Positions 1 to 59,777 of a stretch of 59,777 bases of DNA are shown one piece after another. The position numbers were made by a program, and so were the translations under genes. This DNA is from a virus (Duplodnaviria; Caudoviricetes). The stretch covers positions 1-59,777 of IMG/VR virus record IMGVR_UViG_3300025141_017126. One strand, written 5' to 3'. The stretch's first letter is position 1, and the number at the start of each line of letters is the position of its first letter. The notes under the pieces are model-generated. The model was not told where the DNA came from and ran no database searches. It saw only the letters and a list, made by a program, of their open reading frames with translations.

Positions 1-903
1 TCATTTTGGTTCAATAATAATATTATCTGATAAAGCAATATTTTTACCAAAAGTTGCGTCAACAACAATAACAGCTTTACGGTCAAAATATCGTAATTCT
101 TCCAAAGTGATAGCACAACATATTACCAGATAATTAACAGAGCCATTAGCATCCGTAATTCTATCACGAATATGTTCTTTAATGTCTGGAATAGAGGGTC
201 CCGTCATGGCGTTGCCGAAATGATCGAGATAGGTGCCCTTTTGAATCCATTCGTCTATTTCTTTTAATGACTCATAGATTGATCTAGCATCCTTCCTTTC
301 GGACTCACTTAAACGTTCTAATCGCGAACTAGAAGCTAAACCATCTGATTCTCTCACGATTGGAGTCATTATCATTTTAATAGGAAAATTAAAATCGGTA
401 ATCATGAACTGAGCTTCCAAATTTTGAAAAATATCTTTTTGTCCCATCATAATTATATCAGGCATCATCATATTAAAATCTTTTATATTTGATTTACTAA
501 TACCAGGGTTTACGAAGTGGACACCGGGGTACTTTTTTCTTAACTTTTTAATATTAGAATGTATCTGATTAGTTTGTGAAATATATACCTTACGCATATC
601 AGGGTGAAAAAAAATGTCTACTCCATGCTTTTCACATAATTCTAAATCTTTATCAAGTTGTTCTGTTCGATATTTTTCCAAGTATTCATCATAGCTATAA
701 AGTTCTTGTTTAAATTGATGATAAGGATCAATGTGGTCAATATTTAATACTACCTCATCTGCATTTTCTTTAGCTACATCTACTAACTGCATATGACCTT
801 TATGTAAAAATCCAGTAGTACTAACATTAGCGAGTATCTTACCCTTACTTTTTAATTGTATTGAGTATTGTTGCATTTCTTCTATTGATTCTATAATTTT
901 CAT
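1..903 (-). CDS. panC: Pantoate--beta-alanine ligase-like protein (divergent PanC)
   Basis: HIGH-like TGFLHKGH, GQKD, PIVRESDGLASSSR and C-terminal LSDN motifs. Start moved to ATG 903 (GAGGA RBS). Confidence 0.85.
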   Translation of the reverse strand: MKIIESIEEMQQYSIQLKSKGKILANVSTTGFLHKGHMQLVDVAKENADEVVLNIDHIDPYHQFKQELYSYDEYLEKYRTEQLDKDLELCEKHGVDIFFHPDMRKVYISQTNQIHSNIKKLRKKYPGVHFVNPGISKSNIKDFNMMMPDIIMMGQKDIFQNLEAQFMITDFNFPIKMIMTPIVRESDGLASSSRLERLSESERKDARSIYESLKEIDEWIQKGTYLDHFGNAMTGPSIPDIKEHIRDRITDANGSVNYLVICCAITLEELRYFDRKAVIVVDATFGKNIALSDNIIIEPK

Positions 904-915
904 TTTATTCCTCAC

Positions 916-947
916 AAAAAAAATCCTTATTCATTAGAATAAGGATT
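916..947 (-). terminator. Intrinsic terminator in the panC leader
   Basis: 11-bp stem AATCCTTATTC/GAATAAGGATT followed by a U-tract on the - strand, between the promoter and the panC RBS. Confidence 0.7.
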
Positions 948-976
948 CATATAAATAAACTTATTCCTTATACTAA

Positions 977-1005
977 ATTATAGTACAAGGTTAAGCAAAT
1001 GTCAA
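977..1005 (-). promoter_or_regulatory. Sigma70 consensus promoter
   Basis: TTGACA-N17-TATAAT on the - strand. Confidence 0.85.
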
Positions 1006-1011
1006 GCAGAA

Positions 1012-1215
1012 TTATACATTAGCGTTTAGTAACGACCTACTAGAACTCACAGAATTTGCTAGCAAGATTTGAAATAAATTTTCATCAGCTGGATAAATAA
1101 TATCACAATTTTCACATAAAGTGGTATTGTGAGGTAAAAATTTACCTGCTTTAATCCAAGTATGCTGTGGTGTACCACATTTTGGGCATCTTACATAAGC
1201 AGTGTAAACACTCAT
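1012..1215 (-). CDS. Small zinc-ribbon protein
   Basis: CPKC...CENC. Start moved to MSVY. Confidence 0.6.
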   Translation of the reverse strand: MSVYTAYVRCPKCGTPQHTWIKAGKFLPHNTTLCENCDIIYPADENLFQILLANSVSSSRSLLNANV

Positions 1216-1691
1216 TCCCAAATTTCCCACCAATTGGAAGTAGAATTTGTATTCGAGTTTTCTATCTCTTTCTTTTTATCTTTATATTCTTCATGAGATT
1301 TATCAATATTATCATTTTGGTTAATGTAATATTGTTGATAAGCTATAATAATAGCTTTCTGCTGTTCAACTAATTGTTTAATTTTAGCTAAATTTAAACT
1401 AAGGGATTCATACCCTGCGTCAGATACTCCAAATACTACTGGGTCATATTTTTTCTTTTCTAATTCTTTAAAAACTTCCTCAATATTATTTTCGGTAACT
1501 AAAATCCACTCCACTGACTCCAAATTTACTTTTGTAACTGAAGGTAACTGAAGTGGGACTTTTTCTACAGGAGTAGTTAGAATATCTAATTTTTTAACAC
1601 TACTGCCACATGCTGAAATACTAATTCCCAATATAATTAGGATTAGCCACAGAGGGGCATGCTTTGTTAAGCTGGCTAGGTTTAGCAGCAT
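1212..1691 (-). CDS. Putative o-spanin (lipoprotein)
   Basis: Hydrophobic signal with lipobox ISAC-GSS and Pro-rich N-terminus; overlaps the upstream TM/coiled-coil gene. Confidence 0.6.
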   Translation of the reverse strand: MLLNLASLTKHAPLWLILIILGISISACGSSVKKLDILTTPVEKVPLQLPSVTKVNLESVEWILVTENNIEEVFKELEKKKYDPVVFGVSDAGYESLSLNLAKIKQLVEQQKAIIIAYQQYYINQNDNIDKSHEEYKDKKKEIENSNTNSTSNWWEIWE

Positions 1692-2100
1692 CTAATTCCT
1701 CTTTCGTGTGAGATGCTCCACTTAGTAACTCAAAACATCTAAAACTTTGGTCCGTTCCCTTATCAATAATTCTTTCTATTGATTTTGGTTTAGCAGCTGC
1801 GAGTTTTCCGATATCTCGCTGACCTAAAAGTTTACTTACTTTATTAAATTTCCCTCTTAAATCGTCTACTTCTTTTCGAGCTTCTACAAATTTTAAATTA
1901 GTTTCTGCAACTATGGTATGTGCTTTTTGAGCATCTTCTAAATGTTGTTCAATAGTTTCTTTTTGAGTTTGCACTGAAACTTCTAACTTAGCGTTATTTT
2001 CTTGTAAAACAGCTAATTTCTTTTGGCTGTCTTGATAATACCAGTAGAAACCACCCAAAACAACTGCCATAACTACAATCATTATCATAGCTATTTTCAT
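1621..2100 (-). CDS. Putative i-spanin
   Basis: N-terminal TM helix, long coiled coil and C-terminal Cys; overlaps the lipoprotein gene as in Rz/Rz1 pairs. Confidence 0.6.
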   Translation of the reverse strand: MKIAMIMIVVMAVVLGGFYWYYQDSQKKLAVLQENNAKLEVSVQTQKETIEQHLEDAQKAHTIVAETNLKFVEARKEVDDLRGKFNKVSKLLGQRDIGKLAAAKPKSIERIIDKGTDQSFRCFELLSGASHTKEELDAAKPSQLNKACPSVANPNYIGN

Positions 2101-2101
2101 T

Positions 2102-2389
2102 TTATTTTCGCCTCTTTTTCATCTTTCTATAATATAAAGTTTTATGATTATCATACCAATATTTACTTGAGTTTCTTAAAGTATCATTAGCTGATCGTAT
2201 ATATTCGATTTCGTTTTTAATTAAGCTACCTAACTCGTCAGCTACAGATTTTTTTTCATCTATTACTAAGCTAGATAAATCATCAACAACTTCTAATATA
2301 CGATCAAGATAAGCACAAGTTTCTGGTGGAACTCCGGGACTATCTTTTTTAATTTTTGCGAATCTAGCATCTTGAGTTTTAGAAGCCAT
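2102..2389 (-). CDS. Hypothetical phage protein
   Basis: ORF with RBS, co-oriented with neighbours. Confidence 0.6.
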   Translation of the reverse strand: MASKTQDARFAKIKKDSPGVPPETCAYLDRILEVVDDLSSLVIDEKKSVADELGSLIKNEIEYIRSANDTLRNSSKYWYDNHKTLYYRKMKKRRK

Positions 2390-2464
2390 ACATAACCTTC
2401 ATATAATATAAAAAATGACTTTAGCCACCATCTTAACCATTATTATGGCTGTACTAGTGAAAGG

Positions 2465-2644
2465 TTAGGATCTATCCTTCCACCAGAAGTGAATAACAGC
2501 CCAAACAATGGCTGCTATGGTAGCGGTTTTTATTAAACCAAAGCCGCCTATTAAACTGATTAAAGCGACAGCTGCTACAATTATTGCGTTCCAAGAACTT
2601 TTTTCTTGAAACCTTTCTTTAACCCAGTTAAAGATAGTTCTCAT
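2465..2644 (-). CDS. Small two-TM membrane protein, holin-like (not in ORF track)
   Basis: Hand translation, 59 aa: MRTIFNWVKERFQEKSSWNAIIVAAVALISLIGGFGLIKTATIAAIVWAVIHFWWKDRS. Confidence 0.65.
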   Translation of the reverse strand: MRTIFNWVKERFQEKSSWNAIIVAAVALISLIGGFGLIKTATIAAIVWAVIHFWWKDRS

Positions 2645-2661
2645 TTAAAAAGATTTTCCTT

Positions 2662-2907
2662 TTAATCGTTATTATGTCGGAACAGCCAAATTACAATACC
2701 TACAGTAATTAGGCCAACGAGACCAGCACTTCCTAAACCAGCAACGATATCAGTGATATTACCTACAATATCACCATTTTCGCCGCCAATAAAAGGAATA
2801 CTATTCCCAAACAAAACTTGCCACACGATTCCTAGTGTTACAAGTGTTAGACTGATGGCTGTGATCCCTTTGATCCAGCCGCCTACCTTGCTTGTCCAAT
2901 CTCCCAT
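2662..2907 (-). CDS. Small two-TM membrane protein
   Basis: Two hydrophobic helices, AGGAG RBS. Confidence 0.7.
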   Translation of the reverse strand: MGDWTSKVGGWIKGITAISLTLVTLGIVWQVLFGNSIPFIGGENGDIVGNITDIVAGLGSAGLVGLITVGIVIWLFRHNND

Positions 2908-2978
2908 ATTATATCTCCTTTAATTAGTAAAATTTGGCAACTAAAGTCATTTATTTCTGTTTTTTTCTAATTCTTATA

Positions 2979-3296
2979 TTAAACATTAAAAGACTCTCCG
3001 CATCCACATGCAGATTTAATGTTAGGATTTTCAATTTTTAATGAACTACCGAAAAGATCGGTGTTATAATCAATGACAAGACCTGCTAAATAAAGCAAAC
3101 TCATACCATCTACAAATAAATTATTTTTATCATCCAGAGGAAATTTTTCATCATCCATTAATTCCTCATCAATTAACTGCCAATCATAAGTAAATCCAGA
3201 ACATCCTCCACCTTTTACTCCTAACTTGACTTTTTTCTCATTGGAAGTAATTATATTTACAAGATGTTTTTTAGCAGAATCAGTAATTTGAATCAT
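2979..3296 (-). CDS. iscA: IscA/HesB Fe-S cluster carrier
   Basis: GGGCSG and CGCGESF motifs. Confidence 0.93.
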   Translation of the reverse strand: MIQITDSAKKHLVNIITSNEKKVKLGVKGGGCSGFTYDWQLIDEELMDDEKFPLDDKNNLFVDGMSLLYLAGLVIDYNTDLFGSSLKIENPNIKSACGCGESFNV

Positions 3297-3489
3297 TATT
3301 CTCTTTATACTTATGATATATTTGCATTATGCGTTCCCATCTACGAGTGGTTAATTTCCCATATTTTTTTTGTGCTGATAAACAATCCCTAATAATTTTT
3401 CTTTCAATTGGAATTAAATCACAGAAAAGAAAAAAGTTTTCAAGACTTTTAGATATATAATTTTTATTATACTTAACCTCTCTCCTCAT
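3280..3489 (-). CDS. Hypothetical protein
   Basis: ORF filling the gap in an operon. Confidence 0.5.
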   Translation of the reverse strand: MRREVKYNKNYISKSLENFFLFCDLIPIERKIIRDCLSAQKKYGKLTTRRWERIMQIYHKYKENNDSNY

Positions 3490-3497
3490 AGCAATAA

Positions 3498-4157
3498 TTA
3501 TTTTTCCAAATTCAACTTATAAAATTGTTTAATCCTGTATTTTAAATCAGGGACATGCACAACAGCATTTGTTTCAAAAATTTGGGGTTCATTATTTTCC
3601 ACTGTAATCGCAATAACAATTTTTTTGATATTAGTATTATACAATTCATTATGAGCGTAGGCGTAACCTGCACATTGTAAAAAATAGTCTTTAATTTGTT
3701 TAATATATTTCTTTTTTCGAGAAGTTTTAAAATCAATAATAGCAGGAATACCTTTCCACTCGCCTACCATATCTGTACGTCCTGCAAATTGTAAATCTTT
3801 ACTCCATAGTACTAACTCTTGACCCCAAATATTAGTAACTCCACTTTTAACTAATTTAATTAGGTCTTTAGTCATTTGGATTACGTCTGAAGATTCCTTA
3901 GCTAAATCCCCATAGATTTCTTCTTCATTAAAGAACTTTTCAGCGTATTCGTGAACTAAAGTTCCTCTATCTGTTGCTTCTTTTGATATACGAGCTGCTT
4001 CTTCTTCTCCAACTTTATCTTTCCAAGCCTGTAACCAAACTTGGTTGGAAGTTTTTCCTAAAATAGTAGTTATGGAAGGAAATTTACCATCAGGGGTAAA
4101 ATACGTCCTTCCAGAAGGTAAAGTTTCTGATTCTATATCATGTATGTAATTATGCAT
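3498..4157 (-). CDS. PD-(D/E)XK Cas4-like exonuclease
   Basis: PSITTIL, RGTLVH, AGRTD, IIDFKTS and QxxxY motifs. Confidence 0.88.
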   Translation of the reverse strand: MHNYIHDIESETLPSGRTYFTPDGKFPSITTILGKTSNQVWLQAWKDKVGEEEAARISKEATDRGTLVHEYAEKFFNEEEIYGDLAKESSDVIQMTKDLIKLVKSGVTNIWGQELVLWSKDLQFAGRTDMVGEWKGIPAIIDFKTSRKKKYIKQIKDYFLQCAGYAYAHNELYNTNIKKIVIAITVENNEPQIFETNAVVHVPDLKYRIKQFYKLNLEK

Positions 4158-4227
4158 TAATTATTCATATCAATATTAAAAATCCAATTAAAATATTTCA
4201 TTGTTATATACTCCTGAACTTAGCTGT

Positions 4228-4256
4228 ATAGTAACACAGTAATCAGCATTTGGCAA
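4228..4256 (-). promoter_or_regulatory. Sigma70-type promoter
   Basis: TTGCCA-N17-TACTAT. Confidence 0.6.
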
Positions 4257-4264
4257 GGAGTATT

Positions 4265-5179
4265 TCAACTTATCAGCTTTTTACGTAAATAACTAGGAAT
4301 AGCTGGTTTAAAGTAAGGAGTTAAACGATTTCGTAACTGAACACATTTCTTTTTATGGTAATCATTGAGTATCGCTAATCTTACTCCTCCGAGTGGGTTT
4401 TGATGAAATAATTCAGGATCATCTATTTGATAACTAGTTAAATTACTACAAATTTTATGTACAATATCCGTATTTACAGTATATTCTACATTATTCTTAC
4501 CCCAGATAGCAAATAAATAAAACTCATTTATTTCCTCTTTAAATTTCCACACTTTATCCTGATATAAACTTATAATATTTGATATTAAATTGTAATTGCC
4601 CAGCCTATCAACATCTCCCATCCTTAAATGAACCTCAATTATAGTCGTAGGTTCTTGTCCAATTGTTTCCAAACAAATGCATCCAGTATAATTTTTTAAA
4701 TGTTTTTTTATCCAATCATAAACATATAGAATAATTGAATTTTTAGGAATAGATACTTCCCAGTAGTCAAACATTCCATTTCCAATAGGGTAGCCTTTAA
4801 AAGTTATAGACCACAGGGGTACTCCATTTAAAACTATGATATCGTGACTTAAGTGTATACCTTCTATCCATTTCATCCATAAACATCCTGGATGACGACA
4901 CGTTTCCAACTCCTTAGAGCTATTAATTTTTCTAGCTTCAACTCCTCCACCAAACATATTATATATAGGTTTAACAACAACAGGGTATTTAGTAGGAGTG
5001 ACTCCTATAGGTCCACAATCTACGTTTTGTGATAATGCAATATTTAATTTGTTATAAACCCAATTTTCATTTTCATAGTATAACCACGCAGAATCATCTG
5101 TAGTAGGAATATCTACTACAGGGTCTTTTAATTCTTCATAACATCTTAGAACTTTTGGGTTATATCCTATAAATGGCAT
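4265..5179 (-). CDS. ATP-grasp-fold protein of unknown substrate
   Basis: YPVVVKP..N..GGG, W.EG.H.S.D and IIEVHLR resemble ATP-grasp motifs. Start moved to MPFIG. Confidence 0.6.
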   Translation of the reverse strand: MPFIGYNPKVLRCYEELKDPVVDIPTTDDSAWLYYENENWVYNKLNIALSQNVDCGPIGVTPTKYPVVVKPIYNMFGGGVEARKINSSKELETCRHPGCLWMKWIEGIHLSHDIIVLNGVPLWSITFKGYPIGNGMFDYWEVSIPKNSIILYVYDWIKKHLKNYTGCICLETIGQEPTTIIEVHLRMGDVDRLGNYNLISNIISLYQDKVWKFKEEINEFYLFAIWGKNNVEYTVNTDIVHKICSNLTSYQIDDPELFHQNPLGGVRLAILNDYHKKKCVQLRNRLTPYFKPAIPSYLRKKLIS

Positions 5180-5186
5180 AATAAAT

Positions 5187-5213
5187 AAAAAAAGGGGGCG
5201 CAAGCCCCCTTTT
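5187..5213. terminator. Intrinsic terminator after hsp20
   Basis: AAAAAAAGGGGGCGCAAGCCCCCTTTT hairpin with A/T tracts. Confidence 0.8.
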
Positions 5214-5231
5214 AGATATGTGTTGTGGTTT

Positions 5232-5672
5232 TTAAGAAGCGAGTTTAATAATTCGTTCTTTTTTCTCTTCAGGAGTTATTTTTTCTAAAGAAATTGAAAG
5301 AATACCATCTTTCAATGATCCTCCTTTAATAATTACATCATCTGCAACATTAAAAGTTCTAGTAAAACTCCTATTAGCAATACCGTGATGTAAAAAAGAG
5401 TCAGTTTCTTTTTCTTCTTTGTTCCCCACAATCGAGAGAGTATTATTTGCATATTTAACCTCAACGTCCTTCTCAGTAAAACCTGCTACTGCAAGTTCAA
5501 TTGAATATTTACTTCCATCTTCAGATTTATAAATATTATAAGGTGGGTAATTTGGAAGTGCTGTATAAGAATCTTCTATAAATTTATCCATAAGCGTAAA
5601 TATATTATCAAATCCTACAGTTTGGCGTCTAAGAGGCGCCCAGTCAAAATGCGTAACTAATGTATCAACCAT
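5232..5672 (-). CDS. Small heat-shock protein Hsp20 (IbpA-like)
   Basis: VGFD, YPPYNI, ELAVAGF, GIANRSFTRTF and DGILSI motifs. Confidence 0.95.
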   Translation of the reverse strand: MVDTLVTHFDWAPLRRQTVGFDNIFTLMDKFIEDSYTALPNYPPYNIYKSEDGSKYSIELAVAGFTEKDVEVKYANNTLSIVGNKEEKETDSFLHHGIANRSFTRTFNVADDVIIKGGSLKDGILSISLEKITPEEKKERIIKLAS

Positions 5673-5744
5673 GTTTTTTCTCCTTTATAAGCAAGATTAA
5701 TATCGGGAATCCAATTTATGCAATTCCCTATGGGTTATTCCATA
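5670..5744 (-). promoter_or_regulatory. ROSE-like RNA thermometer in the hsp20 5' UTR
   Basis: UCUUGCUU-AUA-AAGGAGA: the U(U/C)GCU motif pairs with the SD, leaving a bulged G; two further hairpins lie upstream. Confidence 0.75.
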
Positions 5745-5748
5745 TTTT

Positions 5749-5777
5749 ATATTACACTAATTTTAAATAATTAGCAA
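5749..5777 (-). promoter_or_regulatory. Sigma70-type promoter for hsp20
   Basis: TTGCTA-N17-TAATAT. Confidence 0.6.
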
Positions 5778-5794
5778 GTTAAATATTACTTTAA

Positions 5795-6757
5795 TTAGAG
5801 TCCGTTAGGAACAATAACATAATGTATAATTAATACTATTCCTATAGATACTAAAAGTCCAACAAGCATTTTTATAAAATCTTTAGCAATAATAGGAAAG
5901 ACATATTTAAATTTATAATCTTGCATTATAGTAGAAATGGCTAACTCTCTACCACAAAGTAATCCAACAAATACCCACGTTGTACTCATAGGAATGTCAT
6001 TATATTGTTTAAAAAATAACAGGATAAAAGCATATACTAAGTCAATAATAGTAGCTGATCTCACATATCGAGTTCCTGTTTTTTCTAAAACAATTTTTTG
6101 AATTCTACCGCCTTTTTCATAGAACATATATCCTAGAAAAACGATAAAAATACCAGATGCAGCTAACATCCATTCTACTGGAACAGACCTTGGTAAAAAT
6201 ACTGCAATATTTGCTAAATCATGAGAAAGCCATGTATACCATAAAAAACCAGTAGTACACCATTGTCCTATTCGCCAGTACTTAATATTTTTTTCTTTAA
6301 CTTTGTCTGCTTTTTCATCTATTAAACGTTCAATACCAAACCAAAGAACATATGCAACTACAGCAGCAATCGCATACCCCATAATAGATTTAACTAACAT
6401 TTTTTCTAAAATAAAAGTGCTAGCAAAAGCCGAAAGAACTAAGAAAGTAGTAGAAACTGGGATTCCTACTCGGGTTAAGGCTAATAGGATAAGTGGAGCT
6501 AAAGCATGATACCATTGAGTCTCAATCCAGGGAATTTTATTTAATCTTCCAAAAGATATATCCCCATCATTTACTGACCATCCATACCATAACGTAAATA
6601 AAAGAACAGATGAAGCAGCAACCCATAACCAGTACCATTTAAATCTTTGGGAATTAGAAGCAATCCAAGTTCCCAAAGTTTGAACACTATCATTTGCGAC
6701 AACAGAATAGGCAGCAAATAAAAAACCAACTGTCATCCATAACATTGTTACATCCAT
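5795..6757 (-). CDS. PiT/PHO4-like phosphate (or sulfate) permease
   Basis: Polytopic, with duplicated VANDS/SHDLAN and PVSTT/PMSTT signatures typical of the PiT fold. Confidence 0.7.
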   Translation of the reverse strand: MDVTMLWMTVGFLFAAYSVVANDSVQTLGTWIASNSQRFKWYWLWVAASSVLLFTLWYGWSVNDGDISFGRLNKIPWIETQWYHALAPLILLALTRVGIPVSTTFLVLSAFASTFILEKMLVKSIMGYAIAAVVAYVLWFGIERLIDEKADKVKEKNIKYWRIGQWCTTGFLWYTWLSHDLANIAVFLPRSVPVEWMLAASGIFIVFLGYMFYEKGGRIQKIVLEKTGTRYVRSATIIDLVYAFILLFFKQYNDIPMSTTWVFVGLLCGRELAISTIMQDYKFKYVFPIIAKDFIKMLVGLLVSIGIVLIIHYVIVPNGL

Positions 6758-6792
6758 TATAACAATTTTCCCTCTCTTTTTAATAAATTAAT

Positions 6793-6810
6793 GTTACAAT
6801 TTTGTTACGA
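6793..6810 (-). promoter_or_regulatory. Putative Pho box
   Basis: TCGTAAC-AAAA-TTGTAAC (7-4-7, 11-bp period) upstream of the PiT-like gene. Confidence 0.6.
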
Positions 6811-6819
6811 TTTAAAAAT

Positions 6820-6845
6820 AAAAAAGCCCCTTTCGGGGCTTTTTT
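6820..6845. terminator. Intrinsic terminator after the porin gene
   Basis: AAAAAAGCCCC-TTTC-GGGGCTTTTTT. Confidence 0.85.
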
Positions 6846-6851
6846 AGGTTA

Positions 6852-7760
6852 TTAGAATGTTATGCCTAACCCAGCACTATAAACACTCTCTTCTGTATCA
6901 AGATCATAGTCTATTTCGGTAAATAAAACAGCGTCACTACCTAGTTTATAATGAACACCACCAGTAGTAAGACCATCATCACCAGTAGCATCAGTATCTC
7001 CATACCCTGCTAAAATAGTGATTGTTTCTTTAATAGTATAGCCTCCAACTACTTCATAACCCATAATATCTGTAGTGGTAGTATCTTGGACACTAAAACT
7101 ACCAGAAGCACTAATAGGGCCATAACTACGAGATGCACCAATACCATAATAACTTGTGTTATTGATAACATCATCAGCGTATGTTACGCCAATTCCTTCG
7201 TAAGTTGCTCCAATTTGCCATAGGTCAAAAGTTTCATCAGTTGCTCCATCAAGTATTTGAGATTGAGCACCAAAAGTTACACCTAGTGGAGTAGTTTTTT
7301 CATATTTAACACTATTGGTTAATTTATCTGAGGGTTGTTGAATACCTCCATTTCCACTAGCTTTAAATTGTGCTCCCTTATTTACATAATTTTCCATTAT
7401 GCTTTCTGTTTTACCGATACTAAGTGCACCTAGTGTGTCACTTTTTACACCAACATAACCGAATCTACTAGTAACGTCATCATTACCATCTCCATTAATA
7501 TCAACATCAACACTTAACTCTCCAAATACTGATGCAATGGGACTAAATTGATTACTAAATTTAACTCCAAGTTTACTGTCGGAGGTTTTTAATTCAGGAT
7601 CTTTTCCTGTTGCAGTTCCTCCCTCAACAAATGCTCGTGCTTCCCCAAATAGGGTTACTTGTGTATCTTGAACATCAACTACATTATCATCGTTAGCAAG
7701 CACTGGAGCACTTACAATAATTCCAGCTACTACTAAAGCACAGAAAATATTTTTATTCAT
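6852..7760 (-). CDS. Gram-negative outer-membrane porin
   Basis: Signal peptide, VTLFG, SR.GYVG...G.LS.GK, alternating beta strands and C-terminal Phe. Confidence 0.85.
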   Translation of the reverse strand: MNKNIFCALVVAGIIVSAPVLANDDNVVDVQDTQVTLFGEARAFVEGGTATGKDPELKTSDSKLGVKFSNQFSPIASVFGELSVDVDINGDGNDDVTSRFGYVGVKSDTLGALSIGKTESIMENYVNKGAQFKASGNGGIQQPSDKLTNSVKYEKTTPLGVTFGAQSQILDGATDETFDLWQIGATYEGIGVTYADDVINNTSYYGIGASRSYGPISASGSFSVQDTTTTDIMGYEVVGGYTIKETITILAGYGDTDATGDDGLTTGGVHYKLGSDAVLFTEIDYDLDTEESVYSAGLGITF

Positions 7761-7887
7761 ATTACCTCTCTTTTATTATATAAAATATAGACCTTTTCAG
7801 ATCTTCACAGGTATTATAACATATATTACTTATTTGTCTACATAAAAATTAAATATTGCACTTATTAGAGCGCAAGGTGTTAAAAAT

Positions 7888-7912
7888 AAAAAAACCCTTT
7901 TTCGGGTTTTTT
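7888..7912. terminator. Intrinsic terminator
   Basis: AAAAAAACCC...GGGTTTTTT hairpin. Confidence 0.65.
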
Positions 7913-8175
7913 TATCGGCAAAAGGTTAAAAGTTCTTCTACTTGTCCGTTTTTTTCTTCAATCTCCTCTTTATTACTTTTATAAATAATACTAGCAGTTG
8001 CTCTTACAACTGAAGGAGATAACCCGTAATCTTCTTTAATTTCTTTGATAATATCATTAACAACATTACGGGCACCTTCTTGTATAAGAAGTTGATCTAC
8101 AATTTTATTAACTTTATTACTAATATCAGTTTCATCTATAGCTTTATAAACTTTTTTTGTATCAGACTGAGACAT
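7912..8175 (-). CDS. T4 DsbA/GapR-like dsDNA-binding protein
   Basis: Helical I..EIKE.YGL....R....IY pattern. Start moved to MSQS. Confidence 0.55.
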   Translation of the reverse strand: MSQSDTKKVYKAIDETDISNKVNKIVDQLLIQEGARNVVNDIIKEIKEDYGLSPSVVRATASIIYKSNKEEIEEKNGQVEELLTFCR

Positions 8176-8620
8176 TTGATGTTTCCTCTCGTGTATTATC
8201 AACAACCAGTTTAATTGATTGTTCTCTTTTAATGTGTGGCATTACCCTAACTATTTTTTCTTCAATTAAGTCATCTAGAACATGAGAAGTAAATGACTTT
8301 ACGCACTCATCCATAGATACTATATTTGCAGTTTTCGGAAGTTTTTTAACTACAATAGGATTACTTGTACAGTATGTTTCAATTAGATTCTGAACATACA
8401 TTAAATTAGCTGAACCAATTTTTCTAGGATTTTCTTGTAATTCAGCTTTTAATGTTTCCGAAATAGATTCATCGTCTGTATCAATATTTCTAGGAGAAAC
8501 TAACTCCCACAATCCTCCTGTATATATAACTCCTTCATCTTCATCTACAATATCTTGAGGATTATCCTCTAAGATTTTTAGAATTTTTCGTAGTAATTTT
8601 TCATAACCGTTTTTCTTCAT
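8162..8620 (-). CDS. Hypothetical protein
   Basis: ORF coupled to the Fpg gene. Confidence 0.65.
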   Translation of the reverse strand: MKKNGYEKLLRKILKILEDNPQDIVDEDEGVIYTGGLWELVSPRNIDTDDESISETLKAELQENPRKIGSANLMYVQNLIETYCTSNPIVVKKLPKTANIVSMDECVKSFTSHVLDDLIEEKIVRVMPHIKREQSIKLVVDNTREETSNVSV

Positions 8621-9480
8621 TTTTGAACCTCTGGTGAATAATATGTTGTTCTTTGATCATCTAATTTAATTTTTTGAATAGGATTACCATAAGGATCTTC
8701 TTTTTGAGAATAAACCATAACACCTATTCGTGACTTCATCATTTCATCAGCTTTAGAAGGAAAAGCAACATACTGCCCTTGATTATTATATAAATCAGAA
8801 TAATTTCTGATAGTTGCTCCTCCTGTTTCGTAACTATTTTTTAAAACCGTTTTAACCGCCGTATAAAGCCGCGACAGTTCTTCCGAAGTACAGTCCCTAA
8901 CCTTGCGATAGGGAGCCAGACCAGCCAAAAATAGACTTTCGGATTTATAAATATTGCCAACACCGGATACATTTTTTTGCTCCATTAAAAATTTAACTAA
9001 AGATTGATTTTTACGTTTTTCACATATTTGAAGCCATGTTTTTTCATCACATGGCTCATTTAACATATCTGGACCAATTTCCGAAAGTTTTTTATTCAGT
9101 TCTTTCGATGACTCTGATCCAAAATAAAATTTAAGAGTTCCAAAATTTCTCATATCAGAATAATAAATTTCTGTATTATCATCAAAAGTCCACCGTACTC
9201 TTGCATATTTATTATCTTTGGTTTTATAAGTTCCTGTCATTCCTAATGTTGAAAATATAACTCCAGAACTTGTAATCCAATAAATAAACTTACCTTTATT
9301 ACTCACTCCTAGGACTTTTTGAGACTCATGATTAATTGCTCCATCTACAAAATCAGTAAAACCACTGGGTTCTTTTTTAGTATATCGTCCTGATAAAAGT
9401 TCAATATCTTTGATAACTTTATCTTGAACTATACTATTTAATTGCTTTGTAACAATTGTTACTTCTGGACCTTCCGGCAT
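8617..9480 (-). CDS. Fpg/Nei DNA glycosylase with zincless finger
   Basis: MPEGPEV, KGKFI, D.RNFG, H2TH SGVGNIYKSE; C-terminus has RTTYY but no Cys4 finger. Confidence 0.93.
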   Translation of the reverse strand: MPEGPEVTIVTKQLNSIVQDKVIKDIELLSGRYTKKEPSGFTDFVDGAINHESQKVLGVSNKGKFIYWITSSGVIFSTLGMTGTYKTKDNKYARVRWTFDDNTEIYYSDMRNFGTLKFYFGSESSKELNKKLSEIGPDMLNEPCDEKTWLQICEKRKNQSLVKFLMEQKNVSGVGNIYKSESLFLAGLAPYRKVRDCTSEELSRLYTAVKTVLKNSYETGGATIRNYSDLYNNQGQYVAFPSKADEMMKSRIGVMVYSQKEDPYGNPIQKIKLDDQRTTYYSPEVQK

Positions 9481-9722
9481 TAATGTATTGTCCTGTGGTC
9501 TGGGATAAGAGGTTTAATATCAGATACATTTTCTATAACATAGTGTAAAAGTTGTTCTACATTTTTCTCACTTAACATTGTTTGGTAGACTTGAATAGTA
9601 ATTTTTAAGGCCATTGATGCTACTTTTAGACGATCTTCCTCAGAATAAGAAGAAAAAAACTCTAACAACTTATGTTGTGCTTCTTGCATTACTTCTATAT
9701 CGTGTTCACTAGACATTTTCAT
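9480..9722 (-). CDS. Hypothetical protein
   Basis: Coupled ORF ending RTIH. Confidence 0.6.
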   Translation of the reverse strand: MKMSSEHDIEVMQEAQHKLLEFFSSYSEEDRLKVASMALKITIQVYQTMLSEKNVEQLLHYVIENVSDIKPLIPDHRTIH

Positions 9723-9960
9723 AGTATTTTTCTCCTGTTATATGTTCAGTTAATAACATTTTTTCTAAAGATGCTAATCGATCTAATGATGACATCCCTT
9801 CTTTAGAAAATTTTCCATCTTTAATAATACCTTCTATAGCAGTTTTGTGTTCCTCAAACCAATGACCGAGATGTTCGTCAGAAGTATAATTTAAATTTTC
9901 TCTAATTAACTTACCAACTTGCTCTCTTTTACGCTGTTTGATCCACCTTTCACTGGGCAT
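9709..9960 (-). CDS. Hypothetical protein
   Basis: Coupled ORF. Confidence 0.6.
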   Translation of the reverse strand: MPSERWIKQRKREQVGKLIRENLNYTSDEHLGHWFEEHKTAIEGIIKDGKFSKEGMSSLDRLASLEKMLLTEHITGEKYYENV

Positions 9961-10360
9961 ATTTTTGTTTCCTTACTGGTTTAGTAATTACCCAATCATG
10001 TACTCTAATAGAGTTTTCAAACCAGGCTAATTCTTTGGATATATTATGATATTTAGTTTTATTATCCATAAGCGTAGAAGTAAATATTTGAATAAAATTA
10101 ATTGCAAACATATGCCAAGGATTTTTCATATTAATCTTATTACTTACATAAGAATTCATCATTTTATATTTATACCACTTATTATTAAAAGATGGATGCG
10201 TATAGAACTTATAATTATTTAAATCATGTTTCAAAATATTAAAAATAACTTCGTATTCAGTTAATTTTTCATCTATATTTGTATTATCATCTTTATATAT
10301 ATTACTAATAGATTTAATTAAATTAAGATAAGGATTACGAGATTTTTTATAAATTCTCAT
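9950..10360 (-). CDS. Hypothetical protein
   Basis: Coupled ORF. Confidence 0.55.
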   Translation of the reverse strand: MRIYKKSRNPYLNLIKSISNIYKDDNTNIDEKLTEYEVIFNILKHDLNNYKFYTHPSFNNKWYKYKMMNSYVSNKINMKNPWHMFAINFIQIFTSTLMDNKTKYHNISKELAWFENSIRVHDWVITKPVRKQKYAQ

Positions 10361-10665
10361 TAGAATATCTCAGGTACACGAGTAGGAACAAGAGCGCCCC
10401 ATACTGCTTTTTTATCATAGTATCTCATTGTTTCTAAATGATCCAAATACTTATTAATTTTAATAGCTGAATCATTATACGCTTTTTTCTCAGTTTCAGA
10501 AATAAGACGTCCTGCAATACCCTCCATCCATGAAATAGCTAAAGGGGCATCCCACTTAACAACATAAGTTGCGTCTCTAACTAAACCGTTCATATCGGCT
10601 ATCCCAAAAGCAAAGGGAGAAATAATAGGATTTGATTTTTTTCTTGGCATCATTAACCTTTTCAA
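10360..10665 (-). CDS. Hypothetical protein
   Basis: First gene of the left-arm transcript; true start probably MMPRKK. Confidence 0.6.
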   Translation of the reverse strand: MKRLMMPRKKSNPIISPFAFGIADMNGLVRDATYVVKWDAPLAISWMEGIAGRLISETEKKAYNDSAIKINKYLDHLETMRYYDKKAVWGALVPTRVPEIF

Positions 10666-10678
10666 TATTAGTTTTTAG

Positions 10679-10707
10679 TTGACAGATTGTTAAAAATAGT
10701 TTATATT
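10679..10707 (+). promoter_or_regulatory. Sigma70 promoter at the strand switch
   Basis: TTGACA-N17-TATATT. Confidence 0.75.
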
Positions 10708-10717
10708 TAAAATTATC

Positions 10718-10897
10718 ATGTATATATCAAGACAAGAGTTAAAAATTGAGGTCAGAGATTTACACGGTCAAATCCGTGAAGTCATATCCGACTTTAACGG
10801 AGCAATCAAAAATCTTCATGAAGATATTGAAGAACTTAACGCTCGTATTGACAATCTTGAAACTATAATAACAAATTTAAGGGATTTTGGCAAATAA
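10718..10897 (+). CDS. Small coiled-coil protein (not in ORF track)
   Basis: Hand translation, 59 aa: MYISRQELKIEVRDLHGQIREV...LNARIDNLETIITNLRDFGK. Confidence 0.6.
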   Translation: MYISRQELKIEVRDLHGQIREVISDFNGAIKNLHEDIEELNARIDNLETIITNLRDFGK

Positions 10898-10904
10898 AAA
10901 AACA

Positions 10905-11144
10905 ATGTTTAAACTAATTGGATTCTACATAAATGAAAATCAAAAAACCTATATAGATATGGTTTTAGCGAACTGTGATGGTATAAATCAAAAAGAATCG
11001 CAATCCGCTATTGATAACTCATTATGTGAAAAATATGGATATTCGACTTTTCCAGTTTTTGCTTTGTTTAAAAACAATGTGTTAACTAGAAATGTAGTGG
11101 GTAAATACCCAATTAACACTATTAAATCTAAATTATTAATATGA
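10905..11144 (+). CDS. Thioredoxin-fold protein lacking CxxC
   Basis: L.EKYG.STFP.FALFKN......VG resembles the thioredoxin C-terminal half. Confidence 0.5.
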   Translation: MFKLIGFYINENQKTYIDMVLANCDGINQKESQSAIDNSLCEKYGYSTFPVFALFKNNVLTRNVVGKYPINTIKSKLLI

Positions 11145-11443
11145 AAATAACAGTATATAATAACGATGTAAGTAAAGCTTACCGCATCCTTCAAAAAAAA
11201 TTAAATAATGAAGGAACTTTAAGAGAATTAAAAGAGAGGGAATTTTTTAGAAGTAAAGGCGAAAAAAAACGTCTTGAACGCAAAAGAGGAAGAGTTCGTT
11301 ATAAAAAACAAGAGAAAAAAAGAATGATTGCTCTTGAAAAAGCAGAATTGCGTGCTTTTAAACAACGAAAACTTAATCAAAAAAACGCAAGGCAATCCTC
11401 CCCTCATAAAGCCAATAAAACCTGGAAAAATACTAAAAAATAA
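11141..11443 (+). CDS. rpsU: Ribosomal protein bS21 with C-terminal extension
   Basis: V.NNDV.KA.R.L.KK...EG...ELK.REFF....EKKR. Confidence 0.9.
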   Translation: MKITVYNNDVSKAYRILQKKLNNEGTLRELKEREFFRSKGEKKRLERKRGRVRYKKQEKKRMIALEKAELRAFKQRKLNQKNARQSSPHKANKTWKNTKK

Positions 11444-11475
11444 TATATTATGTAAATATCAAAGGAGATATTTAC

Positions 11476-11724
11476 ATGAAAGCATTTAAAGGAAGTTTTA
11501 AAAAGAAGTCGGGTGAAAACAGAGAGATGTTTTTTGCCAGAATTTCTGACTTACCAAGTCAATTTGTAGCCGCTAAGATCGTGGGTGCAGGTAATGAACA
11601 AAATTATCCAAAAGGTATGGAACTTGTTTGGGATTTAGAACAAGATGATTTTCGTATTTTTAATTGGAATACTACCAATTCATCTATTATGGAAACTGAA
11701 ATAGATGAAAACCTACTTAGTTAA
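11476..11724 (+). CDS. SH3-barrel WYL_2/DUF2693-like protein
   Basis: F.KKSGE.REM ... VWDLE...FR.F pattern. Confidence 0.55.
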   Translation: MKAFKGSFKKKSGENREMFFARISDLPSQFVAAKIVGAGNEQNYPKGMELVWDLEQDDFRIFNWNTTNSSIMETEIDENLLS

Positions 11725-11986
11725 AATTACTCTGAGAAAAAATATTTTAGATAAAGCAGGAACAGCAGTTACTAAAGTCTTAATTAATATGGGATATAAA
11801 GTTAAAAATGTACGAATTGGTAGAATTATTTGTATAACTACAGATGAAGATATAGAACTAATTGCTAAGAGTATAACTAATGAAGTTATGGAAGATTTCG
11901 AAATTGAGTGTCTCGATGATAGGAGCAGAATAAGCATACAGGACATGGGGGCAGTACCCATCGCCTCCACCACGAATACATTGTAA
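11705..11986 (+). CDS. purS: PurS (FGAM synthase subunit) with an extension overlapping the tmRNA
   Basis: ITLR..ILD.AG.AV...L..MGY.V..VRIGR ... N.VMEDFEIE. Confidence 0.8.
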   Translation: MKTYLVKITLRKNILDKAGTAVTKVLINMGYKVKNVRIGRIICITTDEDIELIAKSITNEVMEDFEIECLDDRSRISIQDMGAVPIASTTNTL

Positions 11987-12240
11987 GGGTATTAATACCA
12001 TGCCTAAGGCCCCAACGGTTAACTCTTTCTCATCGGATAGGCAGGATGGGCAATGTATTCTTGATGGGGGCGAACTAGGATCGACTGGTGTAATAAAAGC
12101 AAATGGAGAGACAGGTGTGCAAACGACCTAAACCGTAAGAAAACAATAAATGCTAACGATAATGAAGCATTTGAGGATTATGCACTAGCTGCGTAGTTTA
12201 TTCGGGGTATAGGCTCCACCTGGCAACAGAACGGGCCTTT
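11905..12240 (+). ncRNA. ssrA: Permuted two-piece tmRNA (alphaproteobacterial type)
   Basis: Acceptor piece ends CGCCTCC-A-CCA at 11972; coding piece starts GGGGGCG at 12066 (G3.U70 pair); tag ORF 12152-12196 = ANDNEAFEDYALAA*. Outer ends are approximate. Confidence 0.95.
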
Positions 12241-12269
12241 CATATTTAAAGACAAAATAAAAGTTTCAT

Positions 12270-12301
12270 AAGGAAGGTCCCTTGGGACCTCCCTTTTTTT
12301 T
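12270..12301 (+). terminator. Intrinsic terminator after the tmRNA
   Basis: AGGTCC-CTTG-GGACCT core followed by a long T tract. Confidence 0.85.
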
Positions 12302-12333
12302 AATTTCACTGGTGTCTGTATTTACACCCCCAC

Positions 12334-12362
12334 TTGCTATTTTTTAAAATTTATAGTATTAT
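12334..12362 (+). promoter_or_regulatory. Promoter of the glycan island (leaderless)
   Basis: TTGCTA-N17-TATTAT, ATG 7 nt downstream. Confidence 0.65.
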
Positions 12363-12369
12363 ACAAATA

Positions 12370-13098
12370 ATGATATTACAAAAACAAACCAAAACCAAAT
12401 ACAAATCAGATGCGTTATCTCGAAAGCAGTTGTCTGATTTTTTTAATGACTATGAAAAAGAAGAAAAAGAATATGATACCCTCTGGGATAATTGGTTCCT
12501 AGCTGAATCAATACACTGTCATCAAGACTATGGAGGTGAATATGCTGGTTCAGGAACTTTAGACTATATTGAAGGACTTATCTTATATACCCTTATAAGA
12601 AAAAATAAACCAAAAACCGTATTTGAGATAGGTACGGCACAAGGTATGAGTGCTGCTCTAATGGCATCAGCTATCGAAGCTAATCAAAACAATGGAAAAA
12701 TTTTCTGTGTAGATAAAAAGTTACCTCATAGAATGAGTCCTACTTTTAGTAAGGCAATGGAAGCTGAGTTTATTGAATTTTATGAAGCAGATGTTTTTGA
12801 ATTTTTAGATGAGATAAAAGAAATTCCTGATCTAGTATTTGTAGATGCTGATCACAGAGAAGAATTTTGTATGAAAATTACTAAAATTTTAGCTGATTCT
12901 TTTCCTAACGCTATTTATGCTTATCATGAATGGTCTCTTTCTACTATATCTCAAAAACCAGAAATAGAGTATATTTCAAGATCAGAATGGTTGCATCAAT
13001 TTTATGAACGCCCTGCTTTTGAACTATACTTTAATAAACCAAAATATAAACACAATGGATTTGTAGGAAGTTGTGGATTAGGAGTAGTTACTCAATGA
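12370..13098 (+). CDS. Class I SAM methyltransferase (Methyltransf_24-like)
   Basis: FEIGT.QG.S and DLVFVDADH motifs. Confidence 0.85.
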   Translation: MILQKQTKTKYKSDALSRKQLSDFFNDYEKEEKEYDTLWDNWFLAESIHCHQDYGGEYAGSGTLDYIEGLILYTLIRKNKPKTVFEIGTAQGMSAALMASAIEANQNNGKIFCVDKKLPHRMSPTFSKAMEAEFIEFYEADVFEFLDEIKEIPDLVFVDADHREEFCMKITKILADSFPNAIYAYHEWSLSTISQKPEIEYISRSEWLHQFYERPAFELYFNKPKYKHNGFVGSCGLGVVTQ

Positions 13099-13796
13099 TT
13101 ATTTATTTTAGATGTACAAGTAAAGAAGAAACAGTTAGTGGGGTAGATCGGTGGATTGAATGCCCAAAAGATGAAATCGTTTTAAAATGTTGGATGAGTT
13201 TACAACTTGCAGCAAAACCAAAAAACGATAGGTTTATTATTCTTCACGATGAATTAAATTCTGGTGCTTTAGAGTTTATCAAAGAAACTCAGACTTGTAA
13301 TACAGAATTTATTGAAGTGGAACCCCACGATCTTCAAGATCGAGGACACACATTTAAATTATTAGAAGTCTTAAAAGAAAATCTTGAACAAGACGAAGTA
13401 AATGATATTCACTATATTGTAGAAGATGACTACTTACATACTCAAGATTCATTAGAAGTTTGTAATGAAATTCTAGGTTCAAATTTATGGGAACATTTTA
13501 TAGTTCCTTATGATTACCCCGATAGATATTCACTAGATACTCAACCTTGTGGGTTAATGGTAGGCCCCAGATGTCACTGGCGTACTAATCCAAGCTCAAC
13601 TTATACTTTAATGGCACAGGCTGAAACATGGAAAAAAGCAATGCCAATTATTGAAAAGCATGCACCTCATAATTTTACAGAAGAAGCGTTTCAATCATAT
13701 CCATGTTTAAGTCCAGTACCTGGAAAAGCATCTCATTTAACTAAATATCATATGACTCCCCTTATTGATTGGAGAGATATCTGGAATAAGCTATGA
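13095..13796 (+). CDS. GT-A fold glycosyltransferase-like protein
   Basis: YIVEDDYLH DxD-type motif, YDYPDRY. Confidence 0.65.
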   Translation: MIIYFRCTSKEETVSGVDRWIECPKDEIVLKCWMSLQLAAKPKNDRFIILHDELNSGALEFIKETQTCNTEFIEVEPHDLQDRGHTFKLLEVLKENLEQDEVNDIHYIVEDDYLHTQDSLEVCNEILGSNLWEHFIVPYDYPDRYSLDTQPCGLMVGPRCHWRTNPSSTYTLMAQAETWKKAMPIIEKHAPHNFTEEAFQSYPCLSPVPGKASHLTKYHMTPLIDWRDIWNKL

Positions 13797-14593
13797 CAAC
13801 CACCCAAGAATTTTTAAAAGAAATTAAAGAAAAAGATATACATACTCGTCAAGACCGAGAAAAATATCTCGGACAAGAATTAGATAAATTTATTGATTCT
13901 GGTGGTGAAATGCATGATTTTGGCGATAGTGATAGTACACCTCATTTAGACTTAGTTTATGATTTTGTAAGATGGTATCCCTCAGATATGTATGAACATC
14001 TTCCTACATTAAGAAAATATGCGGGAAAGTGTGATACAGTATGTGAGTTTGGTACTAATGACCTTACAAGTACTCTTGGCTTATTGAGTGGATTTCCTAA
14101 ACATTTAATAACCTTAGACCTTAATCACCCAGATATATTTGTATTAACTTTTGAACCCTTTAGTCCAAATCGTAAAGAAAATGAAGAACCTATGATAATT
14201 AAACTCAATCTTGAAACAGTCAATAAAATTGCTGCTGAAAATGAGATTGAGTTTAAATTTATACAAACTAACTCATTAGAATTTTCTTTTAATAGCGTAG
14301 ATTTATTGTTTATTGATAGTTTACATACTTATACTCAATTAACTAAAGAGTTAATGTTGCACTCTAAAAAAGTAAAAAAATATATTATCTTACATGATAC
14401 AGAATTTTATGGAGAAAAAGGACAAGATAATAAAGATGATGAAGGAAATTATTTATGCCCACACTGGGAAACTAAAGGTATAGGACATGCAATTGCGGAG
14501 TTTTTAGAAAATCCTTATAGCGGTTGGGTTATTGATAAACACTATACAAATTGTCATGGTCTAACTATCCTAAAAAGACCGTGGATAGCATAA
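13793..14593 (+). CDS. Class I SAM methyltransferase (Methyltransf_24-like)
   Basis: EFGT, DLLFIDSLHTY, ILHDT and N.HGLTIL motifs. Confidence 0.85.
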   Translation: MTTTQEFLKEIKEKDIHTRQDREKYLGQELDKFIDSGGEMHDFGDSDSTPHLDLVYDFVRWYPSDMYEHLPTLRKYAGKCDTVCEFGTNDLTSTLGLLSGFPKHLITLDLNHPDIFVLTFEPFSPNRKENEEPMIIKLNLETVNKIAAENEIEFKFIQTNSLEFSFNSVDLLFIDSLHTYTQLTKELMLHSKKVKKYIILHDTEFYGEKGQDNKDDEGNYLCPHWETKGIGHAIAEFLENPYSGWVIDKHYTNCHGLTILKRPWIA

Positions 14594-14594
14594 A

Positions 14595-15524
14595 ATGGAT
14601 CAATCAGATCTCTTTTTAGATCAAGATTTCTTTGGCCAAAAACTTAAAGAGTCAGATCATTTATTAGCGGGACCGTGGATAGGAGAATTCGGTTGGGAGT
14701 TATTTTGCTTTCAGGGTTATTTGAGAAAGTTAAGGGATGATAACCCTCATATTAAATCATTTAACGTAATTAGCAGACCGGGAAGAAGTGTTATATACGA
14801 GGATTTCTGCGACGTATTTGTTGAATATGATTGTCCAGGGACAGAACTCACTGGAGCTTTATGTATGGGGTGGGATACAACTCCTGCTATTCAATTTGCA
14901 CATACTGTAACAAATAGCCTAAAATTAGAAAACTGTATATGGATACCTCCTCAAATATTTCCTATTAACTACCACGCTGATGGTCCCGAATACGAAAAGT
15001 ATTTAAAAATTTTTAATGAAAGCCAAAAGTTTATTCAATTTGGTAAATTTAATTCTGAAGTATCTTATGATATAGTTATACACGCAAGATCAACAGGTAA
15101 ATTTAATTCAAGCGATAGAAATTGGCCAGAAGCTAAATGGTACGAATTAATAGAGTTACTTAATAAAGATGGATTAAAAATAGCTTGTATCGGTTTAGAG
15201 GGTCAAGCTCTTGCCCTACCAAAAACCACTAATTTACTAAATATTCCGCTTGAAGAAACAGTAGATGTATTAGCTAGTTCTAAATGTATTGTAGGAACTT
15301 CTAGTGGTCCTATTCATTTAGCTTCTTTATGTGGATGTCCACAAGTATTAATTTCTGAATGTGTGGAAAGCGGAGGAAAAGATAATGAACGTAGATATAA
15401 ATACGACTGGAATCCTTTAAAAACGCCAGTTCATTTAGTTAAATACGAAAACTCAAAAAAAGATAATGGGTGGAATCCCCCGATAGATAAAGTAAAGAAA
15501 CTTATAGATGATATACTGTTTTGA
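14595..15524 (+). CDS. GT9 (heptosyltransferase)-like glycosyltransferase
   Basis: RNWP...W..LI and VGTSSGPIHLASLCG.P motifs. Confidence 0.75.
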   Translation: MDQSDLFLDQDFFGQKLKESDHLLAGPWIGEFGWELFCFQGYLRKLRDDNPHIKSFNVISRPGRSVIYEDFCDVFVEYDCPGTELTGALCMGWDTTPAIQFAHTVTNSLKLENCIWIPPQIFPINYHADGPEYEKYLKIFNESQKFIQFGKFNSEVSYDIVIHARSTGKFNSSDRNWPEAKWYELIELLNKDGLKIACIGLEGQALALPKTTNLLNIPLEETVDVLASSKCIVGTSSGPIHLASLCGCPQVLISECVESGGKDNERRYKYDWNPLKTPVHLVKYENSKKDNGWNPPIDKVKKLIDDILF

Positions 15525-15831
15525 TTTAGATGGAACTTTAGTTACTAATACGGAAGATGAAAATGGTGAAATGCATTATACTGAAGCAAAACCTATACCA
15601 GAAGCTATTAATAGATTAAGAAAACTATATGAATCAGGTCATAAAATTATTATTCAAACTGCTCGTGGGTCAAAAACAAAAAAATTTGCTGAATATACTA
15701 AATTAACTGAAGATCATTTAGAAAAATTTGGTATTCCTTATCATCAACTTATTGTTGGGCATAAACCGTCTGCTGATCTTTATATAGATGATAAAGCTAT
15801 TAATGTTAAAGATTGGTTAAAAAGTGACTAA
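15508..15831 (+). CDS. Capless HAD phosphatase (capsule-biosynthesis type)
   Basis: DLDGT, TARG and KP..DLYIDDK motifs. Confidence 0.9.
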   Translation: MIYCFDLDGTLVTNTEDENGEMHYTEAKPIPEAINRLRKLYESGHKIIIQTARGSKTKKFAEYTKLTEDHLEKFGIPYHQLIVGHKPSADLYIDDKAINVKDWLKSD

Positions 15832-16669
15832 TATTGTATTAGGTGCTGATCATAATGGCATTGAATTAAAAAAATTAATTAAAGAAGATTTAATTTTTAA
15901 TTCAAGATTTAATCCAATAGATATCGGCCCTTTTAATACAGATAAAGTTGATTATCCTGATTATGCATCTCAAGCAGCTCAAATACTAGCTAATGGAGAT
16001 GCTCAATTTGGAATTTTAATTTGTGGAACCGGTATTGGCATGAGTATTGTAGCAAATAAAGTTGCAGGAATCAGGGCTGCGTTAGTTCATAATCTACAAA
16101 CCGCACCTCTTGCAAAAGAACATAATAATGCAAACATGTTATGTTTAGGGGCTTGGGTAGTTGATCATCCTACTAGTTTACAGATTGTACACAGCTGGTT
16201 AAATGCAAAATTTGGAGAATACCGCCATGTTAAAAGAGTAGCAAAAATAGATGTTAATCCTACCAATAAAATTGTGTTTACTAATGGAGTATTTGATTTA
16301 GTACATAGTGGACATGTCGAACTTCTTAATTTTGCTAAATTATTAGGAGATAAATTAATAGTAGGATTAAATTCTGATAGTTCAACACAATCTCTTAAAG
16401 GCGATAAAAGACCAATTAATAAAGAAGAAGATAGAAAAAATATTGTTCAGTCATTACGAGCTGTTGATGAAGTAATAGTATTTGATTCTACAAATACTAC
16501 AGATTTAATAAAAAGTCTCAAACCTAATATTGTTGTTAAAGGTGGAGAATGGACAGCAGAAGAAGTTAGAAAAAGAGACGAAATACCTAATGATATAGAA
16601 GTTTATGTATATCCCTTTAAAGAAGGTTATTCTTCAACAAATATTATTAATATGATTAAGGAAAAATAA
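15824..16669 (+). CDS. RpiB-type isomerase fused to a HldE/RfaE-II type nucleotidyltransferase
   Basis: N-terminal GADH.G, DYPD, CGTGIG, EHNNAN; C-terminal TNGVFDLVHSGH, GLNSD, KG..RP, YSSTNII. Confidence 0.9.
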   Translation: MTNIVLGADHNGIELKKLIKEDLIFNSRFNPIDIGPFNTDKVDYPDYASQAAQILANGDAQFGILICGTGIGMSIVANKVAGIRAALVHNLQTAPLAKEHNNANMLCLGAWVVDHPTSLQIVHSWLNAKFGEYRHVKRVAKIDVNPTNKIVFTNGVFDLVHSGHVELLNFAKLLGDKLIVGLNSDSSTQSLKGDKRPINKEEDRKNIVQSLRAVDEVIVFDSTNTTDLIKSLKPNIVVKGGEWTAEEVRKRDEIPNDIEVYVYPFKEGYSSTNIINMIKEK

Positions 16670-16670
16670 T

Positions 16671-17315
16671 ATGTCATCTCCTCGTGAATGTGAAGTATAT
16701 AATCGTTTATTATATGATCTTGGTTTAGTAAGTTGGACATCAGGAAATGTAAGTGTTTCCGATGGAGAAAATCTTTATATTAAACCTAGTGGAGTTCTTT
16801 TTGAGGATATTCATTCTAATAATGTAGCAAGTGTTAATATAGAAACTGGAAAACATTTTAGAGGACTAAAACCTTCTACAGATACCGAAAGTCATCGAAT
16901 TATATATAAAAATAAACCAGAAATAAAGGCGGTGGTTCATACTCATTCTACATTTGCAACAGCTTTTGCTGCTTGCGGAAAAAACATACCAGTATATTTA
17001 ACTGCAATGGCAGATGAATTTGGAGAAGAAATTCTCTGTTCTGGATATGCTGAAATTGGTGGAAAAGAAATTGGAGAAGAAGTATGTAAATATTCCGATC
17101 CAACTGGAATTGTATTATTACGTAATCACGGAGTTTTTACCGTTGGAACAAGTGCTAAATCAGCGTTAAAAAAAGCTGTAATGGTAGAAGATATCGCAAA
17201 AACCACATATTATGCTTTAAAATTAAGAAATCCAATTGAATTAACTGAAGAACAGATTAAAAATTGTTATGATAGATACCAAAATACCTATGGACAAAAT
17301 TTTACTAATCGGTGA
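16671..17315 (+). CDS. Class II aldolase / L-ribulose-5-phosphate 4-epimerase (AraD-like)
   Basis: WTSGNVS, KPSG, KPSTD..SH, HTHS and NHG motifs. Confidence 0.88.
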   Translation: MSSPRECEVYNRLLYDLGLVSWTSGNVSVSDGENLYIKPSGVLFEDIHSNNVASVNIETGKHFRGLKPSTDTESHRIIYKNKPEIKAVVHTHSTFATAFAACGKNIPVYLTAMADEFGEEILCSGYAEIGGKEIGEEVCKYSDPTGIVLLRNHGVFTVGTSAKSALKKAVMVEDIAKTTYYALKLRNPIELTEEQIKNCYDRYQNTYGQNFTNR

Positions 17316-18120
17316 TACGATTATTGATATTAATACTGAAGGGGTTTTATTAGGAACCTCTTCAGAAACTCCTACTTTAGTAATTACTAAAGATACTGAA
17401 ACAATTACTCATGGGGGTGCAGCATTAGTTCATCGTAATCTTACTAAATTAGAATGTAGTCATGAATTTGTTACAAATAATTCTCTAGTAACTTTAAATA
17501 AAAAGATTACAACTAAACACCGTTATTGGTGTAATAAACATAAACTTTTACAAGTAGATGATAGAGATAATACCCCTATTACAGATGAAGAATCAGAACT
17601 AATATTTGAATACATTCAAAGATCTGATGCTAATGTAATAGCAATAGCTGATTATCGACACGGTCTTTTATCTCCCAAATTAATAGAACTAATTAATACC
17701 TCTAATAAAATAATTATTTTAGATTCTCAGGTTTCACAAAGTCCTGCTAATCATCATATGTATAAACATATTTATTTAACTCTATTAAATGAACATGAAG
17801 CTGAACAATATGTATCAAATGTTAGTTGGGATAACCCTGAAGAATTAAAAGAAGGATTATATAAAGAAATAGACTCCCTTCATTTTATTGTTAAATTTGG
17901 AAAACTAGGTTGCATTTACTTTGATTCAAAAACCTCTATACAACATAGAACACATTCAGTTGAAAATCCTGTTGATGAATCAGGAGCTGGCGATGCGTTT
18001 ATGGCTGGGTTATTAGCTTGGATGCAGAAAGGTTCGTCTATAAATGAAGCATCTGGGTGGGCTAACGAATGGGCGCGTAGATCTGTGATGGTAAAAGGAG
18101 CTAATCCCCCTGATGACTAA
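17290..18120 (+). CDS. PfkB sugar kinase (HldA/RfaE-I-like)
   Basis: IGD.IID, S.E.P..V, GGAA.V..NL, DY..G and D.SGAGDAF motifs. Confidence 0.88.
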   Translation: MDKILLIGDTIIDINTEGVLLGTSSETPTLVITKDTETITHGGAALVHRNLTKLECSHEFVTNNSLVTLNKKITTKHRYWCNKHKLLQVDDRDNTPITDEESELIFEYIQRSDANVIAIADYRHGLLSPKLIELINTSNKIIILDSQVSQSPANHHMYKHIYLTLLNEHEAEQYVSNVSWDNPEELKEGLYKEIDSLHFIVKFGKLGCIYFDSKTSIQHRTHSVENPVDESGAGDAFMAGLLAWMQKGSSINEASGWANEWARRSVMVKGANPPDD

Positions 18121-18517
18121 TAAATATGGTATTCAAAAAATACCAGAGATACATCAATGTACAGACTATAGAGATAAGTATTGGGGCTGGATAAAAACTT
18201 GTTCTGCTACTAATGATTTTACATTAAAACATATTTTTATGCATAAAGATAGCCAAAGTAGTTTGGAATATCATGTCAAAAAAGATGAAAATTACTATAT
18301 TCTATCAGGTAAATTAAAAGTCGGACTTCGAATTGGTAGAGCAGAAAATAAAGAAGTTATTTTAAATGAGGGAGATGTCTACCATATTTCTCCAGGATTA
18401 ATGCATATGAGATTTGCAATAGAAGATACTCACATCATTGAATGGTCTAATAAAGATGATGACAGTGATTCACACATAGTCGAAGATGGACTTTTATATC
18501 AACATGAGGTTAAATAA
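18113..18517 (+). CDS. Cupin sugar isomerase (mannose-6-P/lyxose isomerase-like)
   Basis: SSL.YH..KDE.YY.LSG and PG..H motifs. Confidence 0.8.
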   Translation: MTNKYGIQKIPEIHQCTDYRDKYWGWIKTCSATNDFTLKHIFMHKDSQSSLEYHVKKDENYYILSGKLKVGLRIGRAENKEVILNEGDVYHISPGLMHMRFAIEDTHIIEWSNKDDDSDSHIVEDGLLYQHEVK

Positions 18518-19188
18518 TGAAATTATTTTTAGATACAGCTAATTTAGCTGACATAGAAACTGCTCTTCAAAAAGGGTTTATTACCGGAATTACCACTAAT
18601 CCGTCCTTGATGGCTAAAGAACCTAAAGGAAACTATATTGATCACATGAAAAAAATTGTGGAACTTATAGATAAATATTCTAATCCTATCAGTTTGAGCG
18701 TAGAAGTATTTGCTCAAAATAAAGAAAAAATTATTATAGAAGCTGAAGAATTGGTAAGTGAAATTCAATACGAAAATTTAAGTATTAAAGTACCTATTGG
18801 ATGGGAGGAACTAGAAGCGATTTACCAATTATCAATTGAAGGAATCAGTGTAAACTGTACTTGTATATTTAGTGAAGCACAATGTATGCTCGCAACTAAT
18901 GCGGGAGCACGTTATATTTCAATTTTTGGAAATCGTGTTAAAGAGTTACGAGGTAGTTTTACACAAGCTGTAGGAGCTACACGTAAATGGTTAGATATGA
19001 ATGATATTACTAATACAGAAATTATAGTGGGTAGTATTCGTTCTGGGATTGATATTGTCGATGCACAGTTAGCAGGAGCACATATTGTTACAGCAGGACT
19101 TCCACATTATATTAAAATGAGTGAGCATCCCGGTACCACAGCTTCTGTAGATCAATTTATGACAGATTTTAAAGAGTGGTTAGCATGA
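18517..19188 (+). CDS. TalC-type transaldolase
   Basis: DTA, GITTNPS, Schiff-base KVP and NCT; SVEV (Glu) and SIF (Phe) mark the transaldolase rather than FSA subtype. Confidence 0.9.
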   Translation: MKLFLDTANLADIETALQKGFITGITTNPSLMAKEPKGNYIDHMKKIVELIDKYSNPISLSVEVFAQNKEKIIIEAEELVSEIQYENLSIKVPIGWEELEAIYQLSIEGISVNCTCIFSEAQCMLATNAGARYISIFGNRVKELRGSFTQAVGATRKWLDMNDITNTEIIVGSIRSGIDIVDAQLAGAHIVTAGLPHYIKMSEHPGTTASVDQFMTDFKEWLA

Positions 19189-20045
19189 AAATAGTATATG
19201 CAGCGGTATTTACCGAAACATCAACTAACACTCCTCAAGCTAATGCATTTGAAAAATTAGGTCATGAAGTAATCCGTTATGATTTTAAAGAAAAACTTAA
19301 AGAATTTGGTGAACCTAATTTACGGGATAAGGATCTTATAAATACTTGTGTATCAGAAAATCCAGATCTACTTCTTTTTAGTAAAGGCGTGGGAATTGAC
19401 AGTAGTGTTATCCCCACCTGTCAAGATATATGTCACGTAGCTTTATGGTATATGGACCCTATGATAAATGTTGATCAGGAATTGCTAGAAAAAATTGATA
19501 AAGTTAATTCAGTTTTTTATACTGCCCCGACAGTATATAGTACTTTAAAAGACAAAAATATCAATAGCTATTTTATTCATGAGGGGTATGAACCAACCTT
19601 TCATAAATTCTATGACAAAATTGATAAAGTATATAATGTTAGTTTTATAGGAGCTTTAAAGGAGCATCGAAAGCAGTATTATGATTTCTATAACTTTAAT
19701 TGTTTCTCAGATAAATATAATAAAGATCATTGTAAAATAATTAATCAAACTAGAATAAATTTAAACTTTACTAATAATCGTGAAGGAACTTCGGATAGAG
19801 CTTATAAAATTATGGGAAGTGGTGGATTTTTACTAACAGAACCCTGGGATGGTTTAGAAAACGATTTTAAACCTAATGAAGACTTAGTTATTTTTAATAA
19901 TGAAAATGAATTTAAAGAAAAAATTGAAGAATATTTAAAGGATTGGCAAAAAAGAAAACAAATTGCCCGTAATGGTGTAAATACTGTACAAAAATACACT
20001 GTAGAAGAATGGGCTAAATTTATTATCGAGGAGACAATATTATGA
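19185..20045 (+). CDS. CgeB-like GT-B glycosyltransferase
   Basis: W..DP, VSFIG, INLNF and R.Y...G.GGFLLT motifs. Confidence 0.85.
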   Translation: MKIVYAAVFTETSTNTPQANAFEKLGHEVIRYDFKEKLKEFGEPNLRDKDLINTCVSENPDLLLFSKGVGIDSSVIPTCQDICHVALWYMDPMINVDQELLEKIDKVNSVFYTAPTVYSTLKDKNINSYFIHEGYEPTFHKFYDKIDKVYNVSFIGALKEHRKQYYDFYNFNCFSDKYNKDHCKIINQTRINLNFTNNREGTSDRAYKIMGSGGFLLTEPWDGLENDFKPNEDLVIFNNENEFKEKIEEYLKDWQKRKQIARNGVNTVQKYTVEEWAKFIIEETIL

Positions 20046-20923
20046 GAGCAAACTTAATCGGAGTAGGATATTGGGGTTCTTTTATTTATAAAACACTCAG
20101 GGAAATAGGCTTTACTGATATTAATTTATGTGACCCCCAAGTTCCAGGAGCTTATAATAATTATAAAAAAATGGAAGATGCGCAGTATGTATTTATTGCG
20201 ACTCCTGTAAAATCTCACTTTGAAATGTGTAAATATTTTCTTTCTCAGGGTAAAAGAGTATTTTGTGAAAAACCGTTAGTATCTACGGAGGAAGAAGCAC
20301 AACAACTTTATGAAATTGCTGAAGAGAATAATACTTATTTATTTGTTGATTGGGTATTTACCTATAATTATGGGGTTTCATTAATAAAACAATATATTGA
20401 TGATAAAAGAAAAGAACTACATAGAAATCCTATTAATGATATTTATATTTGTAGAAAAAATACAGATATTGACCATATTACTGATATTAGTGCTAAAATA
20501 GATTTAGCTGGACATGATCTCTCAATAACTTTAACTCTTACTGACCAGATTCCGTTATCAGTTCATTGGCATGAGTATAAAAAGAATCCAAATTCTATTC
20601 AAAATGATAGTGCGCTAGGCTATTTAACTTTTGAAAAATTTAATACTACTATTGATGTAAGTTGGTATAATGCTTATAAAGATAGAGAATGTGTAATTAA
20701 ACTTGAAGGGAACGAATATATTTTATGGAATGATGTTGATCAAACAGTTACATTTCAAAAAAATCATAGAGATTTTCCACTTACTATCAATTATTCTAAA
20801 CATGCATCTCCTCTTGAACGATCTATTAAACAATTTATGATATTTAATAAGGAAGCGTATATTCAACAAAAAGAACTTACGATACAAATTTTAAGGATTT
20901 TAAATAATGATAGTAAAATTTAG
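20042..20923 (+). CDS. Gfo/Idh/MocA oxidoreductase (WbpB-like)
   Basis: GVGYWG, ATP...H, CEKP and DLAGHD motifs. Confidence 0.88.
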   Translation: MRANLIGVGYWGSFIYKTLREIGFTDINLCDPQVPGAYNNYKKMEDAQYVFIATPVKSHFEMCKYFLSQGKRVFCEKPLVSTEEEAQQLYEIAEENNTYLFVDWVFTYNYGVSLIKQYIDDKRKELHRNPINDIYICRKNTDIDHITDISAKIDLAGHDLSITLTLTDQIPLSVHWHEYKKNPNSIQNDSALGYLTFEKFNTTIDVSWYNAYKDRECVIKLEGNEYILWNDVDQTVTFQKNHRDFPLTINYSKHASPLERSIKQFMIFNKEAYIQQKELTIQILRILNNDSKI

Positions 20924-22040
20924 TGATATAGCAGCCCAATGGAAAGTAATTAAAAAAGACTGCTTACCTAAGATTGAAAATTTCTTAGAAAGTGGAAATT
21001 ATATTGGTAATTCGATAATTGATGAGTTTGAAAATAACTTTGCAAATTATATTGGGTGCGAATATGCTATAGGAGTATCCAATGGAACTAATGCATTAAA
21101 ATTAAGTATTCAATCTCTTAATCCTACAAATAAAGTTTGTGTTATTATTCCAGCTAACACTTTTATTTCAAATGCACTTGCAGTTTCGTATTTTAATTAC
21201 GATCTAAAATTAATTGATTGCGATGAATTTTATGGAATGAAAGTTGAAAATTTACATGCTTGGTTTGCAGGTAAAAGAGAAAATTATGATAGTGTAATAG
21301 TAGTACCTGTTCATTTATATGGTTATCCAGCTAATATTCAAAGAATAAGAGATTTATGTAATCTTTATGATGCCCGTATTATTGAAGATTGCTCTCAAGC
21401 ACACGGAGCTACAATTAGAATTGGAAAAGTAGGAAATTTTGGAGATTTAGGAGTATTTTCTTGTTACGCTAGTAAAAATTTAGGAGCTGCAGGTGAAGGA
21501 GCTATTATTACCACAAATAATAATCAACTCTATCAATCTTTAAAAGAATTACGTGATTTAGGATCATCTCAAAAATATCAAAATCGAATTTTAGGTTGGA
21601 ATGACCGACCCCACGCAATTCAATTTATTATTCTCAATGAAAAATTAAAATATCTCGATGAATGGAATAGTAATCGAGGTTATGCAGCTGAACAATATAA
21701 TAAACAACTTAAAGACTTACCTATTATTTTACCTGTAGAACCACAATGGTCAACAGTGTCGGTTCATCATTTATATGTTATTAGAACTGAACAAAGAGAT
21801 GAACTTCAACAATTTTTAAATAAAAAAGATATTCAAACAGGTATTCATTATCCTATTCCTATTGGGGAACAAGAGCTTTATAAAAACGATAATTTAACAA
21901 CTAAGGGGATTATTAATACTATGGATTGGAAAGATAAATTACTTAGTTTACCAATGCACCCATTTTTAACAGATGATGAAATAAATTATGTATGTAGCTC
22001 AATAAAAGAATTTTTTGATGCCAGTTCACACTCAATATAG
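20907..22040 (+). CDS. DegT/DnrJ PLP sugar aminotransferase
   Basis: NGT.AL, PVHLYG, ED.SQAHGA, SKNLGA.GEG and LSLPMHP motifs. Confidence 0.93.
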   Translation: MIVKFSDIAAQWKVIKKDCLPKIENFLESGNYIGNSIIDEFENNFANYIGCEYAIGVSNGTNALKLSIQSLNPTNKVCVIIPANTFISNALAVSYFNYDLKLIDCDEFYGMKVENLHAWFAGKRENYDSVIVVPVHLYGYPANIQRIRDLCNLYDARIIEDCSQAHGATIRIGKVGNFGDLGVFSCYASKNLGAAGEGAIITTNNNQLYQSLKELRDLGSSQKYQNRILGWNDRPHAIQFIILNEKLKYLDEWNSNRGYAAEQYNKQLKDLPIILPVEPQWSTVSVHHLYVIRTEQRDELQQFLNKKDIQTGIHYPIPIGEQELYKNDNLTTKGIINTMDWKDKLLSLPMHPFLTDDEINYVCSSIKEFFDASSHSI

Positions 22041-22482
22041 ATCTCAAATTAGAGATTGTAAAATAGGTAAAAATGTTACTATTGTTGAACCTGTTAATTT
22101 ATATGAATGTACTATAGGAGATAATACTAAAATAGGACCGTTTGTAGAAATACAACAAGGTGTAATAATAGGAAATAATTGTAATATTCAATCACATTCT
22201 TTTATTTGTACTAAAGTATCTATAGGAAATAATTGTTTTATTGGACATGGTGTTATGTTTACTAATGATCTTTTTAAAAATGGGAAACCCGATCCTAATC
22301 CAAATAACTGGAAAGAAACTATAATTACAAATCATGTAACTATAGGATCAGGAGTAACTTTATTGCCTATAACTATTAGTGCAACAGATGTAATAATTGG
22401 AGCTGGGGCAGTAGTAACTAAGGATATTACCCAATCAGGAGTTTATTTTGGAAATCCTGCCAAAATAAACTCTATTTTATAG
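22015..22482 (+). CDS. LbH N-acetyltransferase (WbpD-like)
   Basis: Hexapeptide repeats, FTND, GAGAVVTKD, GNPA. Confidence 0.9.
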   Translation: MMPVHTQYRSQIRDCKIGKNVTIVEPVNLYECTIGDNTKIGPFVEIQQGVIIGNNCNIQSHSFICTKVSIGNNCFIGHGVMFTNDLFKNGKPDPNPNNWKETIITNHVTIGSGVTLLPITISATDVIIGAGAVVTKDITQSGVYFGNPAKINSIL

Positions 22483-22491
22483 AGATTCTGC

Positions 22492-23277
22492 ATGAAAGTA
22501 TTAATTATTTTTCCCCACGCACTTGGAGATATGTTAATATTAACCCCAGCCTTAAAAGCCTGGTGTGAAAATAATGAACCCCCTTCGATAGTAGTGCAAC
22601 GTAGATTTAATAGCTCTCCTTTAGATAATTGTCCTTACATTGATAAAATTTATTATAGATTAAGTGACCCGTGGCAAGATTTTGGACATCACAATACTCA
22701 ATTTGGATTTCCGGCCACTCAATATGAAGGTCACGCACTAGCAGTTAAAGAAGGATTCACTCATATCTTATTTACTTATGAAGAAGGAAAAACTATAAAT
22801 TATACGCATATGTTTCAAGTAGATATAAAAAATTATACACCTGAAGTTTTTATATCTCATCAAAATAAAAAAGAAGCTGATGAAATAATTTATGAGTTAG
22901 TAGGAAATAAACCATATGGATTTGTTCAAACTCATAGTGGAGATCCTAATAGAAGTCTTCCCACGGATTACGGAAGAAAATGGATTCAAACACATAGTAA
23001 TTTATCCGATGTTATAGAAATCGATACTCTTACACATTTATCTATTAATACTGGATTTGAAATTTTAAAACAAGCAACTGTTGTTGTTGTACCAAACTCT
23101 ATTTATTGGCAAGCAGCAGGTGCAATGAATAAAAAAGTTGATCTTGCATACTTTTCTAGAGGTTTAGAAGATTTAAAAAAACGAAAATATGAAGTATGTT
23201 ACGGTAAAAAAGACCCTTTTTATAAAGAAGAATTTTATGAAAGTGTAGTATTTGAATTGGAGATGTTAAGTGAATGA
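22492..23277 (+). CDS. GT9-like glycosyltransferase
   Basis: HALGDML..TPALK, CPYID and NS..WQ.A.A.NK motifs. Confidence 0.7.
   Translation: MKVLIIFPHALGDMLILTPALKAWCENNEPPSIVVQRRFNSSPLDNCPYIDKIYYRLSDPWQDFGHHNTQFGFPATQYEGHALAVKEGFTHILFTYEEGKTINYTHMFQVDIKNYTPEVFISHQNKKEADEIIYELVGNKPYGFVQTHSGDPNRSLPTDYGRKWIQTHSNLSDVIEIDTLTHLSINTGFEILKQATVVVVPNSIYWQAAGAMNKKVDLAYFSRGLEDLKKRKYEVCYGKKDPFYKEEFYESVVFELEMLSE
23223..23275 (+). repeat. 53-bp direct repeat, copy 1
   Basis: TAAAGAAGAATTTTATGAAAGTGTAGTATTTGAATTGGAGATGTTAAGTGAAT; 2 mismatches to copy 2. Confidence 0.95.
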
Positions 23278-23761
23278 AAAAATGGCTTATGGATTTCCTT
23301 CAACGACATTAGATAAAATAGAACAAGTTTTGAAGGATGATGGTCTTGTTAATAATGAAACTTTAACGACACAAACAATAAATACCTATCTAGTTCAATA
23401 CAGTTCTAATACTGCACCTCTTTGTGCTTTTTCTTTTGGAGATAGAGGATATATTCCAGAAGCTACTTTAGAAAGGTTGCGACTTATATTAGTTGATGAT
23501 GGAATAATTTCATCTGCTACTACTACTGGGGTTTGTTCATTTTATTCTATTTGTTATAAAGCTAATAATAGTTTAGCTTATACAGTTTCCAGTGCCTTAA
23601 AGAAACCCTGGGCTATTAAGCAATTAAAAGAATTTGATTGTGATACTTATTTAGATGCTACCTCCGTGTTAAATGTTTGGAAAGATGAATACAATAAACA
23701 AAAAATCTCTGATAATGTTTCATATATTTTGGAGACGCATGAGTACAACAGCACATATTAG
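23270..23761 (+). CDS. Unknown protein, paralogue A (internal PxxTL..I..VL.DDG repeat)
   Basis: ORF; 308-bp gapless match to paralogue B. Confidence 0.75.
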   Translation: MNEKMAYGFPSTTLDKIEQVLKDDGLVNNETLTTQTINTYLVQYSSNTAPLCAFSFGDRGYIPEATLERLRLILVDDGIISSATTTGVCSFYSICYKANNSLAYTVSSALKKPWAIKQLKEFDCDTYLDATSVLNVWKDEYNKQKISDNVSYILETHEYNSTY

Positions 23762-23840
23762 ATAATGATGTTGATAAAGAAGACGGAACGGGTGTTAATA
23801 CTAATGATTATTAAATTTATTATATAAGAAGAATAAAAAA

Positions 23841-24164
23841 ATGACTTATGAACTTCCTTCAACGACATTAGCTAAAATAGAACAAGTTTTCAAGGATGAT
23901 GGTCTTGTTAATAATGAAATTTTAACAACACGAACATCAAATAACTTTGTAGTTCAATACAGTCCTAATACAACGCCTCTTTGTTCTTTTACTATTGAAT
24001 TGGGAAGAGATATTCCAGAAGCTACTTTAGAGAGGTTGCGACTTGTATTAGTTGATGATGGATTAATTTCACCTGCTACTACTACGGGGGTTAACCCATT
24101 TTATTTTATTTGTTATAAAGCTAATAATAGTTTTCTTTATACAGTTTCCAGTGGTTTAAAGTAA
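23841..24164 (+). CDS. Unknown protein, paralogue B
   Basis: ORF; 23854-24161 aligns to 23295-23602. Confidence 0.75.
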   Translation: MTYELPSTTLAKIEQVFKDDGLVNNEILTTRTSNNFVVQYSPNTTPLCSFTIELGRDIPEATLERLRLVLVDDGLISPATTTGVNPFYFICYKANNSFLYTVSSGLK

Positions 24165-24214
24165 AGAAGAATTTTATAAAAGTGTAGTATTTGAATTGGA
24201 GATGTTAGGTGAAT
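24162..24214 (+). repeat. 53-bp direct repeat, copy 2
   Basis: TAAAGAAGAATTTTATAAAAGTGTAGTATTTGAATTGGAGATGTTAGGTGAAT. Confidence 0.95.
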
Positions 24215-25141
24215 AAAAATTTTAAAATCTGGGGAGTAAGTTTTAGTTTAATTGGGGATTTAATTGTAGGACTCCCTCAATTAACTTATTTCGAAAAGAA
24301 ATATCCAGGTAGTTATAAATACTGGGGAATTCATAAAAAAATGTCTCATGCAGCACCCTTATTTTATAACCATCCTCTTATAGACAGAATAAAAATTACT
24401 GATAAATGGGGTGAATTTGGAGAATATGACTACGAATTAGCATCTAAATGCGATATAAGTACTAGAGATTTAGATAATGATAGAAAAACATTACTAAATG
24501 CTAGACCCGAAGATTATTGGTATAATGACCACGATATTGTTGAACAAATGGCTCGAATGTCTGGTATTTATGATATTAAAGAAGTTCTTACTGAGGATGA
24601 ATTAAGACCACAGTTATATCAATGGTTTGATACTGATTTTGATGCTATTGAAAAGAATGAAGGTTATACAAAAGTACGAACTAATTCAGGATTAATTCCT
24701 GAAAAAAGTGTAGTTATTTGGCCCTTTAGTGGGTATGGTCACTGGCCAGCACGATCACCCTCTGCTAATTGGTGGAACACAGTAGTAAATACTTTAATTG
24801 ATAATAATTTTATAGTTTTTCACTGCGGATGGATAGAAGAACCACATTTATCAAATTTAGACGGATATGTGAGGTGTGTTAATCTATCATTCTTTGAACA
24901 AATAAAAGTTAGTTTAGCAACAAAGTTAGCAATAGGTGCAGATAGCGGGTCTATGTGGACATTAGGAGCATATTCATTTCCTGCTATTCATCTAATGACT
25001 AATTGGAGAGATGGTCATACACAAAATTTTAGTGCGATGAATCCAGTTAATATCAATGGAACTTCATTTTTTGCTCCTCCAATGACTGATGGGTGGTCTT
25101 TTGAAGAAGTATTAAATACAGTATGGGATAAAACCAAATGA
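24209..25141 (+). CDS. GT9-like glycosyltransferase
   Basis: LIGDL...P, HPLID and IGADSG.M...GA...P motifs. Confidence 0.75.
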   Translation: MNKNFKIWGVSFSLIGDLIVGLPQLTYFEKKYPGSYKYWGIHKKMSHAAPLFYNHPLIDRIKITDKWGEFGEYDYELASKCDISTRDLDNDRKTLLNARPEDYWYNDHDIVEQMARMSGIYDIKEVLTEDELRPQLYQWFDTDFDAIEKNEGYTKVRTNSGLIPEKSVVIWPFSGYGHWPARSPSANWWNTVVNTLIDNNFIVFHCGWIEEPHLSNLDGYVRCVNLSFFEQIKVSLATKLAIGADSGSMWTLGAYSFPAIHLMTNWRDGHTQNFSAMNPVNINGTSFFAPPMTDGWSFEEVLNTVWDKTK

Positions 25142-26337
25142 TTACAGCAAAGAAAATATCAAAATGTAGATTATGCGAATCTACAGATTTAACATCTTTT
25201 TTTAGTACTGGAAATATTTATATAAACGATTTTCCAACAACTCCCACAGGTCATAGAGGTAAAGCCGAAATGACTCTAGTAAGATGTAATGAATGCACAT
25301 TAATTCAACTTGATCAGACAGTAGATAGTGAAGTATATTTTGAATATTGGTATCAATCCAAATTAAATAAAAAGATTGTTAATAATTTACAAGACATTGT
25401 AAATGAAGTAAAGAAAGAAGTATCCTTAGAAGAAGGAGATTATGTACTTGATATTGGAGCAAATGATGGGACATTATTAAGTTTCTACGAAGATTTACCT
25501 ATTACTCGTATAGGATGCGATCCAGCTAAATCTATTCAAGATGATTTAAAAAAACACAGTGAGTATCAAATTAATGATTTATTCCATAAGTCAGCTTGGG
25601 ATAAAATAACAAAACAAAAAGCTAAAGTTATTACTGCAATTGCTATGTTTTATGATCTTGATAATCCACATGAATTTGTAAGAGGTATTCAGCAAATATT
25701 AGCACCTGATGGAGTATTCGTTGTACAACTTATGCCCGCTCGACCAATGTTAGATACCTATGATATTGGAAATGTCTGTCACGAACACTTACTTTACTAT
25801 ACTTATGAATCTTTAGTTACATTATTTGAAGAACATGGATTACAAATTTATAAACTTAAAGAAAATGATATTAATGGAGGATCGTATCAACTTTGGGTAA
25901 AACATAGTGATCCTTATGGTAAATCAATACACTACGAAGAAGATTGTTCTCTTGATAGATTACATGAATGGACTAATCAAATTAATAAAAATCGTATAGA
26001 AACGGTACGATTTATTAATAAAGAAGTACAAAAAGGTAAAAATATATATTTTTATGGAGCTTCTACTAAAGGTAATACGATTGCTCAATGGTATGGATTA
26101 AATCCAACTAATATTAAAGGAGCAGCAGAAATACATCCAGATAAAATAGGTAGATACATGGTAGGAAGCCAAATTCCTATTGTTCACGAAGACGAAGCAC
26201 GAAAAGATGCAGATTATTTTGTTATTATAGGATTCGGATTTCGAGATATTTTTATTGAAAAAGAAAAGAAATTTTTAAAAAATGGAGGAAAACTCATATT
26301 TTGTACTCCAAAATTTGAAATTGTAGAACATGATTAG
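25138..26337 (+). CDS. NDP-sugar C-methyltransferase
   Basis: CRLC/C..C Zn site, DIGANDG, HEH..YY and YGA..KGN motifs. Confidence 0.9.
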   Translation: MITAKKISKCRLCESTDLTSFFSTGNIYINDFPTTPTGHRGKAEMTLVRCNECTLIQLDQTVDSEVYFEYWYQSKLNKKIVNNLQDIVNEVKKEVSLEEGDYVLDIGANDGTLLSFYEDLPITRIGCDPAKSIQDDLKKHSEYQINDLFHKSAWDKITKQKAKVITAIAMFYDLDNPHEFVRGIQQILAPDGVFVVQLMPARPMLDTYDIGNVCHEHLLYYTYESLVTLFEEHGLQIYKLKENDINGGSYQLWVKHSDPYGKSIHYEEDCSLDRLHEWTNQINKNRIETVRFINKEVQKGKNIYFYGASTKGNTIAQWYGLNPTNIKGAAEIHPDKIGRYMVGSQIPIVHEDEARKDADYFVIIGFGFRDIFIEKEKKFLKNGGKLIFCTPKFEIVEHD

Positions 26338-27364
26338 AAAAAAAGCCCTTATAACTGGAATTACTGGACAAGATGGTGCTTATTTAAGTAGATATCTCGT
26401 AAATAAAGGATATGAAGTTTATGGTGGAATAAGACGTGGAAGTACTGATAGTACTTGGAGGTTAGAAGAATTAGGAGTTCTAAATCAGATTAAACCTATT
26501 TTTTTAGAACTTTTAGAAGAGTCTAATATTAACTACATTGTTAAGACTTTAAAAGTGCAAGAAATTTATAATTTAGCAGCTATGAGTTTTGTGAGAACAA
26601 GTTTCGATTATCCAGTTTATACAGCAAATGTGGTAGGTTTAGGCGCTATGAGATTCTTAGAAGCTATCAGACAAGAAAGTCCTCATACTAAATTTTATCA
26701 AGCTTCTTCGTCTGAAATGTTTGGAAAAGTACTAGAAAGTCCTCAAAACGAAAATACATCTTTTTATCCTCGATCCCCCTATGCAATTGGAAAAGCTTTT
26801 GCACATTTTTCAGTACTTAACTATCGTGAAGCTTATGGAATACATGCTAGTTCTGGAATGTTATTCAACCATGAATCTCCTTTACGAGGACTTGAATTTG
26901 TTACTCGCAAAATAACTTCAACTTTAGCACGTATAGCCAATGGCGAAAATATTATATTAGAATTAGGTAATATGAACGCTCAAAGAGATTGGGGTTATGC
27001 AGGTGATTATGTTAAAGCTATGTATCTCATGTTACAACAAGATGAACCTGATGATTATGTAATTTCAACAGGCGAAACTCATAGTATTAGAGATTTTTTA
27101 GAAATTGCTGCTGATCATCTAGGTATGGAACTTACTTATTCAGGTTCAGGAGTAGATGAAAAAATTTATAATCAAGACGGTAAAATGATTGGGTGTATTA
27201 ATCCAATACATTTTAGACCGACAGAAGTAGATTTATTATTAGGAGACTCCACAAAAGCTAGAAAAGTTCTTAAATGGAAGCCTGACTTTAGTTTTAAAGC
27301 ATTAGTTAAGATGATGGTAGAATCAGATTTTGACAAAGTTAATAAAGGTATTAAATTACAATGA
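26330..27364 (+). CDS. gmd: GDP-mannose 4,6-dehydratase
   Basis: TGITGQDG.YL, QASSSEMFG, YPRSPY, FNHESP.RG..FVTRKI and RDWG motifs. Confidence 0.95.
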   Translation: MIRKKALITGITGQDGAYLSRYLVNKGYEVYGGIRRGSTDSTWRLEELGVLNQIKPIFLELLEESNINYIVKTLKVQEIYNLAAMSFVRTSFDYPVYTANVVGLGAMRFLEAIRQESPHTKFYQASSSEMFGKVLESPQNENTSFYPRSPYAIGKAFAHFSVLNYREAYGIHASSGMLFNHESPLRGLEFVTRKITSTLARIANGENIILELGNMNAQRDWGYAGDYVKAMYLMLQQDEPDDYVISTGETHSIRDFLEIAADHLGMELTYSGSGVDEKIYNQDGKMIGCINPIHFRPTEVDLLLGDSTKARKVLKWKPDFSFKALVKMMVESDFDKVNKGIKLQ

Positions 27365-28368
27365 ACATTTATATTACTGGAATAGCAGGTTTAGTAGGAA
27401 GTAATTTAGCTCGATTACTATCACAAAGAAACCATGTAGTTAGAGGATGCGATAACTTAGTAGGAGGATATGAGGATAACATCCCAGAAGATATTAAATG
27501 GTCCTGTGTAGACATTTGTAATACTGAAAGTATGCAAGAGGAACTTAAAAATATTGATACTATTATTCATACAGCAGCATTACCTTATGAAGGACTCAGT
27601 GTTTTTAGTCCATCTTTAATCGTACAAAATATTGTTGGTGGAACCACTAGTATAGCCTCAGCTGCGATACAAAATAATGTAAAAAGATTCATATTTTGTA
27701 GCTCAATGGCACGGTATGGAGATCAAACCCCTCCATTTACAGAAAATTTAGATAAAAAACCAGTTGACCCATACGGAATGGCTAAAGCTCAAGCTGAAGA
27801 TATGTTATTTCTTTTAAGTGATATTCACGGATTAGAAGTAACAGTGGCAGTTCCCCATAATATTATTGGGGTAGGGCAAAGATACACAGATCCTTTCCGA
27901 AATGTAGCAGCTATTATGATTAATAGTACATATCAAAATCAAAAAATCTATATTTACGGAGATGGAAAACAAAAAAGAAGTTTTAGTGATATTAATGATT
28001 GTGTAATTGCCTTAGCTCATATGATTGAAAGTGATAGGAATCTCAATAAACAGGTTTATAATATAGGTCCAGATAATAATGAAATTACAATTAATCACTT
28101 AGCTGAATATATATCTATATTAACAGATGAATCACCAGAATTAATATTTATCCCAGATAGGCCCAGAGAAGTTAAAAATGCCTATTGTTCAAGTGATAAA
28201 ATTAAAAAAGAATTTAATTATAATGCAAACATTAATATTACTACTACTCTTTCAAACATGATAGAATGGATTAAAAAAAGAGGATCTAAAGACTTCGAAT
28301 ATCATTTACCTATCGAAATTACAAATAAAGAAGAACTCCCACAAACATGGAAAAATAGATTATTTTAA
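27361..28368 (+). CDS. NAD-dependent epimerase/dehydratase
   Basis: TG.AG.VG, SSMARYG and YGMAK motifs. Confidence 0.9.
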   Translation: MNIYITGIAGLVGSNLARLLSQRNHVVRGCDNLVGGYEDNIPEDIKWSCVDICNTESMQEELKNIDTIIHTAALPYEGLSVFSPSLIVQNIVGGTTSIASAAIQNNVKRFIFCSSMARYGDQTPPFTENLDKKPVDPYGMAKAQAEDMLFLLSDIHGLEVTVAVPHNIIGVGQRYTDPFRNVAAIMINSTYQNQKIYIYGDGKQKRSFSDINDCVIALAHMIESDRNLNKQVYNIGPDNNEITINHLAEYISILTDESPELIFIPDRPREVKNAYCSSDKIKKEFNYNANINITTTLSNMIEWIKKRGSKDFEYHLPIEITNKEELPQTWKNRLF

Positions 28369-28592
28369 TGTTAAAAAATATATTTAAAAACAGCGTTGTT
28401 ACCTATATTGTTCCTTCAGCAGATGCCTTATGCGAATATTCTACAGGAAAAATTGTAGCTATTCATAACAGATATACAATTAAAATAATTGATATGGAAG
28501 ACAACCATCCATATGACTTAAGAGCAATAGACATTATAAAATTTGATGAATATAATATAATTAAAAAGGAACTCTTAAAATTATTAAAATGA
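28368..28592 (+). CDS. Hypothetical protein
   Basis: Coupled ORF. Confidence 0.55.
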   Translation: MLKNIFKNSVVTYIVPSADALCEYSTGKIVAIHNRYTIKIIDMEDNHPYDLRAIDIIKFDEYNIIKKELLKLLK

Positions 28593-28987
28593 TTAAAATC
28601 CCAGTCTCTTTTGGAGAATTAGTCGATAAACTCACAATTTTAGAATTAAAAGTTCTTTATAGTAAAGATAATAGTAAATCTGCTCATATTGAGCATGAAT
28701 TAAAATTATTAAAAAAACTATATAAAGAGTCTTATGATAAAGGAGATTTACCTATTAAAAATCACATTCATAAGTTAAAAGGTAAATTATACAAAATTAA
28801 TTCCGATCTTTGGAAATTAGAAGATAATATAAGAAAGAAAGAAAAATTACAAGAATTTGACGGCCATTTTATTTTTTACGCTCGCAATATCTATAAAGTT
28901 AACGATAAAAGAGCCCATTTAAAAAGACAACTTAATAATTTAGTCAATTCTGAAATAATAGAAGAAAAATTTTATCAAAAGTATTAG
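28589..28987 (+). CDS. DUF6165-like protein (often next to GT9/TPR genes)
   Basis: PVS.GEL.DKLTILE.K, LW.LED..R and AR.IY..ND.RA motifs. Confidence 0.75.
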   Translation: MIKIPVSFGELVDKLTILELKVLYSKDNSKSAHIEHELKLLKKLYKESYDKGDLPIKNHIHKLKGKLYKINSDLWKLEDNIRKKEKLQEFDGHFIFYARNIYKVNDKRAHLKRQLNNLVNSEIIEEKFYQKY

Positions 28988-28990
28988 ATA

Positions 28991-29146
28991 ATGACATTAG
29001 AAGAAATTAATAAACAGATTGAGGAATTACCCAGTGATGATCCAGAATTTATAATTAGATGGTTAATAGCTCAATTATTATATGTCACAACACAATTAGA
29101 AGAAGAAAAACTCATTCCCACAGAAGGTAAAAAGTATGATGCATGA
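28991..29146 (+). CDS. Small hypothetical protein (not in ORF track)
   Basis: Hand translation, 51 aa: MTLEEINKQIEELPSDDPEF... Confidence 0.55.
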   Translation: MTLEEINKQIEELPSDDPEFIIRWLIAQLLYVTTQLEEEKLIPTEGKKYDA

Positions 29147-29306
29147 TAAACTTTATAATCAATATATGAGCGTAGTAGAAGAAAATAATATTCTGAAACG
29201 TAATGTTGCCGAAATGCAAGAAGAAATTCATAATCTTCAAGTCAGAGTTAAAGAACTAAGAGAAGAAGTAGATCATTATAAATTAGAATACGGAAAAAAT
29301 TATTAA
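29136..29306 (+). CDS. Small coiled-coil protein (not in ORF track)
   Basis: Hand translation, 56 aa: MMHDKLYNQY...; TAATG coupling to the next gene. Confidence 0.55.
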   Translation: MMHDKLYNQYMSVVEENNILKRNVAEMQEEIHNLQVRVKELREEVDHYKLEYGKNY

Positions 29307-30031
29307 TGTTTACCGTAATAACTCCCTATGTCTTCGAGGAAGAAATTAAAGAACTCAAAAGCACTATTCCGTGGGAATTAGATTGGATATTAGAACAAGA
29401 TATTTCACGTATTGGTCCTGATATGATGTATCAAAGACTGTGGAATCAATGTGATACCGATATTTTTATTTTTCATGCTGATATGACTCCGATGGTAGGA
29501 AAAGAACGATGGTGGGAAGAAATTGAAAAATATATAACTCAGTTACCGGATGCAGGTATTATTGGTTGCAAACTTCTCTACCCGCTTCGAGATGAAAATG
29601 GAAAATATTATATTGAATGTGCAGGGGGAAAGTTTGAAAATGGAAAACCCGACCACTATGGATCAGGTCTTGAGATAGGAAGTCGAGTAGCCTTTAAAAC
29701 TCCTGAAGTTGATAATGGACAATATGATAAAGTTAGAGAAGTAGCCTGGTACACTTTTGGGGGAATCTTTATTAGAAGAGAGGTTTTAAATACAATAGGA
29801 GATTTTGATCCAACATATGAATGGAGTTATAATCGGGATGTAGATTATTGCTTACAAGTACGAGAAAAAGGATGGAAAATTTATCAAGTTCCCACTCCTT
29901 TAATGCATTATCAAAGCAAAGACGTTAAAAGAATTAGAACTCAAGAAAATATTGATGCAGAAACTAGAAATTTAGAAAGGTTACAACGAAAGTGGGAAAA
30001 TAACCCTCTTTACGCTACAATTGAATCATGA
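29306..30031 (+). CDS. GT2 glycosyltransferase
   Basis: G.KLLYP, IG.FD..Y and DVDYCL..RE.GWK motifs. Confidence 0.85.
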   Translation: MFTVITPYVFEEEIKELKSTIPWELDWILEQDISRIGPDMMYQRLWNQCDTDIFIFHADMTPMVGKERWWEEIEKYITQLPDAGIIGCKLLYPLRDENGKYYIECAGGKFENGKPDHYGSGLEIGSRVAFKTPEVDNGQYDKVREVAWYTFGGIFIRREVLNTIGDFDPTYEWSYNRDVDYCLQVREKGWKIYQVPTPLMHYQSKDVKRIRTQENIDAETRNLERLQRKWENNPLYATIES

Positions 30032-30258
30032 TTGAATCATTAGAACCAGTAGAGAAAAAACAATTTTTAGATTTAGCAAACTACTTACAAAGATGGCTCA
30101 GTTCACATCCGCATGCAGAAGAGGATGATGACCCTCATCGACAAATGAGAATGTATGCCATGACATATTTACGATTATATGAAGAGTTTATTAAACTTTA
30201 TAAATATGTAGTTACTGCAGAATATATAGACAAAAAAACAACACCCCGTATACATTAA
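30028..30258 (+). CDS. Hypothetical protein
   Basis: Coupled ORF ending PRIH. Confidence 0.55.
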   Translation: MIESLEPVEKKQFLDLANYLQRWLSSHPHAEEDDDPHRQMRMYAMTYLRLYEEFIKLYKYVVTAEYIDKKTTPRIH

Positions 30259-30270
30259 AAGGAAGATAAT

Positions 30271-30513
30271 ATGATTACAAATTACATTAATAAAGATGAA
30301 TTTCAACAGAAAATTCATGCAATGAGAGTAAAATTTCACATGGAAGAAAATAAAACCTTAACATGGGTTATTTATATCGCAGTATCGGTATTTGCTCTTT
30401 TGTTTGTTTCAGGAGCAGTTACTTTGATTTTAACTCTCTTAGCTTTATTTATAGTTGGATTACCCCTCGCCTTTATAGAGGGAGTTATTAAAGGATATAG
30501 AAAAAATGATTAA
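30271..30513 (+). CDS. Small membrane protein
   Basis: Long hydrophobic segment, AAGGA RBS. Confidence 0.6.
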   Translation: MITNYINKDEFQQKIHAMRVKFHMEENKTLTWVIYIAVSVFALLFVSGAVTLILTLLALFIVGLPLAFIEGVIKGYRKND

Positions 30514-31348
30514 GAAATCAGTTATTAGTCTTATTAGTTATGATGCCGAGTATTTACCTGCGAGTATTAAAACTTACTATAACTATGTAGATGAAATTGT
30601 ACTAGGACTCGATGAAAATAGAACATCGTGGAGCGGTAACAAGTTTTCTTTTGACGAAGAAGCATTATTTAAAGAACTCGGTGCAATTGATGGGGATAAT
30701 AAAATAGAAATTGTGGAAGATAATTTCTATGTTAATCCTGATAATTACATTGAAAACGACAATTATGAAAGAAATTTATTAAAATCACACTGTACTCACG
30801 ATTGGATTATGAGTTTTGATGCAGATGAAGAGCTAATTAATGCTCCAGATTTTTTTAACCGATTTTGTCCAATTGCTGAAAAGTATTACACTTCTTATGA
30901 TTTTGCTTTTACTTGGTTTTTACCTTATAAAGAGTTTGAAGAAAATTATTTAGTTATTGCGAATGATGATGGTACTTTTATTAGAACAGAAAAACAAGGA
31001 TTTGCAACTCATAAAAATAACACCTACGTTTATGCTCGTTGGACAAATATAACTCAAAACCAACCAAATAAACTTATTTTAACTCCTTTAGGAATTAAAC
31101 ATTGGAGTTTATGTCGCCCCCAAGAAAAACTGCATCAAAAAATTAATAATATTGGTCACGCAGATTTAACGGAACAAGGTGATCCTTTCTATGAAATGTG
31201 GAAAAAAGTAACGATGGAGAATTATCACGAAATGAGAGATTTTAAAACTTCGGGTCTGGGTGAACCCTCTCAATGGCCTAATCTAGTGCAAGTTCCGAAA
31301 GTAGTTTTTGAACAAGCAATGCAACAAAATACAGGATGGATATACTAA
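30506..31348 (+). CDS. GT2-like glycosyltransferase
   Basis: YVDEIV, ERN and DWI..FDADE motifs. Confidence 0.8.
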   Translation: MIKKSVISLISYDAEYLPASIKTYYNYVDEIVLGLDENRTSWSGNKFSFDEEALFKELGAIDGDNKIEIVEDNFYVNPDNYIENDNYERNLLKSHCTHDWIMSFDADEELINAPDFFNRFCPIAEKYYTSYDFAFTWFLPYKEFEENYLVIANDDGTFIRTEKQGFATHKNNTYVYARWTNITQNQPNKLILTPLGIKHWSLCRPQEKLHQKINNIGHADLTEQGDPFYEMWKKVTMENYHEMRDFKTSGLGEPSQWPNLVQVPKVVFEQAMQQNTGWIY

Positions 31349-32562
31349 TGAGACAAGTAGAAATTATCGGTAAATTTTATGATAATCATAGTTTAGCTAT
31401 TATTAATCGAGAAATAGCAATAAGATTATCTGATAAAGAAAAATATCCTGATATTGAATTGGCTATTACGCCAATGGATCAACACGATTCTCAATATAAG
31501 ATAAAAAAAGACTCTTTAAAGATTCTAAAAGAACTAGAAGCCAAAGAAGTTGAGGCAGATATTCAAATTAGACATACTTATCCACCTATGTGGAGATGGC
31601 CTGCCCTCAATAAAACTAAAGTTGTTTATATCCAACCTTGGGAATATACCAAGATTCCTTTTGAATGGCAGTATAAATTTGAGCAATTTGCAGATTATTT
31701 AATAACTCCATCACAATGGTCAATGAATAATTTCCTAGATTCAGGGTTATCACCTTATAAAGCAGCTGTAGTAGCTAATGGGTATGATTCTAATATTTTT
31801 AATCTTTCTAACCGAACCCCACAACAATATAGTTCGGTTAATAAATTTACTTTTGTTTATGTCGGTAATGCTCAGTATCGAAAAGGACTAGATGTACTTT
31901 TAAATGCTTGGAAAGAATCGACTTCCCAACACGATAATGTGAAACTCATTATTAAAGATAGTCCTCAAGTTTATGGACAGACTGATTTGCTCTCTCGAGT
32001 AATTCAAATGGAATATAAAACACAATGTGCTGAAATTGAATATATTGATAGAATTATGTCTCAGGAAGAGATAGCAAAACTCTACACTGATCATGATATT
32101 CTAGTTCATCCATATCGAGGCGAAGGTTTTGGTATGCATGTTCAAGAAGCTATGGCCTGTGGATGTATCCCAATGGTTACAGCTGGAGGACCAACTGATG
32201 AATTTATTAGTGATTCTAACGCTATTCGAATTAGTTCAGCCTTAATGTTTAAAGACCTTACTTCTCCAGAAGTTTTTGCAATTAAACCTGGAGATGCCCT
32301 AACTATAATGGGAGGTCATGGGATTATTTTAGAACCTGATATTCAAGATTTAAAAAATAAAATAACTCAACTGATTCAACATCCTCAAAGAGAGGAAGTT
32401 ATAAACAAACTAAGAAACGCGGAGAAAAATCTATATCCGTGGGAAATAATAGCAACCAGCTACCATACGCTTATCAATAAAATTGATTTAGAATCTGTAC
32501 CAGTAAGATTTAAGAATGAGCGTTACCCCGAGACGTCAGCTACCGCTGACAAAGCGGCATAA
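31348..32562 (+). CDS. GT4 glycosyltransferase
   Basis: PWE, RKGLD and GEGFG....EAMACG motifs. Confidence 0.9.
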   Translation: MRQVEIIGKFYDNHSLAIINREIAIRLSDKEKYPDIELAITPMDQHDSQYKIKKDSLKILKELEAKEVEADIQIRHTYPPMWRWPALNKTKVVYIQPWEYTKIPFEWQYKFEQFADYLITPSQWSMNNFLDSGLSPYKAAVVANGYDSNIFNLSNRTPQQYSSVNKFTFVYVGNAQYRKGLDVLLNAWKESTSQHDNVKLIIKDSPQVYGQTDLLSRVIQMEYKTQCAEIEYIDRIMSQEEIAKLYTDHDILVHPYRGEGFGMHVQEAMACGCIPMVTAGGPTDEFISDSNAIRISSALMFKDLTSPEVFAIKPGDALTIMGGHGIILEPDIQDLKNKITQLIQHPQREEVINKLRNAEKNLYPWEIIATSYHTLINKIDLESVPVRFKNERYPETSATADKAA

Positions 32563-32655
32563 AAAAGGCACAATACGCGCCACTGACGAAGAACAATTTC
32601 ATTGTTACGTGGTGCAACATTGTGCAAGCTGAATGGCCTTATGCCATAGCGATTG
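32535..32655 (+). ncRNA. Candidate structured RNA, unassigned
   Basis: Nested stems: GGCATAA/TTATGCC, GCACAAT/ATTGTGC, GCGCCAC/GTGGTGC, TGACGA/TTGTTA; G-U wobbles work only on the + strand. Confidence 0.5.
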
Positions 32656-32711
32656 CATGAGAAGCAAAGGTGATTAATAAAATTAATGGATTTAAACTCC
32701 GTTTAATTCAC

Positions 32712-32740
32712 TTGCTTTTTATGCAAATATATAGTATCAT
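32712..32740 (+). promoter_or_regulatory. Sigma70-type promoter
   Basis: TTGCTT-N17-TATCAT. Confidence 0.65.
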
Positions 32741-32745
32741 ATAAA

Positions 32746-33042
32746 TTGGCAAAGGGCAATTACAAAAATATGGATATTGAAATTGGTGAAGCATATAGAA
32801 AACCTAATGGGAATATTGTTAAAGTAACTCTCAACGAATTTAGAGAAGTATTTTATCTTCACATTAGAGAATATGCCTTAGATGGTGATACGGGATACTG
32901 GTTCCCGACAAAAAGTGGGTATGCCTTACTAGCTGACGAAGTCAGCTCTATCATACCCCTTCTGATGGAGGCAGAATCTATAATAAGTAAAAAATACAAA
33001 CGTGACAATCAGTTATCGTTTGATTTTGGAGAAAGTGAATAA
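32746..33042 (+). CDS. PC4/p15-like ssDNA-binding protein (T5-type)
   Basis: V.LNEFR...YL.IREY.LD....WFPTKSG. Confidence 0.85.
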   Translation: MAKGNYKNMDIEIGEAYRKPNGNIVKVTLNEFREVFYLHIREYALDGDTGYWFPTKSGYALLADEVSSIIPLLMEAESIISKKYKRDNQLSFDFGESE

Positions 33043-33044
33043 AC

Positions 33045-33356
33045 ATGAGTGTAAAAGCATGGAACGATGAAGAAGAAGCTGAACTAATTAAGCTATATAA
33101 AGAACAAGATGAGAAAGATGTTAATATCTTAGCTACTCATTTCGGTAAAGGATATCGATCTGTTATTTCTAAATTAGTACAACTTAAGATTTATGAGAAA
33201 CCACGGAGTGATGAAAATCGACAAATAATGACGGTTAAAACAATGCTTCGTGACATCGAATCCCTTCTTGATATCCAAATTGAAGGTACAAACCTCAATA
33301 AAAAGAGCAACTTAGTTAATTTAGTTACTGCTTTAAAAGAAAGGCTTGAAAAATAA
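33045..33356 (+). CDS. T5 D3-like DNA-binding protein
   Basis: W..E...LI..Y ... RSV.SKL....IY.K; T5 synteny. Confidence 0.65.
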   Translation: MSVKAWNDEEEAELIKLYKEQDEKDVNILATHFGKGYRSVISKLVQLKIYEKPRSDENRQIMTVKTMLRDIESLLDIQIEGTNLNKKSNLVNLVTALKERLEK

Positions 33357-33414
33357 AAGTTGATCAAAGCTAAATTTTTATGTTAAGATAAAAACATAAT
33401 AAAAAGAGGCACGA

Positions 33415-35163
33415 ATGAATTATCAGGAACTCAAAGAAACTGTAATTACACACAGTAAAGCATATTATAATCAACATCGTTCTGAAATTAGCGATGAGGA
33501 ATATGATATTCTATATGATAAATTACAATCGGTTGAGGAAGCCCAGGGATGGGCTGATCCTGATAGTCCAACTGTAGTAGTTGGATCTCATGCCGGAAAA
33601 ATTAAACATCCCTATCAATTATATTCCCTTAAAAAAGTCTATGAAAAATCAGAAATAGACGCGGAATTTAATGTTATTACTCCAAAACTTGATGGCACTA
33701 ATCTAACTCTTATTTATCAAGAGGGTAGATTCCAAAGAGCCATTACCAGAGGTAATGGAGAGTACGGAGATGATGTATCTCACCTAATGACTTATTGTAA
33801 AGGCGTCCTTGAGTATATTCAAGGACAATATAATAATGTTATTGTTACAGGTGAGTGCGTGACTGATAATGAAGTAGAAAACTTCAGAAACTATGTGAGC
33901 GGAGCATTAGGACTTAAAGAAGCAAAAGAATTTGAATCCAGAAATATCCGTTTTATCGTTCATGATTCATTAGGAACGGAATTAGATTATACCATTCGAA
34001 TGGGACTCATTGAAAAAATGGGCTTCCACACAATTTTCGATAAAAATTTATGTGGACAATACCCTCAAGATGGTGTAGTATATAGAATAGACAATTGGAA
34101 AAGATGTAATCAATTAGGATATACATCTAAATATCCACGATTCGCAGTAGCCTTAAAAGAAAGAGGTACTTTAACTGCGAAAACTGTTTTACAAGACGTG
34201 ATCTGGGTAACTGGGCGCACAGGAATGGTAAACCCGATAGGATTAGTCGATCCAGTAGTTATCGACGGTGCCATAATAGGACGCGTAACTCTTCACAATA
34301 TTGGATTTATACAAGACCACAAACTTGGGCTTGGGGACACCATAGAGATTGAACGCTCTGGTGGAGTAATTCCAAAGTTCAATAGAGTTCTAAACCATTT
34401 CAATACCAGTACCAGAATTGAACAAAGACATGCCGAAGAAGCTGTTGGTTATGCTCTTCGAAGGGTCGGCCCAAGGCTTTACTGTAGTGACGAAACGCAA
34501 CACAACTCAGTAAAAGGACTTGAACATTTTATTAAAACTCTTGAAATCAAGGGTTTAGGTCCCGCGTCAATAACCAAGTTACAGCTCAACCATCCTACGG
34601 ACCTTTATCGGTCGCAAGAATGGGGAACGCTCGGAGTAAACGGGGAAAAGATTCAAGCCGAAATAGAAAAATCTAAATCTAAACCATATTATTTGGTTTT
34701 AGGTGCTTTAGGGATTCCGGGGGTAGGACGAGGAACCGCGAGACAAATCGTTGCCCATATCCCACAGTTCAATCGGTTGCGTGAGATTGAATTAGCACAT
34801 ATAACAGGGATTGGTCCTAAGACTGTCGAATCCATTCTCGCGTGGTTAGATGTCAATGAAGAGTGGGTAACTACACTACCTCTTCAATTAACGCAGGATC
34901 AAAGCGTAGAGGCTGTTCTCCAACCCCATAGCCAGAAGAAAGTGTGCGTAACCGGAAAATTAGATATGACACGAAGTGAACTCTCTGATATATTAACTGA
35001 GTTCAATTTCCAAGTCACTAGCACAGTCACTAAAGACTGTTACGCTTTGATTACTGCTAATACTGGTACAAAAAGTTCCAAAATGTCAAAGGCCCAACAA
35101 TTAGGTATAAAAATTATAGATTATTGGGATAACCGAAGAGATATAGTGAACGGAAAGCTTTAA
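33415..35163 (+). CDS. ligA: NAD-dependent DNA ligase (single chain, with BRCT)
   Basis: ISD.EYD, KLDG, TRG.G..G.DV, DGVV, PR.A.A.K, OB, HhH and BRCT regions. Confidence 0.95.
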   Translation: MNYQELKETVITHSKAYYNQHRSEISDEEYDILYDKLQSVEEAQGWADPDSPTVVVGSHAGKIKHPYQLYSLKKVYEKSEIDAEFNVITPKLDGTNLTLIYQEGRFQRAITRGNGEYGDDVSHLMTYCKGVLEYIQGQYNNVIVTGECVTDNEVENFRNYVSGALGLKEAKEFESRNIRFIVHDSLGTELDYTIRMGLIEKMGFHTIFDKNLCGQYPQDGVVYRIDNWKRCNQLGYTSKYPRFAVALKERGTLTAKTVLQDVIWVTGRTGMVNPIGLVDPVVIDGAIIGRVTLHNIGFIQDHKLGLGDTIEIERSGGVIPKFNRVLNHFNTSTRIEQRHAEEAVGYALRRVGPRLYCSDETQHNSVKGLEHFIKTLEIKGLGPASITKLQLNHPTDLYRSQEWGTLGVNGEKIQAEIEKSKSKPYYLVLGALGIPGVGRGTARQIVAHIPQFNRLREIELAHITGIGPKTVESILAWLDVNEEWVTTLPLQLTQDQSVEAVLQPHSQKKVCVTGKLDMTRSELSDILTEFNFQVTSTVTKDCYALITANTGTKSSKMSKAQQLGIKIIDYWDNRRDIVNGKL

Positions 35164-35191
35164 CGAGTACCACATTTATTTAACTTTTTTC

Positions 35192-35220
35192 TTGCTTTTT
35201 CTTGAATATAAAGTTATAAT
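35192..35220 (+). promoter_or_regulatory. Sigma70 promoter for D5
   Basis: TTGCTT-N17-TATAAT; AGTTGG/CCAACT hairpin in the leader. Confidence 0.75.
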
Positions 35221-35278
35221 CATAAAAGAGTTGGAAAAAACCAACTATACACTACAAAACAGAGGGGAAAATACTTAT

Positions 35279-35959
35279 ATGAGTAAGTTTGATTATACAG
35301 ACGAAATGGTTGCCCGTATGGAGTCAGCCGCTAGCTCTGAAGTCAATGAAGCATTGATTCAAGAGCTGTGTGATGAGTTTGAGTTTCCTCGTCGTTCAGT
35401 AACGGCGAAGTTGCGCAAGCTTGGATTTGAAGTCCCGAAGAAGCCTGGAGCAGCTCCAGTTTTCTCGGCAGAGGAAACTGAGGCACTCAGTTCATTTCTT
35501 TCGGATAATTCTGGCGTTCACACTGCCGAAGAGATTGCCGAAACTTTTGCAGACGGCCAATTCACCGCCCGCCAGATCAATGGTAAGGCTCTCTCACTAG
35601 AGATGACTCAGCACATTAAGCCTGCTGAGAAGAAGGTTACGCCTAAGACTTACACCGCCGACGAAGAGAGCATTATTAGTTCTATGGTCGAAAGTGAAAG
35701 CTATCTTGAGGAAATTGCAGAGGCTGTCGGTAAGACAGTAGCTTCCGTTCGCGGAAAGCTTCTCAGCATGGGTCTCAAGGCCCCGCAAAGGGACAAGAAG
35801 GCTTCTAAGAGCGATCCTTACGAGGGAATCGATGGCCTGACGGATCAAACCGTTGAGCAGCTTGCCGATCATTTCGGTAAGACTGTACGTGGAGTTAAGA
35901 CTGTGCTTACCCGCCGTGGCCTAAGTGCTGCGGATTACACGCCAAAATCGGCAGAGTAA
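35279..35959 (+). CDS. T5 D5-like abundant DNA-binding protein
   Basis: RSV..KLRK.GFEV, RQI.GK.LSLEMT and GK..RGVK..L.RRGL.A.DY as recalled for T5 D5; markedly biased codon usage. Confidence 0.9.
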   Translation: MSKFDYTDEMVARMESAASSEVNEALIQELCDEFEFPRRSVTAKLRKLGFEVPKKPGAAPVFSAEETEALSSFLSDNSGVHTAEEIAETFADGQFTARQINGKALSLEMTQHIKPAEKKVTPKTYTADEESIISSMVESESYLEEIAEAVGKTVASVRGKLLSMGLKAPQRDKKASKSDPYEGIDGLTDQTVEQLADHFGKTVRGVKTVLTRRGLSAADYTPKSAE

Positions 35960-35980
35960 TCTACTTAAAATCACAGAGAG

Positions 35981-36010
35981 AAGGCGGCGGTTAATACGCC
36001 GCTTTTTTTT
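35981..36010 (+). terminator. Intrinsic terminator
   Basis: GCGGCG-GTTAATA-CGCCGC followed by T8. Confidence 0.85.
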
Positions 36011-36034
36011 ACCTTCCCATTGGGAGCATACTTT

Positions 36035-36331
36035 ATGAATCTTTACGATATTAAGGAAAACACGATAGATTATATTTTATCACTTCCTGAAGCAGAAAGA
36101 ATAACCTATTATGGAACATTAATAGATAAATTCTATCCTTCTATAAATAAAGACGCTCCCGAATTTGAAAGATTATTAGTCGCTTACGAAACAAGTTTTG
36201 TGGTAGAGAAAATCTATAGAAACAACAAAATATTCAGAAGCGGATTTACTAATGTGTATACCCAAACAGGATTACTTAGAAATAGCGTTTCTGATCTTTA
36301 TTTTGCAGATGACGATTTAATAACTCATTAA
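36035..36331 (+). CDS. Hypothetical protein
   Basis: GGGAG RBS; ends LITH. Confidence 0.6.
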   Translation: MNLYDIKENTIDYILSLPEAERITYYGTLIDKFYPSINKDAPEFERLLVAYETSFVVEKIYRNNKIFRSGFTNVYTQTGLLRNSVSDLYFADDDLITH

Positions 36332-36367
36332 TCTAATAGTTATATACAAATTAATGTTATTTCTCTA

Positions 36368-36396
36368 TTGACTAATAATCTTTTATAAGATAGAAT
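36368..36396 (+). promoter_or_regulatory. Sigma70 promoter
   Basis: TTGACT-N17-TAGAAT. Confidence 0.75.
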
Positions 36397-36398
36397 AT

Positions 36399-36438
36399 AA
36401 ACTGATAGTTAAGAATTTTTAACTGTCAGTTTTTTTTT
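36399..36438 (+). terminator. Promoter-proximal terminator-like hairpin
   Basis: AACTGATAGTTAA/TTAACTGTCAGTT followed by a T tract. Confidence 0.65.
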
Positions 36439-36461
36439 GATTAATCAAGAGGAGTAATTCT

Positions 36462-36623
36462 ATGCTAAGTAGTCATGAATATCTATTACTATCAGGGTTA
36501 AAATCAGAATTAGAATTTATACAAGTTATGGTAGAACAAAACCCAGAACAAAATCAATCACTTATAGTGGTAAAAAATTATTTAGAAAAAAGGGTAGCAG
36601 AACTACAACAAAATGATAACTAA
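36462..36623 (+). CDS. Small hypothetical protein (not in ORF track)
   Basis: AGGAG RBS; 53 aa MLSSHEYLLLSGLKSELEF... Confidence 0.65.
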   Translation: MLSSHEYLLLSGLKSELEFIQVMVEQNPEQNQSLIVVKNYLEKRVAELQQNDN

Positions 36624-36636
36624 AAGTATATTTAAC

Positions 36637-36666
36637 TTGACTAATCCTCTCTTTATAAAGTATAAT
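36637..36666 (+). promoter_or_regulatory. Promoter, leaderless
   Basis: TTGACT-N18-TATAAT, ATG 7 nt downstream. Confidence 0.7.
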
Positions 36667-36673
36667 ATAAACT

Positions 36674-37450
36674 ATGGCTAAAACTATTGAAATACCAGAA
36701 GCTAAAATAAGACAAGCCATCTGGATGTTAAAAACAAATAAAACAAAAAAATCAATCTGTGAACATCTAGGGATTGCTTATAATACAAAAAGAATAGACA
36801 CAATTATAAGTGAATTTCGAGAAAAACAGGCGCGTACTCAAGAATTAAAAACAAAAGCACGACAAAAATCATTAACTCACAGTGAAGAATTAAGTATAAT
36901 TTCATCATATGAGGAAGGGGAAAGTATGTCTGCAATTGCAGAAAAACTTTATTTAACTCCTCAACGTATTAAAAAAGTACTTTTGACACACGGGGTTCCC
37001 TTAAGAGCACGAAAAAAGAAAGGGGCAGCGCAAGTTGACCATATTGTTCAAGATTTGGAAGTAAAATTTAATATTGGAGACAGAGTTTTTGTCTCTAGTA
37101 CTAGTGAATTTGCAACAATTCAAGATGTATTCGATGAAGAGTGGATTCAGTACCATAGTGAAAATTATCGTTCTCGGTATGTTGAATTATCACCACTTAA
37201 AGAAGCTCGGAAACAATTCGGAGAAGAATTTGAAGGTCGAGAAGATGTTCATTGGAATATCTATTGGGAATATGAAAATGGTAGATCGTGTAAATCTTTT
37301 GCTATGAAACATGAAATAGCAAGACATCAAGAAGATATTGCTCGTTATGGACGAGAAACTTATCTAATAGCAATTATGGGAGATCAAAGTCATTACAGAG
37401 AACTTCCTAGACATCAACTTTTTCCAATTAGGCATGAAAACGGTAATTAA
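36674..37450 (+). CDS. T5 D2-like DNA-binding protein
   Basis: EIP......TKK..CE.LG...N and Y..GES...IA...Y motifs like T5 D2. Confidence 0.7.
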   Translation: MAKTIEIPEAKIRQAIWMLKTNKTKKSICEHLGIAYNTKRIDTIISEFREKQARTQELKTKARQKSLTHSEELSIISSYEEGESMSAIAEKLYLTPQRIKKVLLTHGVPLRARKKKGAAQVDHIVQDLEVKFNIGDRVFVSSTSEFATIQDVFDEEWIQYHSENYRSRYVELSPLKEARKQFGEEFEGREDVHWNIYWEYENGRSCKSFAMKHEIARHQEDIARYGRETYLIAIMGDQSHYRELPRHQLFPIRHENGN

Positions 37451-38838
37451 TGGCACTAGATTTACAAAAAGTCACTATCAGAAAACTTTTAGAAACTCAA
37501 AATCATGATTTCTTTACAAAATTAATTCCTCAATTTTTTACAGGAGCTAATACTGGCTTATATTCAAAGATAGAAAATTTTTATAAAGCACATCTAAAAC
37601 TACCATCGGTAGAAGAGATGGTGATGCTTAATAAAGATGAATCTATTCAAGAGTATCTTGAATCACAAATATTGGGTGAAGATAATAGTGTACCGAATAT
37701 AGAGAATGATTTTTTAGTTAGTCAATTACAGGATTTCTTCGTTAGAGAAGAAACTATTACATTTTTAGACAAATTTGTTGATGACTTAGAAGATTTAGAA
37801 AAAATTGAAATTATTGATAAATTTCAAGACCATCTCTTAAGCATGAATAATGCTATCCCAACTTCTGAAGAACTGTATGATGTTGCAGACTTGGAGTTTT
37901 TTCCTACATCAGAAGATTTTACCTTATTTCCTTCAGGATTAAGTGCAGAATATGATGCAGTAAACGGAGGATTTGCCACTCAAGAATTAGTATTATTAGG
38001 TGGAAGAAGAGGGTCTGGTAAATCTATTATTAGTTTAAATTGTGCTATTGAAAGATATATACAAGGTAGTACAGTAGCTTTTTTTACAATAGAAATGAGG
38101 TATAAAGAAGTTCAAGACAGAATTCTTAGTATTGTAAGTAATGTACCATTTCTTGATATTTATAAAAATAAACTAAGTGATAATCAAAAGATACAAATAG
38201 CAGAGAGTAAGTGTGCAACATTTTATAAAAAGACAGATTTTATTAATGAAAAATTATCTAAACTTAAAAATGATTATAATTTTGACAGCTTTGAAGAAGA
38301 GTTTAAAATACATAAGCCAGAAAAATTGGATCGACAATTCTTTATTATCGATGATGCCGCTATCTCCTTAAATAGAATTGACCATTATTGTAATATGTTT
38401 AATAGTAAACATAGTAATTTTACAATGGGAGTTGTAGATTACATTAATATTGTTAAGTATGATGATCAAAAAGACTGGAAATCACAAATAGCTATTGCAG
38501 AAGCATTAAAATTAATGAGTCGTAAATATGATATTACTATGTTTAGTCCTTATCAAATTGATGCAGGTGGAGAAGCAAGATTTTCTAAAGGAATTTTAGA
38601 TAGCGCAGATAGAGGTTTTAATTTCTTTCCTCCTAATGAAAATGACGATCCCAATAGAATTATAGTTCATACTACTAAAATTAGAAATGGAAAAGCTATG
38701 AATTTTGATATTGGAATGAATTGGGAATGTACTAAAGTAGTTTCTGCAGATAGCCAACTTATTAATGAAAAACCACTAGGAATTGCCAAATATGGATCAG
38801 ATAAAACGGAATCGGAAAATGACTTACGGAGTGCATAA
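37450..38838 (+). CDS. DnaB-like replicative helicase (T5 D6)
   Basis: GGRRGSGKS, IEM, VDY and PYQID..GEARFSKG.LD.AD motifs. Confidence 0.93.
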   Translation: MALDLQKVTIRKLLETQNHDFFTKLIPQFFTGANTGLYSKIENFYKAHLKLPSVEEMVMLNKDESIQEYLESQILGEDNSVPNIENDFLVSQLQDFFVREETITFLDKFVDDLEDLEKIEIIDKFQDHLLSMNNAIPTSEELYDVADLEFFPTSEDFTLFPSGLSAEYDAVNGGFATQELVLLGGRRGSGKSIISLNCAIERYIQGSTVAFFTIEMRYKEVQDRILSIVSNVPFLDIYKNKLSDNQKIQIAESKCATFYKKTDFINEKLSKLKNDYNFDSFEEEFKIHKPEKLDRQFFIIDDAAISLNRIDHYCNMFNSKHSNFTMGVVDYINIVKYDDQKDWKSQIAIAEALKLMSRKYDITMFSPYQIDAGGEARFSKGILDSADRGFNFFPPNENDDPNRIIVHTTKIRNGKAMNFDIGMNWECTKVVSADSQLINEKPLGIAKYGSDKTESENDLRSA

Positions 38839-39232
38839 ATACACATCTTATAAAGAAACTCCTTTTATGAAAAATGAAAACTTAGTTTATAAAGAACATA
38901 AACATTGTATAGTTATTTGGGATAAATATCCTGTTTGTGACGGACATTTATTATTCGTTCCAAAACTTAATAAGCAATTTCATGTTACTATAGCATTTAA
39001 ATGTGCAATTGATGAAGGAAAATATCAAGTAAATAAAGGCTTAATTGATGGTTATCACGTTGGGGTAAATATGCATAGAGCAGGAGGACAAACAGTAGAA
39101 TGGCCTCACGTTCACTTTATACCTAGATTATTACATGATAGTGGAACTGAAGAAATTGGAAGTGTACGATTAGCTAGAGTAGGTGGAAAACTTGCTAATT
39201 CTTATAACCACCACCCAGAATTTATAAAATAA
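38819..39232 (+). CDS. HIT-family nucleotide hydrolase
   Basis: DKYPV..GH.L.VP and AGGQTV.WPHVH.IPR motifs. Confidence 0.88.
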   Translation: MTYGVHKYTSYKETPFMKNENLVYKEHKHCIVIWDKYPVCDGHLLFVPKLNKQFHVTIAFKCAIDEGKYQVNKGLIDGYHVGVNMHRAGGQTVEWPHVHFIPRLLHDSGTEEIGSVRLARVGGKLANSYNHHPEFIK

Positions 39233-40102
39233 ATGGCAGAATTATTAGAAATACTCGATACCCATAAAGTAAGTTACAAAAAAACTAATAATCCAAGTGA
39301 AATCCTTATTAAATGTACTGGGGGTAATCATAATGATGAAAACCCAAGTTTAAGTTATAATTTGGATAATAATATTTTTCACTGTTGGAGTTGTGGATTT
39401 AGTGGAGGAAAAAATAAATTTCTAAAGAGTATCGGAGTTACTACTAATCTCACTCTTGATACAAAGCAACCTTATAGGATATTAAAAGTTAAACAAAAAC
39501 TTAAAAAGATAATAGAAAAAGGCAGTATTAACATGCCATCAATTAGACGACCAGCAAAAGGGGAATATAAAAATATTTCTACTCGCACAATGGTTGAATT
39601 TGATGCTTTTTTTACTGACCAATACGGATTAACTGACTATATCTGTATTCCAATTTATCAATTTAACAAACTAAGATTTATTGAAGGAAGATATAGATTC
39701 AATAATAAACAAGATAAACCGAAGTATATGCGTAGACCAGGAGGGGCTACAGTAAATAATATACTATTTCCAATTGATAAACTTAAAGCAGGGGTAGAAG
39801 TTATAATAGTTGAAGGATTATTTGATATGATGAATCTTTGGCAACATGGATACCATAATACTCTTTGTACTTTTGGAACACAAAATTTTGGAGATAAAAA
39901 GATAGAATTATTAGATAAACTAGGAATCACGTCAGTAAAAGTAATGATGGATGGAGATTCTGCTGGCCTTCTAGCAGCCAAAAAAATAAGTCATCTGTTG
40001 GAAAAGTTTGATTTTCAAACTTCAATAATTAAATTACCATCTCATAAAGACCCAGGAGCTTTAACCGCAGATGAGATTAAATACTACTTGTCAACTTCTT
40101 AA
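39233..40102 (+). CDS. DNA primase (CHC2 + TOPRIM)
   Basis: C...H.D.NPS, HCWSCG, VEG.FD, DGD.AG and KDP motifs. Confidence 0.92.
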   Translation: MAELLEILDTHKVSYKKTNNPSEILIKCTGGNHNDENPSLSYNLDNNIFHCWSCGFSGGKNKFLKSIGVTTNLTLDTKQPYRILKVKQKLKKIIEKGSINMPSIRRPAKGEYKNISTRTMVEFDAFFTDQYGLTDYICIPIYQFNKLRFIEGRYRFNNKQDKPKYMRRPGGATVNNILFPIDKLKAGVEVIIVEGLFDMMNLWQHGYHNTLCTFGTQNFGDKKIELLDKLGITSVKVMMDGDSAGLLAAKKISHLLEKFDFQTSIIKLPSHKDPGALTADEIKYYLSTS

Positions 40103-40116
40103 TTTTAGGGTATAAT
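40088..40116 (+). promoter_or_regulatory. Promoter of the DNA polymerase gene (leaderless)
   Basis: TTGTCA-N17-TATAAT, ATG 6 nt downstream. Confidence 0.75.
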
Positions 40117-40122
40117 AAAAAC

Positions 40123-42366
40123 ATGACTAACACAATTGCATTTATATTTGCTTCGGCATCTGAAAAAAATCCCGCCAGAGTATTATCCGATTATGACAAA
40201 AAGATTGGATCATATGACACACTCTTCTTATGTTCAAAAGAAAAAGAAAAAATTCTTAAAAAAGATGTAGACTTAGATTTTAAAGAATTAGAAAAATACC
40301 AAATTGTATGTCCTGTTGGGGCAGAATCTCTTAAATATGTTTGTGGGTTAACTGGAATTACTAAATATAATGGAGTTTTTGTAGAAAAACGCTATGTTCC
40401 TGTTATTCATCCAAACTTAACAGTTTTTAAACCTCAATATCAGGATGATATTAAAAAAGCATTTTCTACTATAGAAAAAGTAATAAATGGAACTATTGAT
40501 TCCTCTAAATTTGACAAACATTATCAAGTAATAGATACTCAATCCGAGTTTATTCCTTATTTAGAAATATTACAAAAAAGTGATAGAATAGTAGTTGATA
40601 TTGAAACTACATCTCTTTCTCCCAGGAAAGGAGCTGTATTAGGTATAGCTCTGAGTACCAAAGAACATGAGGGAATATATGTAACTGCAGAAGTAGCCGA
40701 ATTATTCATTGATGAACTTGCAGAAGTTTTTCGAGAAAAAACTTGTATCTTTCATAATTCTAAATTTGATATGAGTTTTCTAAAATATGAATTCGGATTT
40801 GAATTTCCAAAATTTGAAGATACTATGCTTCTACATTATTGCTTAGAAGAGGCAGTTGGAACTCACGGTTTAAAACAATTAGCAATGAGATTTACTGATC
40901 TTGGAGATTATGAAAAAGAATTAGACGATTATAAAAAGACATTTGCTAGGAAAAACAAAATTAAACTGGAAGATTTTAATTATGGTATGCTTCCAGTTGA
41001 TATATTAGCTCCTTATGCTTGTAAAGATGCAGATGGAACTTTTCAGTTATTTAATAAATTTTATCCTTTAGTAACTGAGAATGACAAATTTGATAAACTT
41101 TATGAAGAAATTTTAAAACCCGCTACTCTTGCGTTATCACAGTTGGAAAATAACGGTGGTCCAATTAGTATAGAACATGCACAAGATTTACAAGACAATT
41201 ACGCAATAGATATAGAAGAATGTATTAATGAAATTTCTATGGATGAAAGCGTAAAAAGATTTGAAAGAATTCACGAAAAAACATTCAATCCGAATAGTAC
41301 ATTACAACTTAGAGAAGTATTTTTTAATATTTTAAAATTAAGATCAACTAAAAAGACTGCTACAGGTGCTCAATCTACGGATAAAGAAGTTTTAGCTGAA
41401 TTAGTTCATCCTTTATCAGATGCTATTCTCGATTTAAGAGAAAAAACTAAACTCAGTAATACTTATATTAGAAATATTCTAAATGGGTTAGATAAAGATT
41501 ATCGTCTTAGGTCATCTTTTAATGTACATGGAACAACTAGTGGAAGGCTTAGTAGTTCAGGAACTCTGAATTATCAAAATATTCCAAGAGATAACAAAGA
41601 TATTAAAAAGTTATTTAGAGCTAGAGAAGGATTCCAGATCGTTCAATGCGATTTAAAAACAGCTGAAGTTTATTATGCCGCTGCACTAAGTAAAGATTCT
41701 TTTCTTCAACGGGCTTTTATTGAAAATCTTGATTTTCATTCTTATGTTGCAAAACAAATATTTAATTTATCATGTAGGATTGATGAGGTTAAGACAGATT
41801 ATCCTGATCAACGACAATATGCAAAGGCAATCACTTTTGGTATAATGTATCAAGCAGGACCAGCAAAAGTAGCTGAAACTGCTAATATATCTTTTCCACA
41901 AGCCAAACAATTTATTTCTAAGTATTTTAATGAAGCATCTAGATTAAAAATATGGATTGACCAATCTAATATCTTTATTGAGAATAATGCTTATATTTAT
42001 AGTTATTTTGGAAGAAAAAGACGATTACCAGAAAGTAAAAGTCCAAACAAAGGAGTAGCAAAACACGCTGTCCGAAGTGGTGTAAATTTCTTAGTACAAA
42101 GTGTAGCAAGTGACATTAATGTACTTGGAGTAATTGATACAATTAATTGGATTAAAACAAATAAATATGATAAAGTTATGATTCCTTTTACAGTAGTTCA
42201 TGATTCTATCGTGGCTGAAGTACAAGATAATTATATAGATGAGTGGGTAACTAATGTACAAGGATTTTTACAAAAACCACGAGGAATAGAAATTCCAAAA
42301 TGCCCAATAGGAGTAGATTTTGAAGTCGGTCCTAGTTGGGGTGATCTAAATGACTACAAAGTTTGA
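40123..42366 (+). CDS. polA: Family A DNA polymerase, T5-type
   Basis: N-terminal T5-type domain (VGAE), exonuclease DIET/HN.KFD/Y...D, SGRLSS, motif B RQYAKAITFG, VHDS. Confidence 0.96.
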   Translation: MTNTIAFIFASASEKNPARVLSDYDKKIGSYDTLFLCSKEKEKILKKDVDLDFKELEKYQIVCPVGAESLKYVCGLTGITKYNGVFVEKRYVPVIHPNLTVFKPQYQDDIKKAFSTIEKVINGTIDSSKFDKHYQVIDTQSEFIPYLEILQKSDRIVVDIETTSLSPRKGAVLGIALSTKEHEGIYVTAEVAELFIDELAEVFREKTCIFHNSKFDMSFLKYEFGFEFPKFEDTMLLHYCLEEAVGTHGLKQLAMRFTDLGDYEKELDDYKKTFARKNKIKLEDFNYGMLPVDILAPYACKDADGTFQLFNKFYPLVTENDKFDKLYEEILKPATLALSQLENNGGPISIEHAQDLQDNYAIDIEECINEISMDESVKRFERIHEKTFNPNSTLQLREVFFNILKLRSTKKTATGAQSTDKEVLAELVHPLSDAILDLREKTKLSNTYIRNILNGLDKDYRLRSSFNVHGTTSGRLSSSGTLNYQNIPRDNKDIKKLFRAREGFQIVQCDLKTAEVYYAAALSKDSFLQRAFIENLDFHSYVAKQIFNLSCRIDEVKTDYPDQRQYAKAITFGIMYQAGPAKVAETANISFPQAKQFISKYFNEASRLKIWIDQSNIFIENNAYIYSYFGRKRRLPESKSPNKGVAKHAVRSGVNFLVQSVASDINVLGVIDTINWIKTNKYDKVMIPFTVVHDSIVAEVQDNYIDEWVTNVQGFLQKPRGIEIPKCPIGVDFEVGPSWGDLNDYKV

Positions 42367-42868
42367 TGGAATAAAATTTCCTTTATTTGGGCTAAAGAAT
42401 AAACCACATAAAATATCATTTTCTAATACCTCTATTATTTTAACTAAATTTAAATACGGTAAAACATATATCTTAGATGATATCTCTTTGGTAGGAAAAA
42501 AGTATGCAGAAAGATTATTAGAACTAGATGCTATACATCCTCAGACTAGAATAGTCTTTGACTCTACATTTACTTCCTTATCTCAACTTATTAAATCAAT
42601 TGATAAAATAAAATGGGGATTAGATTCAGACGGAAAAAGTTTTAATTTAGGTCGTAAACAAAAATTTAAAGCTCAAATAGCACAAGTTAAAAAGAAAAAC
42701 GATAATTTACTATGGATTGACGGAATTTCCTATCCTTTTGAAATTCCTTATATGATTGACGACTTTAAATCTCAAGATTTATATGCGTTATTAGTTAATA
42801 TAAATCATACATGGTATGTTAGAGAATTTACACACGAACATAAACATATAACGGAAATTAAAATATAA
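42350..42868 (+). CDS. Conserved T5-like protein downstream of the polymerase
   Basis: FP.F.L ... LDD....G..YA.R.L ... DS.GK.F; T5 synteny. Confidence 0.6.
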   Translation: MTTKFDGIKFPLFGLKNKPHKISFSNTSIILTKFKYGKTYILDDISLVGKKYAERLLELDAIHPQTRIVFDSTFTSLSQLIKSIDKIKWGLDSDGKSFNLGRKQKFKAQIAQVKKKNDNLLWIDGISYPFEIPYMIDDFKSQDLYALLVNINHTWYVREFTHEHKHITEIKI

Positions 42869-42902
42869 TGCAAACATTTTTACCCTATGTCTGGCCTATA
42901 AA

Positions 42903-43766
42903 ATGAATCATTTGCTTTCTATAGATCAGTATAACTATGACATGTTACATTCTCTTTTTGAAAATGTAGCTAGAGAAGAATATGGATTTATAGAAACAAG
43001 TTATTATAAAAAAGGTCAAATTGCTACTTTATTTTATGAACCATCAACCAGAACAAGCGCTAGCTTTCATAGTGCAGCCACTCAATTAGGATATTCTGTT
43101 TTACCTATTAATGAAGTTACCTATTCAAGTGTAACTAAAGGGGAAACATTAGAAGACACTATTAGAACCATAGGTAGTTATGTTGATTTAATTGTTCTAC
43201 GTCATGGAAAAAAAGGAGCGTCAAAAAAAGCTGCCTCAGTATCCCAAGTTCCTATTATTAATGCAGGAGATGGAATAGGGGAACACCCTACCCAAACACT
43301 GTTAGATTTATATACTATTTGGAAAGAAAAACTTAATATTGATGGATTAACTATTACTTTAATGGGAGATTTAAAAAATGGACGTACTACCCATAGTTTA
43401 GTTAAAGTTTTAAGATTATTTAATGTTCAAATTAATTTAATTAGCCCTCCTAGTTTAAAATTACCTGATGAATACTTGAAACCTACAGATTGTGAAGCAA
43501 CTCAATTCGAACCTTATGCATCTACAACGGATGTTTTGTATGTGACAAGAGTTCAAGAAGAAAGAGGGTCAAAAGAAGAGTATAAACTTTCTTTATCAGA
43601 ATTAAATAAGCTACCTAATACAGCTCTTGTACTTCATCCTCTACCACGAAGAAAAGAATTACCTATTGCATTCGATAGTGACCCTCGTGCAAAATATTTC
43701 CAACAAATTAAAAATGGTTTATTAGTAAGAAAAGCCCTATTACGACAATTTTTAGAACATGATTGA
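42903..43766 (+). CDS. pyrB: Aspartate carbamoyltransferase catalytic subunit
   Basis: FYEPSTRT, KGETL.DT, INAGDG..EHPTQ, RVQ.ER and HPLP motifs. Confidence 0.95.
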   Translation: MNHLLSIDQYNYDMLHSLFENVAREEYGFIETSYYKKGQIATLFYEPSTRTSASFHSAATQLGYSVLPINEVTYSSVTKGETLEDTIRTIGSYVDLIVLRHGKKGASKKAASVSQVPIINAGDGIGEHPTQTLLDLYTIWKEKLNIDGLTITLMGDLKNGRTTHSLVKVLRLFNVQINLISPPSLKLPDEYLKPTDCEATQFEPYASTTDVLYVTRVQEERGSKEEYKLSLSELNKLPNTALVLHPLPRRKELPIAFDSDPRAKYFQQIKNGLLVRKALLRQFLEHD

Positions 43767-45054
43767 TAAAATAAAAATTCAAAACGCAATTTTACAAGAT
43801 AAAATGTATATCTTTAAGAAAGATATAAGTGATCCTGCACGTTTTGAGTCTCAATTTAGAGAAATTATTGACAAAGACATATTTGAATGGTTTGATTATG
43901 ACAAAGAAAGTGAACTATACACTATCCCAAGTAACGCTTACCACAAATTAAATTTAATACAATATGATGACCAACGTAATTTTAAAGAATCGGAAACTGA
44001 ATTTAATTTTAAAGGTCAGCTTAGACCAGAGCAACAAAAAGTATCTGACGCATTTTTTAAACGAAAAGGACGAATAACAAGTGGACTCTTTCAAGCTCCT
44101 TGTGGATGGGGCAAAACATATGTAGGATGTAACATAATAGCTAGAGCTAATTTACCTACCTTAATCATGGTTCACACCAAACTCTTATTTAAACAATGGC
44201 AAGAAGAATTACAAAAACAATTACCTAATATTCCTATAGGAACAGTGGGTGATGGGGAGTTTAATCTTCAAGAGATTACAGTAGGAATTTATAAAAGCGT
44301 TTATAATAATTTAGCATTATTAAATAATAAATTTAGTATGATTATGGTTGATGAAGCTCACTTATGTCCTGCTGAATTATTTTCCACCGCTCTTAATAAT
44401 ATTAATTGTAAAATTAAAATAGCTATTACTGCTACACCCAAAAGAAAAGATGGAAAACATATTGTTTTAAAAGACTATTTTACTCCATTTATTATTTATG
44501 CTCAAGATTTAATTAAAAAAGATAATCCTTTAGTAGAATTAGTAAATACCGATATTCCTTTCAATGTTCTCGACCCGAAAAGAGATTGGAGTCGGCAACT
44601 AAATAAACTTACCGAAAGAAATGAATATGTAAATCTTATTAGTGAGGTTGCTACCCAAGATATTGCTAATGGAAGATGTCCGTTAATTTTATCAGAACGA
44701 GTAAATATGCTAAAAAATTTGCAAAAGCTAATTAAAGGAAGTGTTTTATTAATTGGGGAAACTAAAGAAGAAGATAGAAAAGATATTTTAAAAAATGCGG
44801 GAACTAAATATAAAGCTATTCTTTCAACTAAAATTTTTGATGAAGGAATAAGTTGTCACAGACTCGATACTTTATACTTAACTTGCCCAAGTAATAATCC
44901 TATTAAATTAGAACAACGTATAGGGCGTATTTTAAGAGAACATCCAGATAAAAAACATCCTCTAATAAGAGATTTTCAGTTACGAGGGGCAATTGTACAC
45001 AAACAACAACTTAATCGCTTAAACTGGTATCAAGAAAAAGGATTTATATTATGA
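43759..45054 (+). CDS. SF2 helicase (T5 D10/UvsW-like)
   Basis: APCGWGKT, DEAH, TAT and QRIGRI.R motifs. Confidence 0.92.
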   Translation: MIDKIKIQNAILQDKMYIFKKDISDPARFESQFREIIDKDIFEWFDYDKESELYTIPSNAYHKLNLIQYDDQRNFKESETEFNFKGQLRPEQQKVSDAFFKRKGRITSGLFQAPCGWGKTYVGCNIIARANLPTLIMVHTKLLFKQWQEELQKQLPNIPIGTVGDGEFNLQEITVGIYKSVYNNLALLNNKFSMIMVDEAHLCPAELFSTALNNINCKIKIAITATPKRKDGKHIVLKDYFTPFIIYAQDLIKKDNPLVELVNTDIPFNVLDPKRDWSRQLNKLTERNEYVNLISEVATQDIANGRCPLILSERVNMLKNLQKLIKGSVLLIGETKEEDRKDILKNAGTKYKAILSTKIFDEGISCHRLDTLYLTCPSNNPIKLEQRIGRILREHPDKKHPLIRDFQLRGAIVHKQQLNRLNWYQEKGFIL

Positions 45055-45344
45055 ATTTATTGAAAAAAAAAAAGAAATCTTCACTAGAAAAAGAAATAGA
45101 AATTTTACTTGAATCTAAGATTAATCCTCAAGTTGCTATGCATGGAGGGCGCATAGAATTTAGAGAATGGGATGCAGATAATGGAATTCTGTATTTATTC
45201 TTAAGAGGAGCTTGTAGTGGATGCTCTATGTCAAGTGCAACATTAAAAATGGGTGTAGAAAATATGGTTAAACATTATTTTCCAGAAGTAAAATTAGTAG
45301 AAGGAATAGATGACCCAGATTCGGAAGTTGATCCTTATTACTAA
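45051..45344 (+). CDS. NifU/NfuA C-terminal domain Fe-S scaffold
   Basis: I.P.VA.HGG, L.GACSGC..S..TLK.GVE......PEV. Confidence 0.92.
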   Translation: MNLLKKKKKSSLEKEIEILLESKINPQVAMHGGRIEFREWDADNGILYLFLRGACSGCSMSSATLKMGVENMVKHYFPEVKLVEGIDDPDSEVDPYY

Positions 45345-45347
45345 ATT

Positions 45348-45779
45348 ATGTATTATTTTAATTGGAAAGAATTATGGGTAGACAGTGAAGGGCAACCTGA
45401 ATCAATCTTGATATTGACACATGCTCTAACTATAGGTTATAATAATATTATTGCTAGTTCAAGTCAACAATTAATGAAGAAACTTTTTATTAATAAAATA
45501 GACTTTCAATTATTTAGAACTCGCAAATTAAAGGCATTAAAAAATAATTCTATTTTTAGTGCTTATAAATGTAAAGATAAACAAAGCTACTTTAAAGATA
45601 AGGAATTTTTATTTACTACAATAAACCCTAATAATAAAGTAGAATATCTTTATTTATTGAGTAAACGCTCAATAACCAACACAAACCATTACATTCCAAA
45701 GAATTATGTATCTTCCAAACATTGGAAAAATACATTCGTCAAAGAACGAACTGATAAATTGGAATTCATTTTAGAATAG
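45348..45779 (+). CDS. Conserved T5-like hypothetical protein
   Basis: M.YFNW..L...S.G start; located between D10 and D11. Confidence 0.55.
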   Translation: MYYFNWKELWVDSEGQPESILILTHALTIGYNNIIASSSQQLMKKLFINKIDFQLFRTRKLKALKNNSIFSAYKCKDKQSYFKDKEFLFTTINPNNKVEYLYLLSKRSITNTNHYIPKNYVSSKHWKNTFVKERTDKLEFILE

Positions 45780-45789
45780 GAGAAATACT

Positions 45790-46446
45790 ATGGTAGCTTG
45801 GGATAAAGCTAAAGCACCGTCACAAGGTGGCGGAGAACGACGAGAAATTCAACGATTAACTCTCCCCATTGGGGAAACTAAAGTTAGACTGGTAGGGGAA
45901 GTAATGCCTCGCTATGTTTACTGGATTACTACTACAGAAGGAAAAAGAATGCCTTTAGAGTGTCTACGATTTGTACGCGAAGAAGAAAAATTTGTAGACA
46001 CTAATGAAGATCCTTTTAAAGAATTAGGAGCGGATGTTTTTAGTGACAAACCGCAATTTGCATATATCTGTAACATAATTGATAGAAATGATGGTCAAAT
46101 TAAGATTTTTGACTTGAAAAGCACTATTTATCGTCAAATTGTAGATTTTGCGTCTAATCCAGAATATGGGAATCCCGCACACCCCGAAACTGGTTATGAC
46201 ATTACAATAAAGAAAGAAAAAACAGGTCCACTTCCTCAAAATGTTAAGTATACTTGTTTACCTGCAAGAGCAAGCACGGCTCTTACCGAAGAGGAACAAA
46301 AAGCCGAATTATTTGATCTTGGTCGTATTTATAAGCGACAAACTTATGAAGAGCAAAAAAAGTGGATGCTCGAAAATACTGCACTTTTTGCCTCCTCTAC
46401 AGGAGACGATTTTGTGCCAACTGAAACCGCAGAGGATCTAGATTAA
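45790..46446 (+). CDS. Single-stranded DNA-binding protein (T5 D11)
   Basis: RLVG.V.PRYVYW, P.ECL.F and GYDI..K..KTGPL..NV.Y motifs; acidic tail. Confidence 0.9.
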   Translation: MVAWDKAKAPSQGGGERREIQRLTLPIGETKVRLVGEVMPRYVYWITTTEGKRMPLECLRFVREEEKFVDTNEDPFKELGADVFSDKPQFAYICNIIDRNDGQIKIFDLKSTIYRQIVDFASNPEYGNPAHPETGYDITIKKEKTGPLPQNVKYTCLPARASTALTEEEQKAELFDLGRIYKRQTYEEQKKWMLENTALFASSTGDDFVPTETAEDLD

Positions 46447-47343
46447 ATGAAAAAATATAAGCTCAATGAGTTAGCACAAGCTACTGGGCAAGCACAAGAA
46501 ATTGGGGAGGCTACGACCTCCCCAACTGCTGCTATACCTACTGCTCCCGTAATTGAACAACCAGTAGGCGGAGCATTTAAAAAAATTGAAAATGGGCAAG
46601 TTGTTATTGATATGGATATTATTAGAAAAAATAATATCTTTTTTGCCACTCCCTGTTATGGAGGTCAAATTACCGACCAATACTTTTTAAGCATGTTTAG
46701 GCTAACTCAAGAGCTTATTAAGTATAATATTAATTTTCGAATTACAACTCTTAGAAACGAAAGTTTAGTTCCAAGAGCACGTAATATTCTAAATGCTATG
46801 TTTTTAGAAGCTAAAGAATGCACTCATTTAATGTTCATTGATGCTGATATTGAATTTGAACCAGAGTCAGTGATACGAATGTTAGCTATGGATAAAGAGT
46901 TAATTACAGGAGCCTATCCCAAGAAAACTTTACCAGTAGACTATGCTATTAATTTAAAATTTGCTGATAAAGAAAAAACTCAAGTAAAAGTTGATATGGG
47001 AGCAGTCGAAGTACTTGATGCTAGTACTGGATTCTGGTTAATGAAACGTGAAGTAGTAGATAAAATGATTGAAGGATACCCAGAATTATTTTATTTAAAT
47101 GATAGTAGTATTGACCCTAAATTTAATCAATATTGTTATTCATTTTTTGATACCATTCACGATCCTGATGATAATAGATATCTATCTGAAGATTATACAT
47201 TTTGTCGTCGATGGCAAAAAATAGGGGGTTCAATTTGGCTTGACCCCAATACAAAACTTAATCATGTAGGTAGTTATACTTTTGAAGGTGATGTTAATAA
47301 AATATTTAATTGGGGAGCCGTAAACGGTCCAAAACCACAATAA
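46447..47343 (+). CDS. GT-A fold glycosyltransferase-like protein
   Basis: ATPCYGG, ESL..RARN, FIDADI, YPKK and YLSEDY.FC.RW motifs. Confidence 0.8.
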   Translation: MKKYKLNELAQATGQAQEIGEATTSPTAAIPTAPVIEQPVGGAFKKIENGQVVIDMDIIRKNNIFFATPCYGGQITDQYFLSMFRLTQELIKYNINFRITTLRNESLVPRARNILNAMFLEAKECTHLMFIDADIEFEPESVIRMLAMDKELITGAYPKKTLPVDYAINLKFADKEKTQVKVDMGAVEVLDASTGFWLMKREVVDKMIEGYPELFYLNDSSIDPKFNQYCYSFFDTIHDPDDNRYLSEDYTFCRRWQKIGGSIWLDPNTKLNHVGSYTFEGDVNKIFNWGAVNGPKPQ

Positions 47344-47344
47344 T

Positions 47345-48058
47345 ATGTTAGATAAATATGAAAATAAAGTATTCTCTCAATTTGGAGAAGATGGAATAAC
47401 AGATTATATTTTTACAAAAATAGGCACAAATAATGAATATTTTGTTGAAATTGGGACTCAAGATGGTAGTGAGTGCAATACACGATTTCTAAGAGAGCAA
47501 CGTGGATGGACAGGAATACAAATTGATGCCAAATATGAGAACCCACTAATCAATCTTCATAAGCATATGGTTAATAAAGAGAATATTATTTCAATTTTAC
47601 AATCTTATCAAGTACCTTATAAATTTGACTATTTTTCTCTTGATATTGATGGAATAGATTGGTATATACTTAATGAAATTTTAAACTATTATGAAGTTAG
47701 GGCTTTTGTCTGTGAGTATAATGCTTGTTTAGCTGTTAATGTTGACCAAGTTATTCAATACGATCCTAATTTTTGGGATGCTGGCCCTTATAACATTTAT
47801 CATGGGGCGAGTTTAAAAGCATTTTACAATCTTGCACGGTCAAAATCTTATTCTTTAGTTCATTCTAATGGAGTTAACGCTTTTTTTGTAAACGATAATT
47901 ATTGGACAGGTGACGAAGATTTTCCAAAAACAAATAACTTAGAAGCTCTTTGGAAAGATTACCCCGAATTTTTAGGATACCGTTTTGTACATGAGCATGA
48001 ATCCCACGAACATGCTAACTTTAATACATCAGAGTTGCTTCTAGAATTAGAATTATGA
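47345..48058 (+). CDS. FkbM-like methyltransferase
   Basis: SQ.GEDG, FVEIG..DG..CN, SLDIDG.D, EYN and GASL motifs. Confidence 0.75.
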   Translation: MLDKYENKVFSQFGEDGITDYIFTKIGTNNEYFVEIGTQDGSECNTRFLREQRGWTGIQIDAKYENPLINLHKHMVNKENIISILQSYQVPYKFDYFSLDIDGIDWYILNEILNYYEVRAFVCEYNACLAVNVDQVIQYDPNFWDAGPYNIYHGASLKAFYNLARSKSYSLVHSNGVNAFFVNDNYWTGDEDFPKTNNLEALWKDYPEFLGYRFVHEHESHEHANFNTSELLLELEL

Positions 48059-49014
48059 AAATTTTACTTTCCGCAGACTGGCATATTGCTCTTCATAAGA
48101 AAAAAATTCCAAGCGATTGGCAAGCTAATCGCTTTAGATTATTTTACAAAAAATTATATGAATTAGAACAAGATTGTGATATTCATATTATTGCAGGAGA
48201 CGTGTTTGATAAAAAACCCGAACCAGATGAAATATGTTTATTTTTAAGTTATATCAATTCAACCTCGATTCCCACATTTATCATACCAGGAAATCATGAA
48301 GCAACTAAAAAGGGTTATACTTTTTTATCGCATTTCCATGAAGATAATGCTATTAAAAATTCAAATGTGGAAATTATTACTCAAAATATCCGTAAAGACA
48401 TTCTCAGTCAAGGATTTCAATTCTTTCCTTATGGAGAAATGCAGACAAATAATTTGCCTAAGCCTATGCCAAATGATATCTTGGTTACGCATATTAGAGG
48501 AGAAGTACCTCCGCACATCACTCCTGAGTACGATTTTGAAAAGCTTCGTCCCTGGAAACTCATACTTTTGGGCGATTTACACTTTAATCATCGTTACTTG
48601 GATTATCCAGCTTACTATCCTGGTAGCCCTCTAAATGTGTCTTTTGACAGAGACGAAAAAAGACAATATGGAGTAGATATTATAAATTTTAATACAATTA
48701 ATGATTATTCTGTTGATTTTATTGATTTAAAATTACCTAAACTTCTTCGTAGAACTATTAAAGCAGATGAATCTATGCAAAAAGATGATTATCATCATGT
48801 TATCTATGAAATTACAGGAAGTATTGACGAATTATCAAAAATTTCTAATCATGATCAATTAGATAAAAAAATAGCTTTTAAACCAGAAGAATCCTCTAAA
48901 TTAGAATTAAAAGATTTATCTCTAATGGAAGAATTAAAAGCTTATTTAGAATATATTAAAGTAGATGATACCAATGCGGTAATAACAGAATTTCAAGAGT
49001 TAAACATTCAATGA
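48055..49014 (+). CDS. SbcD/Mre11-like nuclease (T5 D12)
   Basis: ADWH, GDVFD, GNHE, GDLH and YPGSP motifs. Confidence 0.93.
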   Translation: MKILLSADWHIALHKKKIPSDWQANRFRLFYKKLYELEQDCDIHIIAGDVFDKKPEPDEICLFLSYINSTSIPTFIIPGNHEATKKGYTFLSHFHEDNAIKNSNVEIITQNIRKDILSQGFQFFPYGEMQTNNLPKPMPNDILVTHIRGEVPPHITPEYDFEKLRPWKLILLGDLHFNHRYLDYPAYYPGSPLNVSFDRDEKRQYGVDIINFNTINDYSVDFIDLKLPKLLRRTIKADESMQKDDYHHVIYEITGSIDELSKISNHDQLDKKIAFKPEESSKLELKDLSLMEELKAYLEYIKVDDTNAVITEFQELNIQ

Positions 49015-50846
49015 TTACTTTAAATAAACTTTCTATCAATAATATGTTTAGTTATGGTCAAAATAATGAAATTGACCTAAGTTCTAATAAAATAACACAA
49101 TTAACTGCCCCAAATGGAAGTGGAAAATCTTCTATCGCTCTTGTCTTGCAAGAATTACTCTATAGTAAAAATATTAAAGGTATAAAAAAGGCAGATATTC
49201 TTAATCGATATGTAAAAGAAGATACTTGGTCAGGAAAACTAGACTTTACAGTTGAAAATAAAAATTATGTCGTTGAAGTTAAAAGAACTAAGAATCAAAG
49301 CAAAGTAAAACTGTTTGAACAAACCGATACAAAAACAATAGATTTAACTGAACATAAAATTCCAGATACTTATAAAAAAATACAAGAACTTATTGGTCTC
49401 GATTTTGAAATATTTTCACAACTTACCTATCAAAGTAGTACTGATTTATTAGACTTTCTTAAAGCTACCGATACCAATAGAAAAAAGTTTTTAATCAACT
49501 TATTTAACCTTGAAAAATATCCAAATATTGGGGAAGTAATCAAATTAAAACTTTCAGAATCGGAAAAAGAGTCTTTTAAATTAGATGGAGAATTAAAAAG
49601 TGTAAAAGATTTTTTAAATGATGTTCTCATAGAAGATAAAAAGTCTTTAATTGAAGTACCTATAGTTGATGAAGAAAAAAGAAATCAATTAGCTAGTGCA
49701 CAAAATAAAATTACTGAATATGAATCTTTATGTAAGAGAATTGATAAAAATAATTTATATATTGGAGAACGTAAAGAATTAAATTTTGATATTTCTTTAT
49801 CAGAACCGACTAAGATTAACCACATATATCAGCAACAGCAAGAAATAAATGAAGAAGTAAGGTCACTTTCTATACATCAAAAAAATATAAAAAAGTCATT
49901 ATCTAATTTAGATATAACAGACAAATGCTATACTTGTGGGCAATCAATCGATAATACACAATCAATTCATTTAAAAGATAACTTAGAAGAAGATTTATTT
50001 AAAAGTAAATCAAAAAAGTCTGATTTAACACTGAATTTACTTCAAATAGAGGGTAATATTAAAGAATACGAAAATAAGATCAAACACTGGGAAAACAATA
50101 AAAAGGCTATTGAAAAATTTGAACAACTTAGCCAGTTTATAGATATCACTATACCTACAGAATATCCTGATTTTAATACATTAAAAAATGAAGTACAAAT
50201 ATTACAAGATGAGTTAAAAATTCAAGAAACTCAAAGAAAAGAATCTATTGAATATAATGAAAAAATAAAAACTCACAATACTAAAGTAGACACCCTAATT
50301 GAACAAAAAAGATATTTTTTAGCTAGACAAGAGCTATTAAGTAATGATATAATTAATCTTAAATCAAAAATTAAAAATCTTAATATATTACGAAAAGCAT
50401 TTAGTACAACTGGAATTGTAGCATTTAAACTTGAGAACTTAACTAAAGAACTTGAAGCTGTTATCAACGATTATCTATCAGATTTATCAGATGGGCAGTT
50501 TCAAGTTATTTTTCGTTTAACTGGAGAAAAGTTAAATATTGTAGTCGTTAATAATGGTCAGGAATCACCAATAGAAACAGTTTCTGGAGGAGAATTTAGT
50601 AGAATTCAAACTGCTATTTTATTAGCAATTCGTAATGTTTTATCTAAAATTGGAGGAAATTATATAAATCTTCTATTCTTAGATGAAATTACAGGTGTTT
50701 TAGACGAGGCTGGAAAAGAAAAATTAATTGATATCTTACAAGAAGAAGATAATTTAAATATTTTTCTTATTTCCCATGATTTTACACACCCATTAATTGA
50801 TAAAATCACTATTATAAAAGATAACAACATTAGTTGTTTAGAGTAA
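49011..50846 (+). CDS. SbcC/Rad50-like ATPase (T5 D13)
   Basis: NGSGKSS, CYTC zinc hook, SGGE and LDE motifs. Confidence 0.93.
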   Translation: MITLNKLSINNMFSYGQNNEIDLSSNKITQLTAPNGSGKSSIALVLQELLYSKNIKGIKKADILNRYVKEDTWSGKLDFTVENKNYVVEVKRTKNQSKVKLFEQTDTKTIDLTEHKIPDTYKKIQELIGLDFEIFSQLTYQSSTDLLDFLKATDTNRKKFLINLFNLEKYPNIGEVIKLKLSESEKESFKLDGELKSVKDFLNDVLIEDKKSLIEVPIVDEEKRNQLASAQNKITEYESLCKRIDKNNLYIGERKELNFDISLSEPTKINHIYQQQQEINEEVRSLSIHQKNIKKSLSNLDITDKCYTCGQSIDNTQSIHLKDNLEEDLFKSKSKKSDLTLNLLQIEGNIKEYENKIKHWENNKKAIEKFEQLSQFIDITIPTEYPDFNTLKNEVQILQDELKIQETQRKESIEYNEKIKTHNTKVDTLIEQKRYFLARQELLSNDIINLKSKIKNLNILRKAFSTTGIVAFKLENLTKELEAVINDYLSDLSDGQFQVIFRLTGEKLNIVVVNNGQESPIETVSGGEFSRIQTAILLAIRNVLSKIGGNYINLLFLDEITGVLDEAGKEKLIDILQEEDNLNIFLISHDFTHPLIDKITIIKDNNISCLE

Positions 50847-50855
50847 GGATTACAA

Positions 50856-53144
50856 ATGACAGAAAAAGCTATACACGTTATTAAAAGAAACGGTCACAAA
50901 GAATTAATTCATTTAGAAAAAATTCATGTGATGACTAGCGAAGCGTGTGAAGGTTTAAGTGGCGTCAGTGCGTCCCATGTAGAAATGAATAGTGATATTC
51001 AATTTTACGATGGAATTAAAACAAGCGATATTCAACAAATTCTTGTAAGAAGTGCAGCAGATTTAATTGATTTAGAAAATCTAAATTATCAATATGTTGC
51101 TGCGCGACTGCTTTTATTCGGTTTGCGAAAAGAAGTATTTGGACAATTTGAGTATATTCCCTTAAATGAGTTAATTGAGAAGAATATTACATTAGGAGTT
51201 TATGATAAAAATATAAGTCAATGGTATTCTGCAAAGGAATTAGAAAAAATTGATTCATATATTAAACACAAGAGAGATTTTGATTTTACTTATGCTGGTC
51301 TAAGACAAGTCATGGATAAATACCTAGTTCAAGATAGATCATCAGGACAAATTTATGAAACTCCTCAATATATGTATATGATGATTGCAGCAACTTTATT
51401 TTGCAATTATTCTAAAGAAACTAGATTAAATTTAGTAAAAAGATATTATGATGCTATTTCAACTTTTAAAATTAATATACCAACTCCAGTAATGTCGGGA
51501 GTTAGAACTCCAATTAAACAATATGCAAGTTGTGTATTAGTAGACGTTGATGATACTTTATCAAGTATATTTAGTAGTGATAGTGCTATTGGATATTACA
51601 CAGCTCAACGAGCAGGTATAGGAATTAACGCTGGCCGAATTCGAGCTATAAACTCTAAAATTAGAGATGGTGAAGTCCAGCATACTGGTGTTATTCCTTT
51701 TCTTAAAAAGTTTGAATCAACAGTTCGTTGTTGTACACAAAATGGAGTAAGAGGTGGTAATGCTACTGTTCATTTTCCTATTTGGCATAAAGAAATAGAA
51801 GATATTATTGTTCTAAAAAATAATAAAGGAACTGAAGATAATAGAGTAAGAAGAATGGATTATTCAATTCAACTTTCTAAATTATTTTATGAAAGATTTA
51901 TTGAAGATAAAGAAATAACACTTTTTAGTCCACATGATGTTCCAGAATTATATAAAACGTTTGGTTACAATGAAACATTTGATACTCTCTACAAAAAATA
52001 TGAAAAAGATAAAAGTATAGATAAAAAAACAATCTCTGCAAGAGAACTATTTATGACAATCCTTAAAGAGAGAGCCGAAACTGGGCGTATCTATATTATG
52101 AATATTGATCATGTAAATGAGCATAGTTCATTTACAGATAAGGTATATATGAGTAACTTATGTCAAGAAATTACTCTTCCAACAAAACCGATTCAACACA
52201 TTGATGATTCTAATGGAGAAATTGCTTTATGTATTTTATCAGCTATTAATATTGGTAAATTAAGTTCTTTAGAAGATTTAGAAGAACTTTGCGATTTAGC
52301 AGTTAGATCTTTAGAGGAAATTATTGATTATCAAGATTACCCAGTTAAAGCAGCAGAAGAATCAACAAAAGCTCGACGTAGTCTTGGAATTGGTTATATA
52401 GGACTAGCACATTATCTTGCTAAAAATAAAGTTAAATACGACGACCCACATGCATGGCAATTAGTAAATGAACTAACAGAAGCTTTTCAGTACAATCTAT
52501 TAAAAAGTAGTATGGAATTAGCCAAAGAAAAAGGACCATGTAAAGCCTTTAATCAAACAAAATACGCAAAAGGAATATTACCTATTGACACATATAAAAA
52601 AGAAATTGATGAATTTCTATCACCGGAGTTAAATTATGATTGGAATAGTTTACGCGAGAGCATTAGAAACCACGGACTACGGCACAGTACACTGTCCACA
52701 CAAATGCCATCGGAGAGCAGTTCGGTTGTGTCGAACGCCACAAACGGAATCGAACCACCACGGGGGTTCTTGTCAGTTAAGAAATCGAAAAAGGGGCCTC
52801 TTAAACAGATTGTTCCGGGCTATTATCACTTGAGAAGTTATTATACATTGTTATGGGATATGAAAACTAATGAAGGATATAATAAAATTGTAGCCGCAAT
52901 ACAAAAGTATTTTGATCAAGCTATTAGTGGTAACTGGAGTTATAATCCAGAACATTATGAAAATAATGAGATTCCGCTGAGTACAATGGCAACAGATTTA
53001 GTTAATACATATAAATATGGATGGAAAACTTCATATTATCAAAATACTTATGATTCTAAAAAAGATGAAGATGAAGACGAGGATGAATTTGACATGGAAA
53101 CAATAGTTGTACCTTCCGAAAATTGTGAAAGTTGCACGATATGA
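50856..53144 (+). CDS. nrdA: Class Ia ribonucleotide reductase alpha subunit
   Basis: ATP cone, SCVL, QNGVRGG, NLCQEI, SYY and C-terminal CESC. Confidence 0.97.
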   Translation: MTEKAIHVIKRNGHKELIHLEKIHVMTSEACEGLSGVSASHVEMNSDIQFYDGIKTSDIQQILVRSAADLIDLENLNYQYVAARLLLFGLRKEVFGQFEYIPLNELIEKNITLGVYDKNISQWYSAKELEKIDSYIKHKRDFDFTYAGLRQVMDKYLVQDRSSGQIYETPQYMYMMIAATLFCNYSKETRLNLVKRYYDAISTFKINIPTPVMSGVRTPIKQYASCVLVDVDDTLSSIFSSDSAIGYYTAQRAGIGINAGRIRAINSKIRDGEVQHTGVIPFLKKFESTVRCCTQNGVRGGNATVHFPIWHKEIEDIIVLKNNKGTEDNRVRRMDYSIQLSKLFYERFIEDKEITLFSPHDVPELYKTFGYNETFDTLYKKYEKDKSIDKKTISARELFMTILKERAETGRIYIMNIDHVNEHSSFTDKVYMSNLCQEITLPTKPIQHIDDSNGEIALCILSAINIGKLSSLEDLEELCDLAVRSLEEIIDYQDYPVKAAEESTKARRSLGIGYIGLAHYLAKNKVKYDDPHAWQLVNELTEAFQYNLLKSSMELAKEKGPCKAFNQTKYAKGILPIDTYKKEIDEFLSPELNYDWNSLRESIRNHGLRHSTLSTQMPSESSSVVSNATNGIEPPRGFLSVKKSKKGPLKQIVPGYYHLRSYYTLLWDMKTNEGYNKIVAAIQKYFDQAISGNWSYNPEHYENNEIPLSTMATDLVNTYKYGWKTSYYQNTYDSKKDEDEDEDEFDMETIVVPSENCESCTI

Positions 53145-54241
53145 AAACTGTTTTTAATCCAAATCCTGTTGACTTTACAAAACAGCCAATGTTTTTCGGA
53201 GAACAATTAAATTCACAACGATATGATAATTTTAAATATCCAATTTTTGATAAACTCACTCAAAGTCAATTAAGTTATTTTTGGAGGCCAGAGGAAGTTT
53301 CTCTTCAAAAAGATAGAAACGATTTTAATGAGTTACAACCAGAACAAAAATTTATCTTTACATCAAATTTAAAATATCAAATACTTCTTGATTCAGTTCA
53401 AGGAAGAGGACCTGCTTTTGCATTTTTACCATATTGTTCACTACCAGAGTTGGAGGCTTGTATTGTTGTATGGGATTTCTTTGAAACACTACACTCACGT
53501 TCTTACACATATATGATAAAAAATCTTTATCCTGACCCCTCTGAAATATTTGATACTATTTTAGAAAATGAAATGATTTTAGAACGAGCAGCATCTGTTA
53601 CCACAGCATATGATGATTTCATTAACTTTGCACATAGGTATCAACTAGGACTAGAAACAGACACTAAAACTCTTAAACGAAAACTCTGGAGAGCGTTAAT
53701 TAATGTTAATATTTTAGAAGGAATTAGATTTTACGTATCATTTGCGTGTACATTTGCCTTTGGAGAATTACGATTAATGGAAGGATCTGCTAAAATTATA
53801 TCTTTTATAGCAAGAGATGAATCTCAACACTTATCTATTACACAACATATAATTAAAAACTATAGAACAAATGAAAATGATGAAGAAATGTTAGAAGTAA
53901 TCGAAGAAGAAAAAGACATGGTATATACTATGTACGATGATGCAGTAAAAGAAGAGAAAAGATGGATTGAATATCTTTTTAAAGATGGTTCAATGGTAGG
54001 GTTAAATGATAAACTTTTAAGTGATTATGTCGAATGGATAGCTAATAAAAGAATGAAAGCAATTAATTTAAAACCAATTTATAATATTTCAGTTAGAAAT
54101 GACCCTCTTCCATGGACTCAACATTGGTTGAATTCCCGAGAGTTACAAAATGCACCACAAGAAACAGAAATTGAATCTTACGTTATTGGCGGAATTAAAC
54201 AAGATATTACAAATGATACATTTAAAGGAATTAGTTTATAA
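53141..54241 (+). CDS. nrdB: Ribonucleotide reductase beta subunit
   Basis: FWRPEE, LDS.QGR, ET.HSRSY, EGIRFY, RDE..H and APQE.E..SY motifs. Confidence 0.97.
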   Translation: MKTVFNPNPVDFTKQPMFFGEQLNSQRYDNFKYPIFDKLTQSQLSYFWRPEEVSLQKDRNDFNELQPEQKFIFTSNLKYQILLDSVQGRGPAFAFLPYCSLPELEACIVVWDFFETLHSRSYTYMIKNLYPDPSEIFDTILENEMILERAASVTTAYDDFINFAHRYQLGLETDTKTLKRKLWRALINVNILEGIRFYVSFACTFAFGELRLMEGSAKIISFIARDESQHLSITQHIIKNYRTNENDEEMLEVIEEEKDMVYTMYDDAVKEEKRWIEYLFKDGSMVGLNDKLLSDYVEWIANKRMKAINLKPIYNISVRNDPLPWTQHWLNSRELQNAPQETEIESYVIGGIKQDITNDTFKGISL

Positions 54242-54245
54242 AATA

Positions 54246-54593
54246 ATGTCATATTTTTATAATAACTGGAATATTAAAGGTGAATTAGCTAAGGAAGATG
54301 ATATATATGAAGTCTATGATAATACTAATTTACATCAACTAATTGTAAGTAAAACTATATTAAAACCTTATAAAAGTACTACAGGTCACAGACATAAAGG
54401 GCAAGAAGAAGTATATATATTTATTAAAGGAGATGCTCTTATGGAAATTGAACATGAAAACACTCAGACAATAAAAAAAGTTACTACTGGGTCAATAGTT
54501 CTAATTGAAGATAATGACTTTCACCGAGTTCATAATAAAACTGGAAAGCCGATAGAATTTATATGCGTTTTCAATGGGGAGAGGTCACATTAA
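54246..54593 (+). CDS. Cupin domain protein
   Basis: GH.H..QEEVY.F..G and FHRV.N motifs. Confidence 0.85.
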   Translation: MSYFYNNWNIKGELAKEDDIYEVYDNTNLHQLIVSKTILKPYKSTTGHRHKGQEEVYIFIKGDALMEIEHENTQTIKKVTTGSIVLIEDNDFHRVHNKTGKPIEFICVFNGERSH

Positions 54594-54594
54594 A

Positions 54595-54849
54595 ATGTCA
54601 GCAATTATCTATACGGCACCACTGTGTCCTTATTGTGAGTTAGCTAAACAAGTTTTAACTGAACGAAAAATTACTTTCCAAGAATTAGTTATAGGGGTGG
54701 AAATTACCAAAGGAGAAGCGGTTGAAGAATTAGGGGTTATATTTAAACAAGTTCCTCAAATAGTGCTTAACGGTATCCATATCGGAGGGTATACTGACTT
54801 AGTTAAGTTCTTTAAAAAGAAAGATCAAAATAATGGTGAACCGAAGTAA
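54595..54849 (+). CDS. Glutaredoxin
   Basis: CPYC, VPQI and IGGY.DL motifs. Confidence 0.92.
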   Translation: MSAIIYTAPLCPYCELAKQVLTERKITFQELVIGVEITKGEAVEELGVIFKQVPQIVLNGIHIGGYTDLVKFFKKKDQNNGEPK

Positions 54850-55273
54850 AATTAAAGGATCAGCATATGAAGCAAAAATACGTGATTTATTAACCGCAGA
54901 ATTAGATATTGAATTTAAACGGATGCCTTTAAGTGGGTCACTCGAGTATTTAAAAGGGGATTTATGGACTCCCTTTGATACTGCAGGGTGGCCCTATTGT
55001 ATTGAATGTAAACATTATAAAATGGTAAATTGGAATGGATTATTAACAGCAAAATCCTCTGATCTTTACGAATTCTGGGCACAATGTATTAGAGAAGCTG
55101 AAGTAATGAAAAAGAAACCATTATTGATCTATAGGTGGAATAGGTCAAAAGATTATGTTTGTTGGAGTGATGAACTAACTATTGAAAATCAAATAGAAAT
55201 TAAATGTTTTGAATTTTATTTCAAAATGGGGTTATTAAAAGACTGGATTATGGAATACAAGAAAGGAAATTAA
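54833..55273 (+). CDS. T5 D14-like Holliday-junction resolvase-type nuclease
   Basis: KG..YE, R.PLSG, KGD, IECK and W.Q motifs. Confidence 0.85.
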   Translation: MVNRSKIKGSAYEAKIRDLLTAELDIEFKRMPLSGSLEYLKGDLWTPFDTAGWPYCIECKHYKMVNWNGLLTAKSSDLYEFWAQCIREAEVMKKKPLLIYRWNRSKDYVCWSDELTIENQIEIKCFEFYFKMGLLKDWIMEYKKGN

Positions 55274-55274
55274 A

Positions 55275-55742
55275 ATGAAATTATCAGAAAATTTTTCATT
55301 AAATGAGTTAACTAAGAGTCAAACAGCTGCTAGGCAAGGAATATCCAATCAACCTACTGAGGAGCATTTAGAAAATCTAAAAGCCTTAGTAGAAAATGTT
55401 CTACAGCCTATTCGTGACTCTAAAGGTCAACCAATTCGAGTTACTTCTGGGTATCGAAGTGCAAAGTTAAATGCAGCTATTGGAGGTTCAAGTAAATCTC
55501 AACATTCTAAAGGAGAAGCCGCTGATTTTGAAATCACAGGGTTAGATAATTATGAATTAGCAGAATGGATACAAAGTTTTATTCCCGAATTCGATCAACT
55601 CATTTTAGAATTTTATACTTCAGGAGATCAAAACTCAGGATGGATTCATTGCTCCTATAGTAGAGAAAAAAATCGTAAACAAGTATTAACAGCTAATAAA
55701 GAAAATGGAAAAACTGTATATCATAATGGGTTAGTTACTTAA
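55275..55742 (+). CDS. Peptidase M15A endolysin
   Basis: SGYRS..LN..IGG...SQH..GEAAD and WIH.S motifs. Confidence 0.88.
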   Translation: MKLSENFSLNELTKSQTAARQGISNQPTEEHLENLKALVENVLQPIRDSKGQPIRVTSGYRSAKLNAAIGGSSKSQHSKGEAADFEITGLDNYELAEWIQSFIPEFDQLILEFYTSGDQNSGWIHCSYSREKNRKQVLTANKENGKTVYHNGLVT

Positions 55743-55750
55743 CTTAAAGG

Positions 55751-55779
55751 TAGACTAATGCCATAACTCATGGTATAAT
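55751..55779 (+). promoter_or_regulatory. Sigma70-type promoter
   Basis: TAGACT-N17-TATAAT. Confidence 0.65.
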
Positions 55780-55801
55780 AATAAAAATGAAAGGTTAAAT
55801 A

Positions 55802-56662
55802 ATGACTGATGCTAAAGGCTGGAATGATCTAGCCGCTGTGCAAGATCAGTTAGGAGAAAAGAACAATCTTTTAATTATCGATGGAAATAATTTAGCATAT
55901 CGTTGGATACAGCGTAGAAATTATAACCACTTTGAAGAAGATTATGTTAGAACTATTGAAAGTTTAGGAAACAGCTATAAAGCTAGTAGAGTTATAGTAT
56001 GTTTTGATTTTGGTAAGAGTTATTACCGAATGAATATCTCTGACGATTATAAAAGCACACGAAAAAAACCCACAGATGAAGAAGAGATACAAAAATACCA
56101 CGAATTTTTTGATTGTCTTAATACTATTTACGATGAATTATCGTATGACAAACATAAATATCGTGGTATTGAAGCAGATGATTTAATGACTTTTTTAGCT
56201 CTTAAATTATCGGAATCGTATGAACATACGTGGATTATCTCCAGTGATAGAGATTTATATCAATTAGTAAACGAGAATGTTAGTATTTTTAATATTTTCT
56301 CTCGTAAAGAAATTGATTTAGAATACTTACAAGATAATTTTGAAATAACTCCTAATGAATATTTGTTATCTCGATATATTGAGGGAGACAAAAGTGATGC
56401 CATAATAGGAGTAGAAGGAATTGGTCCCAAAAGGGCACAAGGACTCGCTAAAAAATATCAAAATTTAACAGATTTAATTAAAGCATTACCAGTTAGAGGA
56501 AAAAGTAAATATATTCAAAATCTTAATCAAAGTAAAAAATTACTTGAACGTAATGAACAAATGATTAATTTAACAAAATATAATAGAAATGCAATTATGG
56601 CAGGAAAAGATGGTGAAAAAGTATGGAAAGGATTAAACAAATATGCCGAATTTAGAAGTTAA
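55802..56662 (+). CDS. 5'-3' exonuclease / flap endonuclease (T5 D15)
   Basis: IDGNNL, YK..R, EADD, S.D.D and GD.SD.I.GV.GIG.KRA motifs. Confidence 0.95.
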   Translation: MTDAKGWNDLAAVQDQLGEKNNLLIIDGNNLAYRWIQRRNYNHFEEDYVRTIESLGNSYKASRVIVCFDFGKSYYRMNISDDYKSTRKKPTDEEEIQKYHEFFDCLNTIYDELSYDKHKYRGIEADDLMTFLALKLSESYEHTWIISSDRDLYQLVNENVSIFNIFSRKEIDLEYLQDNFEITPNEYLLSRYIEGDKSDAIIGVEGIGPKRAQGLAKKYQNLTDLIKALPVRGKSKYIQNLNQSKKLLERNEQMINLTKYNRNAIMAGKDGEKVWKGLNKYAEFRS

Positions 56663-57185
56663 AATTCAAAAAACAGAATTAGCTAAACAACTTGAGGAGT
56701 CATTAAAAATTAAATGGGAATTAAACCAACAATTTCCTTATGATGCAGGTTTTGATTTACGAGCTTGTATAGATAGAGCAATAACTTTATTACCCACTGG
56801 GCATACTACAATTCCAACAGGAATTCATGTAGAATTTAGTAAACCAAATTGGGAAATGCAGATTAGACCTCGTAGTGGGTTAGCAGCAGAACATGGGGTT
56901 ACAGTATTAAATACTCCTGGAACTGTGGATTTTGGTTATCGTAAAGAGATTCAAGTTATATTATATAATTGTGATGTTTACGACGGGTTTCATATTCAAC
57001 CAGGAGATAGAATTGCTCAAGCCTGTTTTAGGGAAATTCCACAAGTAAGTTTCACATATGTAGATGCAGTTTCAGAAACAATTACTATTCAAGACGATAC
57101 GGCTAAAGCTGCAAGCTTGGCAGATGAAATGAAAAGAAAACTCTCATTAAAAAGAGGGGGACTAGGAAGTACTGGTAATCAATGA
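56643..57185 (+). CDS. dut: Trimeric dUTPase
   Basis: AGFDL, RSGLA, G.VD..YR, DRIAQ and RGGLGSTG motifs. Confidence 0.95.
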   Translation: MPNLEVKIQKTELAKQLEESLKIKWELNQQFPYDAGFDLRACIDRAITLLPTGHTTIPTGIHVEFSKPNWEMQIRPRSGLAAEHGVTVLNTPGTVDFGYRKEIQVILYNCDVYDGFHIQPGDRIAQACFREIPQVSFTYVDAVSETITIQDDTAKAASLADEMKRKLSLKRGGLGSTGNQ

Positions 57186-57286
57186 AAAAAATAGAAGCAC
57201 CGCAATATGTCTTATTAATAGAGGTTATACCTTATTAGACCATGATTGGTGGATATGGGCCAACGAATCTAGGTATCATGCCCCAT

Positions 57287-57316
57287 AAAAAAAGCCCCTA
57301 TTTAGGGGCTTTTTTT
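57287..57316. terminator. Bidirectional terminator at the convergence point
   Basis: A7-GCCCCTA..TAGGGGC-T7. Confidence 0.9.
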
Positions 57317-57317
57317 A

Positions 57318-57608
57318 TTAATCCTTTTTTCTATGTCCCGATCCCACATATAACCCAAACCAAGCAGCTCCGGCTCCCACTAATGTAGAAACAAACCCTG
57401 CCTGTTCTAAGGTGGGGTTTTCTAATTCCATAAACCAATTCATTCCCCGATAAAAGGCTAATCCGTATAGTAACATTAAAACTCTGGGTACAACACGCCA
57501 TCTATCAATCCGTTCTGAAGATACTTTGTTATACCAACCTTGTTCTACTTTTTCTTCTTTATGCCCACTACTGTCTACATTAACAATAGTTACTTTTTCG
57601 TCACTCAT
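57318..57608 (-). CDS. Two-TM membrane protein, holin-like
   Basis: D.WRVVPR...Y ... WFM.L..PT.EQ..F.S...GAG.A.FGLY. Confidence 0.55.
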   Translation of the reverse strand: MSDEKVTIVNVDSSGHKEEKVEQGWYNKVSSERIDRWRVVPRVLMLLYGLAFYRGMNWFMELENPTLEQAGFVSTLVGAGAAWFGLYVGSGHRKKD

Positions 57609-57841
57609 TAAAATCTCCAATCAAAATCAACACGTCTATAAGTATGAAAAGTAGAAGTTGATAATATAACATCATTTATAACTGCATCTATATTATCTTT
57701 CCAATAATATAAAAAATTATGCACTTTAGGATAAGTAGGAGAAATATCTCCTGTTTGCCAAGTAAATTCTTGAATTATATTACTATAATCTGGCATCCAA
57801 TAAGAAATATTTACTAAAACAATAACCTGTTTAGAAAACAT
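57608..57841 (-). CDS. Usg-family protein
   Basis: I.Y.MPD....Q.F.WQ..D..P.YP....FL.YW...I.A. Confidence 0.8.
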   Translation of the reverse strand: MFSKQVIVLVNISYWMPDYSNIIQEFTWQTGDISPTYPKVHNFLYYWKDNIDAVINDVILSTSTFHTYRRVDFDWRF

Positions 57842-58275
57842 TATTTATCTTCCATACGATCTAATCTTTTTTTATTATCACTAATTTTTTCATTCTGTCC
57901 AGAATCAATTATGTTTTGAAGTTTTTTTGCTTTTTCACTCACACTATCCATATGTAATTCACTATTAATAATTTTCTCTAAACGTAAAAATGGAATTCGT
58001 TCATTAGGAACATATCTCCAAACATAACCTCTTCCATTCATTATTCCAAATACAGTAGTACTTAAACCAATTTTAACTATATTGGCATATTCTCCATCTA
58101 AATAAACATGATCTCCTTCTCGAAATGCAGGATTAATCCTGAATTTGAGACCTTGCATAAATTTAATAGAAAAATCTTTTAACCAAAGAGCTACTATTAA
58201 AGAAATTAAAATAGTAATCCAAGGCATTAAAAGTTCTGTTAATTTAAGTGTTTCTTGATTTAAAAGACTATTCAT
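57841..58275 (-). CDS. Truncated MscS-like protein (TM + beta domain)
   Basis: F..GD.V.LDG....IVKIGL.TT.......VPN. Confidence 0.6.
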   Translation of the reverse strand: MNSLLNQETLKLTELLMPWITILISLIVALWLKDFSIKFMQGLKFRINPAFREGDHVYLDGEYANIVKIGLSTTVFGIMNGRGYVWRYVPNERIPFLRLEKIINSELHMDSVSEKAKKLQNIIDSGQNEKISDNKKRLDRMEDK

Positions 58276-58546
58276 TTTCTAATTTATTTATCCTTTTCTC
58301 AAGGTCATCTATTTTTCTTGCAATATTAGGATTTATTTTTTTCCACGCATCTGCGTCTTGATTAAACCATGTCCACCCATATCTATCACGAATATAATCT
58401 AAGAAAAAATCCCACTTACCATAAAGCCATAATCCGATTCTAGTGTCTCGCATATATTTTACGAACATAGCACCAAAGACACTACCTACAATCGCTGTCC
58501 AGATCCAAAGGGTGTCTCCGAACATTCTATCAAGCATATCCATCAT
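58268..58546 (-). CDS. Small membrane protein
   Basis: One TM helix, Trp-rich, coiled C-terminus. Confidence 0.6.
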   Translation of the reverse strand: MMDMLDRMFGDTLWIWTAIVGSVFGAMFVKYMRDTRIGLWLYGKWDFFLDYIRDRYGWTWFNQDADAWKKINPNIARKIDDLEKRINKLENE

Positions 58547-58552
58547 TAGTTA

Positions 58553-58795
58553 TTATTTCTTTCTTGCTTTTTTTTGCAATTCTATTATTGTATTTATTTT
58601 CTGATCAAGTCTTATCATATCATTATCCAACATTCTAACTCTATCAATCAAGGCTATTAATGTAGTCTTTGCTTGATTTAGTTTAGGAAGTATTTCTGTT
58701 GTAACAAACTTCCATATAAAATAGATAAAGTAAGACATACCAACTGCAACCACAATAGGTACCCCATATTGATTAATCAATTCTGCCATATCCAT
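58553..58795 (-). CDS. TM + coiled-coil protein (paralogue of the neighbour)
   Basis: I...G.P....G..YF ... AL.DRVR.L.ND.IRLD. Confidence 0.65.
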   Translation of the reverse strand: MDMAELINQYGVPIVVAVGMSYFIYFIWKFVTTEILPKLNQAKTTLIALIDRVRMLDNDMIRLDQKINTIIELQKKARKK

Positions 58796-58796
58796 A

Positions 58797-59075
58797 TCAA
58801 TCTTTCCTGGCGTCTTCTTTACCATCTGCAGCTGATATTCTTCTCACATCCGGTTTAATACCTAAAGCAGAACACACTAAAGTGTCAAGCCTTACTATTT
58901 CATTATTAATAGTTTTTACTCTATTATCAAGAGCTTTAATCATAATGTTTAAAGTTTGTACGCTACTAACAACAGAATTTAAAATGTATTTCAAAAGCAA
59001 AATGATAAAAAACCCACCGCCTATTACAGCTGCCACAGAAAAGCCAAGATCCGCAATTAATGTAAAAGCTTCCAT
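58797..59075 (-). CDS. TM + coiled-coil protein
   Basis: I.DLGF.V...GGFF ... ALDNRVKT.NNEIVRLD. Confidence 0.65.
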   Translation of the reverse strand: MEAFTLIADLGFSVAAVIGGGFFIILLLKYILNSVVSSVQTLNIMIKALDNRVKTINNEIVRLDTLVCSALGIKPDVRRISAADGKEDARKD

Positions 59076-59136
59076 AAGAGTAAATAATTACCGTTCCTTT
59101 ATATAAATTCCCTCACTTTCTTAATAACTATTTTAA

Positions 59137-59601
59137 TTAATCTGCATTTTTAGAGGCAGATTTGCCACCACAAAGACGAACTGAGTAATATGCAGCATAT
59201 TTTTTCCATTTAGGAACTGGAGGTTCCGCAGAATTCATTCCTAATAAAAAAACTTTATCGGATATTGCCCTTGCTTTTTTCCAAGTAGGTTTATGAAAAT
59301 TATTTCCGTGATAATATTTTCTTAAACTAGCATAAAGGTGATCGTGAATAACAGCACCACGAGCTACATCCCACGGAGCGATAAAAGCCCAACAGATACG
59401 GGGAACAGAAGCTAGGTCTGTTTTCATTCCTTTTTCACAGGTAATTTTACCTGTTAAATTATTTATATTTGCGCCTACCACCTCTAAACATCTAATTTGT
59501 TTACTAGTTAATTTGTTACTAATAAACGATAAACTTTTATTTAGCACCCACGTTTTAGGTGGTGTAAATTCAGCATTAATTTTTCCGTCAAATTGTCCCA
59601 C
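59137..59601 (-). CDS. DUF1353-family protein
   Basis: G..TDLASVPR, AVIHD.LY, D.VF and Y.SVR..G motifs. Confidence 0.85.
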   Translation of the reverse strand: MGQFDGKINAEFTPPKTWVLNKSLSFISNKLTSKQIRCLEVVGANINNLTGKITCEKGMKTDLASVPRICWAFIAPWDVARGAVIHDHLYASLRKYYHGNNFHKPTWKKARAISDKVFLLGMNSAEPPVPKWKKYAAYYSVRLCGGKSASKNAD

Positions 59602-59777
59602 AATATTACTCCACTGATACTTCTAATCTTTTTATTACTTTTTTTCAAATATGTTGGAAATACGTCGAACATAACGAATACCATAACAATCAATAATAGA
59701 CTATCTCTCCAGGCAAAAATTAAATGTTCAATATAAGTTAAGTCAATATCTTTTGGATGCTTTTTATTAATAAACAC
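59541..59777 (-). CDS. DUF6356-like small protein at the window edge (possibly degenerate)
   Basis: HP.....TY.EH..FAW motif. Confidence 0.4.
   Translation of the reverse strand: MFINKKHPKDIDLTYIEHLIFAWRDSLLLIVMVFVMFDVFPTYLKKSNKKIRSISGVILWDNLTEKLMLNLHHLKRGC

Follow-up and report, generated by a model that had tools for sequence, protein, structure and literature searches.

The lincosamide octose route is an ordered series of steps in which ribose-5-phosphate serves as acceptor. Its enzymes are given as the transaldolase LmbR, the isomerase LmbN, LmbP, the phosphatase LmbK and the nucleotidyltransferase LmbO, which together lead to a GDP-octose (PMC12945683). For NDP-heptose nucleotidyltransferases (NTs), three architectures have been described (monodomain, kinase/NT and isomerase/kinase/NT), together with a C-terminal motif of the (F/L)xxGxS(S/T)T type (PMC11573728). 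A phage NDP-Araf pathway employs an arabinose-5-phosphate isomerase, the kinase/nucleotidyltransferase AfhE and the HAD phosphatase AfhF, and is linked to arabinosylated 5-hydroxycytosine DNA (PMC13326640). The literature was searched for the cassette analysed here and no description of it was found.

The window (the whole stretch of DNA that was analysed, a viral record of 59.8 kb, 53% complete by CheckV) comes from a marine phage with T5-like replication genes and carries, over 20 kb, an island of assorted sugar genes. Positions 15508–19188 hold six + strand open reading frames with overlapping or abutting ends, in agreement with the original prediction of six contiguous coupled genes, and the family named for each of the six was upheld by Pfam and NCBIfam matches, with the NT, kinase, AraD and transaldolase each scoring under its NCBIfam equivalog cut-off. 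Upstream lies a GT9-like glycosyltransferase gene (14595–15524, + strand), the stop of which overlaps the start of the HAD gene; its product matched PF01075 (Glyco_transf_9) with 27.7 bits, above the cut-off of 22, and weakly matched heptosyltransferase models of NCBIfam. Three such transferases had been claimed, and only this one was found, both with Pfam and with a custom GT9 profile (one match in the window).

The first cassette gene (15508–15831) encodes a small, cap-less HAD phosphatase of 107 aa with the motifs DLDGT (DxDGT) and DD, which matched HAD_PNKP (5.5e-7) and TIGR01689 (EcbF-BcbF capsule phosphatase, 1.5e-8). When a profile of 10 cassette HADs was searched against the PDB, the only matches were 9iqw (5.8e-21) and 1xpj (7.9e-18), both small capsule-locus proteins, and 3r4c. 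No GmhB model was among the NCBIfam matches of the HAD and no GmhB among the PDB matches of the profile; an assignment as GmhB-type HAD-IIIA phosphatase was considered and rejected, HAD-SF-IIIA being matched with 31 bits (cut-off 44.6) and the nearest relatives being small capsule-locus HADs. The enzyme is proposed to remove the distal phosphate of a sugar bisphosphate.

The second gene (15824–16669) encodes RpiB fused to an HldC-like NT (PF02502, 3.3e-49; PF01467, 4.9e-20). Its RpiB domain (nt 15833–16249, residues 4–142) scored 145.1 bits with TIGR01120 (rpiB), above the cut-off of 138.65, and D9, H10, C67, H100, N101, R134 and R138 were invariant in 7 fusions; with these residues, which by E. 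coli RpiB we take to fill the catalytic Cys/His/Asp and phosphate-binding Arg roles, the domain passes the equivalog threshold and also retains its catalytic and phosphate-binding positions. The NT domain (nt 16262–16660, PF01467 at residues 147–279) contains HxGH and a C-terminal motif of the (F/L)xxGxS(S/T)T type and scored 156.1 bits with TIGR02199 (rfaE_dom_II), below the cut-off of 181.5. Against the PDB, a profile of the fusion matched RpiB (3he8, 1.9e-43), and the best solved match of the NT half was HldC (5x9q, 9.2e-30), in line with the HldE-II-like NT that had been expected. Both domains occur together in hundreds of metagenomic homologues, and RpiB is fused in every cassette.

The third gene (16671–17315) encodes an AraD-type ketose-phosphate 4-epimerase of class II aldolase fold (PF00596, 7.1e-45; NF005123, L-ribulose-5-phosphate 4-epimerase, 240.5 bits, cut-off 251). 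In alignment with E. coli K-12 AraD, equivalents of N28, K42, S44, G45, S74, D76, H95, H97, D120, H171 and Y229 were kept and Thr stood at the position of S75; in the E. coli enzyme these residues comprise the Zn-binding positions, the Asp/Tyr pair that acts in acid-base catalysis and the lining of the phosphate pocket, equivalents of all three groups thus being retained. The gene overlaps that of a PfkB kinase (17269–18120; PF00294, 1.4e-18; TIGR02198, 109 bits, cut-off 345) with a GAGD motif. A profile of 11 cassette kinases matched the heptose-7-phosphate kinase HldA (4e84, 4.2e-33) over its full length and ribokinases at ~1e-15 at most, over the C-terminal third only, so that HldA is the nearest solved relative, as the designation HldA-like had implied; a role as anomeric (C1) kinase is proposed. 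The fifth gene (18113–18517) encodes a PMI-like metal cupin, which matched Cupin_1 and Cupin_2 and, weakly, PF01050 (7.8e-4), and in which E52, H54, E59 and H98 were invariant in 10 homologues. Its structural model (pLDDT 88.2) matched sugar-acting cupins (the CapF C-domain, KdgF, lyxose isomerase, cupin PGI and PMI) at TM 0.62–0.72 with no clear best, and the fold search did not separate isomerase from epimerase roles. We propose that the cupin acts as ketose-to-aldose phosphate isomerase in place of GmhA.

The last gene (18517–19188) encodes a short transaldolase (Tal) of the TAL_FSA family (PF00923, 1.1e-41). Transaldolases carry a Schiff-base Lys with Glu and Phe, and FSA has Gln and Tyr instead. 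Since Glu, Lys and Phe of the cassette enzyme align to the catalytic positions of the solved transaldolases 1vpx, 3r8r and 3s0c, it is of the transaldolase type and not of the Gln/Tyr type of FSA. All 37 cassette Tals compared kept D6, N28, E63, K91, N113, T115, S135, F137, R140, S173 and R175; P36, F65, G172, D179 and W221 (37/37), S210 (36/37) and C116 (34/37) were specific to them and occurred in none of 6 outgroup sequences. In a tree of 47 rows, whose other outgroups were the short Tal L134 and a single long Tal, 38 cassette Tals formed one clade (support 96/96) and the 5 cyanophage TalC rows fell outside it. Separation from TalC had been named as a check and was found; the cassette Tal thus reads as an enzyme of the cassette, proposed to make its ketose phosphate, and not as a classic pentose-phosphate auxiliary metabolic gene (AMG).

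The cassette is a real module, which recurs in numerous uncultured phages as well as in SAR11, in bacteria from soil and in tiny archaea. All 16 uncut viral loci had fusion, kinase, cupin and Tal together, with the HAD in 15 and AraD in 14 of these (L095/L096 lack it), and the same core was found in 28 cellular loci (Pelagibacteraceae, a Prochlorococcus SAG, Woese- and Pacearchaeota, Acidobacteriaceae, Lacunisphaera, Stellaceae and others), where gaps in the core fall at contig ends. Identity of the fusion across viral cassettes was 50–85%, the flanks differed between loci, and the flanking genes of the window were common only to its three nearest relatives. Co-occurrence elsewhere, set beforehand as a refutation test, was therefore observed, and joint recurrence despite differing flanks makes the six genes one conserved module, beyond chance. 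AraD is missing from 15/28 cellular loci as well (one of the 15 cut by a contig end), and because it is missing from many loci we regard it as an accessory, optional member. Many cassettes have an extra HldC-like NT and an extra cupin domain; a canonical HldE adjoins the cassette of L113, and L087 has a second NT, PfkB and cupin set. With the custom profile, GT9-like genes flanked the cassette in 9/18 viral and 20/28 cellular loci (confirmed by Pfam in L102, L107 and L104), which makes a GT9-like partner a frequent neighbour, and the transferase at 14595–15524 is a likely user of the cassette product.

The absence of GmhA that had been predicted was borne out in the viruses: SIS_2/PF13580 (GmhA) had no match in the 59.8-kb, 53% complete window record, and no SIS domain (PF13580) was found in 5 viral records that are related to the window and bear the cassette, of which 3 are ≥94% complete. 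Of the 28 cellular cassette genomes, 9 matched GmhA with ≥160 bits and the other 19 gave no such match. A long housekeeping Tal and transketolase accompany the cassette in G001, G002 and G004. Two genomes, G003 and G005, are incomplete MAGs in which absence of a gene is weak evidence, and this applies to the woesearchaeote G005, where no real transketolase was found.

The cassette probably builds an activated C7/C8 sugar by means of kinase and NT steps of the ADP-heptose type, with GmhA replaced by a cupin and with a Tal that is biosynthetic. The product would most likely be an ADP-linked, beta-anomeric higher-carbon aldose, and its most likely destination is surface glycans. A specific octose route via octulose-8-phosphate is put forward tentatively, as a possibility that we rate below an even chance. 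In this route the RpiB domain would maintain the ribose-5-phosphate supply, Tal would transfer a C3 unit from fructose-6-phosphate (or sedoheptulose-7-phosphate) to ribose-5-phosphate to give octulose-8-phosphate, and the PMI-like cupin would turn this ketose phosphate into its aldose counterpart; the HldA-like kinase would then phosphorylate C1, the small HAD would take off the distal phosphate, the HldC-like domain would form the NDP-sugar and the adjacent GT9-like transferase would use it on a glycan, either of the virion or of the infected cell. Beside this route, the AraD-type epimerase would be an optional extra.

Ribose-5-phosphate is suggested by an RpiB domain that passes the equivalog cut-off, keeps its active-site residues and is fused in every cassette. 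A non-standard product is suggested by GmhA in 9/28 cassette genomes, by HldE at L113 and by the second set at L087; the woesearchaeote genome (an incomplete MAG) without a real transketolase was counted in the same direction, and a dedicated Tal is indicated by its separate clade together with the housekeeping Tal of G001, G002 and G004. The shared chemical logic of LmbR, LmbN, LmbK and LmbO (PMC12945683) was also counted for the octose route. Against this route it must be held that abundant ribose-5-phosphate in all cells makes a dedicated RpiB supply not obviously needed, that the pentulose-5-phosphate-type phosphate site retained by AraD is unexplained by it, that the second NT and second cupin domain of many cassettes are superfluous to a linear scheme, that the fold search of the cupin separates neither isomerase nor epimerase, and that NT, kinase, AraD and Tal are all below their equivalog cut-offs. 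Transaldolase ordinarily yields sedoheptulose-7-phosphate, and members of GT9 are familiar as heptosyltransferases, which makes a heptose the simpler prior; to our knowledge, octoses are nearly unheard of in glycans.

The cassette might instead make an ADP-heptose, with the cupin (or the RpiB domain) replacing GmhA, with kinase, HAD and NT taking the HldA, GmhB and HldC steps, and with Tal, RpiB and AraD merely driving pentose-phosphate carbon to sedoheptulose-7-phosphate. This is a serious possibility, if a doubtful one: among solved proteins, kinase and NT come closest to HldA and HldC, PMI-type cupins yield manno-configured aldoses, the NT reaches 156 bits with TIGR02199, GT9-like partners are common, GmhA goes unmatched at the above threshold in 19/28 cassette genomes and SIS in the 5 viral records, and a split transketolase lies near one locus (L125). 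Phage-borne NDP-heptose enzymes have also been published (PMC11573728). It fits less well that 9/28 cassette genomes already have GmhA, that the cassette would be redundant beside the HldE of L113 and the second set of L087, and that G001, G002 and G004 keep cassette Tal and fused RpiB in spite of their housekeeping Tal and transketolase; in addition, the usual AraD substrates do not lead into sedoheptulose-7-phosphate, and the phosphatase is unlike GmhB.

That last feature, a HAD nearest to small capsule-locus phosphatases, would suit a pentofuranose, as would the canonical pentose-5-phosphate catalytic and phosphate-binding residues of RpiB and AraD. Here RpiB, AraD and cupin would interconvert pentose-5-phosphates to an unusual aldopentose-5-phosphate, the kinase would make the 1,5-bisphosphate, the HAD would remove the 5-phosphate and the NT would give an NDP-pentofuranose, with Tal as carbon supply only. 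Such a series of isomerase, C1 kinase, HAD 5-phosphatase and NT is given for phage NDP-Araf (PMC13326640). However, of all members Tal and cupin recur most constantly and are translationally coupled, which is hard to square with carbon supply only, many cassettes do without AraD, heptose enzymes are the closest match of both kinase and NT, and the partner transferase is GT9-like; among the window ORFs scanned against Pfam there was no hydroxycytosine synthase and no cytosine/dCMP-modifying enzyme as found beside the Afh genes. We consider a pentofuranose product unlikely. Far less probable still is a chance assembly of a classic Tal AMG and stray LPS genes within the phage glycan island: Tal is indeed often carried as an AMG by cyanophages (matches in 502 phage records, mostly from Synechococcus, Prochlorococcus or unnamed cyanophages) and the 20-kb island is mixed, but the overlapping gene ends, the position of Tal outside the TalC group and the synteny, kept despite differing flanks in 16 uncut viral loci and 28 cellular ones, contradict it.

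Several known systems come close to the cassette. Cyanophage TalC belongs to the same short Tal family and has Glu, Lys and Phe at the same catalytic positions, but is at most ~37% identical to the window Tal, lies outside the cassette clade and, as an AMG, differs from the Tal described here in that the latter is coupled to sugar-activation genes. The phage NDP-Araf pathway (PMC13326640) resembles the cassette as a phage-encoded route of four steps (isomerase, C1 kinase, distal phosphatase and NT) that sets out from a pentose-phosphate-pathway intermediate; its isomerase is of the SIS type, its kinase and NT have different folds and it feeds DNA modification, whereas the neighbours of the cassette build glycans. 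The lincosamide route follows the chemistry proposed here, namely formation of octulose-8-phosphate by a transaldolase, isomerisation, C1 phosphorylation, dephosphorylation and nucleotidylation. Compared by listed functions (PMC12945683), the enzyme families differ: the cassette has a cupin where that route has a SIS-type isomerase, and it has a PfkB kinase and an ADP-heptose-type PF01467 NT; the lincosamide genes sit in an antibiotic cluster, whereas the cassette is found in glycan loci and phages. The RpiB/NT fusion stands outside the three published NT architectures (PMC11573728), and its NT has Tyr at the Arg position of the 'STTR5' motif. With the ADP-heptose pathway, the cassette shares the logic of activation, a HAD phosphatase and a neighbouring GT9-like transferase, and its kinase and NT belong to the same enzyme families, nearest to HldA and to 5x9q and rfaE domain II, with scores under the equivalog cut-offs; in place of the SIS isomerase GmhA it has a PMI-like cupin, in place of GmhB a HAD of the small capsule-locus family, and, unlike that pathway, it brings its own Tal and often an AraD-type epimerase.

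The six cassette genes belong to a real module. They lie within 15508-19188 of the window (IMG/VR virus record of 59,777 bases, G+C about 30%) as plus-strand ORFs whose neighbouring ends overlap or abut, and encode a HAD phosphatase (first gene; 107 aa), RpiB (residues 4-142) fused to a PF01467 nucleotidyltransferase (NT; residues 147-279; 281 aa in total), a class II aldolase-fold (AraD-type) protein (214 aa), a PfkB kinase (283 aa), a cupin (134 aa) and a short transaldolase (223 aa). The start of the HAD gene is overlapped by a GT9-like glycosyltransferase gene at 14595-15524.

Each protein was compared with curated families and solved structures. The RpiB half scored 145.1 bits on the rpiB equivalog model, above the cut-off of 138.65, and residues D9, H10, C67, H100, N101, R134 and R138 were common to seven diverse fusions. 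The NT half scored 156.1 bits on the rfaE domain II model (cut-off 181.5), its closest solved structure was 5x9q (9.2e-30), and its C-terminal F-x-x-G-Y-S-S-T resembles the heptose NT motif described in PMC11573728, with Tyr at the position where promiscuous enzymes carry Arg. The window kinase alone matched TIGR02198 weakly (109 bits, cut-off 345); a profile of 11 cassette kinases matched the heptose-7-phosphate kinase 4e84 over its full length (4.2e-33) and ribokinases only at about 1e-15, in the C-terminal third. Together with the GT9 partner, kinase and NT point to an ADP-heptose-type activation. In the AraD-type protein, the equivalents of E. coli AraD N28, K42, S44, G45, S74, D76, H95, H97, D120, H171 and Y229 are kept, with Thr at S75, and it is therefore an epimerase-type member with a pentulose-5-phosphate-type phosphate pocket. 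The Glu, Lys and Phe of the transaldolase align with those of solved transaldolases. HAD motifs are intact, but the phosphatase is not GmhB-like: one weak match aside, the HAD profile found no solved proteins other than 9iqw and 1xpj, both small and from capsule loci. Cupin residues E52, H54, E59 and H98 are invariant and lie within a PMI-like motif. Comparison of the cupin with the PDB was uninformative by sequence and gave generic matches by fold: its confident model (pLDDT 88.2) matched sugar-acting cupins at TM 0.62-0.72, none clearly best. An Atlas search with the cupin returned mainly viral cupin clusters, a minority of whose members had PMI or lyxose-isomerase Pfam matches.

A fusion profile search recovered full-length fusions (50-85% identity) on 18 viral contigs, 16 of them uncut by a contig end; L089 agrees with L090, and L095 with L096, in all gene coordinates and in identity to the window, and the members of each pair may be duplicates. 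Kinase, cupin and transaldolase were present in all 16 uncut viral loci, HAD in 15 (missing in L091) and AraD in 14 (missing in L095 and L096). Scanning genome contigs with a single protein gave RpiB-only matches; cellular cassettes surfaced instead via the cupin profile, which yielded 28 cellular-assembly loci sharing the same core, from Pelagibacteraceae, a Prochlorococcus SAG, Woese- and Pacearchaeota, many Acidobacteriaceae, Lacunisphaera, Stellaceae, a gammaproteobacterium and Longimicrobiales. The fusion was found in 26, the transaldolase in 25 and HAD in 25 of these 28 loci, absent core genes falling at contig ends, and AraD in 13 only. GT9-like genes adjoin the cassette in 9/18 viral and 20/28 cellular loci (own four-sequence profile; confirmed by Pfam in three loci). 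The cupin family comprised 58 representatives at E <= 1e-30 and 599 at <= 1e-10, the close ones being mostly bicupins of ~260 aa. The distribution of the cassette is sporadic: cupin and cassette occurred in G001 alone among 151 genomes of its family, and a comparison of cassette and GmhA for complementarity within one family failed with this single cupin-bearing genome. Among isolate phages, a DNA-level search gave nothing beyond a 99-base match in P-TIM68, and a search with the fusion protein gave half-length matches only, except for two unannotated 'Listeria phage LM' contigs (34% identity). A cluster look-up returned no informative names. Transketolase was ruled out as a general cassette member, lying near the cassette in few of 47 loci plus the window; a split transketolase was seen only in L125, an alphaproteobacterial SAG locus (5322-7053, a few kb downstream of the cassette), and L127 has a minus-strand C-terminal piece.

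In the window, the cassette is enclosed by an island of glycan genes spanning roughly 20 kb (12.3-32.6 kb). Besides several glycosyltransferases and some methyltransferases, this island encodes an oxidoreductase/aminotransferase/acetyltransferase trio, a GDP-mannose 4,6-dehydratase, a sugar C-methyltransferase and one more SDR. The island is phage-borne, notwithstanding the 'provirus' label of the record, because it is bordered by phage genes, with an exonuclease on its left and, on its right, a ligase, helicases, primase, DNA polymerase, SbcCD and RNR. This polymerase shares 38-39% identity with counterparts in phages of ~110-130 kb infecting enterobacteria and vibrios, which we take to be T5-like. 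Most other island genes recur only in the three closest relatives, chiefly the viral locus L082. Two further sugar routes were observed, one at 20042-22482 (GFO/IDH/MocA oxidoreductase, DegT aminotransferase and hexapeptide acetyltransferase, an acetamido-sugar pattern) and one at 25138-28368 (sugar C-methyltransferase, a true Gmd with 437 bits against a cut-off of 415, and an SDR); the HldD equivalog was not found among the SDR genes of the window (NCBIfam). Just upstream of the island lie a ribosomal protein S21 homologue (11141-11443; PF01165, 1.8e-8) and a PurS-like protein (11705-11986; PF02700, 2.5e-12). The load of metabolic and repair genes is unusual for a phage: pantoate-beta-alanine ligase (1-915), an IscA-like Fe-S protein (2979-3296), Hsp20 (5232-5672) and an Fpg/Nei DNA glycosylase (8617-9480) on the minus strand, and an aspartate/ornithine carbamoyltransferase (42903-43766) and a NifU-like domain (45051-45344) on the plus strand. 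The stretch 34001-36000, spanning the NAD-dependent ligase and a D5-like gene, has a G+C of 0.43 against about 0.30 elsewhere and may be a recent acquisition. A second plus-strand cupin (54150-54593) directly follows the RNR small subunit; it has weak Cupin_2 and PMI C-terminal matches, no NCBIfam match, and a T-G-H-x-H...E-E-V-Y stretch resembling that of cupin-type phosphoglucose isomerases. Comparison with the cassette cupins ruled it out as their relative.

The transaldolases of the cassettes were placed in a 47-row tree, from which L138, L139, L141, L142 and L143 (re-fetched copies), L090 and L096 (duplicates) and L128 and L136 (fragments) had been removed; L137, L140, L145 and L146 were absent as they gave no tblastn match. 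Thirty-eight cassette transaldolases (23 cellular, 15 viral) formed one clade with support 96/96, outside which fell five cyanophage TalC rows, a fecal-metagenome transaldolase and a long housekeeping transaldolase. All checked catalytic and phosphate-binding positions are kept in the cassette proteins, which share a signature (P36, F65, G172, D179 and W221 in 37/37, S210 in 36/37, C116 in 34/37) found in none of six outgroup sequences. The cellular genomes G001, G002 and G004 additionally carry a long housekeeping transaldolase and transketolase; five large viral records carry the cassette transaldolase only. In L126, a variant cassette, the transaldolase clusters with another transaldolase of G004. 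The latter belongs to a further type of glycan locus, seen in L150 (G002:C5:505000-513000), where the stretch 3537-5896 combines a transaldolase with an adjoining HAD hydrolase and a gene weakly matching SIS, amid GT2/WecG genes, with similar loci on G004:C29 and G001:C5; these loci may represent a second module for sugar extension, of the LmbR/LmbN kind.

Neither the window nor five viral records that carry the cassette yielded a GmhA. Of the 28 cellular genomes with the cassette, many of them incomplete, nine matched GmhA at 160 bits or more, ten had a weaker SIS-type match (about 44-118 bits) and nine none; the cassette is therefore more than a stand-in where GmhA is lacking.

Many cassettes have components missing from the window (L087 12676-14170; L113 3250-4902, minus strand; L104-L110, L112-L119). 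A stand-alone HldC-like NT is frequent and adjoins the GT9 gene in Acidobacteriaceae; L119 has an NT-HAD fusion, L087 a second set of NT, PfkB and small cupin, and L113 a canonical HldE, and two NT domains also occur in the fusion proteins P0102 and P0107 (RpiB-NT-NT) and P0113 (NT-RpiB-NT). Most cassettes have a second cupin, either as a separate protein of ~120 aa with a W-H-x-H...D-E motif (L085 12821-13180; L094 6394-6753; L102 9373-9735; L087 13808-14170) or as the N-terminal half of a bicupin (for instance L107 7581-8417), whose metal ligands are often degenerate; the window has a single C-terminal-type cupin only.

Since PMI-type cupins have fructose-like ketose phosphates as substrates, the cupin suggests itself for the ketose-to-aldose step. 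In the scheme that we tentatively put forward, the transaldolase would convert fructose-6-phosphate and ribose-5-phosphate to octulose-8-phosphate as C8 precursor, the cupin would isomerize the ketose phosphate to the aldose phosphate, the HldA/HldC-like enzymes would activate the C8 aldose to ADP-octose, and the GT9-like enzymes would transfer the octose. Five features point towards ribose-5-phosphate as acceptor: the transaldolase is constant and coupled; RpiB is always fused and passes the rpiB equivalog cut-off; the cassette coexists with GmhA and, in L113, with canonical HldE; L087 holds its second NT, PfkB and cupin set; and the woesearchaeote G005 is without a real transketolase. Against this reading, sedoheptulose-7-phosphate and a heptose are the simpler prior, and the intact pentulose-type site of AraD is left unaccounted for by the octose route. 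The second HldC-like NT and second cupin domain of many cassettes fit no scheme proposed. Weighing this evidence for and against, we therefore consider it probable that the cassette makes an activated C7/C8 sugar without GmhA, as in the original prediction; octose as the product is somewhat short of an even chance, heptose is a possibility that we hold with slightly more doubt, and a pentofuranose route is very unlikely. By calculation, [M-H]- lies near 648 for ADP-octose, 618 for ADP-heptose and 558 for ADP-pentose. That ADP-octose is made and that the GT9-like enzymes act as 'octosyltransferases' is likewise doubtful, though well within reach.

Nucleotide-heptoses are regarded as made by one fixed route of four enzymes, the first of them GmhA. 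The cassette departs from it at the front end, where it has a cupin, a fused RpiB and its own dedicated transaldolase, and it is carried by abundant ocean phages as well as by SAR11, DPANN archaea and soil bacteria. Were the product plain ADP-heptose, the cassette would still show that GmhA and GmhB have been replaced by non-homologous enzymes. A new C7 epimer or C8 sugar would be a new building block for microbial surface glycans, would give a reason for phage carriage, e.g. host surface remodelling or virion glycosylation, and would extend the NDP-heptose-like metabolites, of interest as innate-immune agonists (PMC11573728). ADP-octose would place eight-carbon neutral sugars on the surfaces of SAR11, DPANN archaea and soil Acidobacteria and of marine cells under phage infection, by a pathway that would be the first of its kind outside antibiotic biosynthesis. 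No description of the cassette was found in the main texts of the literature searched; the accessible portion of the pelagimyophage paper mentions just rfaE and glycosyltransferases (PMC7029224), and the RpiB-fused form is not among the three NT architectures listed in PMC11573728. The proposed octulose-8-phosphate route follows the same logic as LmbR, LmbN, LmbK and LmbO of the lincosamide pathway (PMC12945683).
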